From assembly GCA_000004695.1 (NCBI GenBank), contig CM000150.2, positions 4,480,001-4,544,000 on the forward strand: a DNA stretch of 64,000 nucleotides. The letters run 5' to 3'. The notes below the pieces were generated by a model. It saw only the letters and a program-made list of their open reading frames with translations, was not told the DNA's origin and made no database searches. This stretch comes from Dictyostelium discoideum. Taxonomy: Eukaryota. The position numbers and the translations under genes were made by a program. Below are positions 1 through 64,000 of this stretch, one piece after another; within the stretch, counting starts at the first letter, position 1; each line of letters starts with the position of its first letter.

Positions 1-414
1 AACAATTAATTTCGGATCGAAATTATAGAAACTATCTCTATAGTTTTGTCTCTTTTTCAATACAGTTATCCACGATAAACCAGCTTGTTGAGCCTCTAAA
101 CAAATCTTTTCAAATAATCTTTGAGAATCACGATTCTCTTTACCCCATTCATTATCATGATAATGAATATACTCTTCATCTTTAGTTAAACTTATCCAAA
201 AACATCTCTTTTTACTATCTAATGGTTTAAATCCTTTTTTTTCAATTGGTGCTTTTAATAAATCTTCACCTCCCTCTTCTACTTTTTTATTTTTAATTTT
301 ATTATTTTTTATATTTGTTGTTTTTTTTTTGACTACTGGAGAATTTACTATTATTGGGGTAGTAGTGGTGGTAGTTGATCTTTGTCTAGTGATAATTCTA
401 GCTGTTGATGACAT
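1..414 (-). CDS. DNA-3-methyladenine glycosylase I (Tag)-like protein, N-terminal part; gene continues past window start
   Basis: Minus-strand ATG at 414, reading frame open to position 1 (138 codons). Translation: MSSTARIITRQRSTTTTTTP...KKRCFWISLTKDEEYIHYHDNEWGKENRDSQRLFEKICLEAQQAGLSWITVLKKRQNYRDSFYNFDPKLIV. This matches the Tag family core (C-x-W, YHDxEWG, LFExLxLExxQAGLSW, ILxKRxxYRxAFxxFDP). Not in the supplied ORF track because it is truncated by the window edge. Confidence 0.6.
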   Translation of the reverse strand, partial: MSSTARIITRQRSTTTTTTPIIVNSPVVKKKTTNIKNNKIKNKKVEEGGEDLLKAPIEKKGFKPLDSKKRCFWISLTKDEEYIHYHDNEWGKENRDSQRLFEKICLEAQQAGLSWITVLKKRQNYRDSFYNFDPKLIV

Positions 415-1556
415 AATATAATTATTTGAAGTTGGTATTGAAAATAAATGTTTAAAGGTTGTAAAAGGATATTTAAACATGAAAGTTTTGAATGAAATAA
501 TTAATTTAAAAAAAAAGAAAAAAAAAAAGTGTTATTTATTTCAAAAAAAAAAATTAAAATTAAAATTAAAAATTAAAAATAAAAATAAAAATAAAAATAA
601 AGTAAAAACATTTTTTCATTTTTCCTGGAAATCAACCAAACGGTTTTTATTTTTAAAAAAAAGAAAATATCTCACATTCTCGTTTATCTTCGTATTAATT
701 ACCAAATCAATTACACACAAACTAGAACTTTTTTTTTTTTTTAAAAAAAAAGAAAAACACAGGATTAAAAAATAAAAATAAAATAAATAAATTAAAAAAA
801 AAAAAAACAAAAAAAAATTAAATAAAATAATATATAAAAATAGAATAAAATTAGTTATAAAAAAAAAAAAAAAAAAAAAGATTTTTAAAATTATTTACAC
901 ATGTAAAAAAAAAAAAAAAAAAAAAAAGTAAAATTTTGATTTTATAAAAATTAGTTGTGGAAAAAGTTTTATGATTATAACCATATATTGATTTTTTTTT
1001 CTATTTATATATTCGATTTAAAAAAAAAAAAAAATTTAATCACCAAAAGAAATTCATTAACTTAAAACATCTGAGCACTTTTTTTTTAAAAAATACATAT
1101 TTTAATTTTTCCCTTATATAATTATTACCACTTCACTTTGTAAATTATTATTATAACCATATATAAATTTCAATATTAACGATTTTTGTTTTTTCTATAT
1201 TTTTTTTTTTTTTTTTTAAAAAAAATTTCACAAAAAAGGAAATTTAGTGATGTGGGGGTTACATCTAATTTTAAAAACATATGGAGTGGAGATTTTCAAA
1301 AAAAAAAAAAAAAACAAAAATTTAATATTGCCAAAGTTAGTTTTTTCTAGGCAATGTTTGTACAAGGTGTCATTTGTTGATGTAATATTAAAAAGACTTA
1401 ATTGGTTATATTTATTACTTGTACTCAAATTTAAAAAATAAATTAAATTATATGTATTGATTTTCACTATAAATAAAAGTTTTTTTTTTTTTCATTTTTC
1501 ATTAAAATAATATTTTAAAAAAAAAATAAATAAAAACTAATACTATAAAAAGAAAA

Positions 1557-1909
1557 ATGTCAATTTTTAGTAAGTTTTTTTTTTTTTTTTAAAAAATAAA
1601 AAAAAATTATACACATATATTTATATAAAACTATATTTATTAATAAATTTTTTTTTTTATTTTATATTTTTTTTAGAATCAATTACTTCCTTATCAGTCT
1701 CAAAATCTGTTTCAAAATCATCAATTGGCCAAAGTGGAAATTTTGGAGGTGCACAAACCTCAAACCAAATAACTGGAAATGGTGTTGTTGCAGGTTCAAA
1801 AAAAAGTGCTAGTGGTGTTTATTATCATCATGAAGAATCAAAATCATCTACCACATTTGTTAGTGGAAGTTCTTCTGAAAATGAATTTGTTGGTGCATGG
1901 GGACATTAG
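1557..1909 (+). CDS. small Ser-rich protein, hssA/2C/7E-like; exons 1557-1569 and 1677-1909
   Basis: The micro-exon ATG TCA ATT TTT A ends at a GTAAGT donor at 1570. Acceptor is ttttag at 1671-1676. The spliced product is MSIFK-SITSLSVSKSVSKSSIGQSGNFGGAQTSNQITGNGVVAGSKKSASGVYYHHEESKSSTTFVSGSSSENEFVGAWGH*, in frame (231 nt second exon). A TATA-like tactataaaaag sits 15 nt upstream of the ATG. Confidence 0.4.
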
Positions 1910-2258
1910 AATATTTAATTTTTATAAACTCTTACTTTTATGTGAAAGTTTTTTAAAATGTAAAGTTACCTAAAGCTAATATTACCATATATAAATAAAT
2001 AAGTAAAATTTTTTTTTTCAAAGTAATGACCTAAAATGTGTGTGAGGGTTTTATTTATTTTTTTTATTTTATAAAGTAAATATGTGTCTTTTTTTAAATA
2101 AAAATATTAAAATACATTAATGTATAATATTTCAAACAATTTTAGCTAGTATAAATTAAATTTTTTTTATTTTTTTTTTTATTTATCAAATATTTAATTT
2201 AAATTAACAAATAAAATATTAAAGAAATAGAAATAAAAATAAAAAAATAAAATTTAAA

Positions 2259-2595
2259 ATGACACTTTTTAGTATTTATATTTTAATTTGTTCTTAATAT
2301 TATTTTTAAATATATTGGTATTAATATATATTTTTTTATTTTTTTTTTTTTTATTTTAATTATAATAGATTCAATTTCATCAATTTCAAATTCAAATGGT
2401 ATCTCTAAAAAAAGTTTAATTGTTAATGTTGATAGTAATACAAATGAAAATGGTGGTAATAGTGTTTCATGGTTAGGTGGATTCGATAGTTGTGGTGGTT
2501 GTGGTGGTTGTGGTGGATTCAATGGTTGTGGTAGTTCAAATTTAAATATTATAAATGTTGATATTGATATTGGTCGTCGTCGTAGATGCTGTTAA
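2259..2595 (+). CDS. hssA/2C/7E-family small Gly/Cys-rich protein; exons 2259-2271 and 2369-2595
   Basis: It has the same micro-exon architecture: ATG ACA CTT TTT A|GTATTT donor, tataatag acceptor at 2363-2368. Product: [79 protein letters not shown]. The MTxF start, SISSIS and the GGCGGCGG core are the family signature as I remember it. Confidence 0.5.
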
Positions 2596-2999
2596 TCACC
2601 ATTTATAAATAAATATTTTCAATTTTTATAAATATTTATCTTAATTTTAAATTTCAAATAAATAAAACAACCTAAATATTTAAATTGTTTAGTTTTATTT
2701 TTATTTTTAAGTTTTTGGCGAGTATACTTTTTTTCTTCAATGGGTTCATATTTCATTTTTTTTTTTTTTTTTTTTTTTTTTTATTGCAAAATAAAAAATT
2801 AACACCGTTTAAAAATAGAAATAAAAATTACAATAAAAAAAAAAAAATTACCCAAATTAATTTTAAAATTTTAAATAATCCTTTTTTTTTAACAAAAAAA
2901 AAAAAATTTAAGCGCCAAAATAAATCCATTAAATTAAAATAAAATTTTTTTTTCATTTTTTTTTCATTTTTTTATTTTTTTTATAATTTTTAAAAGGAA

Positions 3000-4724
3000 A
3001 TGAGAAAAAAAATCAAAATTGAATATGAGGAAGAAGATAATGAAAATAATAATAATTTAAGTGATATTACAGAAGATGAAGATAATAGTGATGAAGATTA
3101 TGTTGAAAGAAAGAAAAAACCAACAACTAAAAAAACCAATTCTAAAGTTAAAAAGAATAATACAACCACCACTACTACTACAACCAAAACTTCAATTAAA
3201 GTTAAAGATGAATCAATTGAATCAATTGAATTAAAACCATGTCAACATAGTTTAAAATTACATAAATTTAAAAATAAACAAGAGATTCAAGAGATTAGAG
3301 AATCAATGTTAGGATGGTATGAAAAGAATAAAAGAGATTTACCATGGAGAAAGCATGATAATTCACTTGACGAGAATGTTATAGCTTATAGAGTTTGGGT
3401 ATCAGAGATAATGTTACAACAAACTAGAGTGGCCACTGTAATTGAATACTTTAATAAATGGATTGAAAAATGGCCAACTATCAATGACCTCGCATCTACA
3501 ACAATTGAAGAAGTCAATAAAGTTTGGTCAGGCCTTGGTTATTATAGACGTGCTAAAAACCTATGGTTAGGTTCAAAATATGTAGTTGACAATTTCAATT
3601 CTAAGATTCCATCAGATGTTAAATCATTATTAGAAATCAATGGTATTGGTCCATATACAGCTGGTGCAATTTCATCTATTGCTTTCAATAAACCTGTACC
3701 ATTAGTTGATGGAAATGTAATTAGAGTGTTAAGTCGTGTTAGATCAATTGGTGCAAATCCAAAACTATCTTCAACAGTTAAATTATTTTGGGAATTAGGT
3801 AATGATTTAGTTGAATCTGTTGAAAATCCTTGTAATTTCAATCAATCCCTAATGGAATTGGGTGCCACCATTTGTTCTGTTCAATCACCACAATGTAAAC
3901 AATGTCCAATTCAATCAAATTGTCAAGCATATCAACAAGAGAAACAATTTATAAAACCTGAACCAAAAAATTCAATTTCAAAATTTTTTCAACCAAAAAA
4001 TAATAATAATACAAATGATATAGAATCATCATCATCATCAACAAAACCAATAGTAACATTAAATTTAACTGATATTTGTAAAATTTGTCAAAGTTTTGAA
4101 GATTCTGATGGTCCAACTGAAAGTGTTTGTAGATATCCAAAAAAAGTTTTAAAAACAAAAGCTAGAGATGAAAATGTAAACGTATTTTTAATTCATCAAA
4201 CAAAAAGTAATTTATTTTTATTAACTCAACGTCCTGATACTGGTTTATTAGCATCATTATTTGAAGCACCATCAATTATTGAAGAACTTCAATCAAAAAG
4301 AAAAATTAAAAAAGATAAAGAAGATGATAATAGTGAAGAAGAAGAAGAAGAAAATGATAAAAGTGAAGAAAGTGATGATGATGATGATGAAAAGAATTCT
4401 AAAAAAAGGAAAAAACCAACAACAAAGAAAACAACAAATAAAATAACAAAAGAATTTATAGAAAAAGAAATTTTAAAGAAATTATTTAAATCATCAACAG
4501 ATATAACAATTAAATCTGTTAAATCTATTGGAACAGTTTTACATAAATTCTCACATATTAATCAAACATTAACAGTTTATGATTGTCCATGTGATTTTAA
4601 AAAAGAACCAATTCCAAATGATAAATCTAAAACTAAAAATATTTGTTGGTTAAAACTTGATGAAATTCAATCATCAGTTGGTGTTTCAAAACAAATGTTA
4701 AAATGTTTTGATTTAATAAAATAA
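3000..4724 (+). CDS. myh: A/G-specific adenine DNA glycosylase (MutY/MUTYH homolog)
   Basis: A 574-aa ORF. It has an HhH-GPD domain (LLEINGIGPYTAGAISSIAFNKPVPLVDGNVIRVLSRV) and an Endo III-type 4Fe-4S cluster loop (CSVQSPQCKQCPIQSNC). The C-terminal region is NUDIX-like. Charged low-complexity inserts are typical of this genome. The symbol is from memory of the Dictyostelium mutY-homolog name and is unverified. Confidence 0.85.
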   Translation: MRKKIKIEYEEEDNENNNNLSDITEDEDNSDEDYVERKKKPTTKKTNSKVKKNNTTTTTTTTKTSIKVKDESIESIELKPCQHSLKLHKFKNKQEIQEIRESMLGWYEKNKRDLPWRKHDNSLDENVIAYRVWVSEIMLQQTRVATVIEYFNKWIEKWPTINDLASTTIEEVNKVWSGLGYYRRAKNLWLGSKYVVDNFNSKIPSDVKSLLEINGIGPYTAGAISSIAFNKPVPLVDGNVIRVLSRVRSIGANPKLSSTVKLFWELGNDLVESVENPCNFNQSLMELGATICSVQSPQCKQCPIQSNCQAYQQEKQFIKPEPKNSISKFFQPKNNNNTNDIESSSSSTKPIVTLNLTDICKICQSFEDSDGPTESVCRYPKKVLKTKARDENVNVFLIHQTKSNLFLLTQRPDTGLLASLFEAPSIIEELQSKRKIKKDKEDDNSEEEEEENDKSEESDDDDDEKNSKKRKKPTTKKTTNKITKEFIEKEILKKLFKSSTDITIKSVKSIGTVLHKFSHINQTLTVYDCPCDFKKEPIPNDKSKTKNICWLKLDEIQSSVGVSKQMLKCFDLIK

Positions 4725-4789
4725 AATTAATCTTTTTTTTATTATTTATTTATTTTATTTTTTATTTTTTATTTTTTATTTTTTATTTT

Positions 4790-5548
4790 TTATTTTAATT
4801 TTACTGATACAGCTTGTCTACCTAATTGTCTCCATCTTTTTAAAAATAAATTTTTAGGATATTTTTCAATTTTACCTGTATGTGGATCAGTGATTATTAC
4901 AACATTTTCAATCTCATCAAATCCTGATAAGGTTGCACAATGTTCAGGTGATACCCAATAAAGTGGTTGTGATTGATTTTTAATATCAAACCATTCATCA
5001 GTAATTTTTGGTTCTTTTAATTCTAATGTCATCCAAATTATAATTGGTGCGTTATTAAATATCATATGATTTTTTAAAATTTCAAAATCTTCTTCACCAT
5101 TATTATTATTATTATCATCATTTTCAAAATAATTTAATCTTGATTCAATATAATCTTTAGTTTCATTTTGTTTAATTAAATATTTAAATTTATTTATATT
5201 TGTTTGTGTTAAATCAATTACTTCAATATGTTGATTTTCATTATCTTGATATATAACTTCTTTTATTAAATTATAAATTGGTTTATGAAATATACCAAAT
5301 GATTCTTTTGAATAAGGTGATCCAATAAATGCACGATATGGATTACCACAAAAATTTGTAATTGGGTCTGGGTCTTGTTCTTTTATAATCTTATCTGCTA
5401 ATGATTCATTTGTAATTTTATATGTACTAATATTTAAATTATGACTTTTAATTAATGAATTTAATAATATTGATGTTGCTGTAACTTCACAACCAGTTGG
5501 TAATAAAGGATATTGATTTTGTGCTTTTGTTTCAATTTCAACTATCAT
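4790..5548 (-). CDS. peptidase C39-like (YvpB-type papain-fold) domain protein
   Basis: A 252-aa ORF. It has an N-terminal Q(x6)GCEVTATSILLNSL motif (Gln plus catalytic Cys as in Peptidase_C39_2), a central DPDPITNFCGNPYRAFIGSPY, and a C-terminal HCATLSGFDEIENVVIITDPHTGKIEKY (His plus the 'vvltGyD...v.DP..G' block). Otherwise a bacterial-looking domain. Confidence 0.5.
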   Translation of the reverse strand: MIVEIETKAQNQYPLLPTGCEVTATSILLNSLIKSHNLNISTYKITNESLADKIIKEQDPDPITNFCGNPYRAFIGSPYSKESFGIFHKPIYNLIKEVIYQDNENQHIEVIDLTQTNINKFKYLIKQNETKDYIESRLNYFENDDNNNNNGEEDFEILKNHMIFNNAPIIIWMTLELKEPKITDEWFDIKNQSQPLYWVSPEHCATLSGFDEIENVVIITDPHTGKIEKYPKNLFLKRWRQLGRQAVSVKLK

Positions 5549-5668
5549 GTTGTAAAAATAAAAAAAAAATAAAAAATAAAAAATAAAAAATATCCAAAAT
5601 GCATTTTTTTTTCAAACACCCAATTTTTTCATTTTTTTTTTTTTTTTTTTTTATTATTTAAAATTAAA

Positions 5669-6508
5669 ATGCAAGAAAATGATAAACTATTCTTTAAAGT
5701 TTGGAGAAACATAACAATATTAAATGAAATAATTTATCATTTAAGATTATATAGAGATAATTATAAAAAAGAATTTAAAAATTTAAAAGAGTTTAATTTT
5801 TATCAGTTTAGAGACTATATTTCAGAATTAGTTTTAGTTGATAGTAATGATGATGATTTAAATAATAATGATGGTGATAATAATAATGATGATGATTTAA
5901 ATTATTTAAAAAATTCAATTACATCATTAACTTTTAATGATAAATTTAATGAACAATTAAATAAAAGTAATTTCAGTTTAAAGAATTCTTCAATAAAAAC
6001 TTTAAAATTTGGTAAAATGTATAATAAAAAACTAGATTATGATTTATTACCAAATGGTTTAACAAGTTTAATATTTAATAAATTATATGATCAACCAATT
6101 TTACCAAATTATATACCATCTTCAGTAACAAATTTAGAGAATCCATATTTTTCAAAGCAAGAGGATTTGAATAAAGGTATTATACCATCATCTGTTAAAA
6201 TATTAAAATTTGATGATTCATTTAATTTTCCATTAGAAAATGGTTTTATACCTAAAAATGTTACAGATTTAACATTTGGTATTGCATTTAATATGATATT
6301 AAAAAAAGGTGATATTCCATTTGGTTGTAAATCAATTACATTTGGAATTTGTTATAATCAACCTTTAATACCATTTGAAAGTATACCTTTATCTGTTGTT
6401 AATGTTAATTTTGGTTTATGTTTTTCTCAACCAATTAAACCAGGTGATATTCAAAATAGTTTAGCAATAATAAAATTTAGTTTAAATAGGAAAATTTTAA
6501 ATAAATGA
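5669..6508 (+). CDS. FNIP-repeat protein
   Basis: A 279-aa ORF with iterated LTFGxxFNQPIxxxxIPxSVxxLxFG units (LTSLIFNKLYDQPILPNYIPSSVTNL; LKFDDSFNFPLENGFIPKNVTDLTFGIAFNMILKKGDIPFGCKSITFGICYNQPLIPFESIPLSVVNVNFGLCFSQPIKPGDI). This matches the Dictyostelium FNIP repeat. Confidence 0.75.
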   Translation: MQENDKLFFKVWRNITILNEIIYHLRLYRDNYKKEFKNLKEFNFYQFRDYISELVLVDSNDDDLNNNDGDNNNDDDLNYLKNSITSLTFNDKFNEQLNKSNFSLKNSSIKTLKFGKMYNKKLDYDLLPNGLTSLIFNKLYDQPILPNYIPSSVTNLENPYFSKQEDLNKGIIPSSVKILKFDDSFNFPLENGFIPKNVTDLTFGIAFNMILKKGDIPFGCKSITFGICYNQPLIPFESIPLSVVNVNFGLCFSQPIKPGDIQNSLAIIKFSLNRKILNK

Positions 6509-6596
6509 TAAAAAAAAATTATTATTATTATTTTTTTTTTTTTTTTTTTTTTTTTTTTATTTTTATAAAATTATATATATATATTAATAAAATATT

Positions 6597-9500
6597 TTAT
6601 CTTCTTGGTTTTCTTGTTATATAAACAAATGTAATAACCATAAGAGTATTAAATATCCAGAAACAAATAATAAGAGCTAAATTTCTCCATCTATTATCAA
6701 ATGACCAACCAAGTGTATTATAATATTCTTCACCATTGTTGTAAAGACAATAACCACATTTACTTTCATCACCTTCATTTATTGCTTCAACATAACCTGT
6801 TAATGGTTCTGAAATTGGGAAATATTGTTTACATGTCACACCATTTACAGCTTCTGGATTTGTAAAATGAGTGAAATCTTCTGATGTACACTTTACATCG
6901 GTATGTTTTAATACATTTGTAACAATACCTTCCATAAAGTAACGACATGGGTTTAAATGATACACCCATCCTCTCCAAAAGGTTGGAATTGACGATGGTA
7001 TTACCATTACTCCACAGAAAAGAAATAGGAAAACAATTAACAATGGAATGAGTGTATGTGCTAAAAACATGTTGAAACAAATTGCAGCTACAGCTTGACC
7101 GAAACTAACACAGAAATAGAGGAATAAAATGAAAATGAACCAAAAATAAAAATTAATATCATTGTATTCCGTATTTAAACCAGCTGTCCAAAAAGAGCAA
7201 AAGAAGAAAATTGTACCTGAAACTGTAATGAATGGTAATTCTACAACCACAATGGAAATTGCAAATGGGAACCAAGAATAAAATTTCGAAGCAAAATCTC
7301 TTTTAAAGTATTCTTTTTGCATAATGAATTGTGGAAGTACAACGAAAATTAATAAGATTCCAAGAATGAGTGCTTCAAAAATAAAGAATACACGTTGATT
7401 CATATCTGAACTTGATCCTTGTAATGACCAAAAAGTAAAACCAATAATTAAACCTGCAAGAGCTGATTGAATGAATGAACCATACGTATAGAATGGATCT
7501 CTCCACCAAATTAAATTTAAACGTTTATAAACTTCAATAGTTTGATACCATACTGATGTTGCAAATTCTCTAGGTTTACCATGGTCCTCGGTTGATGATG
7601 GTCCTGCTGCTTCCAATGCTGCTAATTCACGCTCAATCTCTTGTAATTCTGGTGATTGTTTCCAAGTTTCTGGCCAATTAACATCACTTTTACCATGTAC
7701 ACCTGCACCAGTTGCTTCTAAAATATATTCTGCTGGATTTTCACTTTCAGTACATGGACGAACACCATATCTTTCGAAATAAGATGTTAAAGTTTTTGAT
7801 CTTTCACCAATATCACCAAAGTAAACAGTTTTACCACCTTTTGCTAATAAAAGAATACGATCAAAATGTTCAAATAATACTGAAGAAGGTTGATGAATTG
7901 TACAAACTAATGGCATACCAGCATCTGCTAATTTACGAATAAATTTAACAATGTTATATGATGATTGAGCATCTAAACCTGATGTTGGTTCATCAAGGAA
8001 AAGAATATGTGGTTTTGCAACCAATTCTACACCAATTGTTAATCTTTTTCTTTCTTCAACGGAAATACCAACACCAGTTTCTAATGTACCAATTAAAGCA
8101 TCACCTAAATGTTTCATTTCCATCATTTCTAAAACATGTTCAACATAATCAAACTTTTCTTCTAATGAAACTGAAGGTTCTTGACGTAACTTTGCAGAGA
8201 AACGTAATGCTTCTCTTACGGTTAAACCTGGATTATGAACATCCATTTGTTCTACATAACCGGTAATACGTTCAAAATCAATTTCTAATGGTTTACCATT
8301 AAGGAAACATTTACCTTGAACTTCACCCATTGTTTTTCTTTTTGCTAATACATCGAGTAATGTTGTTTTACCAGCACCTGATGAACCCATTAATGCTGTC
8401 ATTTGACCTGGTTTAATCCAACCTTCAACATTATCTAATAGTAATCTTTTTCCACCTTTTACTGGTACAGTATAATTAATATTTTGCCAAGTGAAAATAC
8501 CACCTCTCATTTTTAAAGTATCTTTCATTTTACTTGTAGCATTTGCAACTATTTGATTTTGTTTCTTTTCTTCCTCAGCATCATTCATTTTTGGAGCTTT
8601 ACCTTTTTTATAAACTTTATGACTATAACCTCCACCAGTCCAATCGAAATATTCCATTGCAAACATATTCATAGCGGTAAATAGTACCCACCAAAGATAA
8701 GTGATGAAAACATTTTGAGTAAGATCATCTGATCTAAAGTGTAAATACTGATCCAAATAATCTTTACCTTCAACACTTAAAATACCTTCAACAGCACCAG
8801 GCGATGCACAAACTCTATAATCATTGTCGTATCTTGTAGGATTTTTTGGATCAAATGGAATTGCTGTATCATGACAATCAAATGATAAATCACCAAATTC
8901 ATTTGCCATAAGTGCTTTAAAAGCATAACTGAACGGATTTGCCCAATAAAACCAAGCAAACCATGGATGCATTTTTGGTTTTGGAATTGTATAACCACAA
9001 TATGTAATCATAAAGATAAGAATTACATTCATTACATTTTGACTAATGTAAAGTGATGGTGAGAAATTACCAAAGACACGGAAAAGATTTGTTGTTGCCA
9101 ATGTTGCACCTACTAATGTAAAACAGAAAATAAAGAATTTCCCAGCATTATATTGTAAACCAAACATAAAGTAAACTACAATTGAGAATAAAAATACTTG
9201 TATCATCGTTAAGGGTATATCAGTTACAATTTGTGCAATATGTAAAGCTGATGGACGATACATAGCGTAAGAACGTTGCTTTTGTAAAATACGACGACCA
9301 TACATAGTAAGTGGTAGTTCGGCTTCACTAAGGAAAGCATTGAATAGAATAGCTGAAAATATAGCACCACCTCTTGTAAATAAACCAGGAATTGTTTTTT
9401 CCATTTGAAAGAAAATTGAACCATAAACAAATGATTGAGTAAATACTGAAAGATAACGTGAAATCAATGAGAATTTATCACCCCAAATAATTTGAGAATT

Positions 9501-11085
9501 TCTAACGATTAATGCTTTGACTTGAGTTATATATGAAGTTGTATAAATTGATCTCTTTGGTGTAGTTCTACTTTTTTCAGCTTTAACTTCTTGAATGAAA
9601 TCAACTGCTGGTTGTTCAATTTCAATCTTTCTTTCATATTCTTTTTGTTCCTCTAACATATCTCTATACATTGAAGAGTTTCTCCAAGCAGCTTCAAAAT
9701 CGGCAGAAGTTTCTGGAACACGACCTTCAAATCCTTGTCTAATAATACGTTCTTGTGGATTTGTAACACCTGTCAAAAAATCTGGTGTTGATTTTCTTGG
9801 TTCGCAATCGAATCCTAAATCTATAAAATATTGTTTTGCTTTATTGCCAGGTCCAAAATAAATTAATCTACCTTTTTCAATGATTGCGACATTATCAAAT
9901 AAATTATAGATTGAATCTGATGCTTGATAAAATGATGCGATTGTTGTCTTATCTAATGTATCTGACATGATACGAATTGATTTTGCATAATCTAATGCAC
10001 TTGCTGCATCAAGACCACGAGTTGAACAATCATAACATGTAATTGATGCTGATGATACCATTGCTTCTGTAATTGTTAATCTTTTACGTTCACCACCTGA
10101 TAAACCTCTAATAAATTCATTACCAACAATCTTAAAAAAAAAAATAATTAATATCAATTAATAAATTAATTTTATTAAAAACTAAATACTTACAGTATCA
10201 GCTTGATGAACAATACCAAACATTCCTAATAATAAATCAAATATTTTTTGTCTATATGTACGTTTCTTTTCATCTGGCAAACGATTATGAATTGTTTTGC
10301 ATTTTAATGCGAAATCTAAAGTCTGACGAACTGTTAAAGTTGGATGATGAGTATCCTCTTCTGGTGTATAAATTGATTCACCTTGATAACGTTTCCATTC
10401 TTTCGCTGGGATACCACCATATTTAATATCACCTTTAACTTCAACATATGATCCTCTTTGATTTGATATTAAACGCAATAATGTCTATTGTAGTGAAAAT
10501 AAACATTATTAATATTATTTCTAAAAAATATATAAACACATATAAATTTATAATATTTACCGAACAACCAGAACCAGGACGACCTAATACTAATAACATT
10601 CCACCATCTCTATTGAATAAAGTAATATCATGAAGAATATCAAAAGTACTACCTTTCTCTTTCCAAGTTGATGGTTTAAACAAATTGAAAAAACTAATGA
10701 ATGGAGTTGACATATCGGCAATGACGGATTGATCAGCACCTCTACCAACAACTGTTAAATTTCTAATTGAAACACCCATTTTCTTTGGTTTTTGACCATT
10801 TCCTAATGCCATACGTTGAGAATTTTCAAAGTATCTTCTTAATTTAAAATCTTCATCATTTTCATCATGATTATTTTCAGCATCATGACCTGCCAAATAT
10901 TGTTTTGAATCGATTTCCAATTCTCTTTCGACATTTTTAAATTGATTTTCACTCTTTTGAATATCTGGTGAATCTGGTGGTGATGATCCATCACCAACAG
11001 GATTATCATAATTTGGAGGTGTATTAATATCTAAATTACTCCCACCTTCTTGAAGAGCAATTTCTCTTAATTCATATTCTTCCAT
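6597..11085 (-). CDS. ABC transporter G family, full-size PDR-type (NBD-TMD)2, paralog 1; exons 11085-10561, 10484-10194, 10130-6597
   Basis: NBD1 Walker A GRPGSGCS|TLL is split by intron 10485-10560 (gtaaat...aatag). The junction ...HQADT|[17 protein letters not shown] is split by intron 10131-10193 (gtaagt...ttttaag). It is followed by a 1186-aa uninterrupted ORF carrying NBD2 Walker [16 protein letters not shown], signature [12 protein letters not shown], Walker [13 protein letters not shown], and two 6-TM domains. Start is [12 protein letters not shown] at 11085. Confidence 0.9.
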
Positions 11086-11861
11086 TATATTTGTATATAT
11101 GGAAAAATAATGAATTTAAATTTAATCTTTATTTTTTTTTTTTCTTAAATTTATAAAAAAAAAAAAAAAATATAATTAAAATACAGAGATATATAAATAA
11201 TAATATAATAAATACAGAGATATATAAATAATAAAAAAAAAAAAAAAAAAAGTTAGTATTTAAATTTTTAAACAGAAAAAAAATAAAAAAATAAAAAAAT
11301 AAAATTAATTAAATATTAAAATTTAGATTAACAATGTTGTTATATATAAACATAAATCGAAATTTTGTTTTTAAGTGATGCAATTTAGCGAAGTAAAGAA
11401 TCATATTATTTTTTTTATTAAAAAAATGGGGTGTATTTGTGTGGGTAAAGAATAAATTAGAACAATAAGAATGTGGGGGTAATGGTGTTAAAAAGCAAAT
11501 TATATTTTTATTATTTTTATTATTTTTATTTTTATTTTTATTATTATTATTTATATTATTTTTATTACTATTATTGTTGCAATTAAAAAAATAAAAATAA
11601 AATTGTATAGATAATTTTACATTTAATTGACTTTTAATTTTACTTTAATCCAAAAATATTTTAATTTTACTTTAATCCAAAAATATTTTAGAATAATTAA
11701 TTATATGTATATATTAAATTTAATTTAATGAAAAAAAAAAAAAAAAAAAAAAAAAAAAGATAAAGTAAAATAATTTATAGTAATTTTATTTTTCTAAAAA
11801 AAAAAAAAAAGATTAAAAATGAAAATTCGAAAAAATTATTAATATATTATAAATATTTTTT

Positions 11862-12003
11862 TTATTTATATGATTAATGTTGGCGCATTCAATCGTTCAA
11901 AAACTAATCTAAAAGTCCAAATTTGGTTCGGAAAAGTCCCTATTTTAATAAACAATCAAAAATCCACTTTTAGAAATTTATTTTAAAATGTTGTAATGAG
12001 ATG
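11862..12003. repeat. left arm of ~140-bp inverted repeat in the ABCG inter-paralog spacer
   Basis: tttatttatatgattaatgttggcgcattcaatcgttcaaaaactaatctaaaagtccaaatttggttcggaaaagtccctattttaataaacaatcaaaaatccacttttagaaatttattttaaaatgttgtaatgagatgg is about 90% identical to the reverse complement of 12669-12810. Confidence 0.6.
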
Positions 12004-12590
12004 GTTTTTTTAAAAAAAATAAAATAAATAATTAAAATTAATTGGAAATCGCTATCAAGATGTCATTTAGAAGCTTTTTTTTTCAGATCCAAAATTAATT
12101 TAATTAAAAATATTTAAAAAAAAAATAAAAAAAAATAAAAAAAAATTAAAAAAAAAAAAATAAAAAAGAAAAAATAAAAAATAATAAAAAAAAAAATTAA
12201 AAAAAAATAAAATTAAAAATAATAAAATTAAATTTAATAAAATTTGGAAAAACGATGTTGCAATAGATGAGGCTCATTAATGACACTATAACCTTATTCC
12301 AAAAAATAAATAACCCCACAGTTATTTTTTTGTATTTTTTTTTTTTTTTTTTATTTTAAAATTGAATCATAAAATATTATTTAGAACCATTCTGAATAAT
12401 TCTTTTTTATTTGAATACCTGGTGTTTAAGAAAAAAAATAAAAAAAAATAAAAAAAAAAGTAAAATGGGAAAATAATTTGATTGGAAAAAAAAAAAATAA
12501 AAAAATTTAATAAAAAGGTTATTTTTTTTTTATTGTTATTTAATATTTTTATTAATTTTATTTTTTATATTATTATTATTATTATTTTTT

Positions 12591-12672
12591 CCATCTGTTT
12601 TCAAATGACCAACCAAGTGTATACTGTGGTGAAGAATATTATAATCCCCATTGTTGTAAGACAATAACCACA
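12591..12672 (-). pseudogene. relic of ABCG 3' coding end with internal ~21-bp micro-inversion
   Basis: ccatctgttttcaaatgaccaaccaagtgtatactgtggtgaagaatattataatccccattgttgtaagacaataaccacat aligns to 6696-6765 and 13318-13387 (the minus-strand C-terminus ...[18 protein letters not shown]). The segment tgtggtgaagaatattataat is the reverse complement of the corresponding gene sequence. It abuts the right inverted-repeat arm. Confidence 0.5.
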
Positions 12673-12810
12673 TCTCATTAGGACATTTTAAAATAAATTT
12701 CTAAAAATGGATTTTGATTGTTTATTAAAATAGGGACTTTTCCAAAACAAAATTTGGACTTTTATATTAACTTTTGAAAGATTGAATACACCAACATTAA
12801 TCATATAAAT
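12669..12810. repeat. right arm of inverted repeat (partner of 11862-12003)
   Basis: The reverse complement aligns to the left arm along its whole length. The two arms enclose about 660 bp with no long ORF. Confidence 0.6.
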
Positions 12811-13231
12811 AAAAAAAAAAAAAAAAAATCTGAAATATATTAATAATTTTTTGGAATTTTCTTTTTTGATCTTTTTTTTATATTTTAAAATTAAATTACT
12901 ATAAATATTTTACTAATTTTTAAAGGTCAATAAAATGATTAATAGGTACCTTATTACATAATTATATTTCAAATTGTTCTACTAAAATGACATATGGCGT
13001 TGATGATTAATAAAAACTTCAATTATTTTCGAACATCATTCCAACAAATCATTTTTATAGTAGGAATTTTGAAAAAAAAAAAAAATAATAAACAATAAAC
13101 AATAAACAATAAAATTAATATATTTTTTTTTATTGTTAAATATTATTATTAATTTTATTTTATTGTTTATAATTATTATTTATTTATTTATTTTTTATTT
13201 ATTTTTTATTTATTTTTTTTTGGTTGAGATT

Positions 13232-16200
13232 TTATCTTCTTGGTTTTCTTGTTATATAAACAAATGTAATAACCATAAGAATATTAAATATCCAGAAACA
13301 TATTAAAATAGCTAAATTTCTCCATCTATTATCAAATGACCAACCAAGTGTATTATAATATTCTTCACCATTGTTGTAAAGACAATAACCACATTTACTT
13401 TCATCACCTTCATTTATTGCTTCAACATAACCTGTTAATGGTTCTGAAATTGGGAAATATTGTTTACATGTTACACCATTTACAGCTTCTGGATTTGTAA
13501 AATGAGTAAAATCTTCTGATGTACACTTTACATCGGTATGTTTTAATACATTTGTAACAATACCTTCCATAAAGTAACGACATGGGTTTAAATGATACAC
13601 CCATCCTCTCCAAAAGGTTGGAATTGACGATGGTATTACCATTACTCCACAGAAAAGAAATAGGAAAACAATTAACAATGGAATGAGTGTATGAGCTAAA
13701 AACTAAATTTTTTTTTTTTTTTTAAATGATTAATATTAATTTTTTTTTTTTTTTTTTTTTAATAAATAAAATGAGTCTTACCAAATTAAAACTAATTGCA
13801 GATACTGCTTGACCAAAGCTAACACAAAATAAAAGACTATAAAAAAATTTATAAAGATATCTAATTAGTAATTTCCTTTTTTTTTTTTTTTTTTTTTAAC
13901 AACCTACTATAAAATTAAAATAAACCAAAAATAAAAATTGATTTCATTAAATTTAGTATATAAACCAGCTGTCCAAAAAGAACAAAAGAAAAAAAAAGTA
14001 CCAGATATTATTACAATTGGTATCTCCACTGCAACTATTGAAATTGCAAATGGAAACCAAGAATAAAATTTTGATGCAAAATCTCTCTTAAAGTATTCCT
14101 GTTGCATAATGAATTGTGGAAGTACAACGAAAATTAACAAAATTCCAAGAATGAGTGTTTCGAAAATAAAGAATACACGTTGACTCATATCTGAACTTGA
14201 TCCTTTTAATGACCAAAAAGTAAAACCCATTATCAAACCTGCCATTGAAGCTTGAATGAATGAACCATACGTATAGAATGGATCTCTCCACCAAATTATA
14301 TTTAAACGTTTATAAACTTCAATAGTTTGATACCATATTGGTGTTGCAAATTCTCTTGGTTTACCATGGTCTTCAGTCGATGATGGTCCTTGTGCTTCCA
14401 ATGCTGCTAATTCACGCTCAATCTCTTGTAATTCTGGTGATTGTTTCCAAGTTTCTGACCAATTAACATCACTTTTACCATGTACACCTGCACCAGTTGC
14501 TTCTAAAATATATTCTGCTGGATTTTCACTTTCAGTACATGGACGAACACCATATCTTTCGAAATAAGATGTTAAAGTTTTTGACCCTTCACCAATATCA
14601 CCAAAATAAACAGTTTTACCACCTTTTGCTAATAAAAGAATACGATCAAAATGTTCAAATAATACTGAAGAAGGTTGATGAATTGTACAAACTAATGGCA
14701 TACCAGCATCTGCTAATTTACGAATAAATTTAACAATGTTATATGATGATTGAGCATCTAAACCTGATGTTGGTTCATCAAGGAAAAGAATATGTGGTTT
14801 TGCAACCAATTCTACACCAATTGTTAATCTTTTTCTTTCTTCAACGGAAATACCAACACCAGTTTCTAATGTACCAATTAAAGCATCACCTAAATGTTTC
14901 ATTTCCATCATTTCTAAAACATGTTCAACATAATCAAACTTTTCTTCTAATAAAACTGAAGGTTCTTGACGTAATTTTGCAGAGAAACGTAATGCTTCTC
15001 TCACGGTTAAACCTGGATTATGAACATCCATTTGTTCTACATAACCGGTAATACGTTCAAAATCAATTTCTAATGGTTTACCATTAAGGAAACATTTACC
15101 TTGAACTTCACCCATTGTTTTTCTTTTTGCTAATACATCGAGTAATGTTGTTTTACCAGCACCTGATGAACCCATTAATGCTGTCATTTGACCTGGTTTA
15201 ATCCAACCTTCAACATTATCTAATAGTAATCTTTTTCCACCTTTTACTGGTACAGTATAATTAATATTTTGCCAAGTGAAAATACCACCTCTCATTTTTA
15301 AAGTATCTTTCATTTTACTTGTAGCATTTGCAACTATTTGATTTTGTTTCTTTTCTTCCTCAACATCATTCATTTTTGGAGCTTTACCTTTTTTATAAAC
15401 TTTATGACTATAACCTCCACCAGTCCAATCGAAATATTCCATTGCGAACATATTTAAAACAATGTAAAGTATCCACCAAAGATAAAGTATAAAAACATTT
15501 TGAGTAAGATCGTCTGATCTAAAGTGGAATGACTCTTCAATATATTTAGAACCTGATACTGTTAAATTTCCCATTGATGCACCAGGAGATGCACAAATTC
15601 TATAACTATTATCATATACTATAATTTTATTTGGATCAGATGGAATTGCTGTATCTTGACAATCGAATGATAAATCACCAAATTCATTTGCCATAAGTGC
15701 TTTAAATGCATAACTAAATGGATTACACCTATAAAAAAAGAAAAAAAAAAAAAAAAATTATTAATATATATTCCTTAAATTTTAATAAAATTATTTTAAT
15801 TAAAAAAACTTACCAATAAAACCAAGAAAACCATGGATGCATTTTTGGTTTTGGAATTGTATAACCAGTGTATGTAATCATAGAAATGATGAAGATATTC
15901 ATTACATTTTGACTAATGTAAAGTGATGGTGAGAAATTACCAAACATACGGAAAAGATTTGTTGTTGCCAATGTTGCACCTACTAATGTAAAACAGAAAA
16001 TGAAGAATTTTCCAGCATCGTATTGTAAACCAAACATAAAGTAAACCACAATTGAGAATAAGAATACTTGAATAATCGTTAAGGGTATATCAGTAACAAT
16101 TTGTGCAATATGTAAAGCTGATGGACGATACATAGCGTAAGAATGTTGCTTTTGTAAAATACCCCTTTGTCCGAAAGTTAAAGGCATTTCGCATTCGCAT

Positions 16201-18057
16201 AAAAGAGCATTGAATAGAATAACTGAAAAAAGAGTACCACCTCTTGTAAATAAACCATTAATATTTGTTTCTAAATTATAAAATATTGAGCCATAAACAA
16301 ATGATTGAGTAAATACTGATAGGTATCTAGAGCCTAATGATAATTTATCACCCCAAATAATTTGGAAATTTCTAACGATTAACGCTTTAACTTGAGTTAA
16401 AAATGAAGTTGTATAAATTGATCTCTTTGAAGTGGTTTTACTTTTTTCGGCTTTAACTTCTTGAATGAAATCAACTGCTGGTTGTTCAATTTCAATCTTT
16501 CTTTCATATTCTTTTTGTTCCTCTAACATATCTCTATACATTGAAGAGTTTCTCCAAGCAGCTTCGAAATCGGCGAAAGTTTCTGGAACACGACCTTCAA
16601 ATCCTTGTCTAATAATACGTTCTTGTGGATTTGTAACACCTGTCAAAAAATCTGGTGTTGACTTTCTTGGTTCACAATCGAATCCTAAATCTATAAAATA
16701 TTGTTTTGCTTTATTGCCAGGTCCAAAATAAATTAATCTACCTTTTTCAATGACTGCAACATTATCAAATAAATTATAAATTGAATCTGATGCTTGATAA
16801 AATGATGCAATTGTAGTCTTATCCAATGTATCTGACATGATTCGAATTGATTTTGCATAATCTAATGCACTTGCTGCATCAAGACCACGAGTTGAACAAT
16901 CATAACATGTAATTGATGCCGAAGATACCATTGCTTCTGTAATTGTTAATCTTTTACGTTCACCACCTGATAAACCTCTAATAAATTCATTACCAACAAT
17001 CTAAATAATTTTTAAATATTAAAAAATAATATCAATTAATAAATTAACCAATATTATTATTATTATTAAAAACTTACAGTATCAGCTTGATGAACAATAC
17101 CAAACATTCCTAATAATAAATCAAATATTCTTTTTCTATATGTACGCTTTTTTTCATCTGGTAAACGATTATGAATTGTTTTACATTTTAATGCGAAATC
17201 TAAAGTCTGACGAACTGTTAAAGTTGGATGATGAGTATCCTCTTCTGGTGTATAAATTGATTCACCTTGATAACGTTTCCATTCTTTTGCTGGAATACCA
17301 CCATATGTAATATCACCTTTAACTTCAACATATGATCCTCTTTGATTTGAAATTAAACGTAATAATGTCTATAAAATTAAAAAAAAAATTATTAATATTA
17401 TTTTTATTACTAAAAAAAAAAAAAAATTAAAAAAAAAAAATTAAAATAGTTTACCGAGCAACCAGAACCAGGACGACCTAATACTAATAACATTCCACCA
17501 TCTCTGTTGAATAAAGTAATATCATGAAGAATATCAAAAGTACTACCTTTCTCTTTCCAAGTTGATGGTTTAAATAAATTTAAAATTTTAAATATTGGTG
17601 TTGATAAATCTGAAATTACAGATTGATCAGCACCGACACCCACGACTGTTAAATTTCTAACTGAAACACCCATTTTCTTTGGTTTTTGACCATTACCTAT
17701 TTTTTAATAAATTTTAAAAATTAATATTTTTAAAAAAAAATAAAAAAATAATATAATATTAACCATCAACTCACCTAATGCCACACGTTGAGAATTTTCA
17801 AAATATTTTCTTAATTTAAAATCTTCATCATTTTCATTATGATTATTTTCAGCATCTAAATTTGATAAATATTGTTTTGAATCAGTTTCTAATTCATTGG
17901 CAATATATTTAAATTGATTTTCACTATTTTGGATATCTGGTGAATTTAATTGGAAATCATCACCAACCACACCAAAATTATTATTATTATTTGGTGTATT
18001 AATATTTAAATTTTCAACTTCCTGGAAAGAATACTCATTTAATTCAAATTCTTTCAT
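13232..18057 (-). CDS. ABC transporter G family, full-size PDR-type, paralog 2, with 7 introns; exons approx 18057-17775, 17696-17455, 17368-17078, 17000-15814, 15728-13908, 13836-13782, 13702-13232
   Basis: Protein is about 90% identical to paralog 1. Two introns are shared with paralog 1 (after GSGCS, and after ADT|IVGNEF). Four more appear only here, all GT-AG, phase-consistent and 71-85 bp. (1) Intron 17697-17774 splits QRVALG|NGQKPKK. (2) Intron 15729-15813 splits WFYW|CNPFSYAF. (3) Intron 13837-13907 splits FWFILILY|LLFCVSFGQ. (4) Intron 13703-13781 splits AISFNL|FLAHTLIP. Segments correspond to track ORFs 17704-18057, 17410-17673, 15810-16931, 13907-15694 and 13232-13678. Confidence 0.85.
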
Positions 18058-18758
18058 TTTTTTTTTTTTTTATTTTTAATTTTTTAATATTTGATTAAAA
18101 GAAAAAAAAAAAAAAAAAAAAGATAAGAGGTTTTCTAAAAATAGTTAGTATTTATAGTTTTATTATTATTTTTTTTTTTTTTTTTTTTTTTCACTTACAA
18201 TTTTTTTAATAATTTTTTTTTTTTTTAAAGATAAAAAAAGAAAAAAGTTTTTATTAATAACCACTTATTTTTCATTTATTAAGTTTAGCTTTTATACCAA
18301 AAAAAAAATAAAAAAAAAAAAATAATAAAAAATAATAAAAATAAAAAAATAAAATAAAATAATGAAAATAATAAAAAAGCCATTATAAAATTTTATAATG
18401 ACTCACTATCCAAATATGGTAAAAGCAAATACTTTATAAAGACATTGCACGGTTTGAAAACAATCAAAAAAAAAAAAAATTTAAAGCCAACACCAATTTT
18501 TTATTTTTTTATTTTTTTTTTATTTTTGAAACGTTTCAAAGACACTAGAACGTTATTTTGTTCCGTTACTGATTATAAAAATAAATTGATTGAAAATAAA
18601 ATTTTGTAAGGACCCTTAACTTGACAAATTTAGAAGGAGTGATTGCCAAATACAATCAAGTTACACAAAAAATTTTAAAAATCAATTGTGATTGCATATT
18701 TATTTTTACGAGAACAATAAAGAATAACGGAACGGAATGAATTTAGTTTAAGACCAAA

Positions 18759-18787
18759 GAAAAAAAAAAAAAAAAAAAAAAAAATTG

Positions 18788-18871
<84 letters not shown>
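18759..18871. repeat. poly(dA) tract (~110 nt, one TTG interruption)
   Basis: A-run 18759-18784, then ttg, then an uninterrupted A-run 18788-18871. It lies in the divergent intergenic region between ABCG paralog 2 (minus) and the 19254 gene (plus). Confidence 0.9.
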
Positions 18872-18873
<2 letters not shown>

Positions 18874-19253
18874 AATATCTTAAACTTTTTATGATAATAT
18901 TATATTTTCACAAAAAAAAAAAAATTGAAAATATTATATCAATTATCATAAAAAAAAAATTTTGGATATTTATAATATTTATTTTTTTTTATTATTATTT
19001 TTTTTTGAGATACATTATAAAAGTGAAGAAATAAAAACGAAACTTTTTAAAATAAAAAATTAAATTCTAAGAAAAAAAAGACTTTTTTTTATTATTTTTT
19101 TTTTATAAATTTTTTTTTTTTTTTTTTTTTTTTCATCAAAAAAATTTTTTTTTTTTTTTTTTTTTTTATCAACTCATTTTTTTATTTGAATTTATAAATT
19201 ATATAATTAATATATTTATTTATTTATTTTTTTAAAAAAAAAAAAAAAAAAAA

Positions 19254-22247
19254 ATGGTTGACAAAAGTGAAATAATAAAAAATATAGATATAATCAATAA
19301 TTTGATAATTAATAAAATCTCAAAAACCAATGAAAATGAAAATTTTGAAGAATACTTCAAAAATTTAAATAATATTCAATTAAATGAATACTCTGGTTTA
19401 TATTTATGGGTATCATTAAGAGATCAATCAATTAAAAATAATTTAGAATATCATAAAGTCATTGAAAAGTTTAAAACAATTTTAAACAATAGAGAGAAGA
19501 ATAACGACACTGATGAAAACAATAATAATAATAATAATAATAAAAACATAAAAACTTTATTATCATTATATAACAATTCAATTGTTTCAAATACATTCTT
19601 ACAAAAAGATATAAAACCAATTCAAAAGTATTATTTATCAAATTATCAAGTTACCCCAAATGATTGTTCAACAACAACAACAACAACAATAAATTCAAAA
19701 ATAACATCAACACCAACACAATTAATTAAAGTTTATAGTGAATATAAAAAAGAATCAATGGTATTAAGGGATACTTTTGCAGATAAATCAATTTTTAAAA
19801 GAGAAGAAATTACAAATGATGAAATGACACATCCATTTATAAAATTTAATGATTATATTATTGAGCTTGATAAGAATAAAAATGAAGATAAAGCAATTGA
19901 AGAATTAGGTATTAATCCAATTGGTGATTGGTCAATTAATAATTCTTTTGAATTATTTAAAGATTGTTTTAATATATTTACAAAAGGTGTTTTAAATGGT
20001 ATTGAATGGTCAAATGAAAATAGAGATAATACTAAAGTTATTGTATCAGGTGGTTCGGTTTCATCATGTTTAAGTACATTACCAAAAAGATTATTAAAAC
20101 TTTATTATGAAATGAAAATGGTAGCACGTTTATTAAACCAATTAAAATTACCATTTAATGTGGTTCAATCGATTTATGAATATTCTAAACCATATAATCA
20201 ATTCTTTATTGAATTGGAGAAACATTATCATTCAATGGAATCACCATTTTTAAATAGTGATTTAGATTTATTCTTTATTACACCATCAATAAGTGAAGGT
20301 AAAAAGAAATTAGAAGAGGTTGCATTAAAGATTCAATCAAATTTAATTTCAAAATCAGATCATACCGATTTAAGATTTGTTCGTACCCAAAATTCAATTA
20401 CCATTGTATCATCATATCCATATAGACCAATTCAATTAATGATTTTCTTTATTCGTTCAATTGAAGATTTAATTTCATTCTATGATTTAGATTGTGTTAC
20501 TACAGCGTACAATGGTGAAAATGTTTTCCTATTACCACGTACAATCAATGCTTTCAATAAAAGATTAAATATGGTACCGCCTGCATTATTTAATCCTGAC
20601 AATGATAGATTATACAAATATCTTTATCGTGGCTTTAATGCAATGTGTTTTGAAAATTGTATTCATGAAACAAGATGTGATAAGAAAAGTACACTTTATG
20701 ATTTAGTTTTAAATCCAGATTCAATCTCCAAAGATACTCATGGTCGTCCTGAATTTGTAGTGTCAAGTTATAATCAAGATAGTGCAAGTTTCTTTAATTT
20801 CCCATATGGTCCTGAGAAATCATTTGAAGATGTTTTAAAAGAATTGGATAAAAAAAATTATTTAAATTCAATTAATTTCAATGATCAATTATTTGATAAT
20901 CTCCAATATTCAACTCACCCATGTGATTGGAGATTTAAATTCATAAAGATAAAGAATTTATCTTCAAATGTTACTTTCAAATGTTATATGTGTAAGAAAA
21001 ATTTAGATGATACAACCTCAAGATTATGTTCATTTTGTTGTTATATAAATGAAACTTTATTTGAAGATTTATCTTATGAAATAAGTCGTGCTCGATTGAT
21101 TATGAATGAAAAATATGCAATTGTAACTGGTGGACGTATTAAAATTGGTTTAAAAATAGCAATTAGTTTATTAGATTTAGGTTTCAATGTAATTATTACA
21201 ACTCGTTTCCCACAATGTGCAATGGAGAAATTTAAAGAATTGCTTTTACCTAAATATTTAGAAAGATTAAGAATTTATGGTGTTGACTTTAGAAATGTTC
21301 AAGCTGTTCAATCATTCATTGATACAATTAAATCTACAATACCAAGAATTGATATTTTAATTAATAATGCTGCTCAAACTATTCGTAGACCAAGGGCCTA
21401 TTATTATGATTTAATTCAAAAAGAAAAACAATTATTATTAAATAATAATAAAATTAATGCTATATCACCTAATGAATCCAAACAACAACAACAACAACAA
21501 CAACAAAAACTACAACAACAACAACTACAAAATGGTGTTTTAACTTTAACTTGTAAAAAGGATGGTGAATTATCAACAATTTCATCAATTGAAATAGTTG
21601 AAAAAGTTTTAATAGATTGTGATAAAGATGAAAGTAATTTTGAAATTTTCCCACCAGGTCAAGTTGATGAACATGGTGAACAATTAGATCTTCGTGAAAA
21701 GACAAGTTGGGTCCAAAGTGTTGAAGAAATTTCAGTTGTTGAAGTAGCTGAAGTCTCTTTGGTAAATTCAACCATACCATTCATGTTGGTATCACAATTA
21801 TCTTCAATGATGGGAGCAAATTGTCAACCAAATAATTTTAACAAAAATGAAATTGGATATGAAAAATCATTAAAACATATTAAAAGAAATGATTGGTCTT
21901 ATATTGTTAATGTTACCTCACCAGAAGGAGAGTTTAAAAATGAAATTAACTCTTTGACAGGTTTACATGTCCACACAAATATGGCAAAATCAAGTTTAAA
22001 TATGATGACAAAAACCATTGCTTACACTCATGAAATTAAGAATATCTATGTTTGTGGTGCTGATACTGGTTGGATTTCAGATATGCAACCAAAAAGAAAT
22101 GATCTTGGTTTACCATCAAGAGATCCTCCCCTCAGTGAAGAGGATGGTGCAAATCGTGTTTTGTACCCAATCTTTCATCACATGGTTGAAGATAATAGAC
22201 ATCCATCTGGAGTTAATTTCGTTAATTTTAAACCAGTTGAGTGGTAA
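19254..22247 (+). CDS. large protein with C-terminal SDR-like (short-chain dehydrogenase/reductase Rossmann) domain
   Basis: A 997-aa ORF. The C-terminal third has the SDR cofactor motif AIVTGGRIKIGLKIA (TGxxxGIG-like), INNAAQT (NNAG), IVNVTSPEG, a YxxxK-like HTNMAKSSLNMMTK in which Tyr appears replaced by His, and IYVCGADTGWISD (PG-like). The N-terminal ~600 aa are Asn-rich and Cys-rich and of unknown function. Confidence 0.65.
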   Translation: MVDKSEIIKNIDIINNLIINKISKTNENENFEEYFKNLNNIQLNEYSGLYLWVSLRDQSIKNNLEYHKVIEKFKTILNNREKNNDTDENNNNNNNNKNIKTLLSLYNNSIVSNTFLQKDIKPIQKYYLSNYQVTPNDCSTTTTTTINSKITSTPTQLIKVYSEYKKESMVLRDTFADKSIFKREEITNDEMTHPFIKFNDYIIELDKNKNEDKAIEELGINPIGDWSINNSFELFKDCFNIFTKGVLNGIEWSNENRDNTKVIVSGGSVSSCLSTLPKRLLKLYYEMKMVARLLNQLKLPFNVVQSIYEYSKPYNQFFIELEKHYHSMESPFLNSDLDLFFITPSISEGKKKLEEVALKIQSNLISKSDHTDLRFVRTQNSITIVSSYPYRPIQLMIFFIRSIEDLISFYDLDCVTTAYNGENVFLLPRTINAFNKRLNMVPPALFNPDNDRLYKYLYRGFNAMCFENCIHETRCDKKSTLYDLVLNPDSISKDTHGRPEFVVSSYNQDSASFFNFPYGPEKSFEDVLKELDKKNYLNSINFNDQLFDNLQYSTHPCDWRFKFIKIKNLSSNVTFKCYMCKKNLDDTTSRLCSFCCYINETLFEDLSYEISRARLIMNEKYAIVTGGRIKIGLKIAISLLDLGFNVIITTRFPQCAMEKFKELLLPKYLERLRIYGVDFRNVQAVQSFIDTIKSTIPRIDILINNAAQTIRRPRAYYYDLIQKEKQLLLNNNKINAISPNESKQQQQQQQQKLQQQQLQNGVLTLTCKKDGELSTISSIEIVEKVLIDCDKDESNFEIFPPGQVDEHGEQLDLREKTSWVQSVEEISVVEVAEVSLVNSTIPFMLVSQLSSMMGANCQPNNFNKNEIGYEKSLKHIKRNDWSYIVNVTSPEGEFKNEINSLTGLHVHTNMAKSSLNMMTKTIAYTHEIKNIYVCGADTGWISDMQPKRNDLGLPSRDPPLSEEDGANRVLYPIFHHMVEDNRHPSGVNFVNFKPVEW

Positions 22248-22536
22248 AATATAAGTAAATAAATAAATTAATAAATAAATAAATAAATAAATAAATGAAT
22301 AAATAAATAATAAAAAAAATAAATAAAATGAATAAATAAATAAATAAAATAAATAATTTTTGTTGAATTGGATAATGCGATTGTTGGTTGTATCCTTGAG
22401 TGTTGTTATTAATAAAAAAAAAAAAGAAATATAAAATAAAATAAAGCATAACAAATTTTTTTTTTTTTTTGTTTAATATTTTTATTTAATAAGGTTTATT
22501 TAAATTACTACTATTTAGACAAGATATATTTCAAAC

Positions 22537-22776
22537 TTAATTATCATAATCTTCATCTCTTTCATCTTCATCCAATTCACCAAAAGAACTATCGGAAGGA
22601 TCATCATCATCAAGAGGATTAAATCTTTGTTTTTTGTTTGGTTGATGTCGTTGTTGGTGTTGCTGTTGTTGATAGGAATGATGTTGGTATTGATTATTGT
22701 TATTATGGTTACTATTATAATTATTATTGTTATAGTTATTATGGTTGCTTTTATGATGAAGTTGTTGTAGTTGAGG

Positions 22777-22841
<65 letters not shown>

Positions 22842-23360
22842 GAGGTTGTTGTTGTTGTTGTTGAGGTTGTTGTTGTTGTTGAGGTTGTTGTTGTTGTTGA
22901 GGTTGTTGTTGTTGAGGTTGTTGTTGGGGTCTTGTTACAAAAGTTGGTTGTGGATTTGGTTCATCATCATTAGTGAGGTTTGATAGTGACATTGGATCAT
23001 ATCTTTTACCGCCACCATTATTGATATTATTGAGGTTTGTATTGCTATTGTTATTGTTGTTAATGTTGTTAAAATTACTTATCATATTGTTATTGTTATT
23101 ATTACCACTACTATTTGAACTATAATCCCTAAACTCTCTATTGTCTCTGTTTGGTCTATTATCTCTATGTTCTCTATGTTCTCTATTTTCTCTGTTTTCT
23201 CTATTTTCTCTGTTTTCTCTATCACCTCTATGTTCTCTATTTTCTCTGTGACGCTCTCTGTGCTCTTTGTGATTACTAGATCTATGCTCTTTGTGTTCTC
23301 TGTGATGATCTTTGCCACTGTGATCTCTTTGATTATTATTGTTGGTATTATTGTTGTTGC

Positions 23361-23393
<33 letters not shown>

Positions 23394-24051
23394 TATTATT
23401 ATTATTATTATTATTCATATTATTATTATTATTATTATTATTATTGTTATTACTATTATTATTATTATTATTATTGTTCATATTATTCATATTATTCATA
23501 TTATTATTATTATTATTATTATTAATCATATTATTATTATTATTATTCATATTATTATTATTATTATTAATATTAATGTTACTATTATTGTTATTATTAT
23601 TACTGTTATGGTGATGGTGATCGCTTCTATTTGATTCTCTACTATGATGTTCTTTTTGATCTCTACTTCTCTCTCTGTCTCTCTCTCTACCCTCTTTACT
23701 TTCCTTTTGTCTTTCTCTATCCCTGTCTCTATCCCTGTCTCTATCTCTATCTCCACCCTTACTTGATTTTGACGATGATGATTTAGATTTTTGTGGAGTT
23801 TGATTAGGGTTTTGAGATTGTTGATGGTTTTCATTATTGTTGTTAATATTATTATTGTTATTATTAATATTATTATTATTATTGCTAATGTTGTTATTTT
23901 GAGAAAGGTTACATGGTGAAGCAGGTGGGGATAAGCTATTATTGTTATGGTTTCCTTTCGAATTATTTAAAAGTTTAGTTGAAGTAGTAGTTGTGGTTGA
24001 GTTATTTTTATCTACATTTGGGCTTTGGATTGCTTGTTGTTGTTGTGGTTT

Positions 24052-24100
<49 letters not shown>

Positions 24101-27100
24101 GGTTGTGGTTGTTGTTGTGGTTGTTGTTGAGGTGATTGTTGAGTTATAGTTGGCTGAGATTGTTCAATAGTTGATGTGGTAGATGATTGATCAGCACTAT
24201 TACTTTTATCTTGATGTTCAGAAATATCAAGTTGATCTTTTACGATTTGATCTTTAACAGTAGCTTGTTGAATTGCTAATGAAGTTGGAGATAATGGTGG
24301 TTCTGGTTTCGGTAATTGATTATTTGGGAAGAGTTTATTGAAAAGTTCAGTGAAAAGATTTTGTAAATAGACAGCATCTTCAAATACTTCTGAACCTGAT
24401 TGATTATAAATTTGAGCATTATAAAACATTGAATTGACACTGGCAGCAAAAGATAATGGATTTGAAAACTTGGCACCCACAATTCTTTCTTTTATAGTTT
24501 TCATATCGATTGGTTCTTTAATGGTTATATAATAATCTGGATAATCTCTTTTACTTGGTAATTTGACAAAGATATCACTTCTCTTTCTACCTTCTTCATC
24601 TTGATCGGCTCTAATTGCATCCCAAATTTGGAGATACTTTTGTTCATTCTCAGAGATCTTCTTTTTCATTGTACCTGCTGGTCTACCTCTACCTGCTTTC
24701 TTTACTGGTGATGGTGATGGTAAAGGTGGTTGAGCAGTAATAGATGATGATGATGAAGATGATGGTGTTAATGGTGTTGATGGATTAGAGTTTGATGAAT
24801 CATCACCACCGCCACCACCACCACCACCACCATTACTATTGGCTTTCTTTTCTTTTTCCTGTTTCTTACTTGAAGCAGAAGGTTTCTTTGAGGCAGCAAC
24901 CTTTGCTCTCTTTTTAGATCTTACAGGACGTTGGAAATCTTCATCTTCTTCATCTTCTTCATCTGCGTCATCATCGTCATCCTCTTCATCTGAATAATTA
25001 CTTTCCAATTCTTTTCTCTTATTAGTACGAGATGGAGTTGTTGCAACAACCGAAACATTATTATTATCATAATCATCATTATTATTATTATTATTACTAT
25101 TATTATCGTCATCATCATCATCTAAACCATTTGTATCCTTATCTTTTAATTTTTCTTTTGTATTCTTTTTCTCTTTACGATTATTTGATTCTTTGGAAGA
25201 TTTTGGTTTATCTGAAGTTGTAGTACGTTTTGGAGTTGGTTTAGATTCGAAATCAGAGTCTGAATCAGAAGAAGAAGAGGAGGATCCATCGTCATCATCA
25301 TCAAAGAATTCTGAAATCATAGCATTATTATTTGCAGTTTTTCTTTTAATTTTACCACTTTCCAAAATTTTACGAATTTGTAATTCATTTTCAAGATCTA
25401 AAGATTTCTTACTTGAACCAGGTTTGATTGATTGATTGAGTACAAAACTTAAATCATCACCCAATTCGACCTCTTTAGTGATCCAACTTGGTATTTCATC
25501 CTCTTGACTTAATCTTTTAGCCTCACCTTTTTTACCTGCTTCATCCCATTTCTTTTGATCGATTTCCATTCTCTCTTTATCCATATTTTCATACAATTCA
25601 AACTCTTCAGGAGAACGAGCAATCATTTCATTGATTTGAGAATCGGTGGGTACTGTTTGTTTCTCCATTTCAGCGGTTTCATCTTGAGTCATTAAATCCT
25701 CCAACATTTTCTTTCTATCGGAACGATTTGATTTATTATTGAATTGACCAGCTTGAATGATCTTTTTATCCAATTCTTTCTTAAAGTTTGCTCTTGCTAA
25801 AATACTCTCCTCAACGGAATGAGCAGTGACCAAACGAAGTACACGTACAGTTTGTTTTTGACCAATACGATGTGCACGATCTTGTGCTTGAAGATCCATT
25901 TGTGGATTCCAATCTGAATCGAAAATGATAACAGTATCGGCAGTTTGTAAATTTAAACCTAAACCACCTGCTCTAGTTGAAAGTACGAAAATGAAATACT
26001 CAGAGTTTGGAGCATTGAATAACTCTAAGAGATGACCTCTTTCGTCGGATTTTGTTGAACCATCTAAACGAAGGAATTTGTAATCTTTATAAGCGAAAAA
26101 CACCTCCAAAATATTGATCAATTGAGTCATTTGTGAAAATATTAAAACTCTATGTCCAGCAGCTTTTAACTTTGGTAATAGACGATCCAACAAATCAAAC
26201 TTACCTGCATATCTAATTAGATTATCATCGATATTATACTCGTCATCATAGAAAAGGTAAGGATGATTGCAAATCTTTCTTAATTGAACATAGGTATTCT
26301 TTAGACCTTTTGCTAATTTTGGATTACCATCGGCACCACCAGAACTTGCAAGTTTTGAAACACCCTTTGTTTTAATGAGATCGTACATTTTCGCTTGAAA
26401 AGCCGACATATCACATTTCAATACTTTCTCAACTTTATCTGGTAACTGAGCTTCTACCTCTTTCTTTAATCTTCTTAAGAGAAAAGGTCTTAAAACCTTA
26501 TGAAGACGTTGAATGATTAAAAGTTGTTCCTCTTCATTCATTTCAATCTTTTCACCAGTTTGAGCGAATGGAGCATTAAACCATTGTTCGAAATCTTCAA
26601 CACAATCGAAAATGGTTGGTAGTAAAAAGTTTAACAAAGCCCAAAGCTCTGGTAAACTATTTTGAAGTGGTGTACCAGTCAATAGTAATCTATAACGACT
26701 TGAATAAGAGGTACCCAAAATAATCGATAGTTTACTAGTGTAGTTTTTCATTCTATGACCCTCATCAACGATTAGATAATTCCATTTAATCTTACTTAAT
26801 GCATTCTTATCCTTGATGATATATTCATAGGTTGTTACAACGGCATTGAATTGACCTGGTGCTATAAACTCTTCAAACTTTGATTTTCTAGCAGGTTTAT
26901 CACCATAGTATAAAACACGTTTAACCTTTGGTGCCCATTTTGAAAACTCTTGTCCCCAATTGGAAAGTGTTGACAATGGTACCACAACTAAAAAGGGTCC
27001 ATTATTCTTTTTTACCTCTATCAAATAGGATACCAAAGCAATGGTTTGAATCGTTTTACCAAGACCCATTTCATCCGCTAAAATACCATTCAATTTATTG

Positions 27101-27287
27101 TTATACAATGAAACCATCCATTGAAGTCCTTGCATTTGATATGGTTTTAATTTACCACCTTCTAATAATGCTGGTTGTTCAATAATATCTTCTTGAATTG
27201 AATGTGCTTTTGAATAATATGAATGTGCTTTTGAAACATATGTTGGATTTGTTTGACCTGTTGCTGTTGAAGTTGTTGTTGTTGTAG

Positions 27288-27319
<32 letters not shown>

Positions 27320-27658
27320 GGTGGTGGTGCTGTTGATGTTTCTGTTGTTGTGGTAGATATTGATTTATCATCAACTTTTATATTTGATGAATTATCATCA
27401 CCATCAATAGTTGTTGCTTTTGATTGATCTTTATTATCATTATCTTTCTTTTCTTGAATTTCTTTTGAATTTTTATCTGTATGTTGACCAGAATCATTTT
27501 TCATTATAACATCAGTATTGGATGATGCAGAGGTAGTAGTCGTGGTATTATCGTTTGTTATTTTTTCATCATCTTTATTATCATTTAAACCTATATCATC
27601 TTCATCATCACCATAACCACCTTGATTATTGATACTAACTTTAGGTTTATTACCATTA

Positions 27659-27753
<95 letters not shown>

Positions 27754-29716
27754 ATTACTATTATTATTATTATTATTATCATCTAACATTTGATTATTAT
27801 CATCATTATCATCATCATCATCATCATCTTTACCATTTAATAAATTTGAAATTGGATTTGAAGAACGAACTAAAGGTGATTTTGAATTATTTGAAAGATC
27901 TCTATTTGTTGTATTACCATCAGTATCGATATCAACATCATTTGTTATATTCATGATACTAATTTTTTCAGATTGTTTAGCATCTTCTTCACCTTCTTTT
28001 TCTTTTTGTTGTAAAAGTAATTGATCTTGTTGTCTTCTGATTGCCTCTTCATTCTCTTCTTTCTCTTGAATTGAAATCTTTTCCTTTTGAAGAAGATGAG
28101 AGATTTTATCTAAAAATTCATTGGTTTGATCAAACAATTCACGTAGACGTTGATTTTTAGTTTGTTCCAAGAGTTTAAGGTATTTACTTTCATCATTGGT
28201 TTTGAGTGCACGAAGACGTTCACGCTCTTCTCTCTCTCTTTGTTGTTGTTCTTTCTTTTCTTGTAGGATGAAATAAGCGGTGACACGTTTTGTCATCTTT
28301 TTAATCTTTGTCATTTTGTTTGCATGATACTCTTTAAACTCTTTACTATGATTAAGAATTTGACCCAAGAAATCTTTGAATCTATTCTTTTCCTCATTGG
28401 ATTGTTGTTGATCAAGTTTTTGTTTGAGATCTTTAGATTTCTTTAATTTGGATTTACTAATCTCTGCATCCAATACCTCCCTTCTTAATTGTTTTTGATA
28501 TTCCAACAATGACAATTGTTTATATTGAATGGTCTCTTGAAGTTTCTCAATAGTACCATCCTCTAATGTTGGAATGGACTCATAGAGATATTCAAGTTTA
28601 TCCGATATCAATTGACTAACCAAATTTCTTTTACATTCCAACATGAATTCAATATCCATTGGTTTAGGTATCAATGTTTCCATTGGCAAACTTTTTAATG
28701 GATCAATTGGAATTGATGGTGGCTCTGGTTCTACAACTGGTGTTTGATTTATAATTTGTTGTTGTTGTTGTTGTTGTGTTGGTTGTATTTGTGAAACTAC
28801 CATCGGTTGTGTTGCTATAATACCACCATTGGTAGGTGTTGCTATAACACCGCCATTGGTAGGTGTTGTAGTTGATACTGACGACACTGCTATTACTTGT
28901 GTTGGAATAACAACAGTTGATACAAGTGCTGCTGGTGTATTTATTGATGTTGGTGTAGTTACTAAACTTGGTACAGCATTTGGTTGTTGATTTATTTGTT
29001 GAGGATCTTGTTGGGATTGTTGTTGTTGAGTTATTTGCTCTGATTGTTGTTGGGGTTGATTTTGTTCTGGTTGTTGTTGTGCTTGCATGCTTTGTGTTTG
29101 CTCTGATGACTGTACTTGTTCTGGTTGTTGTTGGGATTGTTGTTGGGGTTGGGGTTGTAAATTTTCTGGTTGTTGTAAGTGTTCTTGTTGTTGTTGTTGT
29201 TGTTGTTGTAAGTGTTCTGGTTGTTGTTGTTGTAAATTTTCTGATTGTTGTTGTGATTGTTGGTGTTGTGGTTGTTGGATTTGTTGTGGTTGGGGTTGTT
29301 GGGCTTGGGTTTGTTGTTGCTGCTGCTCTGGTTGCACTTGGGATTGTGGTTGTGGTTGAGTTTGTTGTTGAGTTTGTGGTTGAGTTTGTTGTGTTTGTTG
29401 AGCTTGTTGAGTTTGTTGGTATGTTTGTTGAGCTTGTGGTTGTTGGTATGTTTGTTGAGTTTGTGGTTGAGTTTGTTGTGTTTGTTGAGTTTGTGGTTGA
29501 GTTTGTTGGTATGTTTGTTGAGCTTGTGGTTGTTGTAACAACTGAGATTGTTGGTGTTGAATCAATCTTTGTTGTTGTAATAGTTTTTGATGTAACATTT
29601 GCTGTTGTATTAACTGTTGTTGGTTTAGTGTCTGTCCTGGTGGTGCCTGTATTTGTTGTAATTGTTGTTGCATCATTTGGTATTGTTGATTTAATGATGC
29701 AATGTTGTTATAAATA

Positions 29717-29752
<36 letters not shown>

Positions 29753-30721
29753 CTAGTATTACTATTGTTGTTGTTGTTATTATTGTTGTTATTGTTATTG
29801 CTATTGCTATTGTTATTACTATTGCTATTGCTATTGCCACTGCTATTGTTATTGTTATTGCTATTGTTATTGCTATTGTTATTGTTATTGCTATTGTTAT
29901 TGCTATTGTTATTGTTATAACTAATATTATTAATATTGTTATTTCCAATATTTCCGTTATTATTACTGATATTGGCACTATTATTGGTGCTATTACCACT
30001 ATTGTTATTACTATTAATATTGCTATTTGTATTATTATTCATATTATTATTATTATTATTATTATTATTCATATTATTATTCATACCATTATTATTATTC
30101 ATATTATTATGATTCATATTATTATTATTACTATTATTATTGGTATTATTATTATTCATATTATTATTCATGTTATTCACACCATTATTATTATTCATAT
30201 TATTATTCATATTACTATTATTATTACTATTCATATTATTATTATTCATATTACTATTACTATTATTGTTATTATTATTATTAACATTACTATTATTTGT
30301 ATTCATTTGTACAACAGACGGTGAAGATTGATTTATAAATGTTGAAGGATGAGCCAATTGCAAGATTCCATAATACTCCTCCGTAATGGGTTTTCTTTGC
30401 ATGAAGCATTTATACGCATAAACCTGAGCTCTAATAACATCAAGTTGTTCTTGTGTAAAAAAAAATGCTGGTGGAGCTAATAATTTTTGTTGAATTGGTT
30501 GTGGTTGTTGCGCTTTCATTTGTTGCTGATTTTGATTTTGGTTTTGATTTTGATTTTGGTTTTGGTTTTGGTTTTGGTTTTGGTTTTGGTTTTGGTTTTG
30601 GTTTTGGTTTTGGTTTTGGTTTTGGTTTTGGTTTTGGTTTTGATTAAAATGTTGATGTTGTGGTTGTTGGAATTGTTGGTTTTGTTGATGTTGATGTTGT
30701 TGTTGGTGTTGTTGTTGTTGT

Positions 30722-30768
<47 letters not shown>

Positions 30769-31085
30769 TTGCTGTTGCTGTTGCTGTTGTTGTTGTTGTA
30801 AAAGTAATTGTTGTTGCATCAATTGTTGTGTAGATGGAATGTTGGGTGATGTCATATTTGGTGAGGTTACATTCATATTTTGTTGATGTTGTAAATGTTG
30901 CTGTTGTTGATGCTTCATTTGTTGCTGTTTCAATTGAGCCTCGTATGCTGCTTGTTGCTGTTGTTGTTGGATTTGGGGTTGTTGTTGTTGAGGTTGTTGT
31001 TGATGTTGATGTTGTTGATGTTGTTGATGATGTTGATGGTATTGTTGTTGTGGTTGTAAAAATTGTTGTGGTTGTTGTTGTGGTG

Positions 31086-31116
<31 letters not shown>

Positions 31117-31152
31117 CTGTTGTGTTTGTGGTTGATGTTGTTGTTGTTGCGG

Positions 31153-31187
<35 letters not shown>

Positions 31188-31549
31188 GCTGCTGTTGTTG
31201 TACCATTGCCAATTTTCTTTGCACTAAAATATTATGTTGTCGAAGGATTTTATTATAGAGATCCAACTCTTGCTGATTTAAAGAAGAAAATGGCTGTGGG
31301 TTCTTTAAAAAATTTATACAACTTTGATAATTAGGTTCTGAGATATCTGTTCCATTGGTTTGTAAATTATCTAAATACTATATAGGTTTTGAACAAATAA
31401 AAAAAGAAAAAAAAAAAAAAAAAAGTTAATAACAAACCCTTTGGTAATAATAAAAATAATGAAAAACACTTACAACATAGACTTCAACATGTTGGTTTTT
31501 TGTAGGAACTTGTTGTTGTTGTTGTTGTTGCATCATATTTGTTTGTTGA

Positions 31550-31592
<43 letters not shown>

Positions 31593-31902
31593 GAGCTTGT
31601 TGAGCTTGTTGTTGTTGTTGTTGTTGTTGTTGAGCTTGTTGTTGTTGAGCTTGTTGTTGTTGAAGTTGAGCTTGTTGTTGTTGAAGTTGTTGTTGTTGAA
31701 GTTGCTGTTGTTGAAGTTGTTGCTGTTGTTGTTGTTGCTGTAATAGTTGTTGTTGTTGTTGCTGTTGTTGTAAAAGTAGATGATATTGTTGTTGCTGTTG
31801 TTGTGGCGCAGATTTATTTATATTCGGTGAATTTATATTCATTGGTGGTGTATTTATATTTTGTTGTTGTTGATGATGGTGTTGTTGTTGTTGTTGTTGT
31901 AA

Positions 31903-31996
<94 letters not shown>

Positions 31997-32340
31997 AATT
32001 GTTGTTGTTGTTGTGCATGTTGCTGAGCTTGTTGTTGAGCTTGGTGTTGTTGTTGAGCCTGTTGATATTGTTGTGATTGCATCATTTGGTTCTGAATTTG
32101 TTGTTCAATCGATAATGGCATATTGTAAGAAGGTTTGGGTTTCTCCTCTGTTGCATTACCCCCACCATTACTATTATTACTAACACTACTGCCACCAGTA
32201 GTGTTATTTGTGGTTATAGGTGTTCCAACTATATTATTATTGTTATTATTATTATTATTATTATCTCCGCTATTATTATTATTATTATTATTTATAAAAG
32301 ATTGATCATGTTGATGTTGCATATCACCAGTAATGTTCAT
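22537..32340 (-). CDS. SNF2-family chromatin-remodelling ATPase with bromodomain (Brahma/BRG1/Snf2 homolog); exons 32340-31474 and 31377-22537
   Basis: The downstream exon (2909-aa ORF) carries QLQ ([19 protein letters not shown]), HSA, SNF2_N ([28 protein letters not shown]), helicase-C ([20 protein letters not shown]...[13 protein letters not shown]), an AT-hook (GRGRPAGT) and a bromodomain ([18 protein letters not shown]...[25 protein letters not shown]). The upstream exon [10 protein letters not shown]...[14 protein letters not shown] joins via intron 31378-31473 (GTAAGT...ctatatag), phase 0, continuing [16 protein letters not shown]...[10 protein letters not shown]. Both exons have massive poly-Q/poly-N tracts. 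Confidence 0.85.
30528..30645. repeat. (TTTTGG/TTTTGA)n hexamer array inside the SNF2 CDS encoding (NQ)n
   Basis: About 20 perfect hexamers, in frame on the minus strand as NQNQNQ... This is a pure dipeptide repeat rather than a homopolymer codon run. Confidence 0.8.
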
Positions 32341-32924
32341 ATTTTATCGTATTAATATATTTTATATGTTTAACTCTATTCTTTGTTTCTTTTGTTTTTT
32401 TTTTTTTTGGAGTTATTATTAATTATCTCTAACATAAAACTCCACTTTTATTAATCTATAGATAATAAGAAAAAAAAAGGAATAGACAGCAATAAGGGAA
32501 AAAGAGAGAGACAGGGGAGAGATGGATAAAAATATTTAGAAAAAAAAAATAAAAAAAAAGAAAAAAAGAGAATTAAATGAACATGTTAGGAATTTTTATT
32601 TTTTATTTTTATTTTTTTTATTTATTTTTTATTTTATTTGAAAAAATAAAAATAAAAATTTTTAAAGGAAAAAAAAAAATAAAACAAAAAATTTAAAAAA
32701 GAAAACCTAATAAAAGAAACCTACAATCTATTATTACAATAAACAATAAAAAATATGACGATATTGTGCAATAATTATTTAAATTGAAAAACAAAAAAAT
32801 TAATGAAAAAAAAAAATATTAATTTTTGAAAATTAAAAAAAAAATAATAATGATAATAATCTAATAATAGTAATATTAGATATTATATTGGTGTTGTTTG
32901 ATTACTTGATCGTGTTGGTTTCTT

Positions 32925-32976
<52 letters not shown>

Positions 32977-33058
32977 GTTGGGAGTTGATTAAAAGTGGTG
33001 TTGTTATATTGTTTTAATTGTGTTATTATATAAAATTTTGAAAAAAAAAAAATTTTTG

Positions 33059-33093
<35 letters not shown>

Positions 33094-33964
33094 TAAAAAA
33101 AAAAAAAAATAAAATAAAAATAAGGTTTTAACTGTAAAAAAATTGATATTAAAATGGATGATCAATAAATAAATAATTTAAAGTACTTACACTTTATTTA
33201 TTTTTTAATTTTTTTTTTTTTTTTTTTTTTTATTAATTAAAAAAAAAAAAAATTTTGGATAAACTATATTTTACAGAAAAAAAAAAAATAATAATATGTA
33301 TAAAATTTATAAGGTGAAAAAATATTTATGTGTAAAAAAAAAAAAAAAAAAAAATTTTAGTTATTATTATTTTTTTTTTTTTTTTTTATTATTATAAAAA
33401 AAAAAATAATAATGGAAAAAAAAAAAAATGAAATTATAAATAATATAAAATAGTAAATTGAAGTTGATATCGAAATTTAATTAAATCAAAAAGATGTTAA
33501 AATTAGATGAACCAACGAATTTAAAATTGTACGAGAGAAATATTGCGAGAGAAAAAAAAAAAATTTTAAAAAATTAAAAAAAAAAAGAAAAAATTAAAAA
33601 AAAAAATAAAAAAAAAAAAAAATTAAAAAAAAAATTAAAAAAAATTAAAATTAAAAAAAAAAAAAAAAAAAAAAATAATTTTTGACGTGTGTGTTGTATA
33701 TTTAATACATAAAAATGAAGAAAAATAAAATAAAAAATTATCCTCAAAATAAAAATCAAAACAATGATCTTTGTCCAATAATAGACACTCTAAAAAAAAA
33801 AACATAAAAAAAAAAAAACATATCGATATCTTTCAAGGGCCATTTACTTTTTTTTTTTTTTTTTTTTATTTTTATTTTTTATTTTTTTTTTTTTTTTATT
33901 TTAATTTTATTTTAATTTTATTTTAATTTTATTTTATTTTTTTTTATTTTTATTTTTTAAATAA

Positions 33965-33995
<31 letters not shown>

Positions 33996-34325
33996 TTGGT
34001 GACGAGTTCTGTTCAAAGGAGGTAAAAAGTTTGATAATGACGGTTACACAGAATCAAACTATTGCTTCTTTAAATAAAATTACCTTATAATCGAAATTTC
34101 CGATTATAGAATTTTTGCATGTTTTCATCAAACCTTTAATTATTAACCTAACATTCAAAGTCTACTCTTACTTTTTATGGATAAAGTCAATTTTTAATAA
34201 CTTGTGAAAACATAAACCCTTTTTAATTTTAAAGAAAAAAAAAAAAAATCAAAAAAAAAAAAAAAAAAAAATTATTATTTCTATTTTATTTTATTTGTAA
34301 TATTTTTATTTTATTTTATTTTATT

Positions 34326-34423
34326 TTATTTTATTTTATTTGCCAATAAAATTAAAAAATGAGTACCAACAGAGATATCAGTAACTTTATGATCAGTTGG
34401 TAGAGTGAATCTTTTTATATTAC

Positions 34424-34484
<61 letters not shown>

Positions 34485-36297
34485 GGAATCAGTAGTTGGT
34501 AATATTGTTGCAAACATTGATTTACTAAGTTTCTTCTCTAATGTGAAATCATCTCTAAGTGACCATACACAAATTTCATTTGGTGATTCATTAAATGCCA
34601 CAGCAGCATGTGTATTTGATAAAGAGAATTTATTTATTTTTTCATTATTAAACTCTGGGAATTCAACTAATTCTGCTGTAATACTATTATCATTATCATT
34701 ATCATTTTCATTTTCATTTTCATTTTCATTTATTGATGACCATTTATATAATTTACCATTATCAGTTAAAGCCATTGACAAATTATCAGCAGCACCGATT
34801 TGAATTACTTTTTCATTAATTGGAATACCATTAATTTTATAAATTATATTATTTAATTTTTTATTATTATTATTATTATTATCATAATCATTCATTTGTG
34901 AAAATGGTGATAATTGTAAATCGTTACCATCTAAATATCGTAATTTACCTCTGCCCCATTGATAAATGTCACCATTTTCAGTCAACCCAATTGAATGAAA
35001 ATAACCAGCTTCAATATCAACCATTTTAAATTTATCAAGTAAATTTGAAGGTACTGGTAATTTTATATCTGGTGTTTTTGTTGTTGCTGTATTATTATTA
35101 TTATTATTATTTGAAAATGATATACCTAATTGTCCATCATCTGATTTACCACATGATAACATTTTACCATTATTAAATAAAAATAATGTATGATATAATC
35201 CATTTGATATCTTTTTAATATTATTACTATTATATTTATTTTGATTATTATTTTGATTATCATTTGAATTATTATCATCATCTTTAAATAAAATTTTATT
35301 TGGAGTTTGAATATTTAATAAAGTTCCAATACCTAATTGACCATGTTGATTATTACCCCAACTATAAATTGAATTTTGTTTTGTAATTTGATCTTTGGTG
35401 ATTGCAAAACTTGACCAACCACCAATTGAACCACCAATAACATCTGATTTTGAAAAGTTTGTAACTCTTACTGAATATGGTGAACTCTCTACAAAATTTG
35501 GAAATATACTTGTATTTGATCCATATTTATGTCCAATTTGTAAATTAAAATTTGCACCCCATGTTAACATATCATTATCATCTTTTTTATAAATAAAAAT
35601 AAATAAAAAAATAAAAAAAAAAAAAAATAAAAAAAAAAAAGTTTTTAGTTAATTTATTTCAACCCATGTGTTTTTGAGTTTTAAAAGTGTTAGGAAAGTT
35701 GGTAGATGGTTTTTATATTGAAAAAAATGAGAAAAATAGGGGGAGGGGAAGGGAGGTATGTGATTTATTTTTATTTTTATTTTTATTTTTATTTTTTTTT
35801 TTTATAAATAATGATAATAAATATTTACTTGTAAATGCACATGAGTGTAAAAATGTTGATTTTAAAGATTTTACAGAATATTCTATAAATTGTTCATTAA
35901 ATACTAATGTTGATTCAGATTTCCAATCACCTAAACCTAATTGACCTTGACTATTAACACCAATAGAGTAGATTGCAGTTTTAATATCATCATTATTTTT
36001 TAAATTACTCCAATTGAATCCATTTTGTAATTTTTCAATTTTTCCACCTTTAATTGCACTACCTAATGTAACTTTCTTTTTTTTTGGGATACCACTATTT
36101 TCATCATTATCTTTTTTACCAAATAATTTTGAAAAAAAAGTTCTTTTTATTGTTAAATTCGAATTATTATTATAATTATTGTAATTAAATAAATTATAGT
36201 TATTTTTATTATAATTATTTAATATAAAATTTCTACTACAAATTTTAAGAGTAGTAGAAGTAGATGTTTGATGGATATTCTTTAAAATTGATTGCAT
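34326..36297 (-). CDS. RCC1-repeat (regulator of chromosome condensation fold) protein; exons 36297-35829 and 35581-34326
   Basis: Exon 2 (414 aa) has iterated RCC1 blades (WGNNQHGQLGIG, SCGKSDDGQLG, YQWGRGKL, LTWGANFNLQIG). Exon 1 ends ...SIGVNSQGQLGLGDWKSES...LHSCAFT plus a split codon, at donor GTAAAT (35828). The acceptor aaaaaag (35582/35583) restores N-DNDMLTWGANF, phase 1. I set the start at M-QSILKNIHQ (36297), not the track's poly-K/E extension. Confidence 0.55.
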
Positions 36298-36309
36298 CTC
36301 AATTTTTGG

Positions 36310-36359
<50 letters not shown>

Positions 36360-36590
36360 AAAAGTGGAGAAAACGACAAATGAAAGTAAAAAAAAAAAAA
36401 AAAAAAAAAATTAAATTAAAAAATATCAAAATATCTTTTTTTTTTTTTTTTTTTTTATTTTTATTTTTATTTTTATTTTTTTTTTCTTTTTCTTTTTCCA
36501 ACCAAAAAAAAAAAAAAAAAAAAAAAAAATAAACTCACTCAAAGATTATTATTATTGTTATAATAAAAAATAAAAAATAAATAAAAAAAA

Positions 36591-37252
36591 ATGAATTTTA
36601 AATATATTTGCATCACTATTTGTTTTATCTTTACAATTTTCAATTTATCAAATTCTACATTCACACCAGTTGAGTGTGATTTTTGTACATTGGCCGTCGA
36701 TTCACTTCACAATATTGCTTTAGCTGACAATTTAACATATGCTGATATTGACGGAGCTTTGGGTAGAATTTGTAATTCAATTCCATCTAATTATTCTGGT
36801 TTGGTATGTTTTTTTTTTTTTTTTTTTAATTTTTTATTTATACCATACACACCATTTCTCGGTGATTAACAATAAATTTTTTTTTTTTTTTTAAAAAAGT
36901 GTAATTATGTTTTAGAAGCAATGGGACCAACTGTCATTAAACAAGTATTAAATGGAACTAGATCTGAAATTGTTTGCACAGAACTTACCATTTGTTCAAA
37001 TGTAAATTTAAAAAATAAAAATAGTATTTGTCAAAATGTTGAAACAGCTCTCTTAACTGTTGCAAAAGCAATTGAAGATATTTCCGAATTATTTAATGAA
37101 TCAACCATTGTATGTATTATTTTTATTATTTTTTAATTGGTCTTTTTTTTAATTGGTAAATTATTAACAAAAAAAAAAAAAATCTTTTAATAATAGATCC
37201 AAACTGTTTTGAAAGTTTTAATTGAGGTTAATGATAAAATAACCCAAATTTG
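36591..37252 (+). CDS. saposin-B-type (amoebapore-like, SAPLIP) secreted protein; exons 36591-36803, 36900-37109, 37187-37252
   Basis: Signal peptide MNFKYICITICFIFTIFNLSNS. Cysteine spacing is C-x2-C-x28-C-x10-C-x24-C-x5-C (CDFC...IC...CNYV...VCTELTIC), the SapB pattern. Introns are GTATGT...aaaaaag and GTATGT...taatag, both phase 0. It ends ...ITQICSN*. Confidence 0.5.
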
Positions 37253-37611
37253 TTCAAATTAAAATTGAAAAAAAAAAATACAAAACCAAAAAGTCAATAA
37301 AAACTTTTTAAAAATAAAAGATAAAAAAAAAAATCTTTTCTTAAAAAGTGTGATGATAATTTCATGCACACCAACAATTTTAAAATTAAAAAAAAGATTC
37401 AAAATAATTAAAACTATTACTAAATTTGTAAATTATTTAAAAAACGTTTTTTTTTGTTTTTTTTTTTTGTTTTTTTTTTTTTTTGTTTTTTTTTTTAATT
37501 TTCTCTTTTTTTTATGCTTTTTTTTTTTTATATTTTTAAAAATTAATTAATGTCAAAATTTTTTTTTTTTTTTTCCCACCTAAAAACTAAAACAAATAAA
37601 TTTATAATAGA

Positions 37612-38193
37612 TTGCTAATAGATATGTCAAATAAAAATAATAGAAATAATAATAATAGTAATAATAATAGTAACAATAATGGTAATAATTTCTTTGAAGA
37701 TGAAGATTTTTTCGATGAAAACTATAGTGATTCAGAGGAAGAACTTGATAATAGACAAAACAAAATCCAAGAAAATCAAAGATCACCAACACAAAGTACT
37801 TTAAATGATTCTATTATTAATAATGATGATTTAGAATTTGCAAATCAATTATTATCTGTTCAAAGACAATTAAATATTAATAATAATAATAACAATAATA
37901 ATAATAATAATAATAATAATGAAAATAATAACAACAATAGCAACAGTAATAATGGCAATAGTAATAATACAACCACTACCACAACCACTACTACAACATC
38001 AGCACCATCAACATTTATAAATTCTCCATCACTTTTAAATAATGTTAATACCATTTTATCTAATAATAACAATAATACCAATAGTAACAGAACATATAAC
38101 AATCAACAATCGAATGATATTTTACCTATAAATAGTAGAAACACTACCACTACAACCACAACTTCAACATCTTCTTCATTCAACAATCAAAGA

Positions 38194-38231
<38 letters not shown>

Positions 38232-39199
38232 TAATAGTTATAATAGTAGTATTTACCAAAGTGGAGAAGAGTTTGAGGATGATAGTGATACTGATACATT
38301 TGAGTTATTAAATTCAAGTAATAATAATTTACGTGTAATTAATAATAATAGTAGTAATAATAATAGTAATAATAATAATAGTAATAATAATAATAGTAGT
38401 AATGATGATGAAAATAATAATCAAGAGGCAACAATTGATAATGATATAGATTTACCAATTGTTAATCACTCTGGTTCAGATTATGAAAACTTTTTAGAGC
38501 TCAAAAAAACTGCAAACATAATTAAAGTATTGGCAATTTTATTAATGGTATGTATTTTTTTTTTTTTTTTGGTTGAAATACAAATAAAAATACAAATAAA
38601 ATTTATTCATTTTATTAATTCTTTATTTATTTATTTATTATTTAAATGATAAGTTTTATTCATTTATGTCATACTTTGGACAAAAATGGTGGTTAATTTT
38701 TAGGTAAGAATTTTAAAAGAAATGAAAAAAAAAAAAGAATAATTTTTAGTTACTAACTTTTTTTATTTTTTTTTATTTATTTTATTTTTTAAAATTAATC
38801 CAAGTTTTGGTTTTGTTTTCAATCCAATTGGCTTTTATGCAAGCCATAATCTTTTAAAGAAATGTTTTTTAGTGGTATGTTTAAATTATTATTATTATTA
38901 TTATTATTTTATTTTATTATTATTATTTTAAATTATATATAAAATTAATTACTAAACCAACACTTTTATATTTATAAAATTAGTTTAATGTATATCTTGC
39001 AGTTGATTTATTATTTAGAGTTGCATATTTATTTACAGATTTTGTTCAACTAAGAGGATTTGGTATATTTATTTCACTTTTATTCATTTCTTTACAAGGT
39101 TATATGACATACTTTTGTTATATGTTTTATAAGAAATTACCAATTAGTAGAGAAACCTTTAGAGAATTCTTTTTACATGATCAAGGTTTTTTCTTTTAA
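37612..39199 (+). CDS. Asn-rich protein with C-terminal multi-pass membrane region; proposed exons 37612-38547, 38654-38703, 38805-38874, 38984-39199
   Basis: The 312-codon poly-N/poly-T exon ends ...ANIIKVLAILLM at a GTATGT donor. The downstream short exons are hydrophobic (FYSFMSYFGQKWWLIF; S-FGFVFNPIGFYASHNLLKKCFLV; FNVYLAVDLLFRVAYLFTDFVQLRGFGIFISLLFISLQGYMTYFCYMFYKKLPISRETFREFFLHDQGFFF*). All junctions are GT-AG and phase-consistent. Two introns contain tactaac/tactaaa boxes. Splice assignment is tentative. Confidence 0.35.
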
Positions 39200-39306
39200 T
39201 TTAATCAAATTGTAAATAAAATAATAAAAATAAATAAATATATAAAAAAAGGTAAATAAAAATATAAAAATATAATCAAAATTTATTTTTTTTTTTTTTA
39301 TTTATT

Positions 39307-40944
39307 TTATTGAATTATAATTTTTAAAATTATTAAAGTGATTATTAAAAATAATGGAAATTTAATTTTTGATAAATTTGAAAAGTTTGGATTTTCTTGA
39401 TTAATATCAGAGATTGATTTACATTTTTCTCTGCCATTTGATTCTTCTTTTTCATTTGGATTTAAACATCTAAAACAATCATATTCACTACATTTACCTT
39501 TATTAAAACTACAAACAAATGAACAACGTATTTTAGAGGAACATGAATCAGTTTTATCATTTGATGAATTTTGTGAGCAAATACATTGATTATTTAAAAT
39601 GATACCATTATTTGATAAACAATCTTCTTCATTTGAATTTGAATTTGAATTTGTTGTTGTGGTTGTTGTTGTTGTAATTATTGAAGATGGTTTATCATTT
39701 ATTGCAGAAAGTACATTTATAATACCAAATCCTTTAAAATTATCAGGTGATTGAGATTGCGAAGCAGTTTTTAATAAAACTTCTTTAATTTGTTTTGGTG
39801 TCCAATTTGGATGAGCTTCAATTATTAATGCAACAGAACCAGCGATTAATGGTGTCGCATGACTTGTACCACTTGTATAACGATATGAATCAATTTCAGA
39901 ATCATCAGCACCAAAACATAAAACACCTTTTGCTGATACCTCTGGTTTTAATCTACCATCAGAAGTTGGACCATACGAACTGAATGTTGCAATTTCACCA
40001 AACGCATCTACTGCACCAACAGTTATCGCAAATTTACTATCGCCAGGCGGACCAACTCCAACCTCCCCGTCATTGCCACTTGCAACCACCACAACAACAC
40101 CTTTATCAGTTGCGATATCAATTGCTTTCGAAAGTGGGGATGTACCATCACGTTGCCAGTATTCATAATTCTGAGTATACGATAACGATATAGAAATCAC
40201 GTCAGCACCCATTGATTCACCCCATTCAATTGACTCAATTAGGTAATCTTCTTCAATTGGAATTTCCTCTGAAACGATTTCAGTCTTTGCTAAAATGAAA
40301 TCTGCATCTGGTGCAACACCAATGATTTTACCAGGTTTATTACCCCCAATTTGCGATAGCACAAACGTACCATGCGAAATTTGTTTCAATCCACCACTCT
40401 CTGTATTATCTGTATGTTCAATGAAATCTCTTTCCCCACGAATTCTTAAACCACCTAATGATTCATGACTCTTTAAAAATCCTGTATCGATTACCATAAT
40501 TGTTGTACCATTACCTTTATAACCTAATTTATGGGCTTCCAATACACCAATTTGATTCAATTGTGAATATGATTTACCATAATCAATACCATTAAATATA
40601 TTTAATGGCTCATTTTCATCACTATCACTATTTAATTGAATTTGGTTTTTATTAATATCATTATTATTATTATTTGTATTTGGTAAATTTAATTGATTCA
40701 CTATTGAAATCTTTTTAACAAATTCATTTGAACTAATTAATTGTAAAATTTCTTTTAATTTATCTGGACATGATTGTTGTGCTGATAAAATTTCTTCATT
40801 TATTTTCAAACTAAATGATACTGAATTTAACCATTTTGATCTTTTTCTTTCTTTCATTATTGTTGAATTATTTTCTGAATTACCAATTCTTAAAATTTCT
40901 TCAATATATTTTTCATTAATTGGATAATCATTTTCATCAATAAA

Positions 40945-40995
<51 letters not shown>

Positions 40996-41349
40996 ATTAT
41001 TATAATTATTTTTATTATTTTTATTATTTCCTCTAAAAGATCTTCTATTTTTTGATTTTTCACTTAAATAACCAAAATGATTTAATTGAATTTTATTATT
41101 TGTTAAAAACTTTTCATTAAATTGTACCCAAATATTTATATTGTTATTTTTATAATTTGAATTATAATTTTTAAAATTAATTTTATTATTATTATTATCT
41201 AAATTTCCATTTTTTAATTGATATTTTAAAATAAATTTTGAAACTATTTCATCTATTGATTGATTTTCATTTAAACTTGTAGAAATTGAAATTATTATTG
41301 ATAATAGTATTAAAACAACTAAAGGAATAAAATTATATTTCCATTCCAT
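39307..41349 (-). CDS. subtilisin-like serine protease (peptidase S8) with signal peptide and Cys-rich C-terminal region
   Basis: A 680-aa ORF. Signal peptide MEWKYNFIPLVVLILLSIIISISTS. Catalytic triad blocks are IMVIDTGF (Asp), HGTFVLSQIGG (His) and GTSHATPLIAG (Ser). The C-terminus has an EGF-like Cys cluster and a hydrophobic tail. Confidence 0.85.
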
Positions 41350-41754
41350 ATTTATTAAAAGTTATTTTATTATTTATTTATTTAAATTTTATTCTATTTT
41401 AAATTAATTTTATTTTATTTTAATTTAATTTTATTAAAAAAAAAAAAAAAAAAAAAAAAGTTTTTAAGGTAAAAATAATTTAATTATACCTTAATAATGA
41501 TTCACTTTAAATCATTTTTCTTTTTAATTTTTTGGGGTTATTATATCATTTATTAATGTTTTATTTATTATTATTTAATATATATACATAGGAATAAAAA
41601 TATAAAAAAATAAAAAAATAAAAAAAAGTAAAAACAAAAAAAAAAAAAAAAAAAAAAGTGTGAATTTCTCGATTTGACTTTTTTTTTTTAATTTTAAAAT
41701 AAAAAAAACATACCACCCAAATCAAATTTTTTACGTATCTTTTTGTTTTAAAAA

Positions 41755-41764
41755 ATGGATCAAA

Positions 41765-41818
<54 letters not shown>

Positions 41819-42105
41819 TTAACATTTTAAACAATAGTAGTAATACTAATAATAATAATGAAATAACCAATAAAAAACTAACTCTATTGAATCAAAGAAA
41901 AACAACGGATTTCAGTAAAGAATGTTTATCATGTCATTTATTAAGTGGTGGAATATTCACAGTAATGGGCGTTTATCAACTTTATTCAATACAATCATAC
42001 CCTCAAAGTAAAAAATGGTTAACTTTTATTGGAACTTCTCTTTTATCATTTGGTGTTTATTGGGGTGCAGTTCATCCAATTATAAATAAAGACCAATATG
42101 AATAA
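41755..42105 (+). CDS. small hypothetical membrane protein (poly-N N-terminus, CxxC, one TM helix)
   Basis: A 116-aa ORF: ...KECLSCHLLSGGIFTVMGVYQLYSIQSYPQSKKWLTFIGTSLLSFGVYWGAVHPIINKDQYE. I recognise no family. Confidence 0.35.
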
Positions 42106-42305
42106 AACAATTAAATAAATAATAAAAAGAAAAATAATAATACATGTACATATATAATTTATAAAAAAAAAAAAAAAAAAAAAAAATTATTATTAAATTT
42201 TATTTTATTATTAAATAGCATTATATTTGTGTGTAATTGATTTTTTATTTTTTTTTTTTTTTATATTATATTATATCTTTTTTTTCTTTTTTTCTTTTTA
42301 TTTTT

Positions 42306-42638
42306 TTAAAGTTTTTGGAAATTTGAATTTTGAGTTGAAGATGGATTCATTCTGAAAGATCTACCTCTTAAGAGGAAAGCTAAAAATATACCAGCAGAAT
42401 ATGTAGCAATGAAAACGAAATCTTTAATCATCCACCATGACCAACCATCTGTAATTGCAGTGATAATGATTGAGAGAAAACTTAAAATTATTAAAATGGC
42501 TAAACCACACATAAAGTAAAATAATAATTTATGTGAATTAAATCTTGCACCAGCAATACCACAACCTGCTATTAATATACTACCAACACAAAGTATAAAT
42601 CCAATAATAAATGTTGAAAATGCTGATATAATACCCAT
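42306..42638 (-). CDS. small hypothetical 3-4 TM membrane protein
   Basis: A 110-aa ORF, MGIISAFSTFIIGFILCVGSILIAGCGIAG...WSWWMIKDFVFIATYSAGIFLAFLLRGRSF. It has three or four hydrophobic spans. Family is unclear. Confidence 0.35.
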   Translation of the reverse strand: MGIISAFSTFIIGFILCVGSILIAGCGIAGARFNSHKLLFYFMCGLAILIILSFLSIIITAITDGWSWWMIKDFVFIATYSAGIFLAFLLRGRSFRMNPSSTQNSNFQKL

Positions 42639-42678
42639 AATCTATACATTTTAAAATATTTAATTATTTATTATTAAA

Positions 42679-42723
<45 letters not shown>

Positions 42724-43222
42724 GATAATGATTTTTATATTAATATTTATTTTTTTTTTTTTTTTTTACTTTTCTTTTCTTTTCAATTGATCTGATTGTT
42801 TTTTTTTATTTTTTTTTTATTTGTTATAACCTACAATTAAGAAAATACATAAGAAATATAATAATCTTATTTTAATTTCTGTGCCTTCGAACCATAGTGC
42901 CATTTTTTTATTTTATTTTAAATATATGAAACGATTAAAATAAAAATAATAATAATAATTTTGTTTTATAAATAAATGATGCTGTGTTAATATAATTATA
43001 AATAATAAAAAAAAAATATAAAAAAACAAACAATTAAATATTAATTTATTGCAAAGTGTATGTGTGTGTGTGTTTTTATTTTTTTAATTTTATTTTATTT
43101 TTTTTTTTTTTTTTTTTCCTCAAATACGTTGCTTTTAAAAAATTAATTTATAAAAAAAAAAAAATTAAAAAAAAAAATTGAAAATATTAAAAAAAAAAAA
43201 TTGGAAATAATAAAAAAAAATA

Positions 43223-43259
<37 letters not shown>

Positions 43260-43480
43260 CCAGCCGATTTGTTAGGGTTACATTTTCATTTTTTTATTTT
43301 TAATTTTATTTTTATTTTCTTATAATTTCATTAATGTAAAATAAAAAAAAAAAAATAAAAAAAAAAAAAAGGTTTTTATTAAATATTAATATTTATATAT
43401 AAATGAATTAATCAATTAATTAAATATTTTTAATACCTTTCACAAATGAATTAATGAATTTAAAATTTACTATTCCTAAT

Positions 43481-44638
43481 TTATAAAGTTGGAACAGTGA
43501 CATTCTTATTTTCTTTATTTTTTCCTTTTTCTTTTTCTTTTTCTCTTTCTTCCCTTTCTCTTTCTTTTTTTTTTAAAACTATATTTGCAGTATATAAATA
43601 AAATAAAAGTTCAATATTTTTACAAGATAATAAAGGTTGATCATTTTCATTTTCATTCTCATTTTCATTTTGATTTGAATTATTAATATTTGAATTTGTT
43701 TGTTGTTGAATTGATAAAACTAATTTAAAAATTTTATTAAATTCCTCTATATTAAATGGAATATTATTATTATTTTCATTACTATTATTATTATTATTAT
43801 TATTATTATTTTCAGAATATTCTTCAATAATTGTTGGATGATATTGTTCAATCATTTTTAAAATTATATTATAAGTACCATTTGGACAAATTGTAGTTTC
43901 AGAATTTGAAGTGAATAAATAAAAAATGATTCTAAATTGGTCTCTATTTATAGACGTTTCTGAATTTAATGAGGGTACTTTTAAAACATTTCTTAAAATT
44001 AATGATAATTTCTCTGTTGGGAAATTTCTATTTGATGAAGGTTGAATTAAATCTGGTTGTCTTTGAATTAAATACTCCCAATAACTATGTAAAAATTGAT
44101 TTAAAAATTGTAAACTAATAAAACTATTTTCATTTTTATTATTATTATTTTCATTCTTCTTTTCATTCTTTGTGAAAATTGAATCAATTTGCTGAAATTC
44201 ATCATAATCAAAGAAACAACCATGAAAATGAATTTCAATATTATTATTAGCTGTATTGCTAATATTATTATTATTATTATTGTTTGTTGAATGTTGTTGT
44301 TGTTGTTGTTGTTGTTTCTTTTTAACTAAAACTAGTTGACAATTTAATGGATATTTATTTTGTGTTTTAATTAAATCATTTATTGTTTGTTTATAATTGA
44401 ATAATTTACCAGAATAAAGAAATTTGAAATTGGTTTCTTCTTCTTCTTTATTTTTTGAATTTTCAATTTCATTACTAAATAACTCTTTTGGTTTATTTAA
44501 AATTAAATAATCCTCTACTTTTTTAAATGTCATTTCTTTTTCCAATAAACAAACAAATTGATGTTTTCTATCAATAATAAATCTTACTGATACCTTATTA
44601 CCATTATTACTATTTGTTCCATTATCTAAATTTTCCAT
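43481..44638 (-). CDS. hypothetical protein (385 aa)
   Basis: A long ORF with non-repetitive blocks (FIIDRKHQFVCLLEKEMTFKKVEDYLILNKPKELF...; ICPNGTYNIILKMIEQYHPTIIEEY) interspersed with poly-N/poly-Q. I recognise no domain. Confidence 0.4.
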   Translation of the reverse strand: MENLDNGTNSNNGNKVSVRFIIDRKHQFVCLLEKEMTFKKVEDYLILNKPKELFSNEIENSKNKEEEETNFKFLYSGKLFNYKQTINDLIKTQNKYPLNCQLVLVKKKQQQQQQQHSTNNNNNNNISNTANNNIEIHFHGCFFDYDEFQQIDSIFTKNEKKNENNNNKNENSFISLQFLNQFLHSYWEYLIQRQPDLIQPSSNRNFPTEKLSLILRNVLKVPSLNSETSINRDQFRIIFYLFTSNSETTICPNGTYNIILKMIEQYHPTIIEEYSENNNNNNNNNSNENNNNIPFNIEEFNKIFKLVLSIQQQTNSNINNSNQNENENENENDQPLLSCKNIELLFYLYTANIVLKKKEREREEREKEKEKGKNKENKNVTVPTL

Positions 44639-44696
44639 TTTTTAATTACAATAAAATTATTAAATAAATTAAATAAAAACACAATAGATAAATTAA

Positions 44697-44699
44697 TAT

Positions 44700-44762
<63 letters not shown>

Positions 44763-44766
44763 TTTT
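44697..44766. repeat. (ATTT)n microsatellite (~17 units)
   Basis: tatttatttatttattt... It lies immediately upstream of the 43481-44638 gene start. Confidence 0.9.
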
Positions 44767-44956
44767 ATTTTATTTTTTTATTTATTTAAATATTTATATA
44801 TGAATGAATGTGGTTAATTAACAATAAAAATAAAATAAAATAAAATAAAAAAAATTAATAAAAAAAAATAAGGGGGTTTGTATTATATAAAATTTAAAAA
44901 AAAAGTGAAAATTAATTAATAATTTAAAAAGAAATAATAAAAAAATAAAAAAAGAA

Positions 44957-45062
44957 TGTAATTCACCACACACATACAAACCATATGAAGTAATAAACTT
45001 AATTAAAAAAAAAAAAAAGCATGTAATTCACACACACAAACCATATGAAGTAATAAACTTAA
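44957..45062. repeat. ~43-bp tandem direct repeat separated by a poly-A spacer
   Basis: atgtaattcaccacacacatacaaaccatatgaagtaataaacttaa at 44957-45003, and atgtaattcacacacacaaaccatatgaagtaataaacttaa at 45021-45062. Confidence 0.7.
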
Positions 45063-45868
45063 GTTAGTTTTAGTTTGTTAAAAACAAAAAAAAAAAAAAT
45101 TTTGATAATTATCCAGTTTAGTTTTTTTTTTTGATTTTAAATATTTTTAGTTTTCTTATTTTATTAAATAACTTTTTTTTTTTTGCCTTATTAAATCATG
45201 ATTATTGTTTGTTTATACTTGGAAATGCACAATGTTGTTAAATTCTTTCGTTTCAATGAATACTACTTTTGCTCAGATATTATTATTATTATTATTAATT
45301 TGATATATTTAAACATTTGAGTAAATTACTTTTTCATTGGCACCGTCCTTGAAAACTCGATTATCGTTATTATCTATTTTTGGAGAATAATTAAAAAAAA
45401 AAAAAAAAAAAAAATTAAAGTGTCTTTTCAATTTAAATAATTCCTATTTTATCAATTGTTTATTTTTTATTTTTTACTATTTTAGAATCAATAAATTATA
45501 GATATTCTTAAAAATGATAGATTTGCCAATAAAAAAAAAAAAAAAAATTAAATGGTTTATTATTTATCTAACATTATAAATTAATTCTTTTAATTTATTG
45601 AAATATTGTTTAATGTGTGAAATTATTTATCAAACAAATTGTGAAGTTTTTTTTTTTTTTTTTTTATAAATCTAACTAATTTTATATTATTATTTTCACT
45701 TAATAATTTGTTAATTTTACTATTTTTTGCTAGTTTGTCTTATCTAGATTTCTTTGTATTTATATGTACATAAAGTAAATAATATTACAAAAATAATAAT
45801 AATATATATACATATATTAAAAAAAAAAACTGTTAAAAAAAAAAAATAGAGGGTCAAAAAAAATATGA

Positions 45869-45917
<49 letters not shown>

Positions 45918-45964
45918 TATTTGTACAAATTAATTTAAAAGATGGTTTGCACACAAAAGTTAAA

Positions 45965-45996
<32 letters not shown>

Positions 45997-47246
45997 ATAT
46001 ATTAAAAAACAAAAAAAAAAAAAAAAAACTGTTTAATTTAATTCAATAATAAAAATGTGAGGGGAAACCCACCATACAACTACACACCACATAAAAAAAA
46101 AAAAAATTAAAAAATTAAATTCAAAATTCCAAATAATATATATAGAAATATTGATATAATTTATATTAATAATATAAAAATTTTACACATAAATGGAGAG
46201 AGATATAAAAAAAAAAAAATAAAAAAAAAAAAAAATTTAAATTTTTTTAAGAGGGGAAAAAAAAAAGTGTTGGTGAGATACTAAATATTTAGTGTTGGTT
46301 TTTATTTTTTTGCAGTTAAAAAAATTTTATTTATTTTGAATTAAATTTTTTTTTTTTTTTTTTTTTTTTGGCTCATAAAAAAAAAAAAAATTTTTACATG
46401 GAGCTGCACACAAAATTTTTTACTCATTAATTTTAAACGCAGCATAGAGTTTGTATGTATAGGTTTTCTATTATAGTATAGTATTATATAATATTATATG
46501 TTGTGTAGTATTTGGAACCGTTTTTTTTTTTTTTTTTTTTTTTTTTTGTTTTTTTTTTTGTTTTTTTTTTTTTTTTTCAAAATTTCAAAAATTAGTTGTT
46601 ACTCCTTCTATAATATATTATTATTTATATAAACTATAAAATAATAATTTTTTTTAAAAAATCATGTAGAAAATTATAATTTCACCTTTTTTTTTTTTTT
46701 TTTTTTTTATTTAACAAGTTTTAGAAAAAAAAAAAAAAAAAAATAAAAAAATAATAATAATAAAAATAATAATAATAAATAAAAGAAAAAAAAAAAAAAA
46801 AAAATTTATAGAGGAGAAAAAAAAAAAAATAATAACAAAAAAACAATTTAATAAAATGTAAAATTCGTTTGTTTAAAAAAAAAAAAATTTTATTTTATTT
46901 ATTTATTCATTTTTATAATTATCTCTTTCTTTTTTTTTTTTTTCAATTTTTTTTTCAATTTTTTTATTTTTTTTTAGCCGTTAGACTTTTTGCCCACTTT
47001 TTCAAAAATATCACATTTTTTTTTTAAAAATTTTTTTCAAAAAAAATACAAAAAAAAAAAAAATTAGAAACTAACAAATTTTTATTTTTTTATTTTATTT
47101 TATTTTTTTTTTTTAAAAAACTATTTTTATTTTTTTAAAATTATCTCTATCTTTCTAAATATATATAATAGTTTTTTTTTTAAAACTTTTTATATAAATT
47201 ATATATATATACTCTTTTTAAAAGAAAACAAATAATCAACTAAAAA

Positions 47247-47672
47247 ATGAGCTCATCTGATGAATCAGGATCATCATCCTCAGAATCTGAAAAGAAAGTA
47301 AAGAAGACCCCAGTCAAGAAGCCAAAGAAGGAACCAAAAGTTTCCAAAAAGGGTAAGAAAGAAGGTAAAAAAACAAAGAAGAAGCCAAAGGATGAAAATG
47401 CTCCACGTCGTTATTTATCACCATTCATCTTTTTCTCAAAGGACCACAGATCAGTAATCAAAAACTCTCATCCAAACTGTTCATTTGGTGAAATCGGTAG
47501 CTTATTAGGTCAAGAATGGGCTAAAATCTCTGCAGAGGACAAAAAGAAATACGAGAAATTAGCCGCTGAAGATAAGAAGAGATGGGAACTCGAAAAGAAA
47601 AACTATGATGAAAAATTAAAAACCCAAAGTCAAGCAGAATCTTCATCCGATAGTTCTGATGAAAGTGATTAA
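47247..47672 (+). CDS. HMG-box (HMGB/NHP6-like) chromatin protein
   Basis: A 141-aa ORF. Basic Lys-rich N-terminus, then HMG box [74 protein letters not shown], then an acidic Ser/Asp/Glu tail ([10 protein letters not shown]). Confidence 0.85.
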
Positions 47673-48757
47673 ACTTTTAATTTAATTCACTCAATTATTT
47701 GTCACCACTATTACCATCATCATCATCATAATCATCATAATCAATTCATTCATCAATCAATCAATTCATCCATCATGTCTACAACCAACTGTGTCACTCT
47801 CTCTTTCTCTCTCTACCTTTGTTGTTTATTTATAAAACCCAAACCAATCAACATTTCAACCACTACCAACCAAACAAATAAATAATAATAAAAAAAAAAA
47901 AAAAAAACCAAACTTTTTTTAAATTAAAAAAGAAAAAATAAATAAAAAAAAAAAAAAATAATAATAATAATAATAATTTATAACTGTTTATTCATTTTTT
48001 TATTTTATTTTTTTTTTATTTATTTATTTATTTAAATAAAGATATCAAACCTTCTTTGGAAAATTCAAGATTTTTTGATTTAATCAAAAATACCAAAACA
48101 AATATGTGTTGATAAATTTCAACATTTTCCCCAATTAAAATATATTAATCGATTTTCATTAAAATCTATATACTTTTTTATAAACATTTTCTTTTAATTC
48201 ATTTTTAAAATAATTTAATTTATTATTAAATAAGAATTTTAAATTATTTTTTAATTTGTATTTGACCTATTTAAATTATTTTAAAAATACTAAAAGAAGA
48301 ATTTACTTTGGTAATAGAAATTTTTTTTTTTTTCAATTTAATTTATTTTATTTGTAGATATCTTTAGAGGTAATTTAAAAAACTGACAATTAATAATTAT
48401 TTTATTTTATTTTATTTTATTTCAATTCCTTACAAATTACGTTTTAAAAAAATCTTTCAGTATTGGGTTTAAATGGTTTTATCTCTGGAAATAAATAAAA
48501 TAGTTCGAACTTGGAAAATAATTAATTCTTTTTTTCCAAAATTAAAAAAAAAAAAATTAAAAAAAAACAATTTTTTAATTTAAAAAAAAAAAAAAAAAAA
48601 AAATTTTTAATTATAAAAAAAAAAAATTTAATTATTATTATTTTTTTTTTTTTCAATTAAAACACAATAATTTATTTTATTCATTCATTTTATTTATTTT
48701 TATTTTTTTATATTTTTTTTCATAACACTTTTTCATTCATTTATTTTTTTTACAAAA

Positions 48758-49451
48758 ATGCCAAGATTTAATATCCAACAATTAAACAATTATTCACATT
48801 TATTTAAAAGACAAGTTAGAGTATCAGATTTAAACTATAATTCACATTTAGACCATTCAAATATTTTAAAAATTGTTCATGGTATGTATAAATTATTTTT
48901 TATTTAATTTTTTAAAAAATTTTAACAAAAAAAAAAAAAAAAAAATAGATGCAAGAGCTGAATATTTTAGAGAATTAGGATTTTCAGAGAAAAATTTATT
49001 ACCAAAATCAAATAAATTAGTACACGGTATAGTTGGAGATTTACAAGCACAGTATTTAAATGAAGGTGAGTTATTTGAAGAATTATTAATTGAAACTGAT
49101 TTCATTGAAAGATCAAGATGTGGATTTAGAATAACACATAGAATTAAATCATTGAAACCATTTGGCTCTTTGGATCAATTTAATAATAAAAATAATAATA
49201 ATAGTAATAGTAATAATAATAAACCTAATGGTATTAATTATAATAATAGTAATATTGGTATAAATAAACCAATAGGAGAGAATAGTAATGAACAAAATGC
49301 AGCTGGTACAACATTTAAAAATATAGCTTTGATTGAGGTCGGTAATGTGGCAATATCTACAATTGATCATCAACCTTTTGAATTACCAGATTCTTTCTTT
49401 AAAACTGTTGGTTTAAATAAAAATTTTCAAATTACAAAAATAAAACTTTAA
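48758..49451 (+). CDS. hotdog-fold thioesterase (4HBT/YbgC-like); exons 48758-48881 and 48949-49451
   Basis: Exon 1 is MPRFNIQQLNNYSHLFKRQVRVSDLNYNSHLDHSNILKIVH plus a split codon (donor GTATGT at 48882). The acceptor aaaaatag (48945-48948) gives D-ARAEYFRELGF..., reconstituting the 4HBT motif D.N..HV.N..Y....H.AR..Y...G, then ...LVHGIVGDLQAQYLNEGELFEE. Phase 1. Confidence 0.55.
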
Positions 49452-49636
49452 TAAATTCTTTATAAAAAATTGAAATAATAATAATAATGATAATAATAAA
49501 AAAAAAAAAATTTTGGATTTAAATAAATATATTATTAAAATAAAACACTTTTAAATTTTCTATTTTTATTTTTTTATTTATTTATATAATATTCTTTAAA
49601 ATTTCAATTTATTAAACTATGTATACCTGTCAAACT

Positions 49637-49675
<39 letters not shown>

Positions 49676-49919
49676 CAAAAAAATCCAATCTAAACCAGAC
49701 CAAATCATTAAAATATTTATTTGAAATTGGTGAAAAGATTTTTTTTTTTTTTTTTTTTTTTTCAATTTTTTTTTTTTTTTTTATGATTTTCTATTTTTTT
49801 TTTTTTTTTTTCTTTTTTCTTTTAATCAAATTAGTTTACACTATACAAATCATCCCAATTAAAATTTATATTTGATTTAGTTTTTTTTTATTTTATTTAT
49901 TTTTTTATTTTTATTTTAA

Positions 49920-51250
49920 ATGACAATTTTAAATAGATTTTGTAGGACAATTTTATTAACTAATTTAGAATTAACAAATTGTGGTATTAGAAAAAATAAT
50001 AGTTATAAATGTAGATCTTTTACACATACAATTAATATAGATACAAATCATATCGTTCCTATACATACACAATCAAATATAACATTGGAATTATTTCAAC
50101 CAAAAATTTCAGTTGTAAGTCAAAATATTCCATATTATTTCCAATAAAAAAAAAAAAAAAAATAAAAAAAAATGAAAACTAATTTTTTAAAAAATAATAA
50201 TAATTAATAAATAAATAAATAAATAAAAAAAAAAAGGTTGGAGTTGGTGGAGGTGGTGGAAATGCAGTTAATCATATGATATCACAAAGTTTAGAAGGTG
50301 TTGAATTTTTTGTATGTAATACAGATAGCCAAGATTTAATTAAATCAAATAGTATAAATAAGATTCAATTAGGACCTCAATTAACCAAAGGTCATGGTGC
50401 GGGTGCAAATCCAGAAAAAGGTAGATTAGCAGCAGAAGAATCAAAAAATAAAATTATTCAAACTTTTAAAGATACAGATTTATTATTTTTAGCAGCAGGT
50501 ATGGGTGGTGGTACTGGTACTGGTTCTTCACCAATAATTGCAAAAACAATTAAAGAGTTTAAAAAAGAAACAATTATAGTTGGTGTTGTAACTGTGTATG
50601 TATAAAATCATTATCATCATCATCATCATCATCGTCATCATCACTATATTATTAATTATTTTATTATTACTAATTTTAACTTTAATTTTAATTTTAATTT
50701 TAGACCATTTAATTTTGAAGGTAAAAGAAAAGAAATTATAGCAAAGAAAGGATTAGAAGAGTTGAGTAAATATGTTGATACTTTAGTTGTTATATCAAAT
50801 CAAAATCTATTGGATGCAAGTAAATCTGATATTCAATTGGAACAAGCATTTTTAATGGTTGATGAAATATTGCATACTGGAATTAGATCAATTGCAAATA
50901 TTATTAATGTACCTGGTATGATTAATTTGGATTATAGTGATGTTGTAAATATTTTAAAAAATAGAAAAGGTTTATCAAGAATTGGATTTGGTGAAGCATC
51001 TGGTGAGGATAGAGCATATAAAGCAGTACATAAAGCAATTAAGAATCCATTAATTGAAATTGATGATCAGAAATTCACTGGTTTATTAGTTAATATAAGT
51101 GGTGGTAATGATATAACTTTAAATGAAATTAGTAAAACTATAAATTATTTACAACAAAATGCTGATCCTGATGTTCAAGTTTTCGTTGGTCATACTGTTG
51201 ATAATTCTTTATTAGGTAAAATAAGAATTTCTTGTTTATTTGTACATTAA
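49920..51250 (+). CDS. fszB: mitochondrial FtsZ (plastid/bacterial-type division GTPase); exons 49920-50114, 50237-50595, 50704-51250; reconstructs to 366 aa
   Basis: Exon 1 is an Arg-rich presequence MTILNRFCRTILLTN...QPKISV. Exon 2 is VGVGGGGGNAVNHMISQ...LFLAAGMGGGTGTGSSPIIAKTIKEF...IIVGVVT (tubulin/FtsZ GGGTGTG signature). Exon 3 is V-PFNFEGKRKEIIAKKGLEELSKYVDTLVVISNQNLL...GKIRISCLFVH*. Junctions are GTAAGT...aaaaag, GTATGT...attttag. The reconstructed 366-aa length matches my recollection of FszB, which is an unverified recollection. Confidence 0.8.
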
Positions 51251-51256
51251 AATTAA

Positions 51257-51305
<49 letters not shown>

Positions 51306-51796
51306 AAAAAAACCAAAAAAAAAAAGTAAAAATAATATGTTTATTTTTTTTTTTTGGTAATTAATTATTTGTTTTTGTAAAGATAAGTAAAAAAAAAAAA
51401 TAAAATAAATAAAAATAAAAAAAATAAAAAAAAAACTTGGAAATCATTTTTTAAAATGTATTTGTTTTTTTTTTTTTTTAATTATTAAAATAAAATCTTT
51501 AATCTAAAAATAATTTTCTAAAAATAATCTTTTTTTTTTTTTTTTAAAAAAAAAAAATATCTTTTTTATTTTTTGACATTTATCCACGTAAATAATATTT
51601 GTCCAACAGACATTTTCAATTAATTGTTTTTTTATTTTTTTTATTTTTTTAATTTTTATTTTTTTTCAAATTCGACTTTTTTTTTTTTTTTTTTTTTTTT
51701 TAATATTTTTTTTTTGTTAACACCACACATTAAAACTTTATATATAACAATATACATATATATATATATATATATAAAAGAAAAAAATAAAAAAAA

Positions 51797-53209
<1,413 letters not shown>

Positions 53210-53213
53210 ATTT

Positions 53214-53250
<37 letters not shown>

Positions 53251-54159
53251 AGTTACTCTTTAAATAAATAAATTTTTTTTTTTTTTTAGTATAATTGTAT
53301 ATTTAAAAGGAATTTATTTATTTTTTTTTTTTTAGATTAAATCAAAAAACAATAACCATTTTTACTTTTCTTCAAAATATTCCATCTTAAATATTTATTA
53401 TAAGGCTTAATCTTTCTTTTTCAGGTATTATTGATCGTAAAAATGAAATTTAAAAAATATTAATCAATATAAATTCAAATTTATATTTTTTAAACCTTAT
53501 TTTCACAAACAATAATACAATAAAAAAGAAGGGATTAAGCCTTTTAATAAATTTTAAGATGATTAGTAATATTAAAAATTACAGAAATATTCCATTGAGT
53601 TTTTAATATTAATTCAAACTTTTATCCTTTTATTTCCCAAATTAAATAGTTTAATTTTTGTTAATTTAATAATTTAATATTATAGATTTTTATTTTTATT
53701 TTTTTTAAAATTTAATTATATGTTGAATATTTTTGCACAATAATTTAAATAATAATTTTAAAATAATACTCACCTAAATTTTTACTGATGTTTAATTTGA
53801 ATTTTTTTATTATAGAAATAAAATATAGGTAATGATTCTTTATTTAATAATTTTCTTTTATATTTAGTTATTATGTATAAGAATTTCTATAACCTACATT
53901 AAAAAATAAAAAAAGTCTAATTACAGTTTTTCTTAAAATAATAGTGTTTAATTAATTATTTTACAACAATTATATGTACCTTTTTGTATCAATATAAGAG
54001 TTTAACTTTGATAGGTTGTTTATATATTATTTATTTTTAAAAAAGAAATAATTAATAATTCATTTTTTTTTTTTTTTTTTAACTGAAAATAATTTTTGAA
54101 AAACTTTTAATTATACCTTTTTTATAAATAAAATTTTATTGCAGTATTTTTTTGGAAAA

Positions 54160-54190
<31 letters not shown>

Positions 54191-54438
54191 ATTTTTCCAT
54201 ATTATAAAATTATTTTTATCTAATTAGGTTCATTATTTTTATAATAAATAAATTTACCCCAAATTTTAGAAATGGGGTTTAAAATAATTTAATTTTTTTT
54301 TTTTTTTTTTTTTTACCATTCAACTAATTTTCCAAAAAAAAAAATAAAAAAAATAAAACTGGAAAAAAAAAAGGTGTAAAGTTATACTAGTTTATAATTG
54401 TTATTTTTAGTAACCATTTTAAGCCAAACTAAACAAAA

Positions 54439-54675
54439 ATGATTTTTAGTAAGTATTTTGTTTTATTATATATATATATTTTTTTTTCCAAATTAAATAC
54501 TAACTCATTTCCAGAATATTTATCACAAATTTCCAAAAATACAAATAAAACCACAACTAAAAAATTTGAAAACAATAGTAATGTTATGGAAATAAAATTC
54601 TCAGTGAATGTTGTCCAAAAAAGCAGAGGTTCAGTACACACATTCTTTTATACTAGACCAAATTACTCTATTTAA
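54439..54675 (+). CDS. small ORF with micro-exon start; candidate exons 54439-54448 and 54515-54675
   Basis: ATG ATT TTT A|GTAAGT at 54449. The intron contains tactaac 12 nt upstream of the ccag acceptor (54511-54514). The 66-nt intron is in frame, so both the spliced product (MIFK-YLSQISKNTNKTTTKKFENNSNVMEIKFSVNVVQKSRGSVHTFFYTRPNYSI) and the unspliced 78-aa ORF are open. It has the same MxxF-intron start as the two hssA-like genes, but the product is not Gly/Ser-rich. Confidence 0.25.
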   Translation: MIFSKYFVLLYIYIFFSKLNTNSFPEYLSQISKNTNKTTTKKFENNSNVMEIKFSVNVVQKSRGSVHTFFYTRPNYSI

Positions 54676-54904
54676 ATAATCAAAAAAAAACCTTGTAATT
54701 TTAATAATAAATAAATAAATAAAATTGTATAAATACTATGAAAACTATATATGTATAAACTTTTTTTTTTTTTTTTTTATAATTTATTTATTTTATTAAA
54801 AAAACTTTAAAAAAAAAGATAATAGTGCTTTTATGATTTCTTTTTTTAGAAAACGTAAGCACATTAATTCTTTCTAATTCAATTGATCATAAACGAGGGA
54901 GTTA

Positions 54905-57648
<2,744 letters not shown>

Positions 57649-57869
57649 AGCTGTTGGTTCCTTTTTAATGACACTTCCGTAATTGATAGTGTGAGGCTGT
57701 ATTCTATTGTTTATATATGATGGTGGTGGTTGTTGGTTTGCAATTTTGAAACTATTGCTTAATTACACTACCTTCTTGTGAGTGTATTATATTGTATAAT
57801 GTATTGTTATATGTTTATTGTTGTTGGTGGACTTTTATTGCCTTTTGTTGTTGGTGGACTTTTGTTGTG

Positions 57870-57902
<33 letters not shown>

Positions 57903-58139
57903 GAAAAGAAAAGAATTAACAAATAAAAAACTTTAAATAATTTTTAAAACCCTTTCATATAATTATTTTTATTTGTATTTGTATTATTTTTATTATTATT
58001 ATATAATAAATGATATTTTTCTTGTTATTGTTTTATCTGTTTGTTTTGTATATGTGTTAAGTTTTTTTTTTAATGTGGTGTTTTTTTGTTGGTTTTTTTT
58101 TTTTTTTTTTCAATCAAAATTTTTTTTTTTTTTTTTATT

Positions 58140-58176
<37 letters not shown>

Positions 58177-58474
58177 ATTATTAATTGTAATTAAATTATT
58201 TGGCTAAAAATTTTAAAAGATTATGTGTTAATTAATTGAAATTGTTTATCTATTTTTTTAATTGGAAAAAAAATAAAAAAAAATAAAAAAAAATTGGTTA
58301 TAAAATTTTTTTTTTTTTTTTTTTGGGTTTTTATCTTATTAATGTTGATATAATTAATTGGTTTATTGATTATTAAAAATATTAATAAAAAATACAAATA
58401 GGAAAATAAAAATAAATAAATAAATAAATAAATAAAAATTACTTTTTTATTTTTTTTTTTTTTTTTTATTTCTT

Positions 58475-58525
<51 letters not shown>

Positions 58526-58726
58526 TGTTTTCAACATTATTTATTGTTGTTATTAATTCCCATTAAAAAATGTTTTGTTAAATTTTTGATTGTGCAGTAG
58601 TTAGTAGTAGTGGTGGTGGTGGTAATAGTAGTAGTAGTAATATAATGGTAGTGGGTGGTTAGTGATATAATTACATTTATTTGCAGTTAACAAGAAAGAA
58701 AAGACCAAAGAAACAAACACTTTTTT

Positions 58727-58773
<47 letters not shown>

Positions 58774-59912
58774 TTAAAAAAAAATAATAATAATAATAAT
58801 AATAAAAATAAAAAATTAAAAAATTAATTAGTTAGTTAGTGGGTGTTAAAATAGAGCGAGAGAGGTGAATGCGTGATAATATTAATAATGTTATTATTAT
58901 TATTATTATTTTTATTATTATTATTATTTGATAACATTAATATCAAAAGATATTGGATGATGGTAATAATTTGGCATAAAAAAAAAAAAATAAAAAAATA
59001 AAAATAAAAAAAAATTAAAAATAAAAAATAAAAAATGTTTGTGGGTTGTATTTATAAATTAAACAGATAATACATATCGATATACTGTTGCATATATATA
59101 TTTTTTTTTTATTATTATTTTTTTTATTTTTAAATTTTTTTTTTTTTTTTATTAATAATTTTATTTTTATTTTTATTTATTTATTTAATTTTTATTACTT
59201 CATTTTGCACACAAAATAAATAAATAAATAAATATTAAAAAAAAAATAAAAAAAGTTTTTTTTTTTATTTATTTATTTTCCTTAAATATTTATTTACCAA
59301 TAATAACATAAGATTTATTGAAAAAGAAAGATAAAAATTTTAAAGAATGTGATAAGTCACTAAAATAGGTTAAATTTATAGATATTAATAAAAAATTAAA
59401 TTTATATAAATTAAAAATAAAATATTAAAATATTTTTTTTATATAAAAAAAAAACAATAATAATAATAATAATAATAACCTAAAACTTGACAAAAATTAA
59501 AAAAATAAATAAACTTGGATAAAAAAAAAAATTATATGACTTATTGTTTTAAAAAATGTTTTTTTTTTTTTTTAATAATTAATTTCTTTTTTTATTTTTT
59601 TTATTTGGTTTTTTTTTTTTTTTTTTTTCCCAATAATAATATTTGTGATGGTATAGGGTTTGTATACATATTTAATATTTTTTTTTTTACTATTTTTTTT
59701 AATGTTGTTATTTTTATTATTTATTATTTTCCATATTTATACCTTTTAAAATTTTTTTTTTTTGTTTTTTTTTTTTTTTTTTTGTATTTTTAATTTCTGA
59801 ATACTTTATAAAAAAAAGAAAAAAAATATCTTTTTATCTTTATAGAAATAAAAATAGTGGAACAATCTATTATTATATGAAGTAAAGAAAATAAATTAAA
59901 ATTTAAAAATAT

Positions 59913-59948
<36 letters not shown>

Positions 59949-60193
59949 ATTAAAAACAACAAAAATAAAAATAAAATATAAAAAGTAAAAAATTAATTTC
60001 CTTTTTTTTTTTTTATTTTTTTTTTTTTATTTTTTTCTTTTTTTTTTTTTACTTCCAAATAAATTAATAGATAGTGAGTGGTGGTGTGTCAATTATACTA
60101 CTTTCGCGAGAATGAAAAATAAAAAAAAAGCGCCTTGAGTGAAAATATTTTTCACCCCCTAGCAGAAAAAAAAAATGAAATGAAAATTTTTTT

Positions 60194-60225
<32 letters not shown>

Positions 60226-60495
60226 GTTTGGTATTTTGTTATTAAATTATTAATTTAAGTACCCATCACCATGCACATTTGTGTGATTTTGCCCACTGTC
60301 CAATCTCTTGTAAAAAAAAATTGTTTCCAAGATTCTCGAAAAAAAAATGAAAAAAAAAAAAAAATAAAATAAAATAAAAATATCTTTTTTTTTTTTTTTT
60401 CATTTTTTTTTTTTTTTTTTTTTTTTCATAATTTCACAATATCCAAAACAAAAACACAAAAACACACACACACTCCCACAACAATTTCAAAATAG

Positions 60496-60526
<31 letters not shown>

Positions 60527-60669
60527 CTTTGCAAATTTTACAATTCTATTAATAATTTTTAATTTTGAACCCACAAATTTTTGATATTTTTTTTAATAAT
60601 AAAAAAATTAAATTGATTAAAAAAAAAAAATAAAAAAAAATAAAAAAAAATACCCAATACCAAAACACA

Positions 60670-62577
<1,908 letters not shown>

Positions 62578-62639
62578 ATGATATTTTTTTATTTATTTTA
62601 AATCGTTTTAATTATTTTTTAATTTTTATTTTTTTTTTT

Positions 62640-63788
62640 TCAAAGTAAAAATGGAATTAAAATTTTTCTTGATTTTGGATATTTATCACCAAATTCTTTT
62701 CTATATCTTCTATGTTTACCAACAGCCCAAATCCACATTTGAGCAGCACCCATTAATGCGAAAATCCATGAAGTTAAAGTTTGTGTGAGAATTGAGAACC
62801 CAATCCAAGATAAGATTTCAACGGTATAATTTGGACATGATACAAATTCAAATAATAAACCACGTGGAATCTTACGTTCTGTTGAACCTGCTGGACGAAG
62901 ATTTCTTAATTGAATATGACAAATGTAATTGAAAACTTCACCAATAATCCATAATCCTAAACCAAGGTAAACACGTTCAATTGGTGCTTCAGTGTAGAGT
63001 GGATGATTTACAAAGTATGATACCATTGCTGTACATCCCCAATAATATGAACAATTTTTAAAAAGATTAAAAATTGGCATTGTACCATGACTAAATCTAT
63101 GAACGAAAATTGTTTCATAAATTCTTTTAATATAATGAAGTGAATAACAAACCAATGCAACTCTATATAGATAAAAAAAATATTAAAAAAAATAAAAATA
63201 AAAAATAAAAAAAAAATGTATTAGTATTTGAGTGTGTGGGGTGAAAGAGAAGAGAACTTACTTTTGAGCAAATGATTTTGGTGAATCAGTACCATAAATT
63301 AAATTTGATAAAAAGTAAAAGATTGGATAAACAAATAATGGACCTGCATATTCACAAATGAAAACTAATGACCATGAAATTTGTGGACCTAAATCTTTAA
63401 AGTAAAGGGTTGAATCTGCTCCGACATGTTTAGAGACTAAATCACTATCTTTACCTAATGCCTCAAATGCATTTGGTAATTTTGAGGTCTTACTTGGTAC
63501 TGCTAATCTAATTCTTTCTGTTCCAAGTCTAGCTATATATATAAAAAAAAAAATTAAAAAATAAAAAATAAAAATATAAAAAAATAAAAAAATAAAAATA
63601 AATAAAAAATGGTGATTATATATTAATATAAAAGTAGAAATAAATTTTTAATAATAATAATAATAATAAGAAAACTTACTCTTTGAGGAAATTTGCTTTT
63701 TTAATTCACCAACTGTTGTTGACGAAGAAGTTGAAAATGAACCAACTTCTTTTTTTGATCTTTGTGAAACAACTTTAATATCAACCAT
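62640..63788 (-). CDS. very-long-chain trans-2-enoyl-CoA reductase (TECR/Tsc13, 3-oxo-5-alpha-steroid 4-dehydrogenase family); exons 63788-63680, 63532-63262, 63162-62640
   Basis: Ubiquitin-like N-terminus MVDIKVVSQRSKKEVGSFSTSSSTTVGELKKQISSK. Exon 2 is ...YFKDLGPQISWSLVFICEYAGPLFVYPIFYF... Exon 3 is K-VALVCYSLHYIKRIYETIFVHRFSHGTMPIFNLFKNCSYYWG...LRPAGSTERKIPRGLLFEFVSCPNYTVEILSWIGF...KHRRYRKEFGDKYPKSRKILIPFLL*. It is nearly colinear with human TECR. Introns 63533-63679 and 63163-63261 are both GTAAGT...tatag. Confidence 0.85.
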
Positions 63789-64000
63789 TTTTTATTTTAT
63801 TAGTTGTTTTTAAAAAAAAAAAAAAAAAAATAAAAAAAAATTTAAAAAGGCTCCATGAAAAAATTTAAAAAAATTAAAAAAAAAATCTTAAAAAAAAAAA
63901 AAAAAAAAATAAAAAAAATAAAAATGATCAACTAAAAAATTTATTCTATAAATTACTAAAATAGTACAAACGAAACCCTATAAAATTAAAATCAGATTTT

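Follow-up and report, generated by a model that had tools for sequence, protein, structure and literature searches.

Two genes of bacterial type flank a MutY homologue in Dictyostelium discoideum: a Tag-like 3-methyladenine DNA glycosylase gene and a gene for a stand-alone C39-like peptidase. Are they old horizontal acquisitions and, if so, did they arrive together? We examined a window of 64,000 nucleotides (contig CM000150.2, positions 4,480,001–4,544,000), whose left end holds all three genes (Table 1). In our judgement, both flanking genes are probably functional residents that descend from separate bacterial sources, and the MUTYH gene between them is an ordinary eukaryotic one.

Table 1 Features at the left end of the window, in window coordinates
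Feature	Position	Strand	Basis
Tag, 5' part (codons 1–160 of 290)	1..480	−	Identity to AX4 P0352; PF03352 match
Tag residue codons in window	73..204	−	Alignment to E. coli Tag
Tag 3-methyladenine pocket Trp136 codon	73–75	−	AX4 numbering
Tag 3-methyladenine pocket Glu129 codon	94–96	−	AX4 numbering
Tag 3-methyladenine pocket Tyr107	within 73..204	−	AX4 numbering
Tag Zn-snap His108 codon	157–159	−	AX4 numbering
Tag Zn-snap Cys93 codon	202–204	−	AX4 numbering
Small two-exon gene (13-nt first exon), 81 aa, Ser/Gly-rich, begins MSIFKSITS...	1557..1909	+	Read from sequence
Small two-exon gene, 78 aa, begins MTLFNSISS..., has CGGCGGCGG stretch, ends RRRRCC	2259..2595	+	Read from sequence
MutY/MUTYH homologue, 574 aa, single exon	3000..4724	+	TIGR01084, PF00730, PF14815
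C39-like, stand-alone Peptidase_C39_2 (YvpB-type), 252 aa, single exon	4790..5548	−	PF13529
C39-like catalytic candidate Asp221	4886–4888	−	
C39-like catalytic candidate His203	4940–4942	−	
C39-like catalytic candidate Cys20	5489–5491	−	
C39-like catalytic candidate Gln12	5513–5515	−	
FNIP-repeat protein, 279 aa	5669..6508	+	PF05725, E = 1.8e-32

Gene identities and conservation

The Tag gene is already annotated in strain AX4. The translation of its part in the window is 100% identical to residues 1–160 of AX4 'DNA-3-methyladenine glycosylase I' (P0352); the annotated start codon is the ATG at 480, not 414, and the gene extends past the window's left end. A sequence-only reading had assigned a full set of Tag core motifs to positions 1–414 of the minus strand. 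Searched against profiles, this segment matched PF03352 (Adenine_glyco) far above chance (E = 6e-25, 88.6 bits, cut-off 25), as well as TIGR00624 (E = 2.7e-26), so the gene is indeed Tag, but the motif set is not full: the PF03352 match spans only profile positions 3–63 of 177, the N-terminal third of the domain. Within the window, an N-terminal extension of 90 residues, basic and of low complexity, precedes the opening ~70 residues of the Tag domain. In an alignment with E. coli Tag, zinc-snap and 3-methyladenine pocket residues fall in this part (Table 1); for the roles of E. coli C4, Y16, H17, E38 and W46 we assume those given by the Tag structures 1LMZ, 1P7M and 2OFI. Recovering the rest of the gene, as had been proposed, showed the C-terminal zinc ligands (NDHCKDC), which lie outside the window, to be present in the full AX4 protein and in its orthologues. 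Full-length orthologues align end to end with E. coli Tag 1LMZ (E = 8e-55 for the D. citrinum orthologue) and have all four zinc ligands. The gene is under purifying selection (dN/dS = 0.02–0.13). Judging from its sequence, the product would be a monofunctional 3-methyladenine DNA glycosylase of the HhH/zinc-snap type, and may remove alkylated purines and so begin base-excision repair.

The Peptidase_C39_2/YvpB-like signature previously noticed on the minus strand beyond MutY proved genuine: PF13529 matched with E = 6.4e-19 (69.4 bits, cut-off 24), and Gln12, Cys20, His203 and Asp221 are intact here and invariant in 26 homologues. The protein belongs to the YvpB/3ERV subfamily. A dictyostelid-specific helical insert of ~50 aa lies at residues ~113–165, and no signal peptide was found in the window's protein. 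We predict that the protein is a cysteine hydrolase of papain fold that acts in the cytosol through a Gln-Cys-His-Asp active site, its putative chemistry most likely being cleavage of peptide or isopeptide bonds. This gene, too, is under purifying selection (dN/dS = 0.29–0.41).

Both genes are residents, as their host-like AT-rich codons had suggested. Third-position GC content (GC3) of 0.15 in Tag and 0.055 in the C39-like gene compares with 0.057–0.148 in neighbouring genes, and both lie on large scaffolds with synteny conserved in four species.

MutY itself is an ordinary eukaryotic MUTYH-type gene. It matched TIGR01084 (294.8 bits, cut-off 286.5) together with PF00730 and PF14815. Its product combines an HhH-GPD domain with the Fe-S motif C-x6-C-x2-C-x5-C and, at the C terminus, a NUDIX_4 domain split by an acidic low-complexity insert; its best PDB matches were mammalian MUTYH (4e-81) against 1e-58 for bacterial MutY. 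Between Tag and MutY we also observed two small spliced genes that had been overlooked. The first is presumably akin to the small proteins of the HssA/2C/7E family (weak PF05710 match, E = 0.022, below the cut-off), and two small genes occupy the corresponding place in D. firmibasis. The second had no Pfam match and, we assume, resembles HssA/B-like proteins. For context only, the FNIP-repeat gene adjoins the C39-like gene on its upstream side, a position conserved in the D. discoideum clade (syntenic in L001 and L002).

Gene order

The order ABCG-FNIP-C39-MutY-Tag is kept in D. citrinum and D. firmibasis, and only in these two species and D. discoideum does MutY stand between C39 and Tag. In D. 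purpureum the order is C39-Tag-1200-aa gene-S8, with C39 and Tag as direct same-strand neighbours 1 kb apart and no MutY at the locus. The C39-Tag adjacency would have arisen in the group-4 ancestor, and the MutY block with the two small genes may have been inserted later, in the D. discoideum/citrinum/firmibasis lineage. The occurrence of two base-excision-repair glycosylases within 5 kb, previously singled out as worthy of attention, loses its weight: it reflects a rearrangement specific to one lineage, recent and accidental.

It is very improbable that Tag and the C39-like gene came on one bacterial fragment, or that Tag and MutY form a selected repair cluster, even though the D. purpureum arrangement would suit the former and the 2.5-kb gap between Tag and MutY in the window the latter. 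A selected cluster is contradicted by the D. purpureum locus without MutY. Joint arrival is contradicted by donors in different phyla (Bacillota for C39, Gammaproteobacteria for Tag) and by bacterial gene order, as none of the best 80 of 375 bacterial C39 loci had a Tag within 6 kb. Moreover, P. violaceum, T. lacteum, H. album, A. subglobosum and C. fasciculata have C39 without an adjacent Tag, and A. subglobosum carries both genes, unlinked, on different scaffolds. For practical purposes we rejected co-transfer. The proposal of bacterial acquisition is largely supported, but with the two genes as independent arrivals that came from different donor phyla at different times.

Origin of the Tag gene

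The top non-dictyostelid matches to Tag were all from Gammaproteobacteria; among the best 120 profile matches, the only other named eukaryotic one was a moth double-Tag protein. Dictyostelid Tags have a mean identity of 56% with gammaproteobacterial Tags, as against 44% with other Tags of eukaryote type and 41% with representatives from outside the gamma group, their nearest relatives being in Enterobacterales, Pasteurellales and Orbales. In a neighbour-joining (NJ) tree the dictyostelid clade sits inside the gammaproteobacterial cluster, with bootstrap values of 51% for dictyostelid monophyly, 57% for gamma plus dictyostelids against Bathycoccus and <25% at deeper nodes; the tree is distance-based and samples top hits only, a biased set that leaves out plant, fungal and other amoebozoan Tags. 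The proposal that domain affinities point to old horizontal acquisition thus stands for Tag as to its bacterial nearest relatives and falls short as to tree support. Horizontal transfer is the best reading of the sequence comparisons but is not proven, because the Tag phylogeny is weakly resolved. The catalytic domain would be of a gammaproteobacterial type close to Enterobacterales, Pasteurellales and Orbales, and the basic, acid-free N-terminal extension and Lys-rich stretches were probably gained after acquisition, possibly as organelle or nuclear targeting signals. We also noted that AT-rich donors (Gilliamella, Pasteurellaceae) may be drawn towards AT-rich Dictyostelium by amino-acid composition.

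Plants have Tag. So do other eukaryotes (Bathycoccus, a related ENA sequence, a chytrid entry), and this could mean that Tag is old in eukaryotes, passed down vertically from LECA or an organelle ancestor and repeatedly lost, its gammaproteobacterial likeness reflecting slow evolution and AT-driven amino-acid composition. The patchy distribution across dictyostelids, which makes clear that losses happen, and the weak deep nodes fit such a history. We nevertheless consider it improbable, since Enterobacterales, Pasteurellales and Orbales are 12–15 percentage points closer than any other eukaryote-type or non-gamma Tag, GC-neutral Enterobacter and Budvicia are also close (50–61%), so that composition alone is no explanation, and other amoebozoans are absent among the best 120 profile matches. 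Under the preferred reading, horizontal transfer, dictyostelids would have received Tag on one or more occasions: in a single gain older than the split of their two major branches and followed by losses, or in two independent gains from similar gammaproteobacterial donors, a variant that does not contradict transfer. The two gains would fall in the group-4 ancestor after the P. violaceum split, between the C39-like and 1200-aa genes, and in the Acytostelium/Synstelium lineage. Tags of H. album, C. fasciculata, T. lacteum and P. violaceum were not among the best 120 profile matches, and in P. violaceum, alone of these four, the empty syntenic slot was also seen, with no Tag remnant; the A. subglobosum Tag lies at an unrelated locus (a 1.38-Mb scaffold, among bZIP, NOT2 and Tctex-1 genes). 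The two Tag subclades are 57% alike, no more than each is to gammaproteobacterial Tags (56–60%), no residue common to all dictyostelid Tags yet rare in gamma was found, monophyly support is as low as given above, and group 4 and Gilliamella Tags have an LIRNRLKL motif in common. All this speaks for a double gain. However, the NJ tree still gives one dictyostelid clade whose internal split follows the species tree, all dictyostelid Tags have N-terminal extensions, and two transfers from one donor group are less parsimonious. We regard a double gain as rather unlikely, while noting that the data do not separate it from a single one.

Origin of the C39-like gene

Here the phylogeny that had been called for was clearer: in an NJ tree, dictyostelids are monophyletic (100% bootstrap) within a Tumebacillus-type clade (81%), as against the weak Tag nodes. 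The best 80 of the 375 bacterial loci were all from Bacillota, and Tumebacillus proteins are 36–40% identical to the dictyostelid ones. The gene predates group 4, because it is present in all four dictyostelid groups. Its source would be a Tumebacillus-like lineage of Bacillota, and it was probably already in the last common ancestor of Dictyostelia, possibly earlier, with the helical insert, and introns in some species, as later gains.

The two nearest outgroups of the dictyostelid clade, P0135 and P0133, come from contigs of eukaryote-like or giant-virus-like character. The direct donor may therefore have been non-bacterial, and the gene may have entered a recipient older than Dictyostelia; among eukaryote-like genomes the family is not confined strictly to dictyostelids. 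P0135 adjoins a PARP16-like gene in DNA of 56–65% GC and agrees with the dictyostelid proteins in where the insert lies and in the motifs GCEVTA and WMTLELKEP. The neighbours of P0133, in compact 33% GC DNA, are kinesin, Ank/OGFOD2, MFS and an ADK-capping-enzyme fusion. Arrival through another eukaryote or a giant virus, or in an older amoebozoan ancestor, is accordingly a tentative but real possibility, favoured by these non-bacterial neighbours and tempered by the short contigs (2–8 kb), by IMG/VR relatives that are only distant (21–24% identity) and by sister relations with 82–88% bootstrap in an NJ tree only.

Relation to known systems

Dictyostelid Tags resemble E. coli/Salmonella Tag (1LMZ, 1P7M, 2OFI; PF03352, TIGR00624) at ~55% identity end to end, with the Cys/His...His/Cys zinc-snap ligands, the Tyr/Glu/Trp 3-methyladenine pocket and a domain of ~185 aa in common. 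They differ in a eukaryote-style N-terminal extension of 90–140 residues (basic, Thr/Asn/Lys-rich, its first ~65 residues acid-free), in the Lys-rich C-terminal tails of Synstelium and Acytostelium Tags, and in AT-rich codons within a eukaryotic nuclear genome. The window's MutY has the HhH-GPD domain, Fe-S Cys motif and NUDIX-like C-terminal domain of mammalian MUTYH (7EF9, 8FAY, 3N5N), from which it departs in Dictyostelium-specific low-complexity N-terminal and acidic inter-domain inserts.

The C39-like protein has its Gln, Cys, His and Asp at the positions seen in the B. anthracis putative C39-like peptidase (3ERV) and B. subtilis YvpB (PF13529), and all are stand-alone and single-domain, but identity to 3ERV is just 27% and the helical insert is missing from 3ERV and YvpB. 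YvpB has a reported Sec signal peptide (PMC5142396), unlike the dictyostelid protein; the closest bacterial homologues, Tumebacillus-type proteins of ~200 aa, likewise lack one. Classical bacteriocin-processing C39 domains (PCAT1, ComA, LahT) belong to a different Pfam family (PF03412) and are fused to ABC transporters, a fusion absent here; the structural match to them is much weaker than to 3ERV, and no evidence of a double-glycine leader substrate was found for the dictyostelid protein.

Neither Adenine_glyco nor Peptidase_C39_2 is among the 16 published candidates for bacterial transfer to D. discoideum (Eichinger 2005; Sucgang 2011, Table 2, PMC3188802). That list was defined by absence from plants, animals and fungi, on which Tag would fail, and the C39-like gene differs from its members in predating group 4. 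Like those 16, however, both are bacterial-type domains in resident genes with D. purpureum orthologues. We regard them as ordinary, modestly interesting additional candidates.

Gene content of the locus

The window is extremely AT-rich (12–34% GC in 500-bp windows), and the stretch to position 5548 holds five genes: Tag, two small genes, MutY and the gene for a Peptidase_C39_2 protein (YvpB/3ERV-type), here called C39-like. The small genes, which did not figure in the sequence-only reading, are placed between Tag and MutY, and both have a 13-nt first exon; a matching pair is present in D. firmibasis (L002 13470–14434). We take them to resemble the Dictyostelium HssA/2C/7E family, and the sole match in a Pfam search of the two was 'Coiled', below threshold. 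ABC-G genes also lie at the orthologous loci of D. citrinum and D. firmibasis, as a tandem pair in the latter.

Genes at the left end of the window
Feature	Position	Strand	Remarks
Tag	1–480	−	cut by window edge; ATG at 480 (not 414) is the annotated start
Small two-exon gene	1557–1909	+	product Ser/Gly/Cys-rich, MSIFKSITS...
Small two-exon gene	2259–2595	+	product Ser/Gly/Cys-rich, MTLFNSISS...CGGCGGCGG...RRRRCC
MutY homologue	3000–4724	+	574 aa
Peptidase_C39_2 gene (C39-like)	4790–5548	−	252 aa
FNIP-repeat gene, then ABC-G transporter genes			beyond C39-like
Large ABC-G (PDR-type) transporter ORF	6597–10157 and beyond	−	after FNIP gene

Identity of Tag and MutY

Profile searches recovered both bacterial-type families that had been named from the sequence. 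For Tag, the part encoded in the window equals residues 1–160 of the 290-aa AX4 protein (P0352), with identical sequence; the AX4 gene has an existing annotation, DNA-3-methyladenine glycosylase I. The fragment matched PF03352 (E = 6e-25, 88.6 bits versus a cut-off of 25). TIGR00624 gave 92 bits, its full-length cut-off of 232.5 being out of reach because the fragment is truncated. Full-length Tag orthologues carry PF03352, and those of D. citrinum and D. firmibasis aligned end to end with E. coli Tag (E = 8e-55).

The full Tag core motif set ascribed to the window is encoded there only in part, as profile positions 3–63 of 177 fall inside it. Two zinc-snap ligands (Cys93 and His108) are present, as are three residues of the predicted 3-methyladenine pocket (Tyr107, Glu129 and Trp136), conserved in an alignment to 1LMZ and invariant in four dictyostelid Tag sequences. 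The remaining zinc-snap His and Cys (NDHCKDC) lie outside the window, and were found in P0352 and its D. citrinum and D. firmibasis orthologues. We take the E. coli counterparts to be Cys4, His17, His175 and Cys179 for the zinc snap, and Tyr16, Glu38 and Trp46 for the pocket.

All dictyostelid Tags have eukaryote-style N-terminal extensions. In the D. discoideum clade (D. discoideum, D. citrinum and D. firmibasis), the first ~65 residues lack acidic side chains and are enriched in Lys, Arg, Thr and Ser; in the window's protein (N-terminus at 283–480, minus strand) this is true of the first 67. The gene had been read as spanning 1–414, but both 480, the annotated start, and 414 are in-frame ATGs. 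Given this acid-free composition and the two starts, the extension may be a signal, with alternative starts, for targeting to mitochondria and/or the nucleus.

The MutY assignment stood: the protein scored 294.8 bits with TIGR01084 (mutY; cut-off 286.5), PF14815 (NUDIX-like domain) also matched, and the Fe–S motif C-x6-C-x2-C-x5-C is readable in the translation. Its best PDB match was mammalian MUTYH (4e-81), versus 1e-58 for bacterial MutY. A block of MutY and the two small genes separates C39-like and Tag in the D. discoideum clade, and the D. purpureum C39-like/Tag locus lacks MutY. The presence of two glycosylases within 5 kb, held to be notable in the sequence-only reading, is thus an incidental, lineage-specific rearrangement; since it is not conserved, reading it as a functional cluster is unwarranted. 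A selected Tag–MutY repair cluster is ruled out, MutY being without a place at the D. purpureum locus and of MUTYH type.

Residency and synteny of Tag and C39-like

Both Tag and C39-like are resident in the host genome, as had been proposed. Their GC3 values (0.15 and 0.055, respectively) are host-like, within the range of neighbour genes, and both are under purifying selection, with dN/dS of 0.02–0.13 for the Tag domain and 0.29–0.41 for C39-like, the latter near that of MutY (0.30). Gene order is kept in D. citrinum and D. firmibasis, and synteny is conserved in four species. Contamination as the source of either gene is ruled out by this synteny, by host-like codon usage and by eukaryotic neighbours.

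The position of Tag next to C39-like varies among dictyostelids. In D. purpureum, which belongs with D. discoideum to group 4, the two are direct same-strand neighbours, followed by a ~1200-aa gene and then a subtilase. In P. violaceum, C39-like and the orthologous ~1200-aa gene are separated by a 172-bp spacer (L006 5737–5908) in which no Tag remnant was detected; its filled counterpart is the Tag site of D. purpureum (L003 10837–12941), giving an unusually clean filled-versus-empty syntenic site, at which D. discoideum, too, carries Tag. No Tag was found within 10 kb of C39-like in T. lacteum, H. album, A. subglobosum or C. fasciculata. The A. subglobosum Tag is on a scaffold other than that of C39-like, amid ordinary eukaryotic genes.

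Origin of C39-like

Each of the four dictyostelid groups has C39-like orthologues. Among 185,579 species genomes of bacteria and archaea, 375 relatives were found; the best 80 are all from Bacillota, with the soil genus Tumebacillus first (36–40% identity). In a neighbour-joining tree (50 sequences, 192 columns, 200 bootstraps), distance-based and, like that of Tag, biased in sampling to top matches, the dictyostelid proteins were monophyletic at 100% within a Tumebacillus-type clade at 81%, and branching inside the dictyostelid clade approximated the species groups. The recipient clade is nested inside a supported donor clade, with nearest outgroups that look eukaryotic or viral, and an origin of C39-like by horizontal transfer is well supported.

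The two closest outgroup proteins, P0135 and P0133, do not look bacterial. P0135 (L091–L093; Logan assemblies DRR586367, SRR12225014 and DRR586362), the closer of the two, has an insert where the dictyostelid proteins have theirs, and its gene adjoins a PARP16-like gene (ARTD15_N + PARP) in DNA of 56–65% GC, which suggests that its source is another eukaryotic carrier of C39-like. No paper naming these sequencing runs turned up in a literature search. P0133 is encoded on a compact, intronless contig of 33% GC (L090 1–8225, JGI metagenome 3300062347), together with a kinesin-14-like motor, an ankyrin/OGFOD2-like protein, an MFS transporter and an adenylate-kinase/mRNA-capping-enzyme fusion; the contig appears to come from a giant virus or a compact eukaryote. 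Because these outgroups are not bacterial-looking, the transfer from bacteria is taken to be old. The entry of C39-like may predate Dictyostelia, or its route may have led via another eukaryote or a giant virus. A check of IMG/VR for a giant-virus origin returned no close relatives, only distant ones at 21–24% identity. Among Tumebacillus species the bacterial genes have no conserved neighbours (opine dehydrogenase and EamA in one species, an XPB helicase in the other), and context offered no functional hint.

Origin of Tag

An exhaustive search of the Tag family gave 5,949 cluster representatives. The best 120 matches to a profile built from four dictyostelid Tags included D. discoideum, D. 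citrinum, D. firmibasis, D. purpureum, Synstelium polycarpum and Acytostelium subglobosum, and the next named matches were exclusively Gammaproteobacteria (Orbaceae, Pasteurellaceae, Budviciaceae and Enterobacteriaceae). Tags of other amoebozoans did not feature among these 120, and the apparent absence of Tag from several dictyostelids rests on that list. A single-sequence, word-indexed search returned 120 gammaproteobacterial matches, yet missed dictyostelid orthologues of 91–100% identity in the same collection; nearest relatives were therefore not drawn from it alone.

Over 180 aligned columns, dictyostelid Tags had a mean identity of 56% to the named gammaproteobacterial Tags, versus 44% to the remaining eukaryote-type Tags, among them those of Bathycoccus and a chytrid entry, a gap that supports a putative gammaproteobacterial affinity; identity to non-gammaproteobacterial representatives was 41%. 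In a neighbour-joining tree (73 sequences, 300 bootstraps), the six dictyostelid Tags formed one clade (51%) inside the gammaproteobacterial cluster, with relevant nodes at 51–57% and deeper ones lower. The clade divides into Synstelium plus Acytostelium (86%) and group 4, two subclades that are mutually 57% identical over the same 180 columns, and this division agrees with the species tree: in 18S trees, Synstelium groups with Acytosteliaceae genera (PMC11857562).

The proposal that both genes are old bacterial acquisitions is well supported for C39-like; for Tag, horizontal transfer is reasonably supported, not rigorously proven. Tag may have been gained once, in an ancient event with at least three or four later losses, or there may have been two independent gains; either history is compatible with an empty slot in P. 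violaceum and an unrelated locus in Acytostelium. A synapomorphy search found no residue common to all dictyostelid Tags yet rare in Gammaproteobacteria, and for want of such a shared derived residue one gain and two are not separable.

Transfer of Tag and C39-like together is ruled out: the donor phyla differ, no Tag lies within 6 kb of any of the best 80 bacterial C39-like loci, so that no bacterial locus there has both, and linkage between them is confined to group 4. A further reading seems improbable to us: C39-like would be an unrecognised bacterial-derived enzyme family spread among several unrelated eukaryote-like or giant-virus genomes and kept for a defined cytosolic job, and Tag would have entered group 4 separately and more recently, directly adjoining the older foreign gene. 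Carriers of C39-like may then include dictyostelids, the GC-rich eukaryote in which it adjoins the PARP16-like gene, and the compact AT-rich genome that encodes kinesin and capping enzyme; bacterivorous amoebae may have retained the gene over hundreds of millions of years, and its job may be, for example, the cleavage of a bacterial or ubiquitin-like conjugate.

A moth protein of 387 aa (P0351; NCBI 'Aphomia sociella', 14-Mb contig) has two tandem Tag domains resembling those of AT-rich bacteria. Its high score against the dictyostelid profile is due to the domain duplication alone, and it could be a bacterial-to-insect transfer or an assembly contamination.

Relation to known genes and peptidases

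DNA repair and amoeba–bacteria interactions are studied in Dictyostelium as a standard model, and horizontal transfer into bacterivorous amoebae is expected. C39-like is a further instance of a bacterial gene domesticated by such amoebae, as Tag probably is; they leave the general picture unchanged and add two well-documented cases to the short list of bacterial-derived Dictyostelium genes. The 16 published D. discoideum transfer candidates (Sucgang et al. 2011, Table 2, PMC3188802) include neither family, and an incomplete literature search found no paper on a bacterial origin of Tag or C39_2 in Dictyostelium.

UniRef labels the C39-like orthologues "Peptidase C39-like domain-containing protein"; an exact-sequence look-up of the window's own protein returned no record, and no functional study of YvpB or any characterised YvpB-type member was found in the literature. 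With orthologues in every dictyostelid group, a confident model and no known function, C39-like is therefore a tractable target for knockout and biochemistry. The protein matched PF13529 (E = 6.4e-19, 69.4 bits versus a cut-off of 24) in two stretches, split because of an insert, and no signal peptide was detected in it. The catalytic signature seen in the sequence-only reading was borne out, as Gln12, Cys20, His203 and Asp221 are invariant in 26 homologues. In a confident AlphaFold model (pLDDT 92.3, pTM 0.91), C39-like is predicted to combine a papain-like fold with these conserved Gln, Cys, His and Asp residues. It differs from the classical C39 bacteriocin-processing peptidases (PF03412), which are N-terminal on an ABC exporter and cleave double-glycine leaders.

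Follow-up and report, generated by a model that had tools for sequence, protein, structure and literature searches.

Gene structures at the locus

The window, a stretch of 64,000 nucleotides from Dictyostelium discoideum AX4, carries on its minus strand two tandem genes whose introns differ in number. Their features are as follows.

6597..11085, minus strand: abcG21 (copy 1, downstream), CDS with stop codon; 1449 aa, two introns
10485..10560, minus strand: abcG21 shared intron at residue 176, phase 0, 76 nt; position common to abcG19 and all abcG19/abcG21 orthologues
10131..10193, minus strand: abcG21 shared intron at residue 273, phase 0, 63 nt; ancient position, also found in a Planoprotostelium homologue
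13232..18057, minus strand: abcG19 (copy 2, upstream), CDS with stop codon; 1449 aa, six introns
17697..17774, minus strand: abcG19-only intron at residue 95, phase 1, 78 nt, GTGAGT...AG
17369..17454, minus strand: abcG19 shared intron at residue 176, phase 0, 86 nt; about 69% identical to its abcG21 counterpart, with indels
17001..17077, minus strand: abcG19 shared intron at residue 273, phase 0, 77 nt
15729..15813, minus strand: abcG19-only intron at residue 668, phase 2, 85 nt; the nearest Planoprotostelium intron lies 17 nt off in another phase (663.0)
13837..13907, minus strand: abcG19-only intron at residue 1275, phase 2, 71 nt, GTAGGT...AG, with an A21 run
13703..13781, minus strand: abcG19-only intron at residue 1294, phase 0, 79 nt, with A21 and A16 runs

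An earlier note on this DNA had proposed two introns for copy 1 and the same two plus four more for copy 2. Their excision leaves two unbroken 4350-nt CDSs of 1449 aa each, and the spliced translations match exactly the AX4 reference proteins AbcG21 (copy 1; Q8T673/XP_646646) and AbcG19 (copy 2; Q8T675/XP_646647), which bears out the proposed structures. The AX4 reference annotation already has both genes with their exons, and the proteins and exons described here do not differ from it at the sequence level; our addition is evolutionary, namely, how old the pair is, where conversion has acted, and in which direction the introns changed. A literature search on abcG19/abcG21 intron evolution, gene conversion in Dictyostelium, and introners found no earlier description.

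Both proteins contain, in order and with scores above the curated Pfam cutoffs, ABC_trans_N, ABC_tran, ABC2_membrane, PDR_CDR, ABC_tran, and ABC2_membrane, i.e., the reverse (NBD-TMD)2 domain order with the PDR_CDR loop domain of PDR-type full-size ABCG transporters, the kind to which yeast Pdr5 and Snq2 also belong. In both copies, NBD1 has the Walker A sequence GRPGSGCS (residue 168) and a canonical LSGGE signature (residue 282), and NBD2 has the Walker A sequence GSSGAGKT (residue 854) and a degenerate signature, ISVEERKR (residue 961). This combination of a degenerate NBD1 Walker A motif with a degenerate NBD2 signature gives the asymmetric nucleotide-binding sites that are typical of PDR transporters. 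We read abcG19 and abcG21 as functional PDR-type full-size ABCG transporter genes, for which ATP-dependent export is the predicted activity. The domain architecture and the exact reference matches agree with the earlier description of the genes as head-to-tail PDR-type ABCG paralogs on the minus strand, and the protein identity of about 90% then reported is 89.4% in a gap-free alignment (91.7% for the CDSs). The antisense stretches 7712-8266 and 14497-15051, described as conserved almost base for base, differ at 6 of 555 positions. Comparison of the flanks of the two copies returned only noncollinear low-complexity matches and no extended duplication unit beyond the gene body.

The four abcG19-only elements (78, 85, 71, and 79 nt) all have GT-AG ends and a GC content of 7 to 14%, and their removal restores the ORF exactly, in keeping with the 71 to 85 bp, GT-AG, phase-consistent introns first proposed; retention of any one of them would introduce a premature stop and truncate the protein. 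They occupy the same residue and phase in the AX4, FIW, and FIY strains and in the upstream copy of Dictyostelium firmibasis, with lengths that range across these four genomes from 70 to 82 nt (residue 95), 76 to 86 nt (residue 668), 71 to 77 nt (residue 1275), and 74 to 117 nt (residue 1294), and their sequences are strongly diverged between orthologues. Such retention of position and phase under drift of sequence and length is the behavior of spliceosomal introns. We infer that they are removed from the mRNA in vivo, as is indirectly suggested by the premature stops that retention would cause and by a dN/dS of 0.16 for abcG19 (see below).

An old tandem pair

D. firmibasis possesses the same tandem pair, an upstream gene with six introns and a downstream gene with two, at positions and phases identical to those of D. 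discoideum, so that the two structures are shared by three D. discoideum-group strains and the D. firmibasis pair. The abcG21 clade has two introns throughout, in five species or strain groups. In neighbor-joining trees of the blocks that have escaped gene conversion (see below), a G19 clade that includes the D. firmibasis upstream copy and a G21 clade that includes the D. firmibasis downstream copy together with the Dictyostelium citrinum and Dictyostelium dimigraforme genes each receive 100% bootstrap support, as does the union of the two clades, with Dictyostelium purpureum 155206 outside it. Because these trees group the copies by orthology, the duplication predates the split from D. firmibasis; it took place once the D. 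purpureum lineage had branched off and before D. discoideum and D. firmibasis separated. The pair is therefore not made up of the recent, young duplicates that the earlier note had supposed, and since D. firmibasis displays the same intron difference, neither is it a clean snapshot of fresh intron change. In D. citrinum and D. dimigraforme, tblastn recovered just the single gene and no trace of abcG19.

A mosaic of converted and diverged segments

The overall identity of about 90% averages over a mosaic that ongoing gene conversion has built up, independently in D. discoideum and D. firmibasis. Segmentation with a hidden Markov model (HMM) divided the alignment of the two genes into three converted segments of 97 to 99% identity and three diverged ones, with sharp boundaries between them. 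The converted tracts, in abcG19 coordinates, are as follows.

16450..17574, minus strand: conversion tract 1, CDS nt 406-1367, NBD1; 97.2% identical to abcG21 9580-10680
14393..15445, minus strand: conversion tract 2, CDS nt 2287-3339, NBD2; 99.2% identical to abcG21 7608-8660
13232..13693, minus strand: conversion tract 3, CDS nt 3889-4350, C-terminal TMD2; 98.5% identical to abcG21 6597-7058

Tract 1, which rests on both the segmentation and species-wise clustering, encloses both shared introns, and within tract 2 only one four-fold-site difference separates the copies over residues 801-1100. The genes share identical runs of 360 and 345 nt, far longer than chance allows: when the 362 differences between the copies were permuted 10,000 times, no run exceeded 169 nt. 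Divergence at four-fold sites is about 0 within the tracts and 0.2 to 0.4 outside them, and dS between the paralogues is 0.07 in converted and 0.42 in unconverted blocks. As orthologue dS is 0.45 to 0.52, and hence not exceeded by the latter value, the coarsely defined "unconverted" blocks must retain some converted sequence. In neighbor-joining trees of the converted blocks the paralogues group by species with 100% bootstrap support. Discrete tracts that include synonymous sites, within which paralogues of one species are closer than orthologues of two, are the signature of gene conversion.

Each of the three diverged segments contains at least one abcG19-only intron, the intron at residue 1294 lying just 9 nt 5' of a tract boundary, and in D. 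firmibasis, too, the two copies are diverged in these intron-bearing windows. A conversion tract that crossed the site of such an intron would either delete it or transfer a copy to abcG21; hence, sequence free of conversion is the only place where the intron difference can survive. The introns, as regions of heterology, may themselves bring conversion tracts to an end, and the coincidence of introns and diverged segments suggests, but does not prove, a causal barrier role. In practical terms, the near-identical tracts account for the chimeric "AbcG13" database entry and mean that a knockout arm or a short read may fit both genes.

Polarity and origin of the extra introns

As the earlier note had proposed, the ancestral state was sought in outgroup ABCG genes. 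We used eight, which include further group-4 paralogues, namely, D. purpureum 155206 and 149091, D. citrinum 6639, D. dimigraforme 10878, D. discoideum FIW745, two genes from Cavenderia, and one from Planoprotostelium, a sample that spans part of the D. discoideum PDR paralogues. None of the eight, including the 18-intron Planoprotostelium gene, has an intron at 95.1, 668.2, 1275.2, or 1294.0 (residue and phase), the alignments being ungapped at all four sites. All four are likewise empty throughout the abcG21 clade. Of the eight outgroup genes, D. purpureum 155206 is the closest preduplication relative. Because the introns are absent from both the abcG21 clade and the eight outgroup genes, their gain on the abcG19 stem is more parsimonious than their loss from abcG21, and they look gained. 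The earlier note had raised both directions, with loss (for example, through a cDNA) in the lead; loss does not hold that place, and gain is the better supported. Its remark that the missing introns are not strictly 3' biased stands, as the 5'-most abcG19 intron (residue 95) is among those absent from abcG21.

Two observations count against the gain reading: intron loss in D. discoideum is about ten times commoner than gain and biased away from the 5' end (PMC4683709), and three of the four extra introns are situated midway along the gene or toward its 3' end. In favor of gain, only about 6% of introns were lost genome-wide on the whole D. discoideum branch, 441 losses against 6,432 conserved positions (PMC4683709).

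We found no source for the introns among the other abcG19 introns or in the CDS of the gene itself. Pairwise local alignments of the six abcG19 introns from D. discoideum and D. firmibasis scored within the null given by shuffled sequences except for 1275.2 against 1294.0, an excess that we discount because it reflects poly(A) runs that both introns contain and that mononucleotide shuffling breaks up. Beyond such runs the four introns resemble neither each other nor the shared introns, which disfavors an introner or intron-transposition origin; nor, with all scores against the gene's own CDS within the null, do they appear to derive from duplicated adjacent exons. The four intron junctions show no convincing target-site duplications, terminal repeats, or flanking direct repeats, and so, among the sequences compared here, the introns have neither the shared sequence or repeat family of introner-like elements nor the target-site duplications that often accompany it. 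With respect to phylogeny, the gains are well placed (all four positions empty in the eight outgroup genes, 100% support at the relevant nodes). PMC4683709 quotes a stricter standard that demands an identified source in addition to a clear phylogeny, and under it the gains remain putative.

Alternative explanations

The high protein identity and the identical stretches of several hundred bases would be natural in young duplicates whose intron difference is a fresh event, but the same pair with the same difference in D. firmibasis, the clustering of diverged blocks by orthology, a paralogue dS of 0.42 outside the tracts, and the strong divergence of orthologous intron sequences leave this reading with next to no probability. 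Just as implausible is the notion that abcG19 is a decaying pseudogene and its four "introns" AT-rich, frame-breaking insertions: the absence of the gene from D. citrinum and D. dimigraforme does show it to be dispensable in some lineages, but GT-AG elements whose removal restores a full ORF, and which keep position and phase in four genomes as their lengths change by nonmultiples of three, are not expected of decay. The gene is, moreover, under purifying selection, with a dN/dS of about 0.16 against its D. firmibasis orthologue, and its knockout causes a severe developmental delay, in a study that also assayed its expression by RNA-seq (PMC3743828).

A more serious alternative, though still an unlikely one, is that abcG19 and abcG21 descend from a six-intron gene and that abcG21 lost four of these introns by recombination with reverse-transcribed mRNA. 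Such loss is the dominant form of intron change in D. discoideum; it shows a bias away from the 5' end and often takes out neighboring introns jointly (PMC4683709), and the introns at 668, 1275, and 1294 form a 3' group in which the last two are adjacent. Reverse transcriptase-mediated loss presupposes, however, an intron at the same position in the outgroup or ancestral gene, and the eight outgroup genes have none at these four, so that the same four gains would still be needed, on the short stem preceding the duplication, followed by removal. At least two independent loss events in abcG21 would be required as well, because the retained introns at 176 and 273 separate the lost one at 95 from that at 668, and the clade is two-introned without exception. 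Alternatively, ectopic gene conversion could have brought the intron-bearing, diverged blocks into abcG19 from a third, more remote ABCG paralogue that contains introns. This would explain in a single step why the islands of divergence coincide with the extra introns; yet, once the abcG19 orthologues are set aside, it is the abcG21 clade that comes nearest in every such block, with none closer among the 131 homologues retrieved, the joint support for the G19 and G21 clades excludes D. purpureum, and none of the sampled paralogues has introns at these positions. We regard such an import as improbable, well behind loss.

The best explanation, and in our judgment a probable one, combines an old tandem pair, concerted evolution, and four stem gains in abcG19 that were held in unconverted segments. 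In the interval between the duplication and the split from D. firmibasis, the abcG19 stem would have acquired four spliceosomal introns at residues 95, 668, 1275, and 1294, with abcG21 keeping the ancestral two-intron structure. Since the duplication, recurrent conversion has homogenized the NBD1, NBD2, and C-terminal TMD2 tracts separately in each species, and the three intervening segments have escaped it and diverged.

Comparison with known systems and implications

Globin, opsin, and heat-shock gene pairs are the classical cases of concerted evolution of tandem paralogues by interlocus gene conversion. The abcG19/abcG21 pair shares with them mosaic tracts with near-zero synonymous divergence, clustering that follows species within the tracts and orthology elsewhere, and sharp boundaries; it differs in that its three unconverted segments all hold paralogue-specific introns and in that this layout recurs in a second species. 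Introners, or introner-like elements, are transposons that generate introns in Micromonas, some fungi, and other organisms. As with these elements, several new introns would have arisen in abcG19 within a short evolutionary interval, but its four introns have neither mutual similarity past the poly(A) runs nor terminal repeats or target-site duplications.

A closer precedent is the set of 40 stringent Dictyostelium intron gains that Ma et al. (2015) reported over 7,503 one-to-one orthologue pairs (PMC4683709). These are likewise absent from outgroups, short, AT-rich, GT-AG, and without a traceable source, but the putative abcG19 gains differ in being four in one gene, on one dated branch, and in a paralogous family. 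The survey used only reciprocal-best-hit one-to-one orthologues (PMC4683709), and because of this abcG19, coming from such a family, may have fallen outside its scope and so escaped it. A rough Poisson estimate gives about 2e-5 four-gain genes per genome at the stringent gain rate and about 0.4 at the most liberal gain count; on this rough estimate, the four putative gains in abcG19 are far more clustered than the stringent rate predicts, with an excess that depends on the true gain rate.

We see abcG19 as a new, datable example of known processes, and well-polarized intron gains assignable to one branch are scarce outside introner-bearing lineages. The D. discoideum and D. firmibasis loci together offer a natural replicate for asking whether the presence or absence of introns limits conversion tracts between paralogues. 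It is conceivable, if rather doubtful, that the burst of four gains did more than survive, with the introns acting as heterology barriers that stopped conversion tracts, protected three islands, and allowed abcG19 a developmental function of its own. If this is true, introns would be a device for escape from concerted evolution, in a genome that is otherwise intron poor and dominated by intron loss.

A tandem pair of ABCG transporters older than its sequence similarity

In a window of Dictyostelium discoideum AX4 DNA with ~20% GC, splicing at the exon boundaries proposed in the earlier note yields two uninterrupted coding sequences (CDSs) of 4350 nt (1449 codons) each. An exact-sequence look-up matched their products to AbcG21 and AbcG19, and the exon-intron models therefore equal those of the reference annotation, which already contains both genes, their products, and their exon-intron layout.

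11085-6597, minus strand: abcG21 (copy 1, downstream; Q8T673, XP_646646), with two introns, following CDS nt 525 and 816
18057-13232, minus strand: abcG19 (copy 2, upstream; Q8T675, XP_646647), with introns following CDS nt 525 and 816, plus four following nt 283, 2003, 3824, and 3879
22537-32340, minus strand: a region of very long ORFs (2909 aa and 304 aa) equivalent to an ~3400-aa gene in syntenic loci, with extreme GC and AT skew suggestive of long low-complexity coding repeats

Both proteins display a PDR-type architecture with asymmetric nucleotide-binding motifs and align without gaps at 89.4% identity (CDS identity, 91.7%). In the gene models on genomic DNA, the four abcG19-only introns (78, 85, 71, and 79 nt) are GT-AG introns with a GC content of 7 to 14%, and in silico retention of any of the six abcG19 introns results in a premature stop. 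Thus, the coordinates, intron counts, and near-identical stretches reported earlier hold in every detail, including an antisense stretch in which the two genes differ at 6 of 555 bases.

In syntenic loci of other genomes, exon structures were accepted only if the spliced DNA exactly reproduced the annotated protein. Two further D. discoideum-group strains match AX4, with introns 95.1, 176.0, 273.0, 668.2, 1275.2, and 1294.0 (AbcG19 residue.phase) in the upstream gene and only 176.0 and 273.0 in the downstream gene, and D. firmibasis has the tandem pair with exactly these six and two positions. D. citrinum (locus L002) and D. dimigraforme (locus L005) have one two-intron, abcG21-type gene at the syntenic site, and tblastn found no trace of a second copy or an abcG19 remnant in their assemblies. 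Shared introns of some orthologues, such as intron 176.0 of the D. firmibasis upstream copy (locus L004, 3946-4290) and intron 273.0 of abcG19 from strain FIW (locus L001, 10957-11143), contain large trinucleotide expansions ((ATT)n, ~230 nt; (AAT)n, ~100 nt), indicating rapid microsatellite turnover there.

Sliding-window distances revealed one mosaic pattern common to the D. discoideum and D. firmibasis pairs: in both species, the paralogues are nearly identical at about residues 151-450, 751-1100, and 1301-1449 and diverged elsewhere. Neighbor-joining trees were run with bootstrapping separately on the two kinds of blocks. With the diverged blocks, one clade unites abcG19 with the D. firmibasis upstream copy and another unites abcG21 with the D. 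firmibasis downstream copy and the D. citrinum and D. dimigraforme genes; each has 100% bootstrap support, as does their sister relationship, and D. purpureum 155206 branches outside both. With the homogenised blocks, the two paralogues of each species group together, again at 100%. These opposite topologies, together with the D. firmibasis pair, indicate that the duplication is older than the split from D. firmibasis and younger than that from D. purpureum, and the description of the genes as young duplicates is not sustained. As judged from assemblies that are possibly collapsed, abcG19 appears to have been lost later in the D. citrinum/D. dimigraforme lineage(s).

A two-state segmentation of the CDS alignment delimited the blocks.

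Segments of the abcG19/abcG21 CDS alignment
Three converted tracts: CDS nt 406-1367, 2287-3339, and 3889-4350; 97.2-99.2% identity
Three diverged segments: CDS nt 1-405, 1368-2286, and 3340-3888; 76-86.5% identity

The copies share uninterrupted matches of 360 and 345 nt, against a maximum of 169 nt in 10,000 permutations, and they differ by a Nei-Gojobori dS of 0.07 in converted blocks and 0.42 in unconverted ones. Four-fold-degenerate sites show almost no differences inside the tracts versus 20-40% outside, which purifying selection alone would not produce. The flanks of the two genes share no collinear homology beyond the genes themselves. The similarity of the pair is best explained by concerted evolution rather than by youth.

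Introns and conversion tracts

Every abcG19-only intron falls in a diverged segment: 283 occupies the first, 2003 the second, and 3824 together with 3879 the third (positions are the last CDS nt before the intron). Both shared introns lie inside the first converted tract. The last tract starts 9 nt downstream of intron 1294.0, and the intron-bearing windows of the D. firmibasis pair are likewise diverged. A conversion tract spanning an intron site would delete that intron or copy it across, so that a difference would last only where conversion has not reached, and part of the coincidence follows from this logic. We further infer that the ~70-85-nt heterology of an intron may actively stop heteroduplex extension.

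Polarity of the intron difference

Determining the ancestral state with outgroups had been proposed earlier, and introns were mapped in eight further homologues.

Intron positions (AbcG19 residue.phase) in eight further homologues
D. purpureum 155206 (locus L003): 141.2, 175.2, 273.0, 352.0, 982.0
D. purpureum 149091 (locus L012): 141.2, 175.2, 273.0, 352.0, 372.1, 1327.2, 1448.1
D. citrinum 6639 (locus L007): 104.0, 176.0, 220.0, 273.0
D. dimigraforme 10878: 141.2, 273.0
D. discoideum FIW745: 141.2
Cavenderia fasciculata 03471: 116.1, 141.2
Cavenderia fasciculata 03470: 116.1, 143.0
Planoprotostelium fungivorum 02419: 18 introns, with 116.1 and 273.0 in common with dictyostelids

None of the eight has an intron at 95.1, 668.2, 1275.2, or 1294.0. 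The protein alignments flanking all four sites are gapless and strongly conserved, and misalignment or an unannotated intron therefore cannot mask a common position; the closest outgroup intron, Planoprotostelium 663.0, lies 17 nt from 668.2 in a different phase. Four gains within Dictyostelia are thus required under every scenario, and they would most simply postdate the duplication and fall on the abcG19 stem. If the introns had instead been gained before the duplication and then removed from abcG21, the same four gains would have to fall on the shorter preduplication stem, followed by at least two separate losses, as 95 and 668 are separated by introns 176 and 273, which abcG21 keeps. Loss is also infrequent genome-wide: only ~6% of introns disappeared over the full length of the D. 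discoideum branch (441 losses versus 6,432 conserved positions; PMC4683709). Given these added demands, gain in abcG19 is quite likely and is favored over loss from abcG21. Of the two readings offered in the earlier note, recent loss is not supported, given the empty positions and a pair that predates the D. firmibasis split, and gain is preferred, albeit between old duplicates. By the stricter standard quoted in PMC4683709, which also asks for an identified source sequence, the gains are still putative.

Elsewhere in the family, lineage-specific introns occur in D. purpureum (352.0, 372.1, 982.0, 1327.2, and 1448.1) and D. citrinum 6639 (104.0 and 220.0), none at a position in common with the 18-intron Planoprotostelium gene, and abcG19 and abcG21 both lack the ancient intron 141.2. 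Intron turnover in this ABCG family goes both ways.

Possible sources of the introns

The four introns show no significant similarity to one another, to the shared introns, or to their own CDS; the sole high score (1275.2 versus 1294.0) is due to long sense-strand poly(A) runs in both. No convincing target-site duplications were found at the four introns. Such runs, from A21 to A32, are present in the two 3' abcG19-only introns of D. discoideum (13837-13907 and 13703-13781) and of D. firmibasis (locus L004, 7777-7853 and 7909-7996); they could hint at an inserted polyadenylated sequence or merely reflect AT-rich slippage. Import from a third paralogue by ectopic conversion is unsupported, since abcG21 is the nearest paralogue in every block among 131 retrieved homologues. 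Any source signal may have decayed since the divergence from D. firmibasis (dS, ~0.5).

Functional and practical consequences

abcG19 is under purifying selection, with a dN/dS of 0.16 relative to its D. firmibasis orthologue (0.10 in the converted part), and development is severely delayed when the gene is disrupted (Miranda et al. 2013, PMC3743828); together, these rule out a pseudogene. This mutant phenotype contrasts with the apparent lack of abcG19 in D. citrinum and D. dimigraforme. Among the abcG19 primers of the same study (Table S1; window positions 15010 and 8225, 13618 and 6983, and 14184 and 14138), those for the knockout arms match both genes exactly because they are located in conversion tracts, and those for verification are specific to abcG19. 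Short reads and targeting constructs meant for one of the genes can thus map to the other as well. Set against positions 6597-18057 of the window, "AbcG13" in the database (P0002; UniProt Q8T680/AAL91498.1) is a chimera: its N terminus and the stretch at about residues 1114-1296 are AbcG21-like, and its residues 480-760 are identical to AbcG19. It is probably an early misassembly across the near-identical tracts.

Tandem paralogues are already known to undergo gene conversion, and occasional intron gain is likewise known in Dictyostelium; no published account of how this pair evolved turned up in our literature searches. At a stringent genome-wide rate of 40 gains in 7,503 genes (PMC4683709), four gains in one 4.35-kb CDS would be very improbable, at ~2e-9 per gene, or 2e-5 such genes expected per genome, by a rough Poisson estimate. 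If D. discoideum-specific introns are counted most liberally, the expectation rises to ~0.4 such genes per genome. This clustering is noteworthy without being extraordinary. The abcG19/abcG21 pair provides a clean example, replicated in a second species, that corrects the reading of recent loss.

Follow-up and report, generated by a model that had tools for sequence, protein, structure and literature searches.

Probable template-switching origin of a strain-polymorphic inverted repeat and ABCG gene relic in Dictyostelium discoideum

The 2.1-kb spacer between two tandem ABCG genes of Dictyostelium discoideum AX4 holds a pair of long inverted-repeat arms and, adjoining the inner end of the right arm, a decayed copy of the 3′ end of one of the genes. 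We consider it likely that this structure is a lineage-specific, strain-polymorphic complex structural variant, made by template switching near the 3′ end of gene copy B and then subject to decay, and that it is not a mobile element. The region lies in a 64,000-nucleotide stretch of chromosome 1 (hereafter the window), which is extremely AT-rich and includes the genes DDB_G0270764, DDB_G0270242 and DDB_G0270258. Both ABCG genes are of the PDR type, lie in tandem on the minus strand and have ABC2_membrane, PDR_CDR and ABC_tran domains. Between copies A and B, identity is 90–94% over the greater part of the coding sequence and 80% in the first exon. Homology between them stops at 6519/13167 at the latest, and the flank contained in R2 (below) is unlike that of copy A. 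Upstream of the two genes, the only matches between the copies are poly(A) low-complexity ones, and the D. citrinum spacer contains no detectable homolog of the region upstream of copy B (18059 to ~19025). The order from left to right is IR-L, loop, R1, IR-R, X2, R2 and the remainder of B, with the following coordinates:

ABCG copy A, 6519-11086, minus strand.
IR-L, left arm, 11764-12003, unstranded: ancestral DNA upstream of copy A, 680-920 bp 5′ of its ATG; template of the inverted copy.
Loop, 12004-12484, unstranded: ancestral ABCG upstream intergenic DNA, AT-rich, with short ORFs only, none credible.
R1, relic, 12485-12673, minus strand: left copy of a ~320-bp direct duplication comprising the B 3′ flank and the last ~163 nt of the B coding sequence; aligns to 13071-13182 and 13317-13394.
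Micro-inversion block, 12623-12649, unstranded: a 19-nt exact inverted stretch with 4 + 4 unmatched filler bases, net +11 nt; AX4 only.
IR-R, right arm, 12671-12914, unstranded: a derived copy of IR-L in inverted orientation, abutting the relic at a CAT microhomology.
X2, 12915-13070, unstranded: 156 bp with no detectable source; AX4 only.
R2, 13071-13394, minus strand: right copy of the duplication; functional 3′ flank and coding end of copy B, with the stop codon at 13232-13234.
ABCG copy B, 13160-18058, minus strand: stop codon at 13232-13234.

A repeat search returned an inverted pair at 11856-12003 and 12671-12818, with arms of 148 nt that are 82% complementary when ungapped and have 667 nt between them. 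With gaps, the core arms align at 91% (blastn, 91.3% over 149 nt, E = 8e-46 in the 64-kb window). The repeat extends outward past an A/T run, such that 11764-12003 aligns to 12914-12671 with 85.9% identity over 249 columns, and a composition-aware Smith–Waterman local alignment of the arms scores 193, compared with 14.8 ± 2.0 in shuffles. A previous description of this DNA, made from its letters and hereafter the sequence-only reading, had reported two reverse-complement arms of ~142 bp at ~90% identity; the arms are real and their core identity is 91%, but their actual length is ~240 bp, at ~86% overall. No further copy of the arm was found in the 64-kb window. That reading was also right that the DNA between the arms is AT-rich and lacks a long ORF, the longest ORF in the loop being a low-complexity one of just 61 aa with a TTG start.

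The sequence-only reading had further placed a copy of the ABCG 3′ coding end against the right arm, and we find it at 12586-12673, where the sequence matches the 3′ coding ends of both paralogs (6682-6759 and 13317-13394). In a gap-tolerant alignment, the left part of the relic corresponds to the 3′ flank of copy B (13071-13182), which has no counterpart beside copy A. Since the relic matches B-specific flank as well as coding sequence, B was its source and it postdates the A/B duplication. R1 is a degenerate direct copy of the B 3′ end, lying 0.6–0.7 kb to the left of R2, and in AX4 it has a 134-bp internal deletion between its flank and coding parts, with the stop codon gone. The relic alone matches the genes; no other ABCG pieces were found in the spacer.

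The history of these pieces could be ordered by comparison with orthologous loci from six assemblies, which were located via a neighbouring C39-peptidase-like protein and an SDR protein: D. discoideum FIR (L002, L003) and FIW (L004), D. cf. discoideum FIY (L007) and FIZ (L008), and D. citrinum FIU (L005) and FIV (L006). A tree of three flanking genes reads (citrinum,(FIZ,(FIY,(AX4,(FIR,FIW))))). In these flanking genes FIR and FIW are 99.2–99.3% identical and AX4 is ~96–98.6% identical to either of them, while identity is 95.6–98.1% between FIY and AX4, ~94–96% for FIZ and 88–94% for D. citrinum. The tandem ABCG pair is present in all five D. discoideum and D. cf. discoideum genomes (AX4, FIR, FIW, FIY and FIZ). 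Both D. citrinum assemblies have one ABCG gene between the same neighbours and no tandem pair; a D. dimigraforme locus (L001) likewise has no tandem pair and was uninformative.

The left arm and the loop are old. Every assembly has an ortholog of IR-L, with only one copy of the sequence in FIW, in FIZ and in the two D. citrinum assemblies. The IR-L core is 99% identical among AX4, FIR and FIW and 82–85% identical to D. citrinum. The region upstream of the single D. citrinum ABCG gene is collinear with AX4 from 11087 to ~12289, with recognisable blocks on to ~12490, and from this collinearity IR-L and the loop are ancestral upstream DNA. The right arm and the relic are derived. IR-L and IR-R occur as a pair only in AX4, FIR (149 nt, 94%) and FIY (110 nt, 92%), and FIW, FIZ and D. 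citrinum lack IR-R. When all arms were aligned, the three IR-R copies were found to have derived bases in common and to group as a single clade within the IR-L sequences of discoideum, branching off later than D. citrinum and FIZ; they sit on long branches and evolve faster than IR-L. In FIZ, which carries both ABCG genes, R occurs once and IR-R is missing. As FIZ branches first, the state without relic and IR-R is most simply ancestral, such that the rearrangement, missing in FIZ and D. citrinum, is a derived state with an identifiable ancestral allele. The FIZ empty allele could in principle be a clean R1 × R2 recombinational deletion instead. A single gain after the FIZ split fits the strain tree.

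The carriers differ in how much of the rearrangement they retain. The FIY relic is longer and undeleted, with the region of the stop codon and the point where upstream DNA meets the 3′ end of B both still present, and FIY has lost the outer half of IR-R. The 134-bp relic deletion is common to AX4, FIR and FIW. The FIW allele, for its part, is not empty: a 19-nt remnant from the start of the relic coding sequence (CCATCTGTATTGTCAAATT) is fused there to the stop codon of B, and relative to its 99% identical sister FIR it has a 437-bp deletion at an ATT microhomology, which removes IR-R. In FIW copy B (L004, oriented ~18058-18080) the relic flank is thus joined to the stop codon, so that the 3′ UTR differs from that of FIR. 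IR-R has therefore been deleted twice, partly in FIY and wholly in FIW.

The junction between the relic and the right arm is the most informative point of the structure. It reads AACCA-CAT-CTCATTA, i.e. AACCA-CAT-CTCATTAC, and is the same in AX4, FIR and FIY, with an extra TTCAT repeat at this position in FIY. The gene continues AACCA-CAT-TTAC and the reverse complement of IR-L reads AAAC-CAT-CTCATTAC, leaving a 3-nt microhomology, CAT, shared by the two sources. Identity of this junction in AX4, FIR and FIY points to a single origin. The homology between the arms ends exactly at the relic junction, and homology to IR-L is not resumed beyond the relic. The second junction, from the outer end of IR-R to the start of R2, falls in A/T runs and has been overwritten by X2 in AX4 and by deletion in FIY. 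The inserted segments are both copies of DNA within 1.6 kb, the relic a direct one (of 13071-13394) and IR-R an inverted one (of 11764-12003).

These observations are what would be expected under the following order of events. The ABCG gene would have been duplicated in the D. discoideum lineage, and a later replication or break-repair accident would have struck the 3′ end of copy B, with a nascent 3′ end stopping at the equivalent of 13394, inside the B coding sequence. This end may then have folded back, on the same or the sister strand, to the ATG at the inner end of IR-L (12000-12002), ~0.7 kb upstream, by means of CAT. From there ~240 nt of upstream DNA would have been copied in reverse, leftward to ~11764, giving IR-R, before a switch back to ~160 bp outside the B stop codon allowed the B 3′ end to be copied a second time. 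The product would be the upstream DNA on the left followed by R1, IR-R, R2 and the remainder of B, that is, a tandem duplication with an inverted insert at its junction, and gene B would be left intact. Later decay comprises the 134-bp relic deletion (AX4, FIR and FIW), the truncation of IR-R from its outer side to about half (FIY) and the 437-bp deletion (FIW), together with a 19-nt micro-inversion and the ~156-bp insertion X2 in AX4 only. The strain comparison itself establishes the polarity of the changes, the common junction and the sequence in which the steps took place; the enzymology and the single-step origin of R1 and IR-R are inferred. A two-switch, microhomology-mediated pattern is that of FoSTeS/MMBIR, or of fold-back priming followed by re-invasion. 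At the level of enzymology, the structure is consistent with MMBIR/FoSTeS-type template switching or with fold-back priming at a double-strand break. The sequence-only reading had put forward a fold-back, template-switching repair event for both the arms and the micro-inversion: the shared 3-nt junction and the duplication with an inverted insert agree with this for the arms, and the micro-inversion has to be separated from it (see below).

That R1 and IR-R arose in one step is suggested by their constant co-occurrence in just three carrier genomes. Apart from the FIW deletion derivative, neither IR-R nor the relic occurs alone in any assembly, and no intermediate allele was seen among the compared assemblies. 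It could alternatively be proposed that two unrelated events occurred, the inverted repeat forming first and the inner edge of the right arm later happening to receive a copy of the B 3′ end. The region does accumulate independent indels and rearrangements, as the 134-bp and 437-bp deletions, X2 and the micro-inversion illustrate. However, besides the co-occurrence of the two pieces, this alternative has to contend with arm homology that stops exactly at the relic junction and with the lack of resumed IR-L homology on the far side of the relic, and we regard it as improbable.

A different suggestion, also made in the sequence-only reading, is that repeat and relic together are a scar left at the original breakpoint when the ABCG gene was duplicated in tandem, formed in the same event as copy B. 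Their location in the spacer beside the 3′ boundary of copy B would suit such an origin, as would arm and relic identities of 86–93%, which are close to the 90–94% of the A/B coding sequences. Against it, the boundary at which upstream DNA joins the 3′ end of B is found in R1 as well as R2, most clearly in FIY, so this boundary predates the R duplication and the event is later than the creation of gene B. Moreover, FIZ, the first-branching discoideum-like strain, has both ABCG copies without relic or IR-R, and the IR-R clade is nested within discoideum IR-L, near the FIY split. With the boundary of gene B already held by both R copies, we find a breakpoint scar highly improbable.

The remaining alternative is a non-autonomous TIR DNA transposon of MITE-like or thug-like type, in which the arms would be terminal inverted repeats and the ABCG fragment captured cargo. 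In its favour are the long, ~240-bp inverted termini around a non-coding, AT-rich interior of 667 bp, and a predicted fold in which the arms pair end to end if single-stranded; small DNA-transposon families called Thug do exist in D. discoideum, where they make up ~0.1% of the genome (PMC5633606). The strain comparison speaks against a unit that moves. Left arm and loop are ancestral, being collinear with D. citrinum upstream DNA, and the right arm alone has been gained or lost; FIZ, FIW and D. citrinum retain left arm and loop, such that in no allele is the repeat-bounded unit missing in its entirety. The right arms descend from the left arm at this locus and postdate the divergence of D. citrinum, and at its inner end the right arm meets gene sequence through a microhomology. 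A target-site duplication is lacking, a trivial 2-nt AA being present at the full arms and nothing at either the boundaries first proposed or those of the core. No other copy occurs in the window or, outside the orthologous site, in ~140 kb of related loci (seven of 20 kb), and two metagenome scans with conserved arm motifs gave no matches. The MITE or thug-type element offered by the sequence-only reading is therefore barely credible, and a comparison of orthologous loci, which that reading had proposed as a check, instead shows a left arm present everywhere and a right arm and relic that are derived and absent in D. citrinum and FIZ.

Two features of the AX4 structure are younger than the template-switching event that we favour for the arms and relic. 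The sequence TGGTGAAGAATATTATAAT at 12627-12645 (plus strand) is the exact reverse complement of 13352-13370 and 6717-6735, and this 19-mer has 3 matches in the window, with 0 expected from shuffles. An inversion within the relic had been noticed before and given as 21 bp; the inversion is present, with an exact stretch of 19 nt. In the FIR and FIY relics the same segment is uninverted (GTGTATTATAATATTCTTCACCATTG), which is at odds with the suggestion that the micro-inversion came from the same event as the arms, since both strains have relic and right arm. Because the segment is uninverted in FIR and FIY and X2 is missing there, the micro-inversion and X2 appear from the aligned alleles to be later, AX4-only changes, separate from the formation of the arms; features of this kind are read from one AX4 assembly. 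For X2, no homolog was found either elsewhere in the window or among the six other assemblies; the hairpin within it is weak and not significant (z = -1.5), and X2 probably extends to ~13123 as an insertion into the R2 flank. We also note that the X2 region (12915-13123) has an A-rich tail, GAAAAAAAAAAAAAAATAATAAACAATAAACAATAAA, and is bracketed by an imperfect direct repeat, CAATAAAATGATTAATA / CAATAAAATTAATATA.

For a genome-rearrangement specialist the structure is a new and unsurprising instance of a well-known kind of rearrangement. DUP-INV-DUP and DUP-TRP/INV-DUP structures have been described for FoSTeS/MMBIR in human genomic disorders. As in those structures, DNA within 2 kb was re-copied with one segment inverted and a 3-nt microhomology at the readable junction, and a duplication flanks the inverted insert with the gene left intact. 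Unlike the human cases, which range from kb to Mb, only ~0.6 kb was inserted here, in intergenic DNA of 85% AT and with the second junction blurred by later indels, and the mechanism is read from structure alone. In fold-back (snap-back) inverted duplication, a 3′ end pairs with a short complementary upstream site on the same strand and then extends. The inverted copy described here, with its inner end at a microhomology site (CAT/ATG, 12000-12002), resembles such a product. A simple fold-back would, however, interrupt B, whereas here the B 3′ end is duplicated and B is intact, which calls for a second switch to the original template.

The likeness to MITEs and to Thug/DDT-S elements lies in the inverted termini, the short, non-coding, AT-rich interior and the hairpin potential. 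It ends with the lack of a target-site duplication, with one terminus that is ancestral single-copy DNA, with a unit that is never wholly absent and with no second copy in the window and related loci; Thug was compared by description only. By contrast, thug-S is multicopy and yields miRNAs (PMC4894637, PMC6161686). A structure that looks MITE-like in raw sequence thus turns out, on strain comparison, to be in all likelihood the scar of a local rearrangement, and the main value of the analysis is this clean negative. It further provides a probable small DUP-INV template-switch case, resolved to the base pair and ordered phylogenetically, with stepwise decay in the extremely AT-rich D. discoideum genome.

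A role for the arms as a source of hairpin RNA would be conceivable. In the plant proto-miRNA model, young hairpin small-RNA loci arise from inverted duplication. The present locus is like such young loci in being a recent, strain-polymorphic, long inverted duplication beside a protein-coding gene fragment, and differs from them in that its arms are promoter-region DNA and not ABCG coding sequence. In the predicted fold, the arms pair fully in both MFE and centroid structures. If transcribed, either from the copy A upstream region or by read-through from the copy B 3′ end, the 240-bp inverted duplication might give a long hairpin RNA and hence a very young, strain-polymorphic small-RNA locus. 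RdRP-dependent spreading from the sense ABCG fragment in the loop could then yield secondary siRNAs against the ABCG paralogs, and the right-arm deletions of FIW and FIY would reflect selection against the hairpin or its instability. Young miRNAs from unusually long hairpins have been reported in Dictyostelia (PMC11014262). We give the proposed small-RNA locus only a very slim chance.

Nothing in the data indicates a function. No tRNA was detected in the window, and the spacer yielded no Rfam family: the sole hit in 11000-13400 at E ≤ 10 was a chance one to DapZ (17.8 bits, against a cutoff of 56 bits). Arm ORFs are not conserved, and IR-R is fast-evolving as well as twice deleted. The ORFs in question have 38 codons and lie at 11870-11986 in the left arm and, mirrored, at 12688-12804 in the right arm. 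They were considered as coding sequence and rejected: between the arms there are frameshifts that compensate one another and substitutions that are mostly non-synonymous, and the frame is broken by indels in FIY, FIZ and D. citrinum.

The ABCG pair itself emerges as a recent, structurally unstable locus, with a duplication absent in D. citrinum, a 3′ UTR swap in FIW and an extra intron in copy B. The latter is a candidate for recent intron gain after gene duplication: it spans ~90 nt at 15724-15813 (minus strand) with canonical GTAAGT...TATAG ends and is also found in the copy B of FIW and FIZ. Copy A is uninterrupted at the corresponding site (8939-8943, tattgGGCAAATCC), and the D. citrinum gene is likewise without the insertion. 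In addition, the most 3′ intron region of copy B (13703-13909) exceeds the corresponding gap in copy A (7068-7124) and in D. citrinum by ~150 bp. Between AX4 and FIR/FIW, both ABCG copies differ by 4–6% at the nucleotide level (9000-11575 and 13124-15362; L002 and L004), while the flanking genes differ by 1.5–4%. The ABCG locus may be unusually polymorphic, or the paralogs may be undergoing gene conversion.

A literature search for the names of the two abcG genes returned nothing useful. When the ABCG ORF was searched against a protein database, the best match had 68% identity and no ABCG of D. discoideum or a close relative was returned; the same protein collection does contain other proteins of the window and their orthologs from other strains. 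Upstream of copy A, an exact 27-bp tandem duplication (TTTTAATTTTACTTTAATCCAAAAATA, twice) lies at 11632-11685. Elsewhere in the window, a minus-strand ORF of 2909 codons extends from 22537 to 31266, within a region of extreme GC and AT skew.
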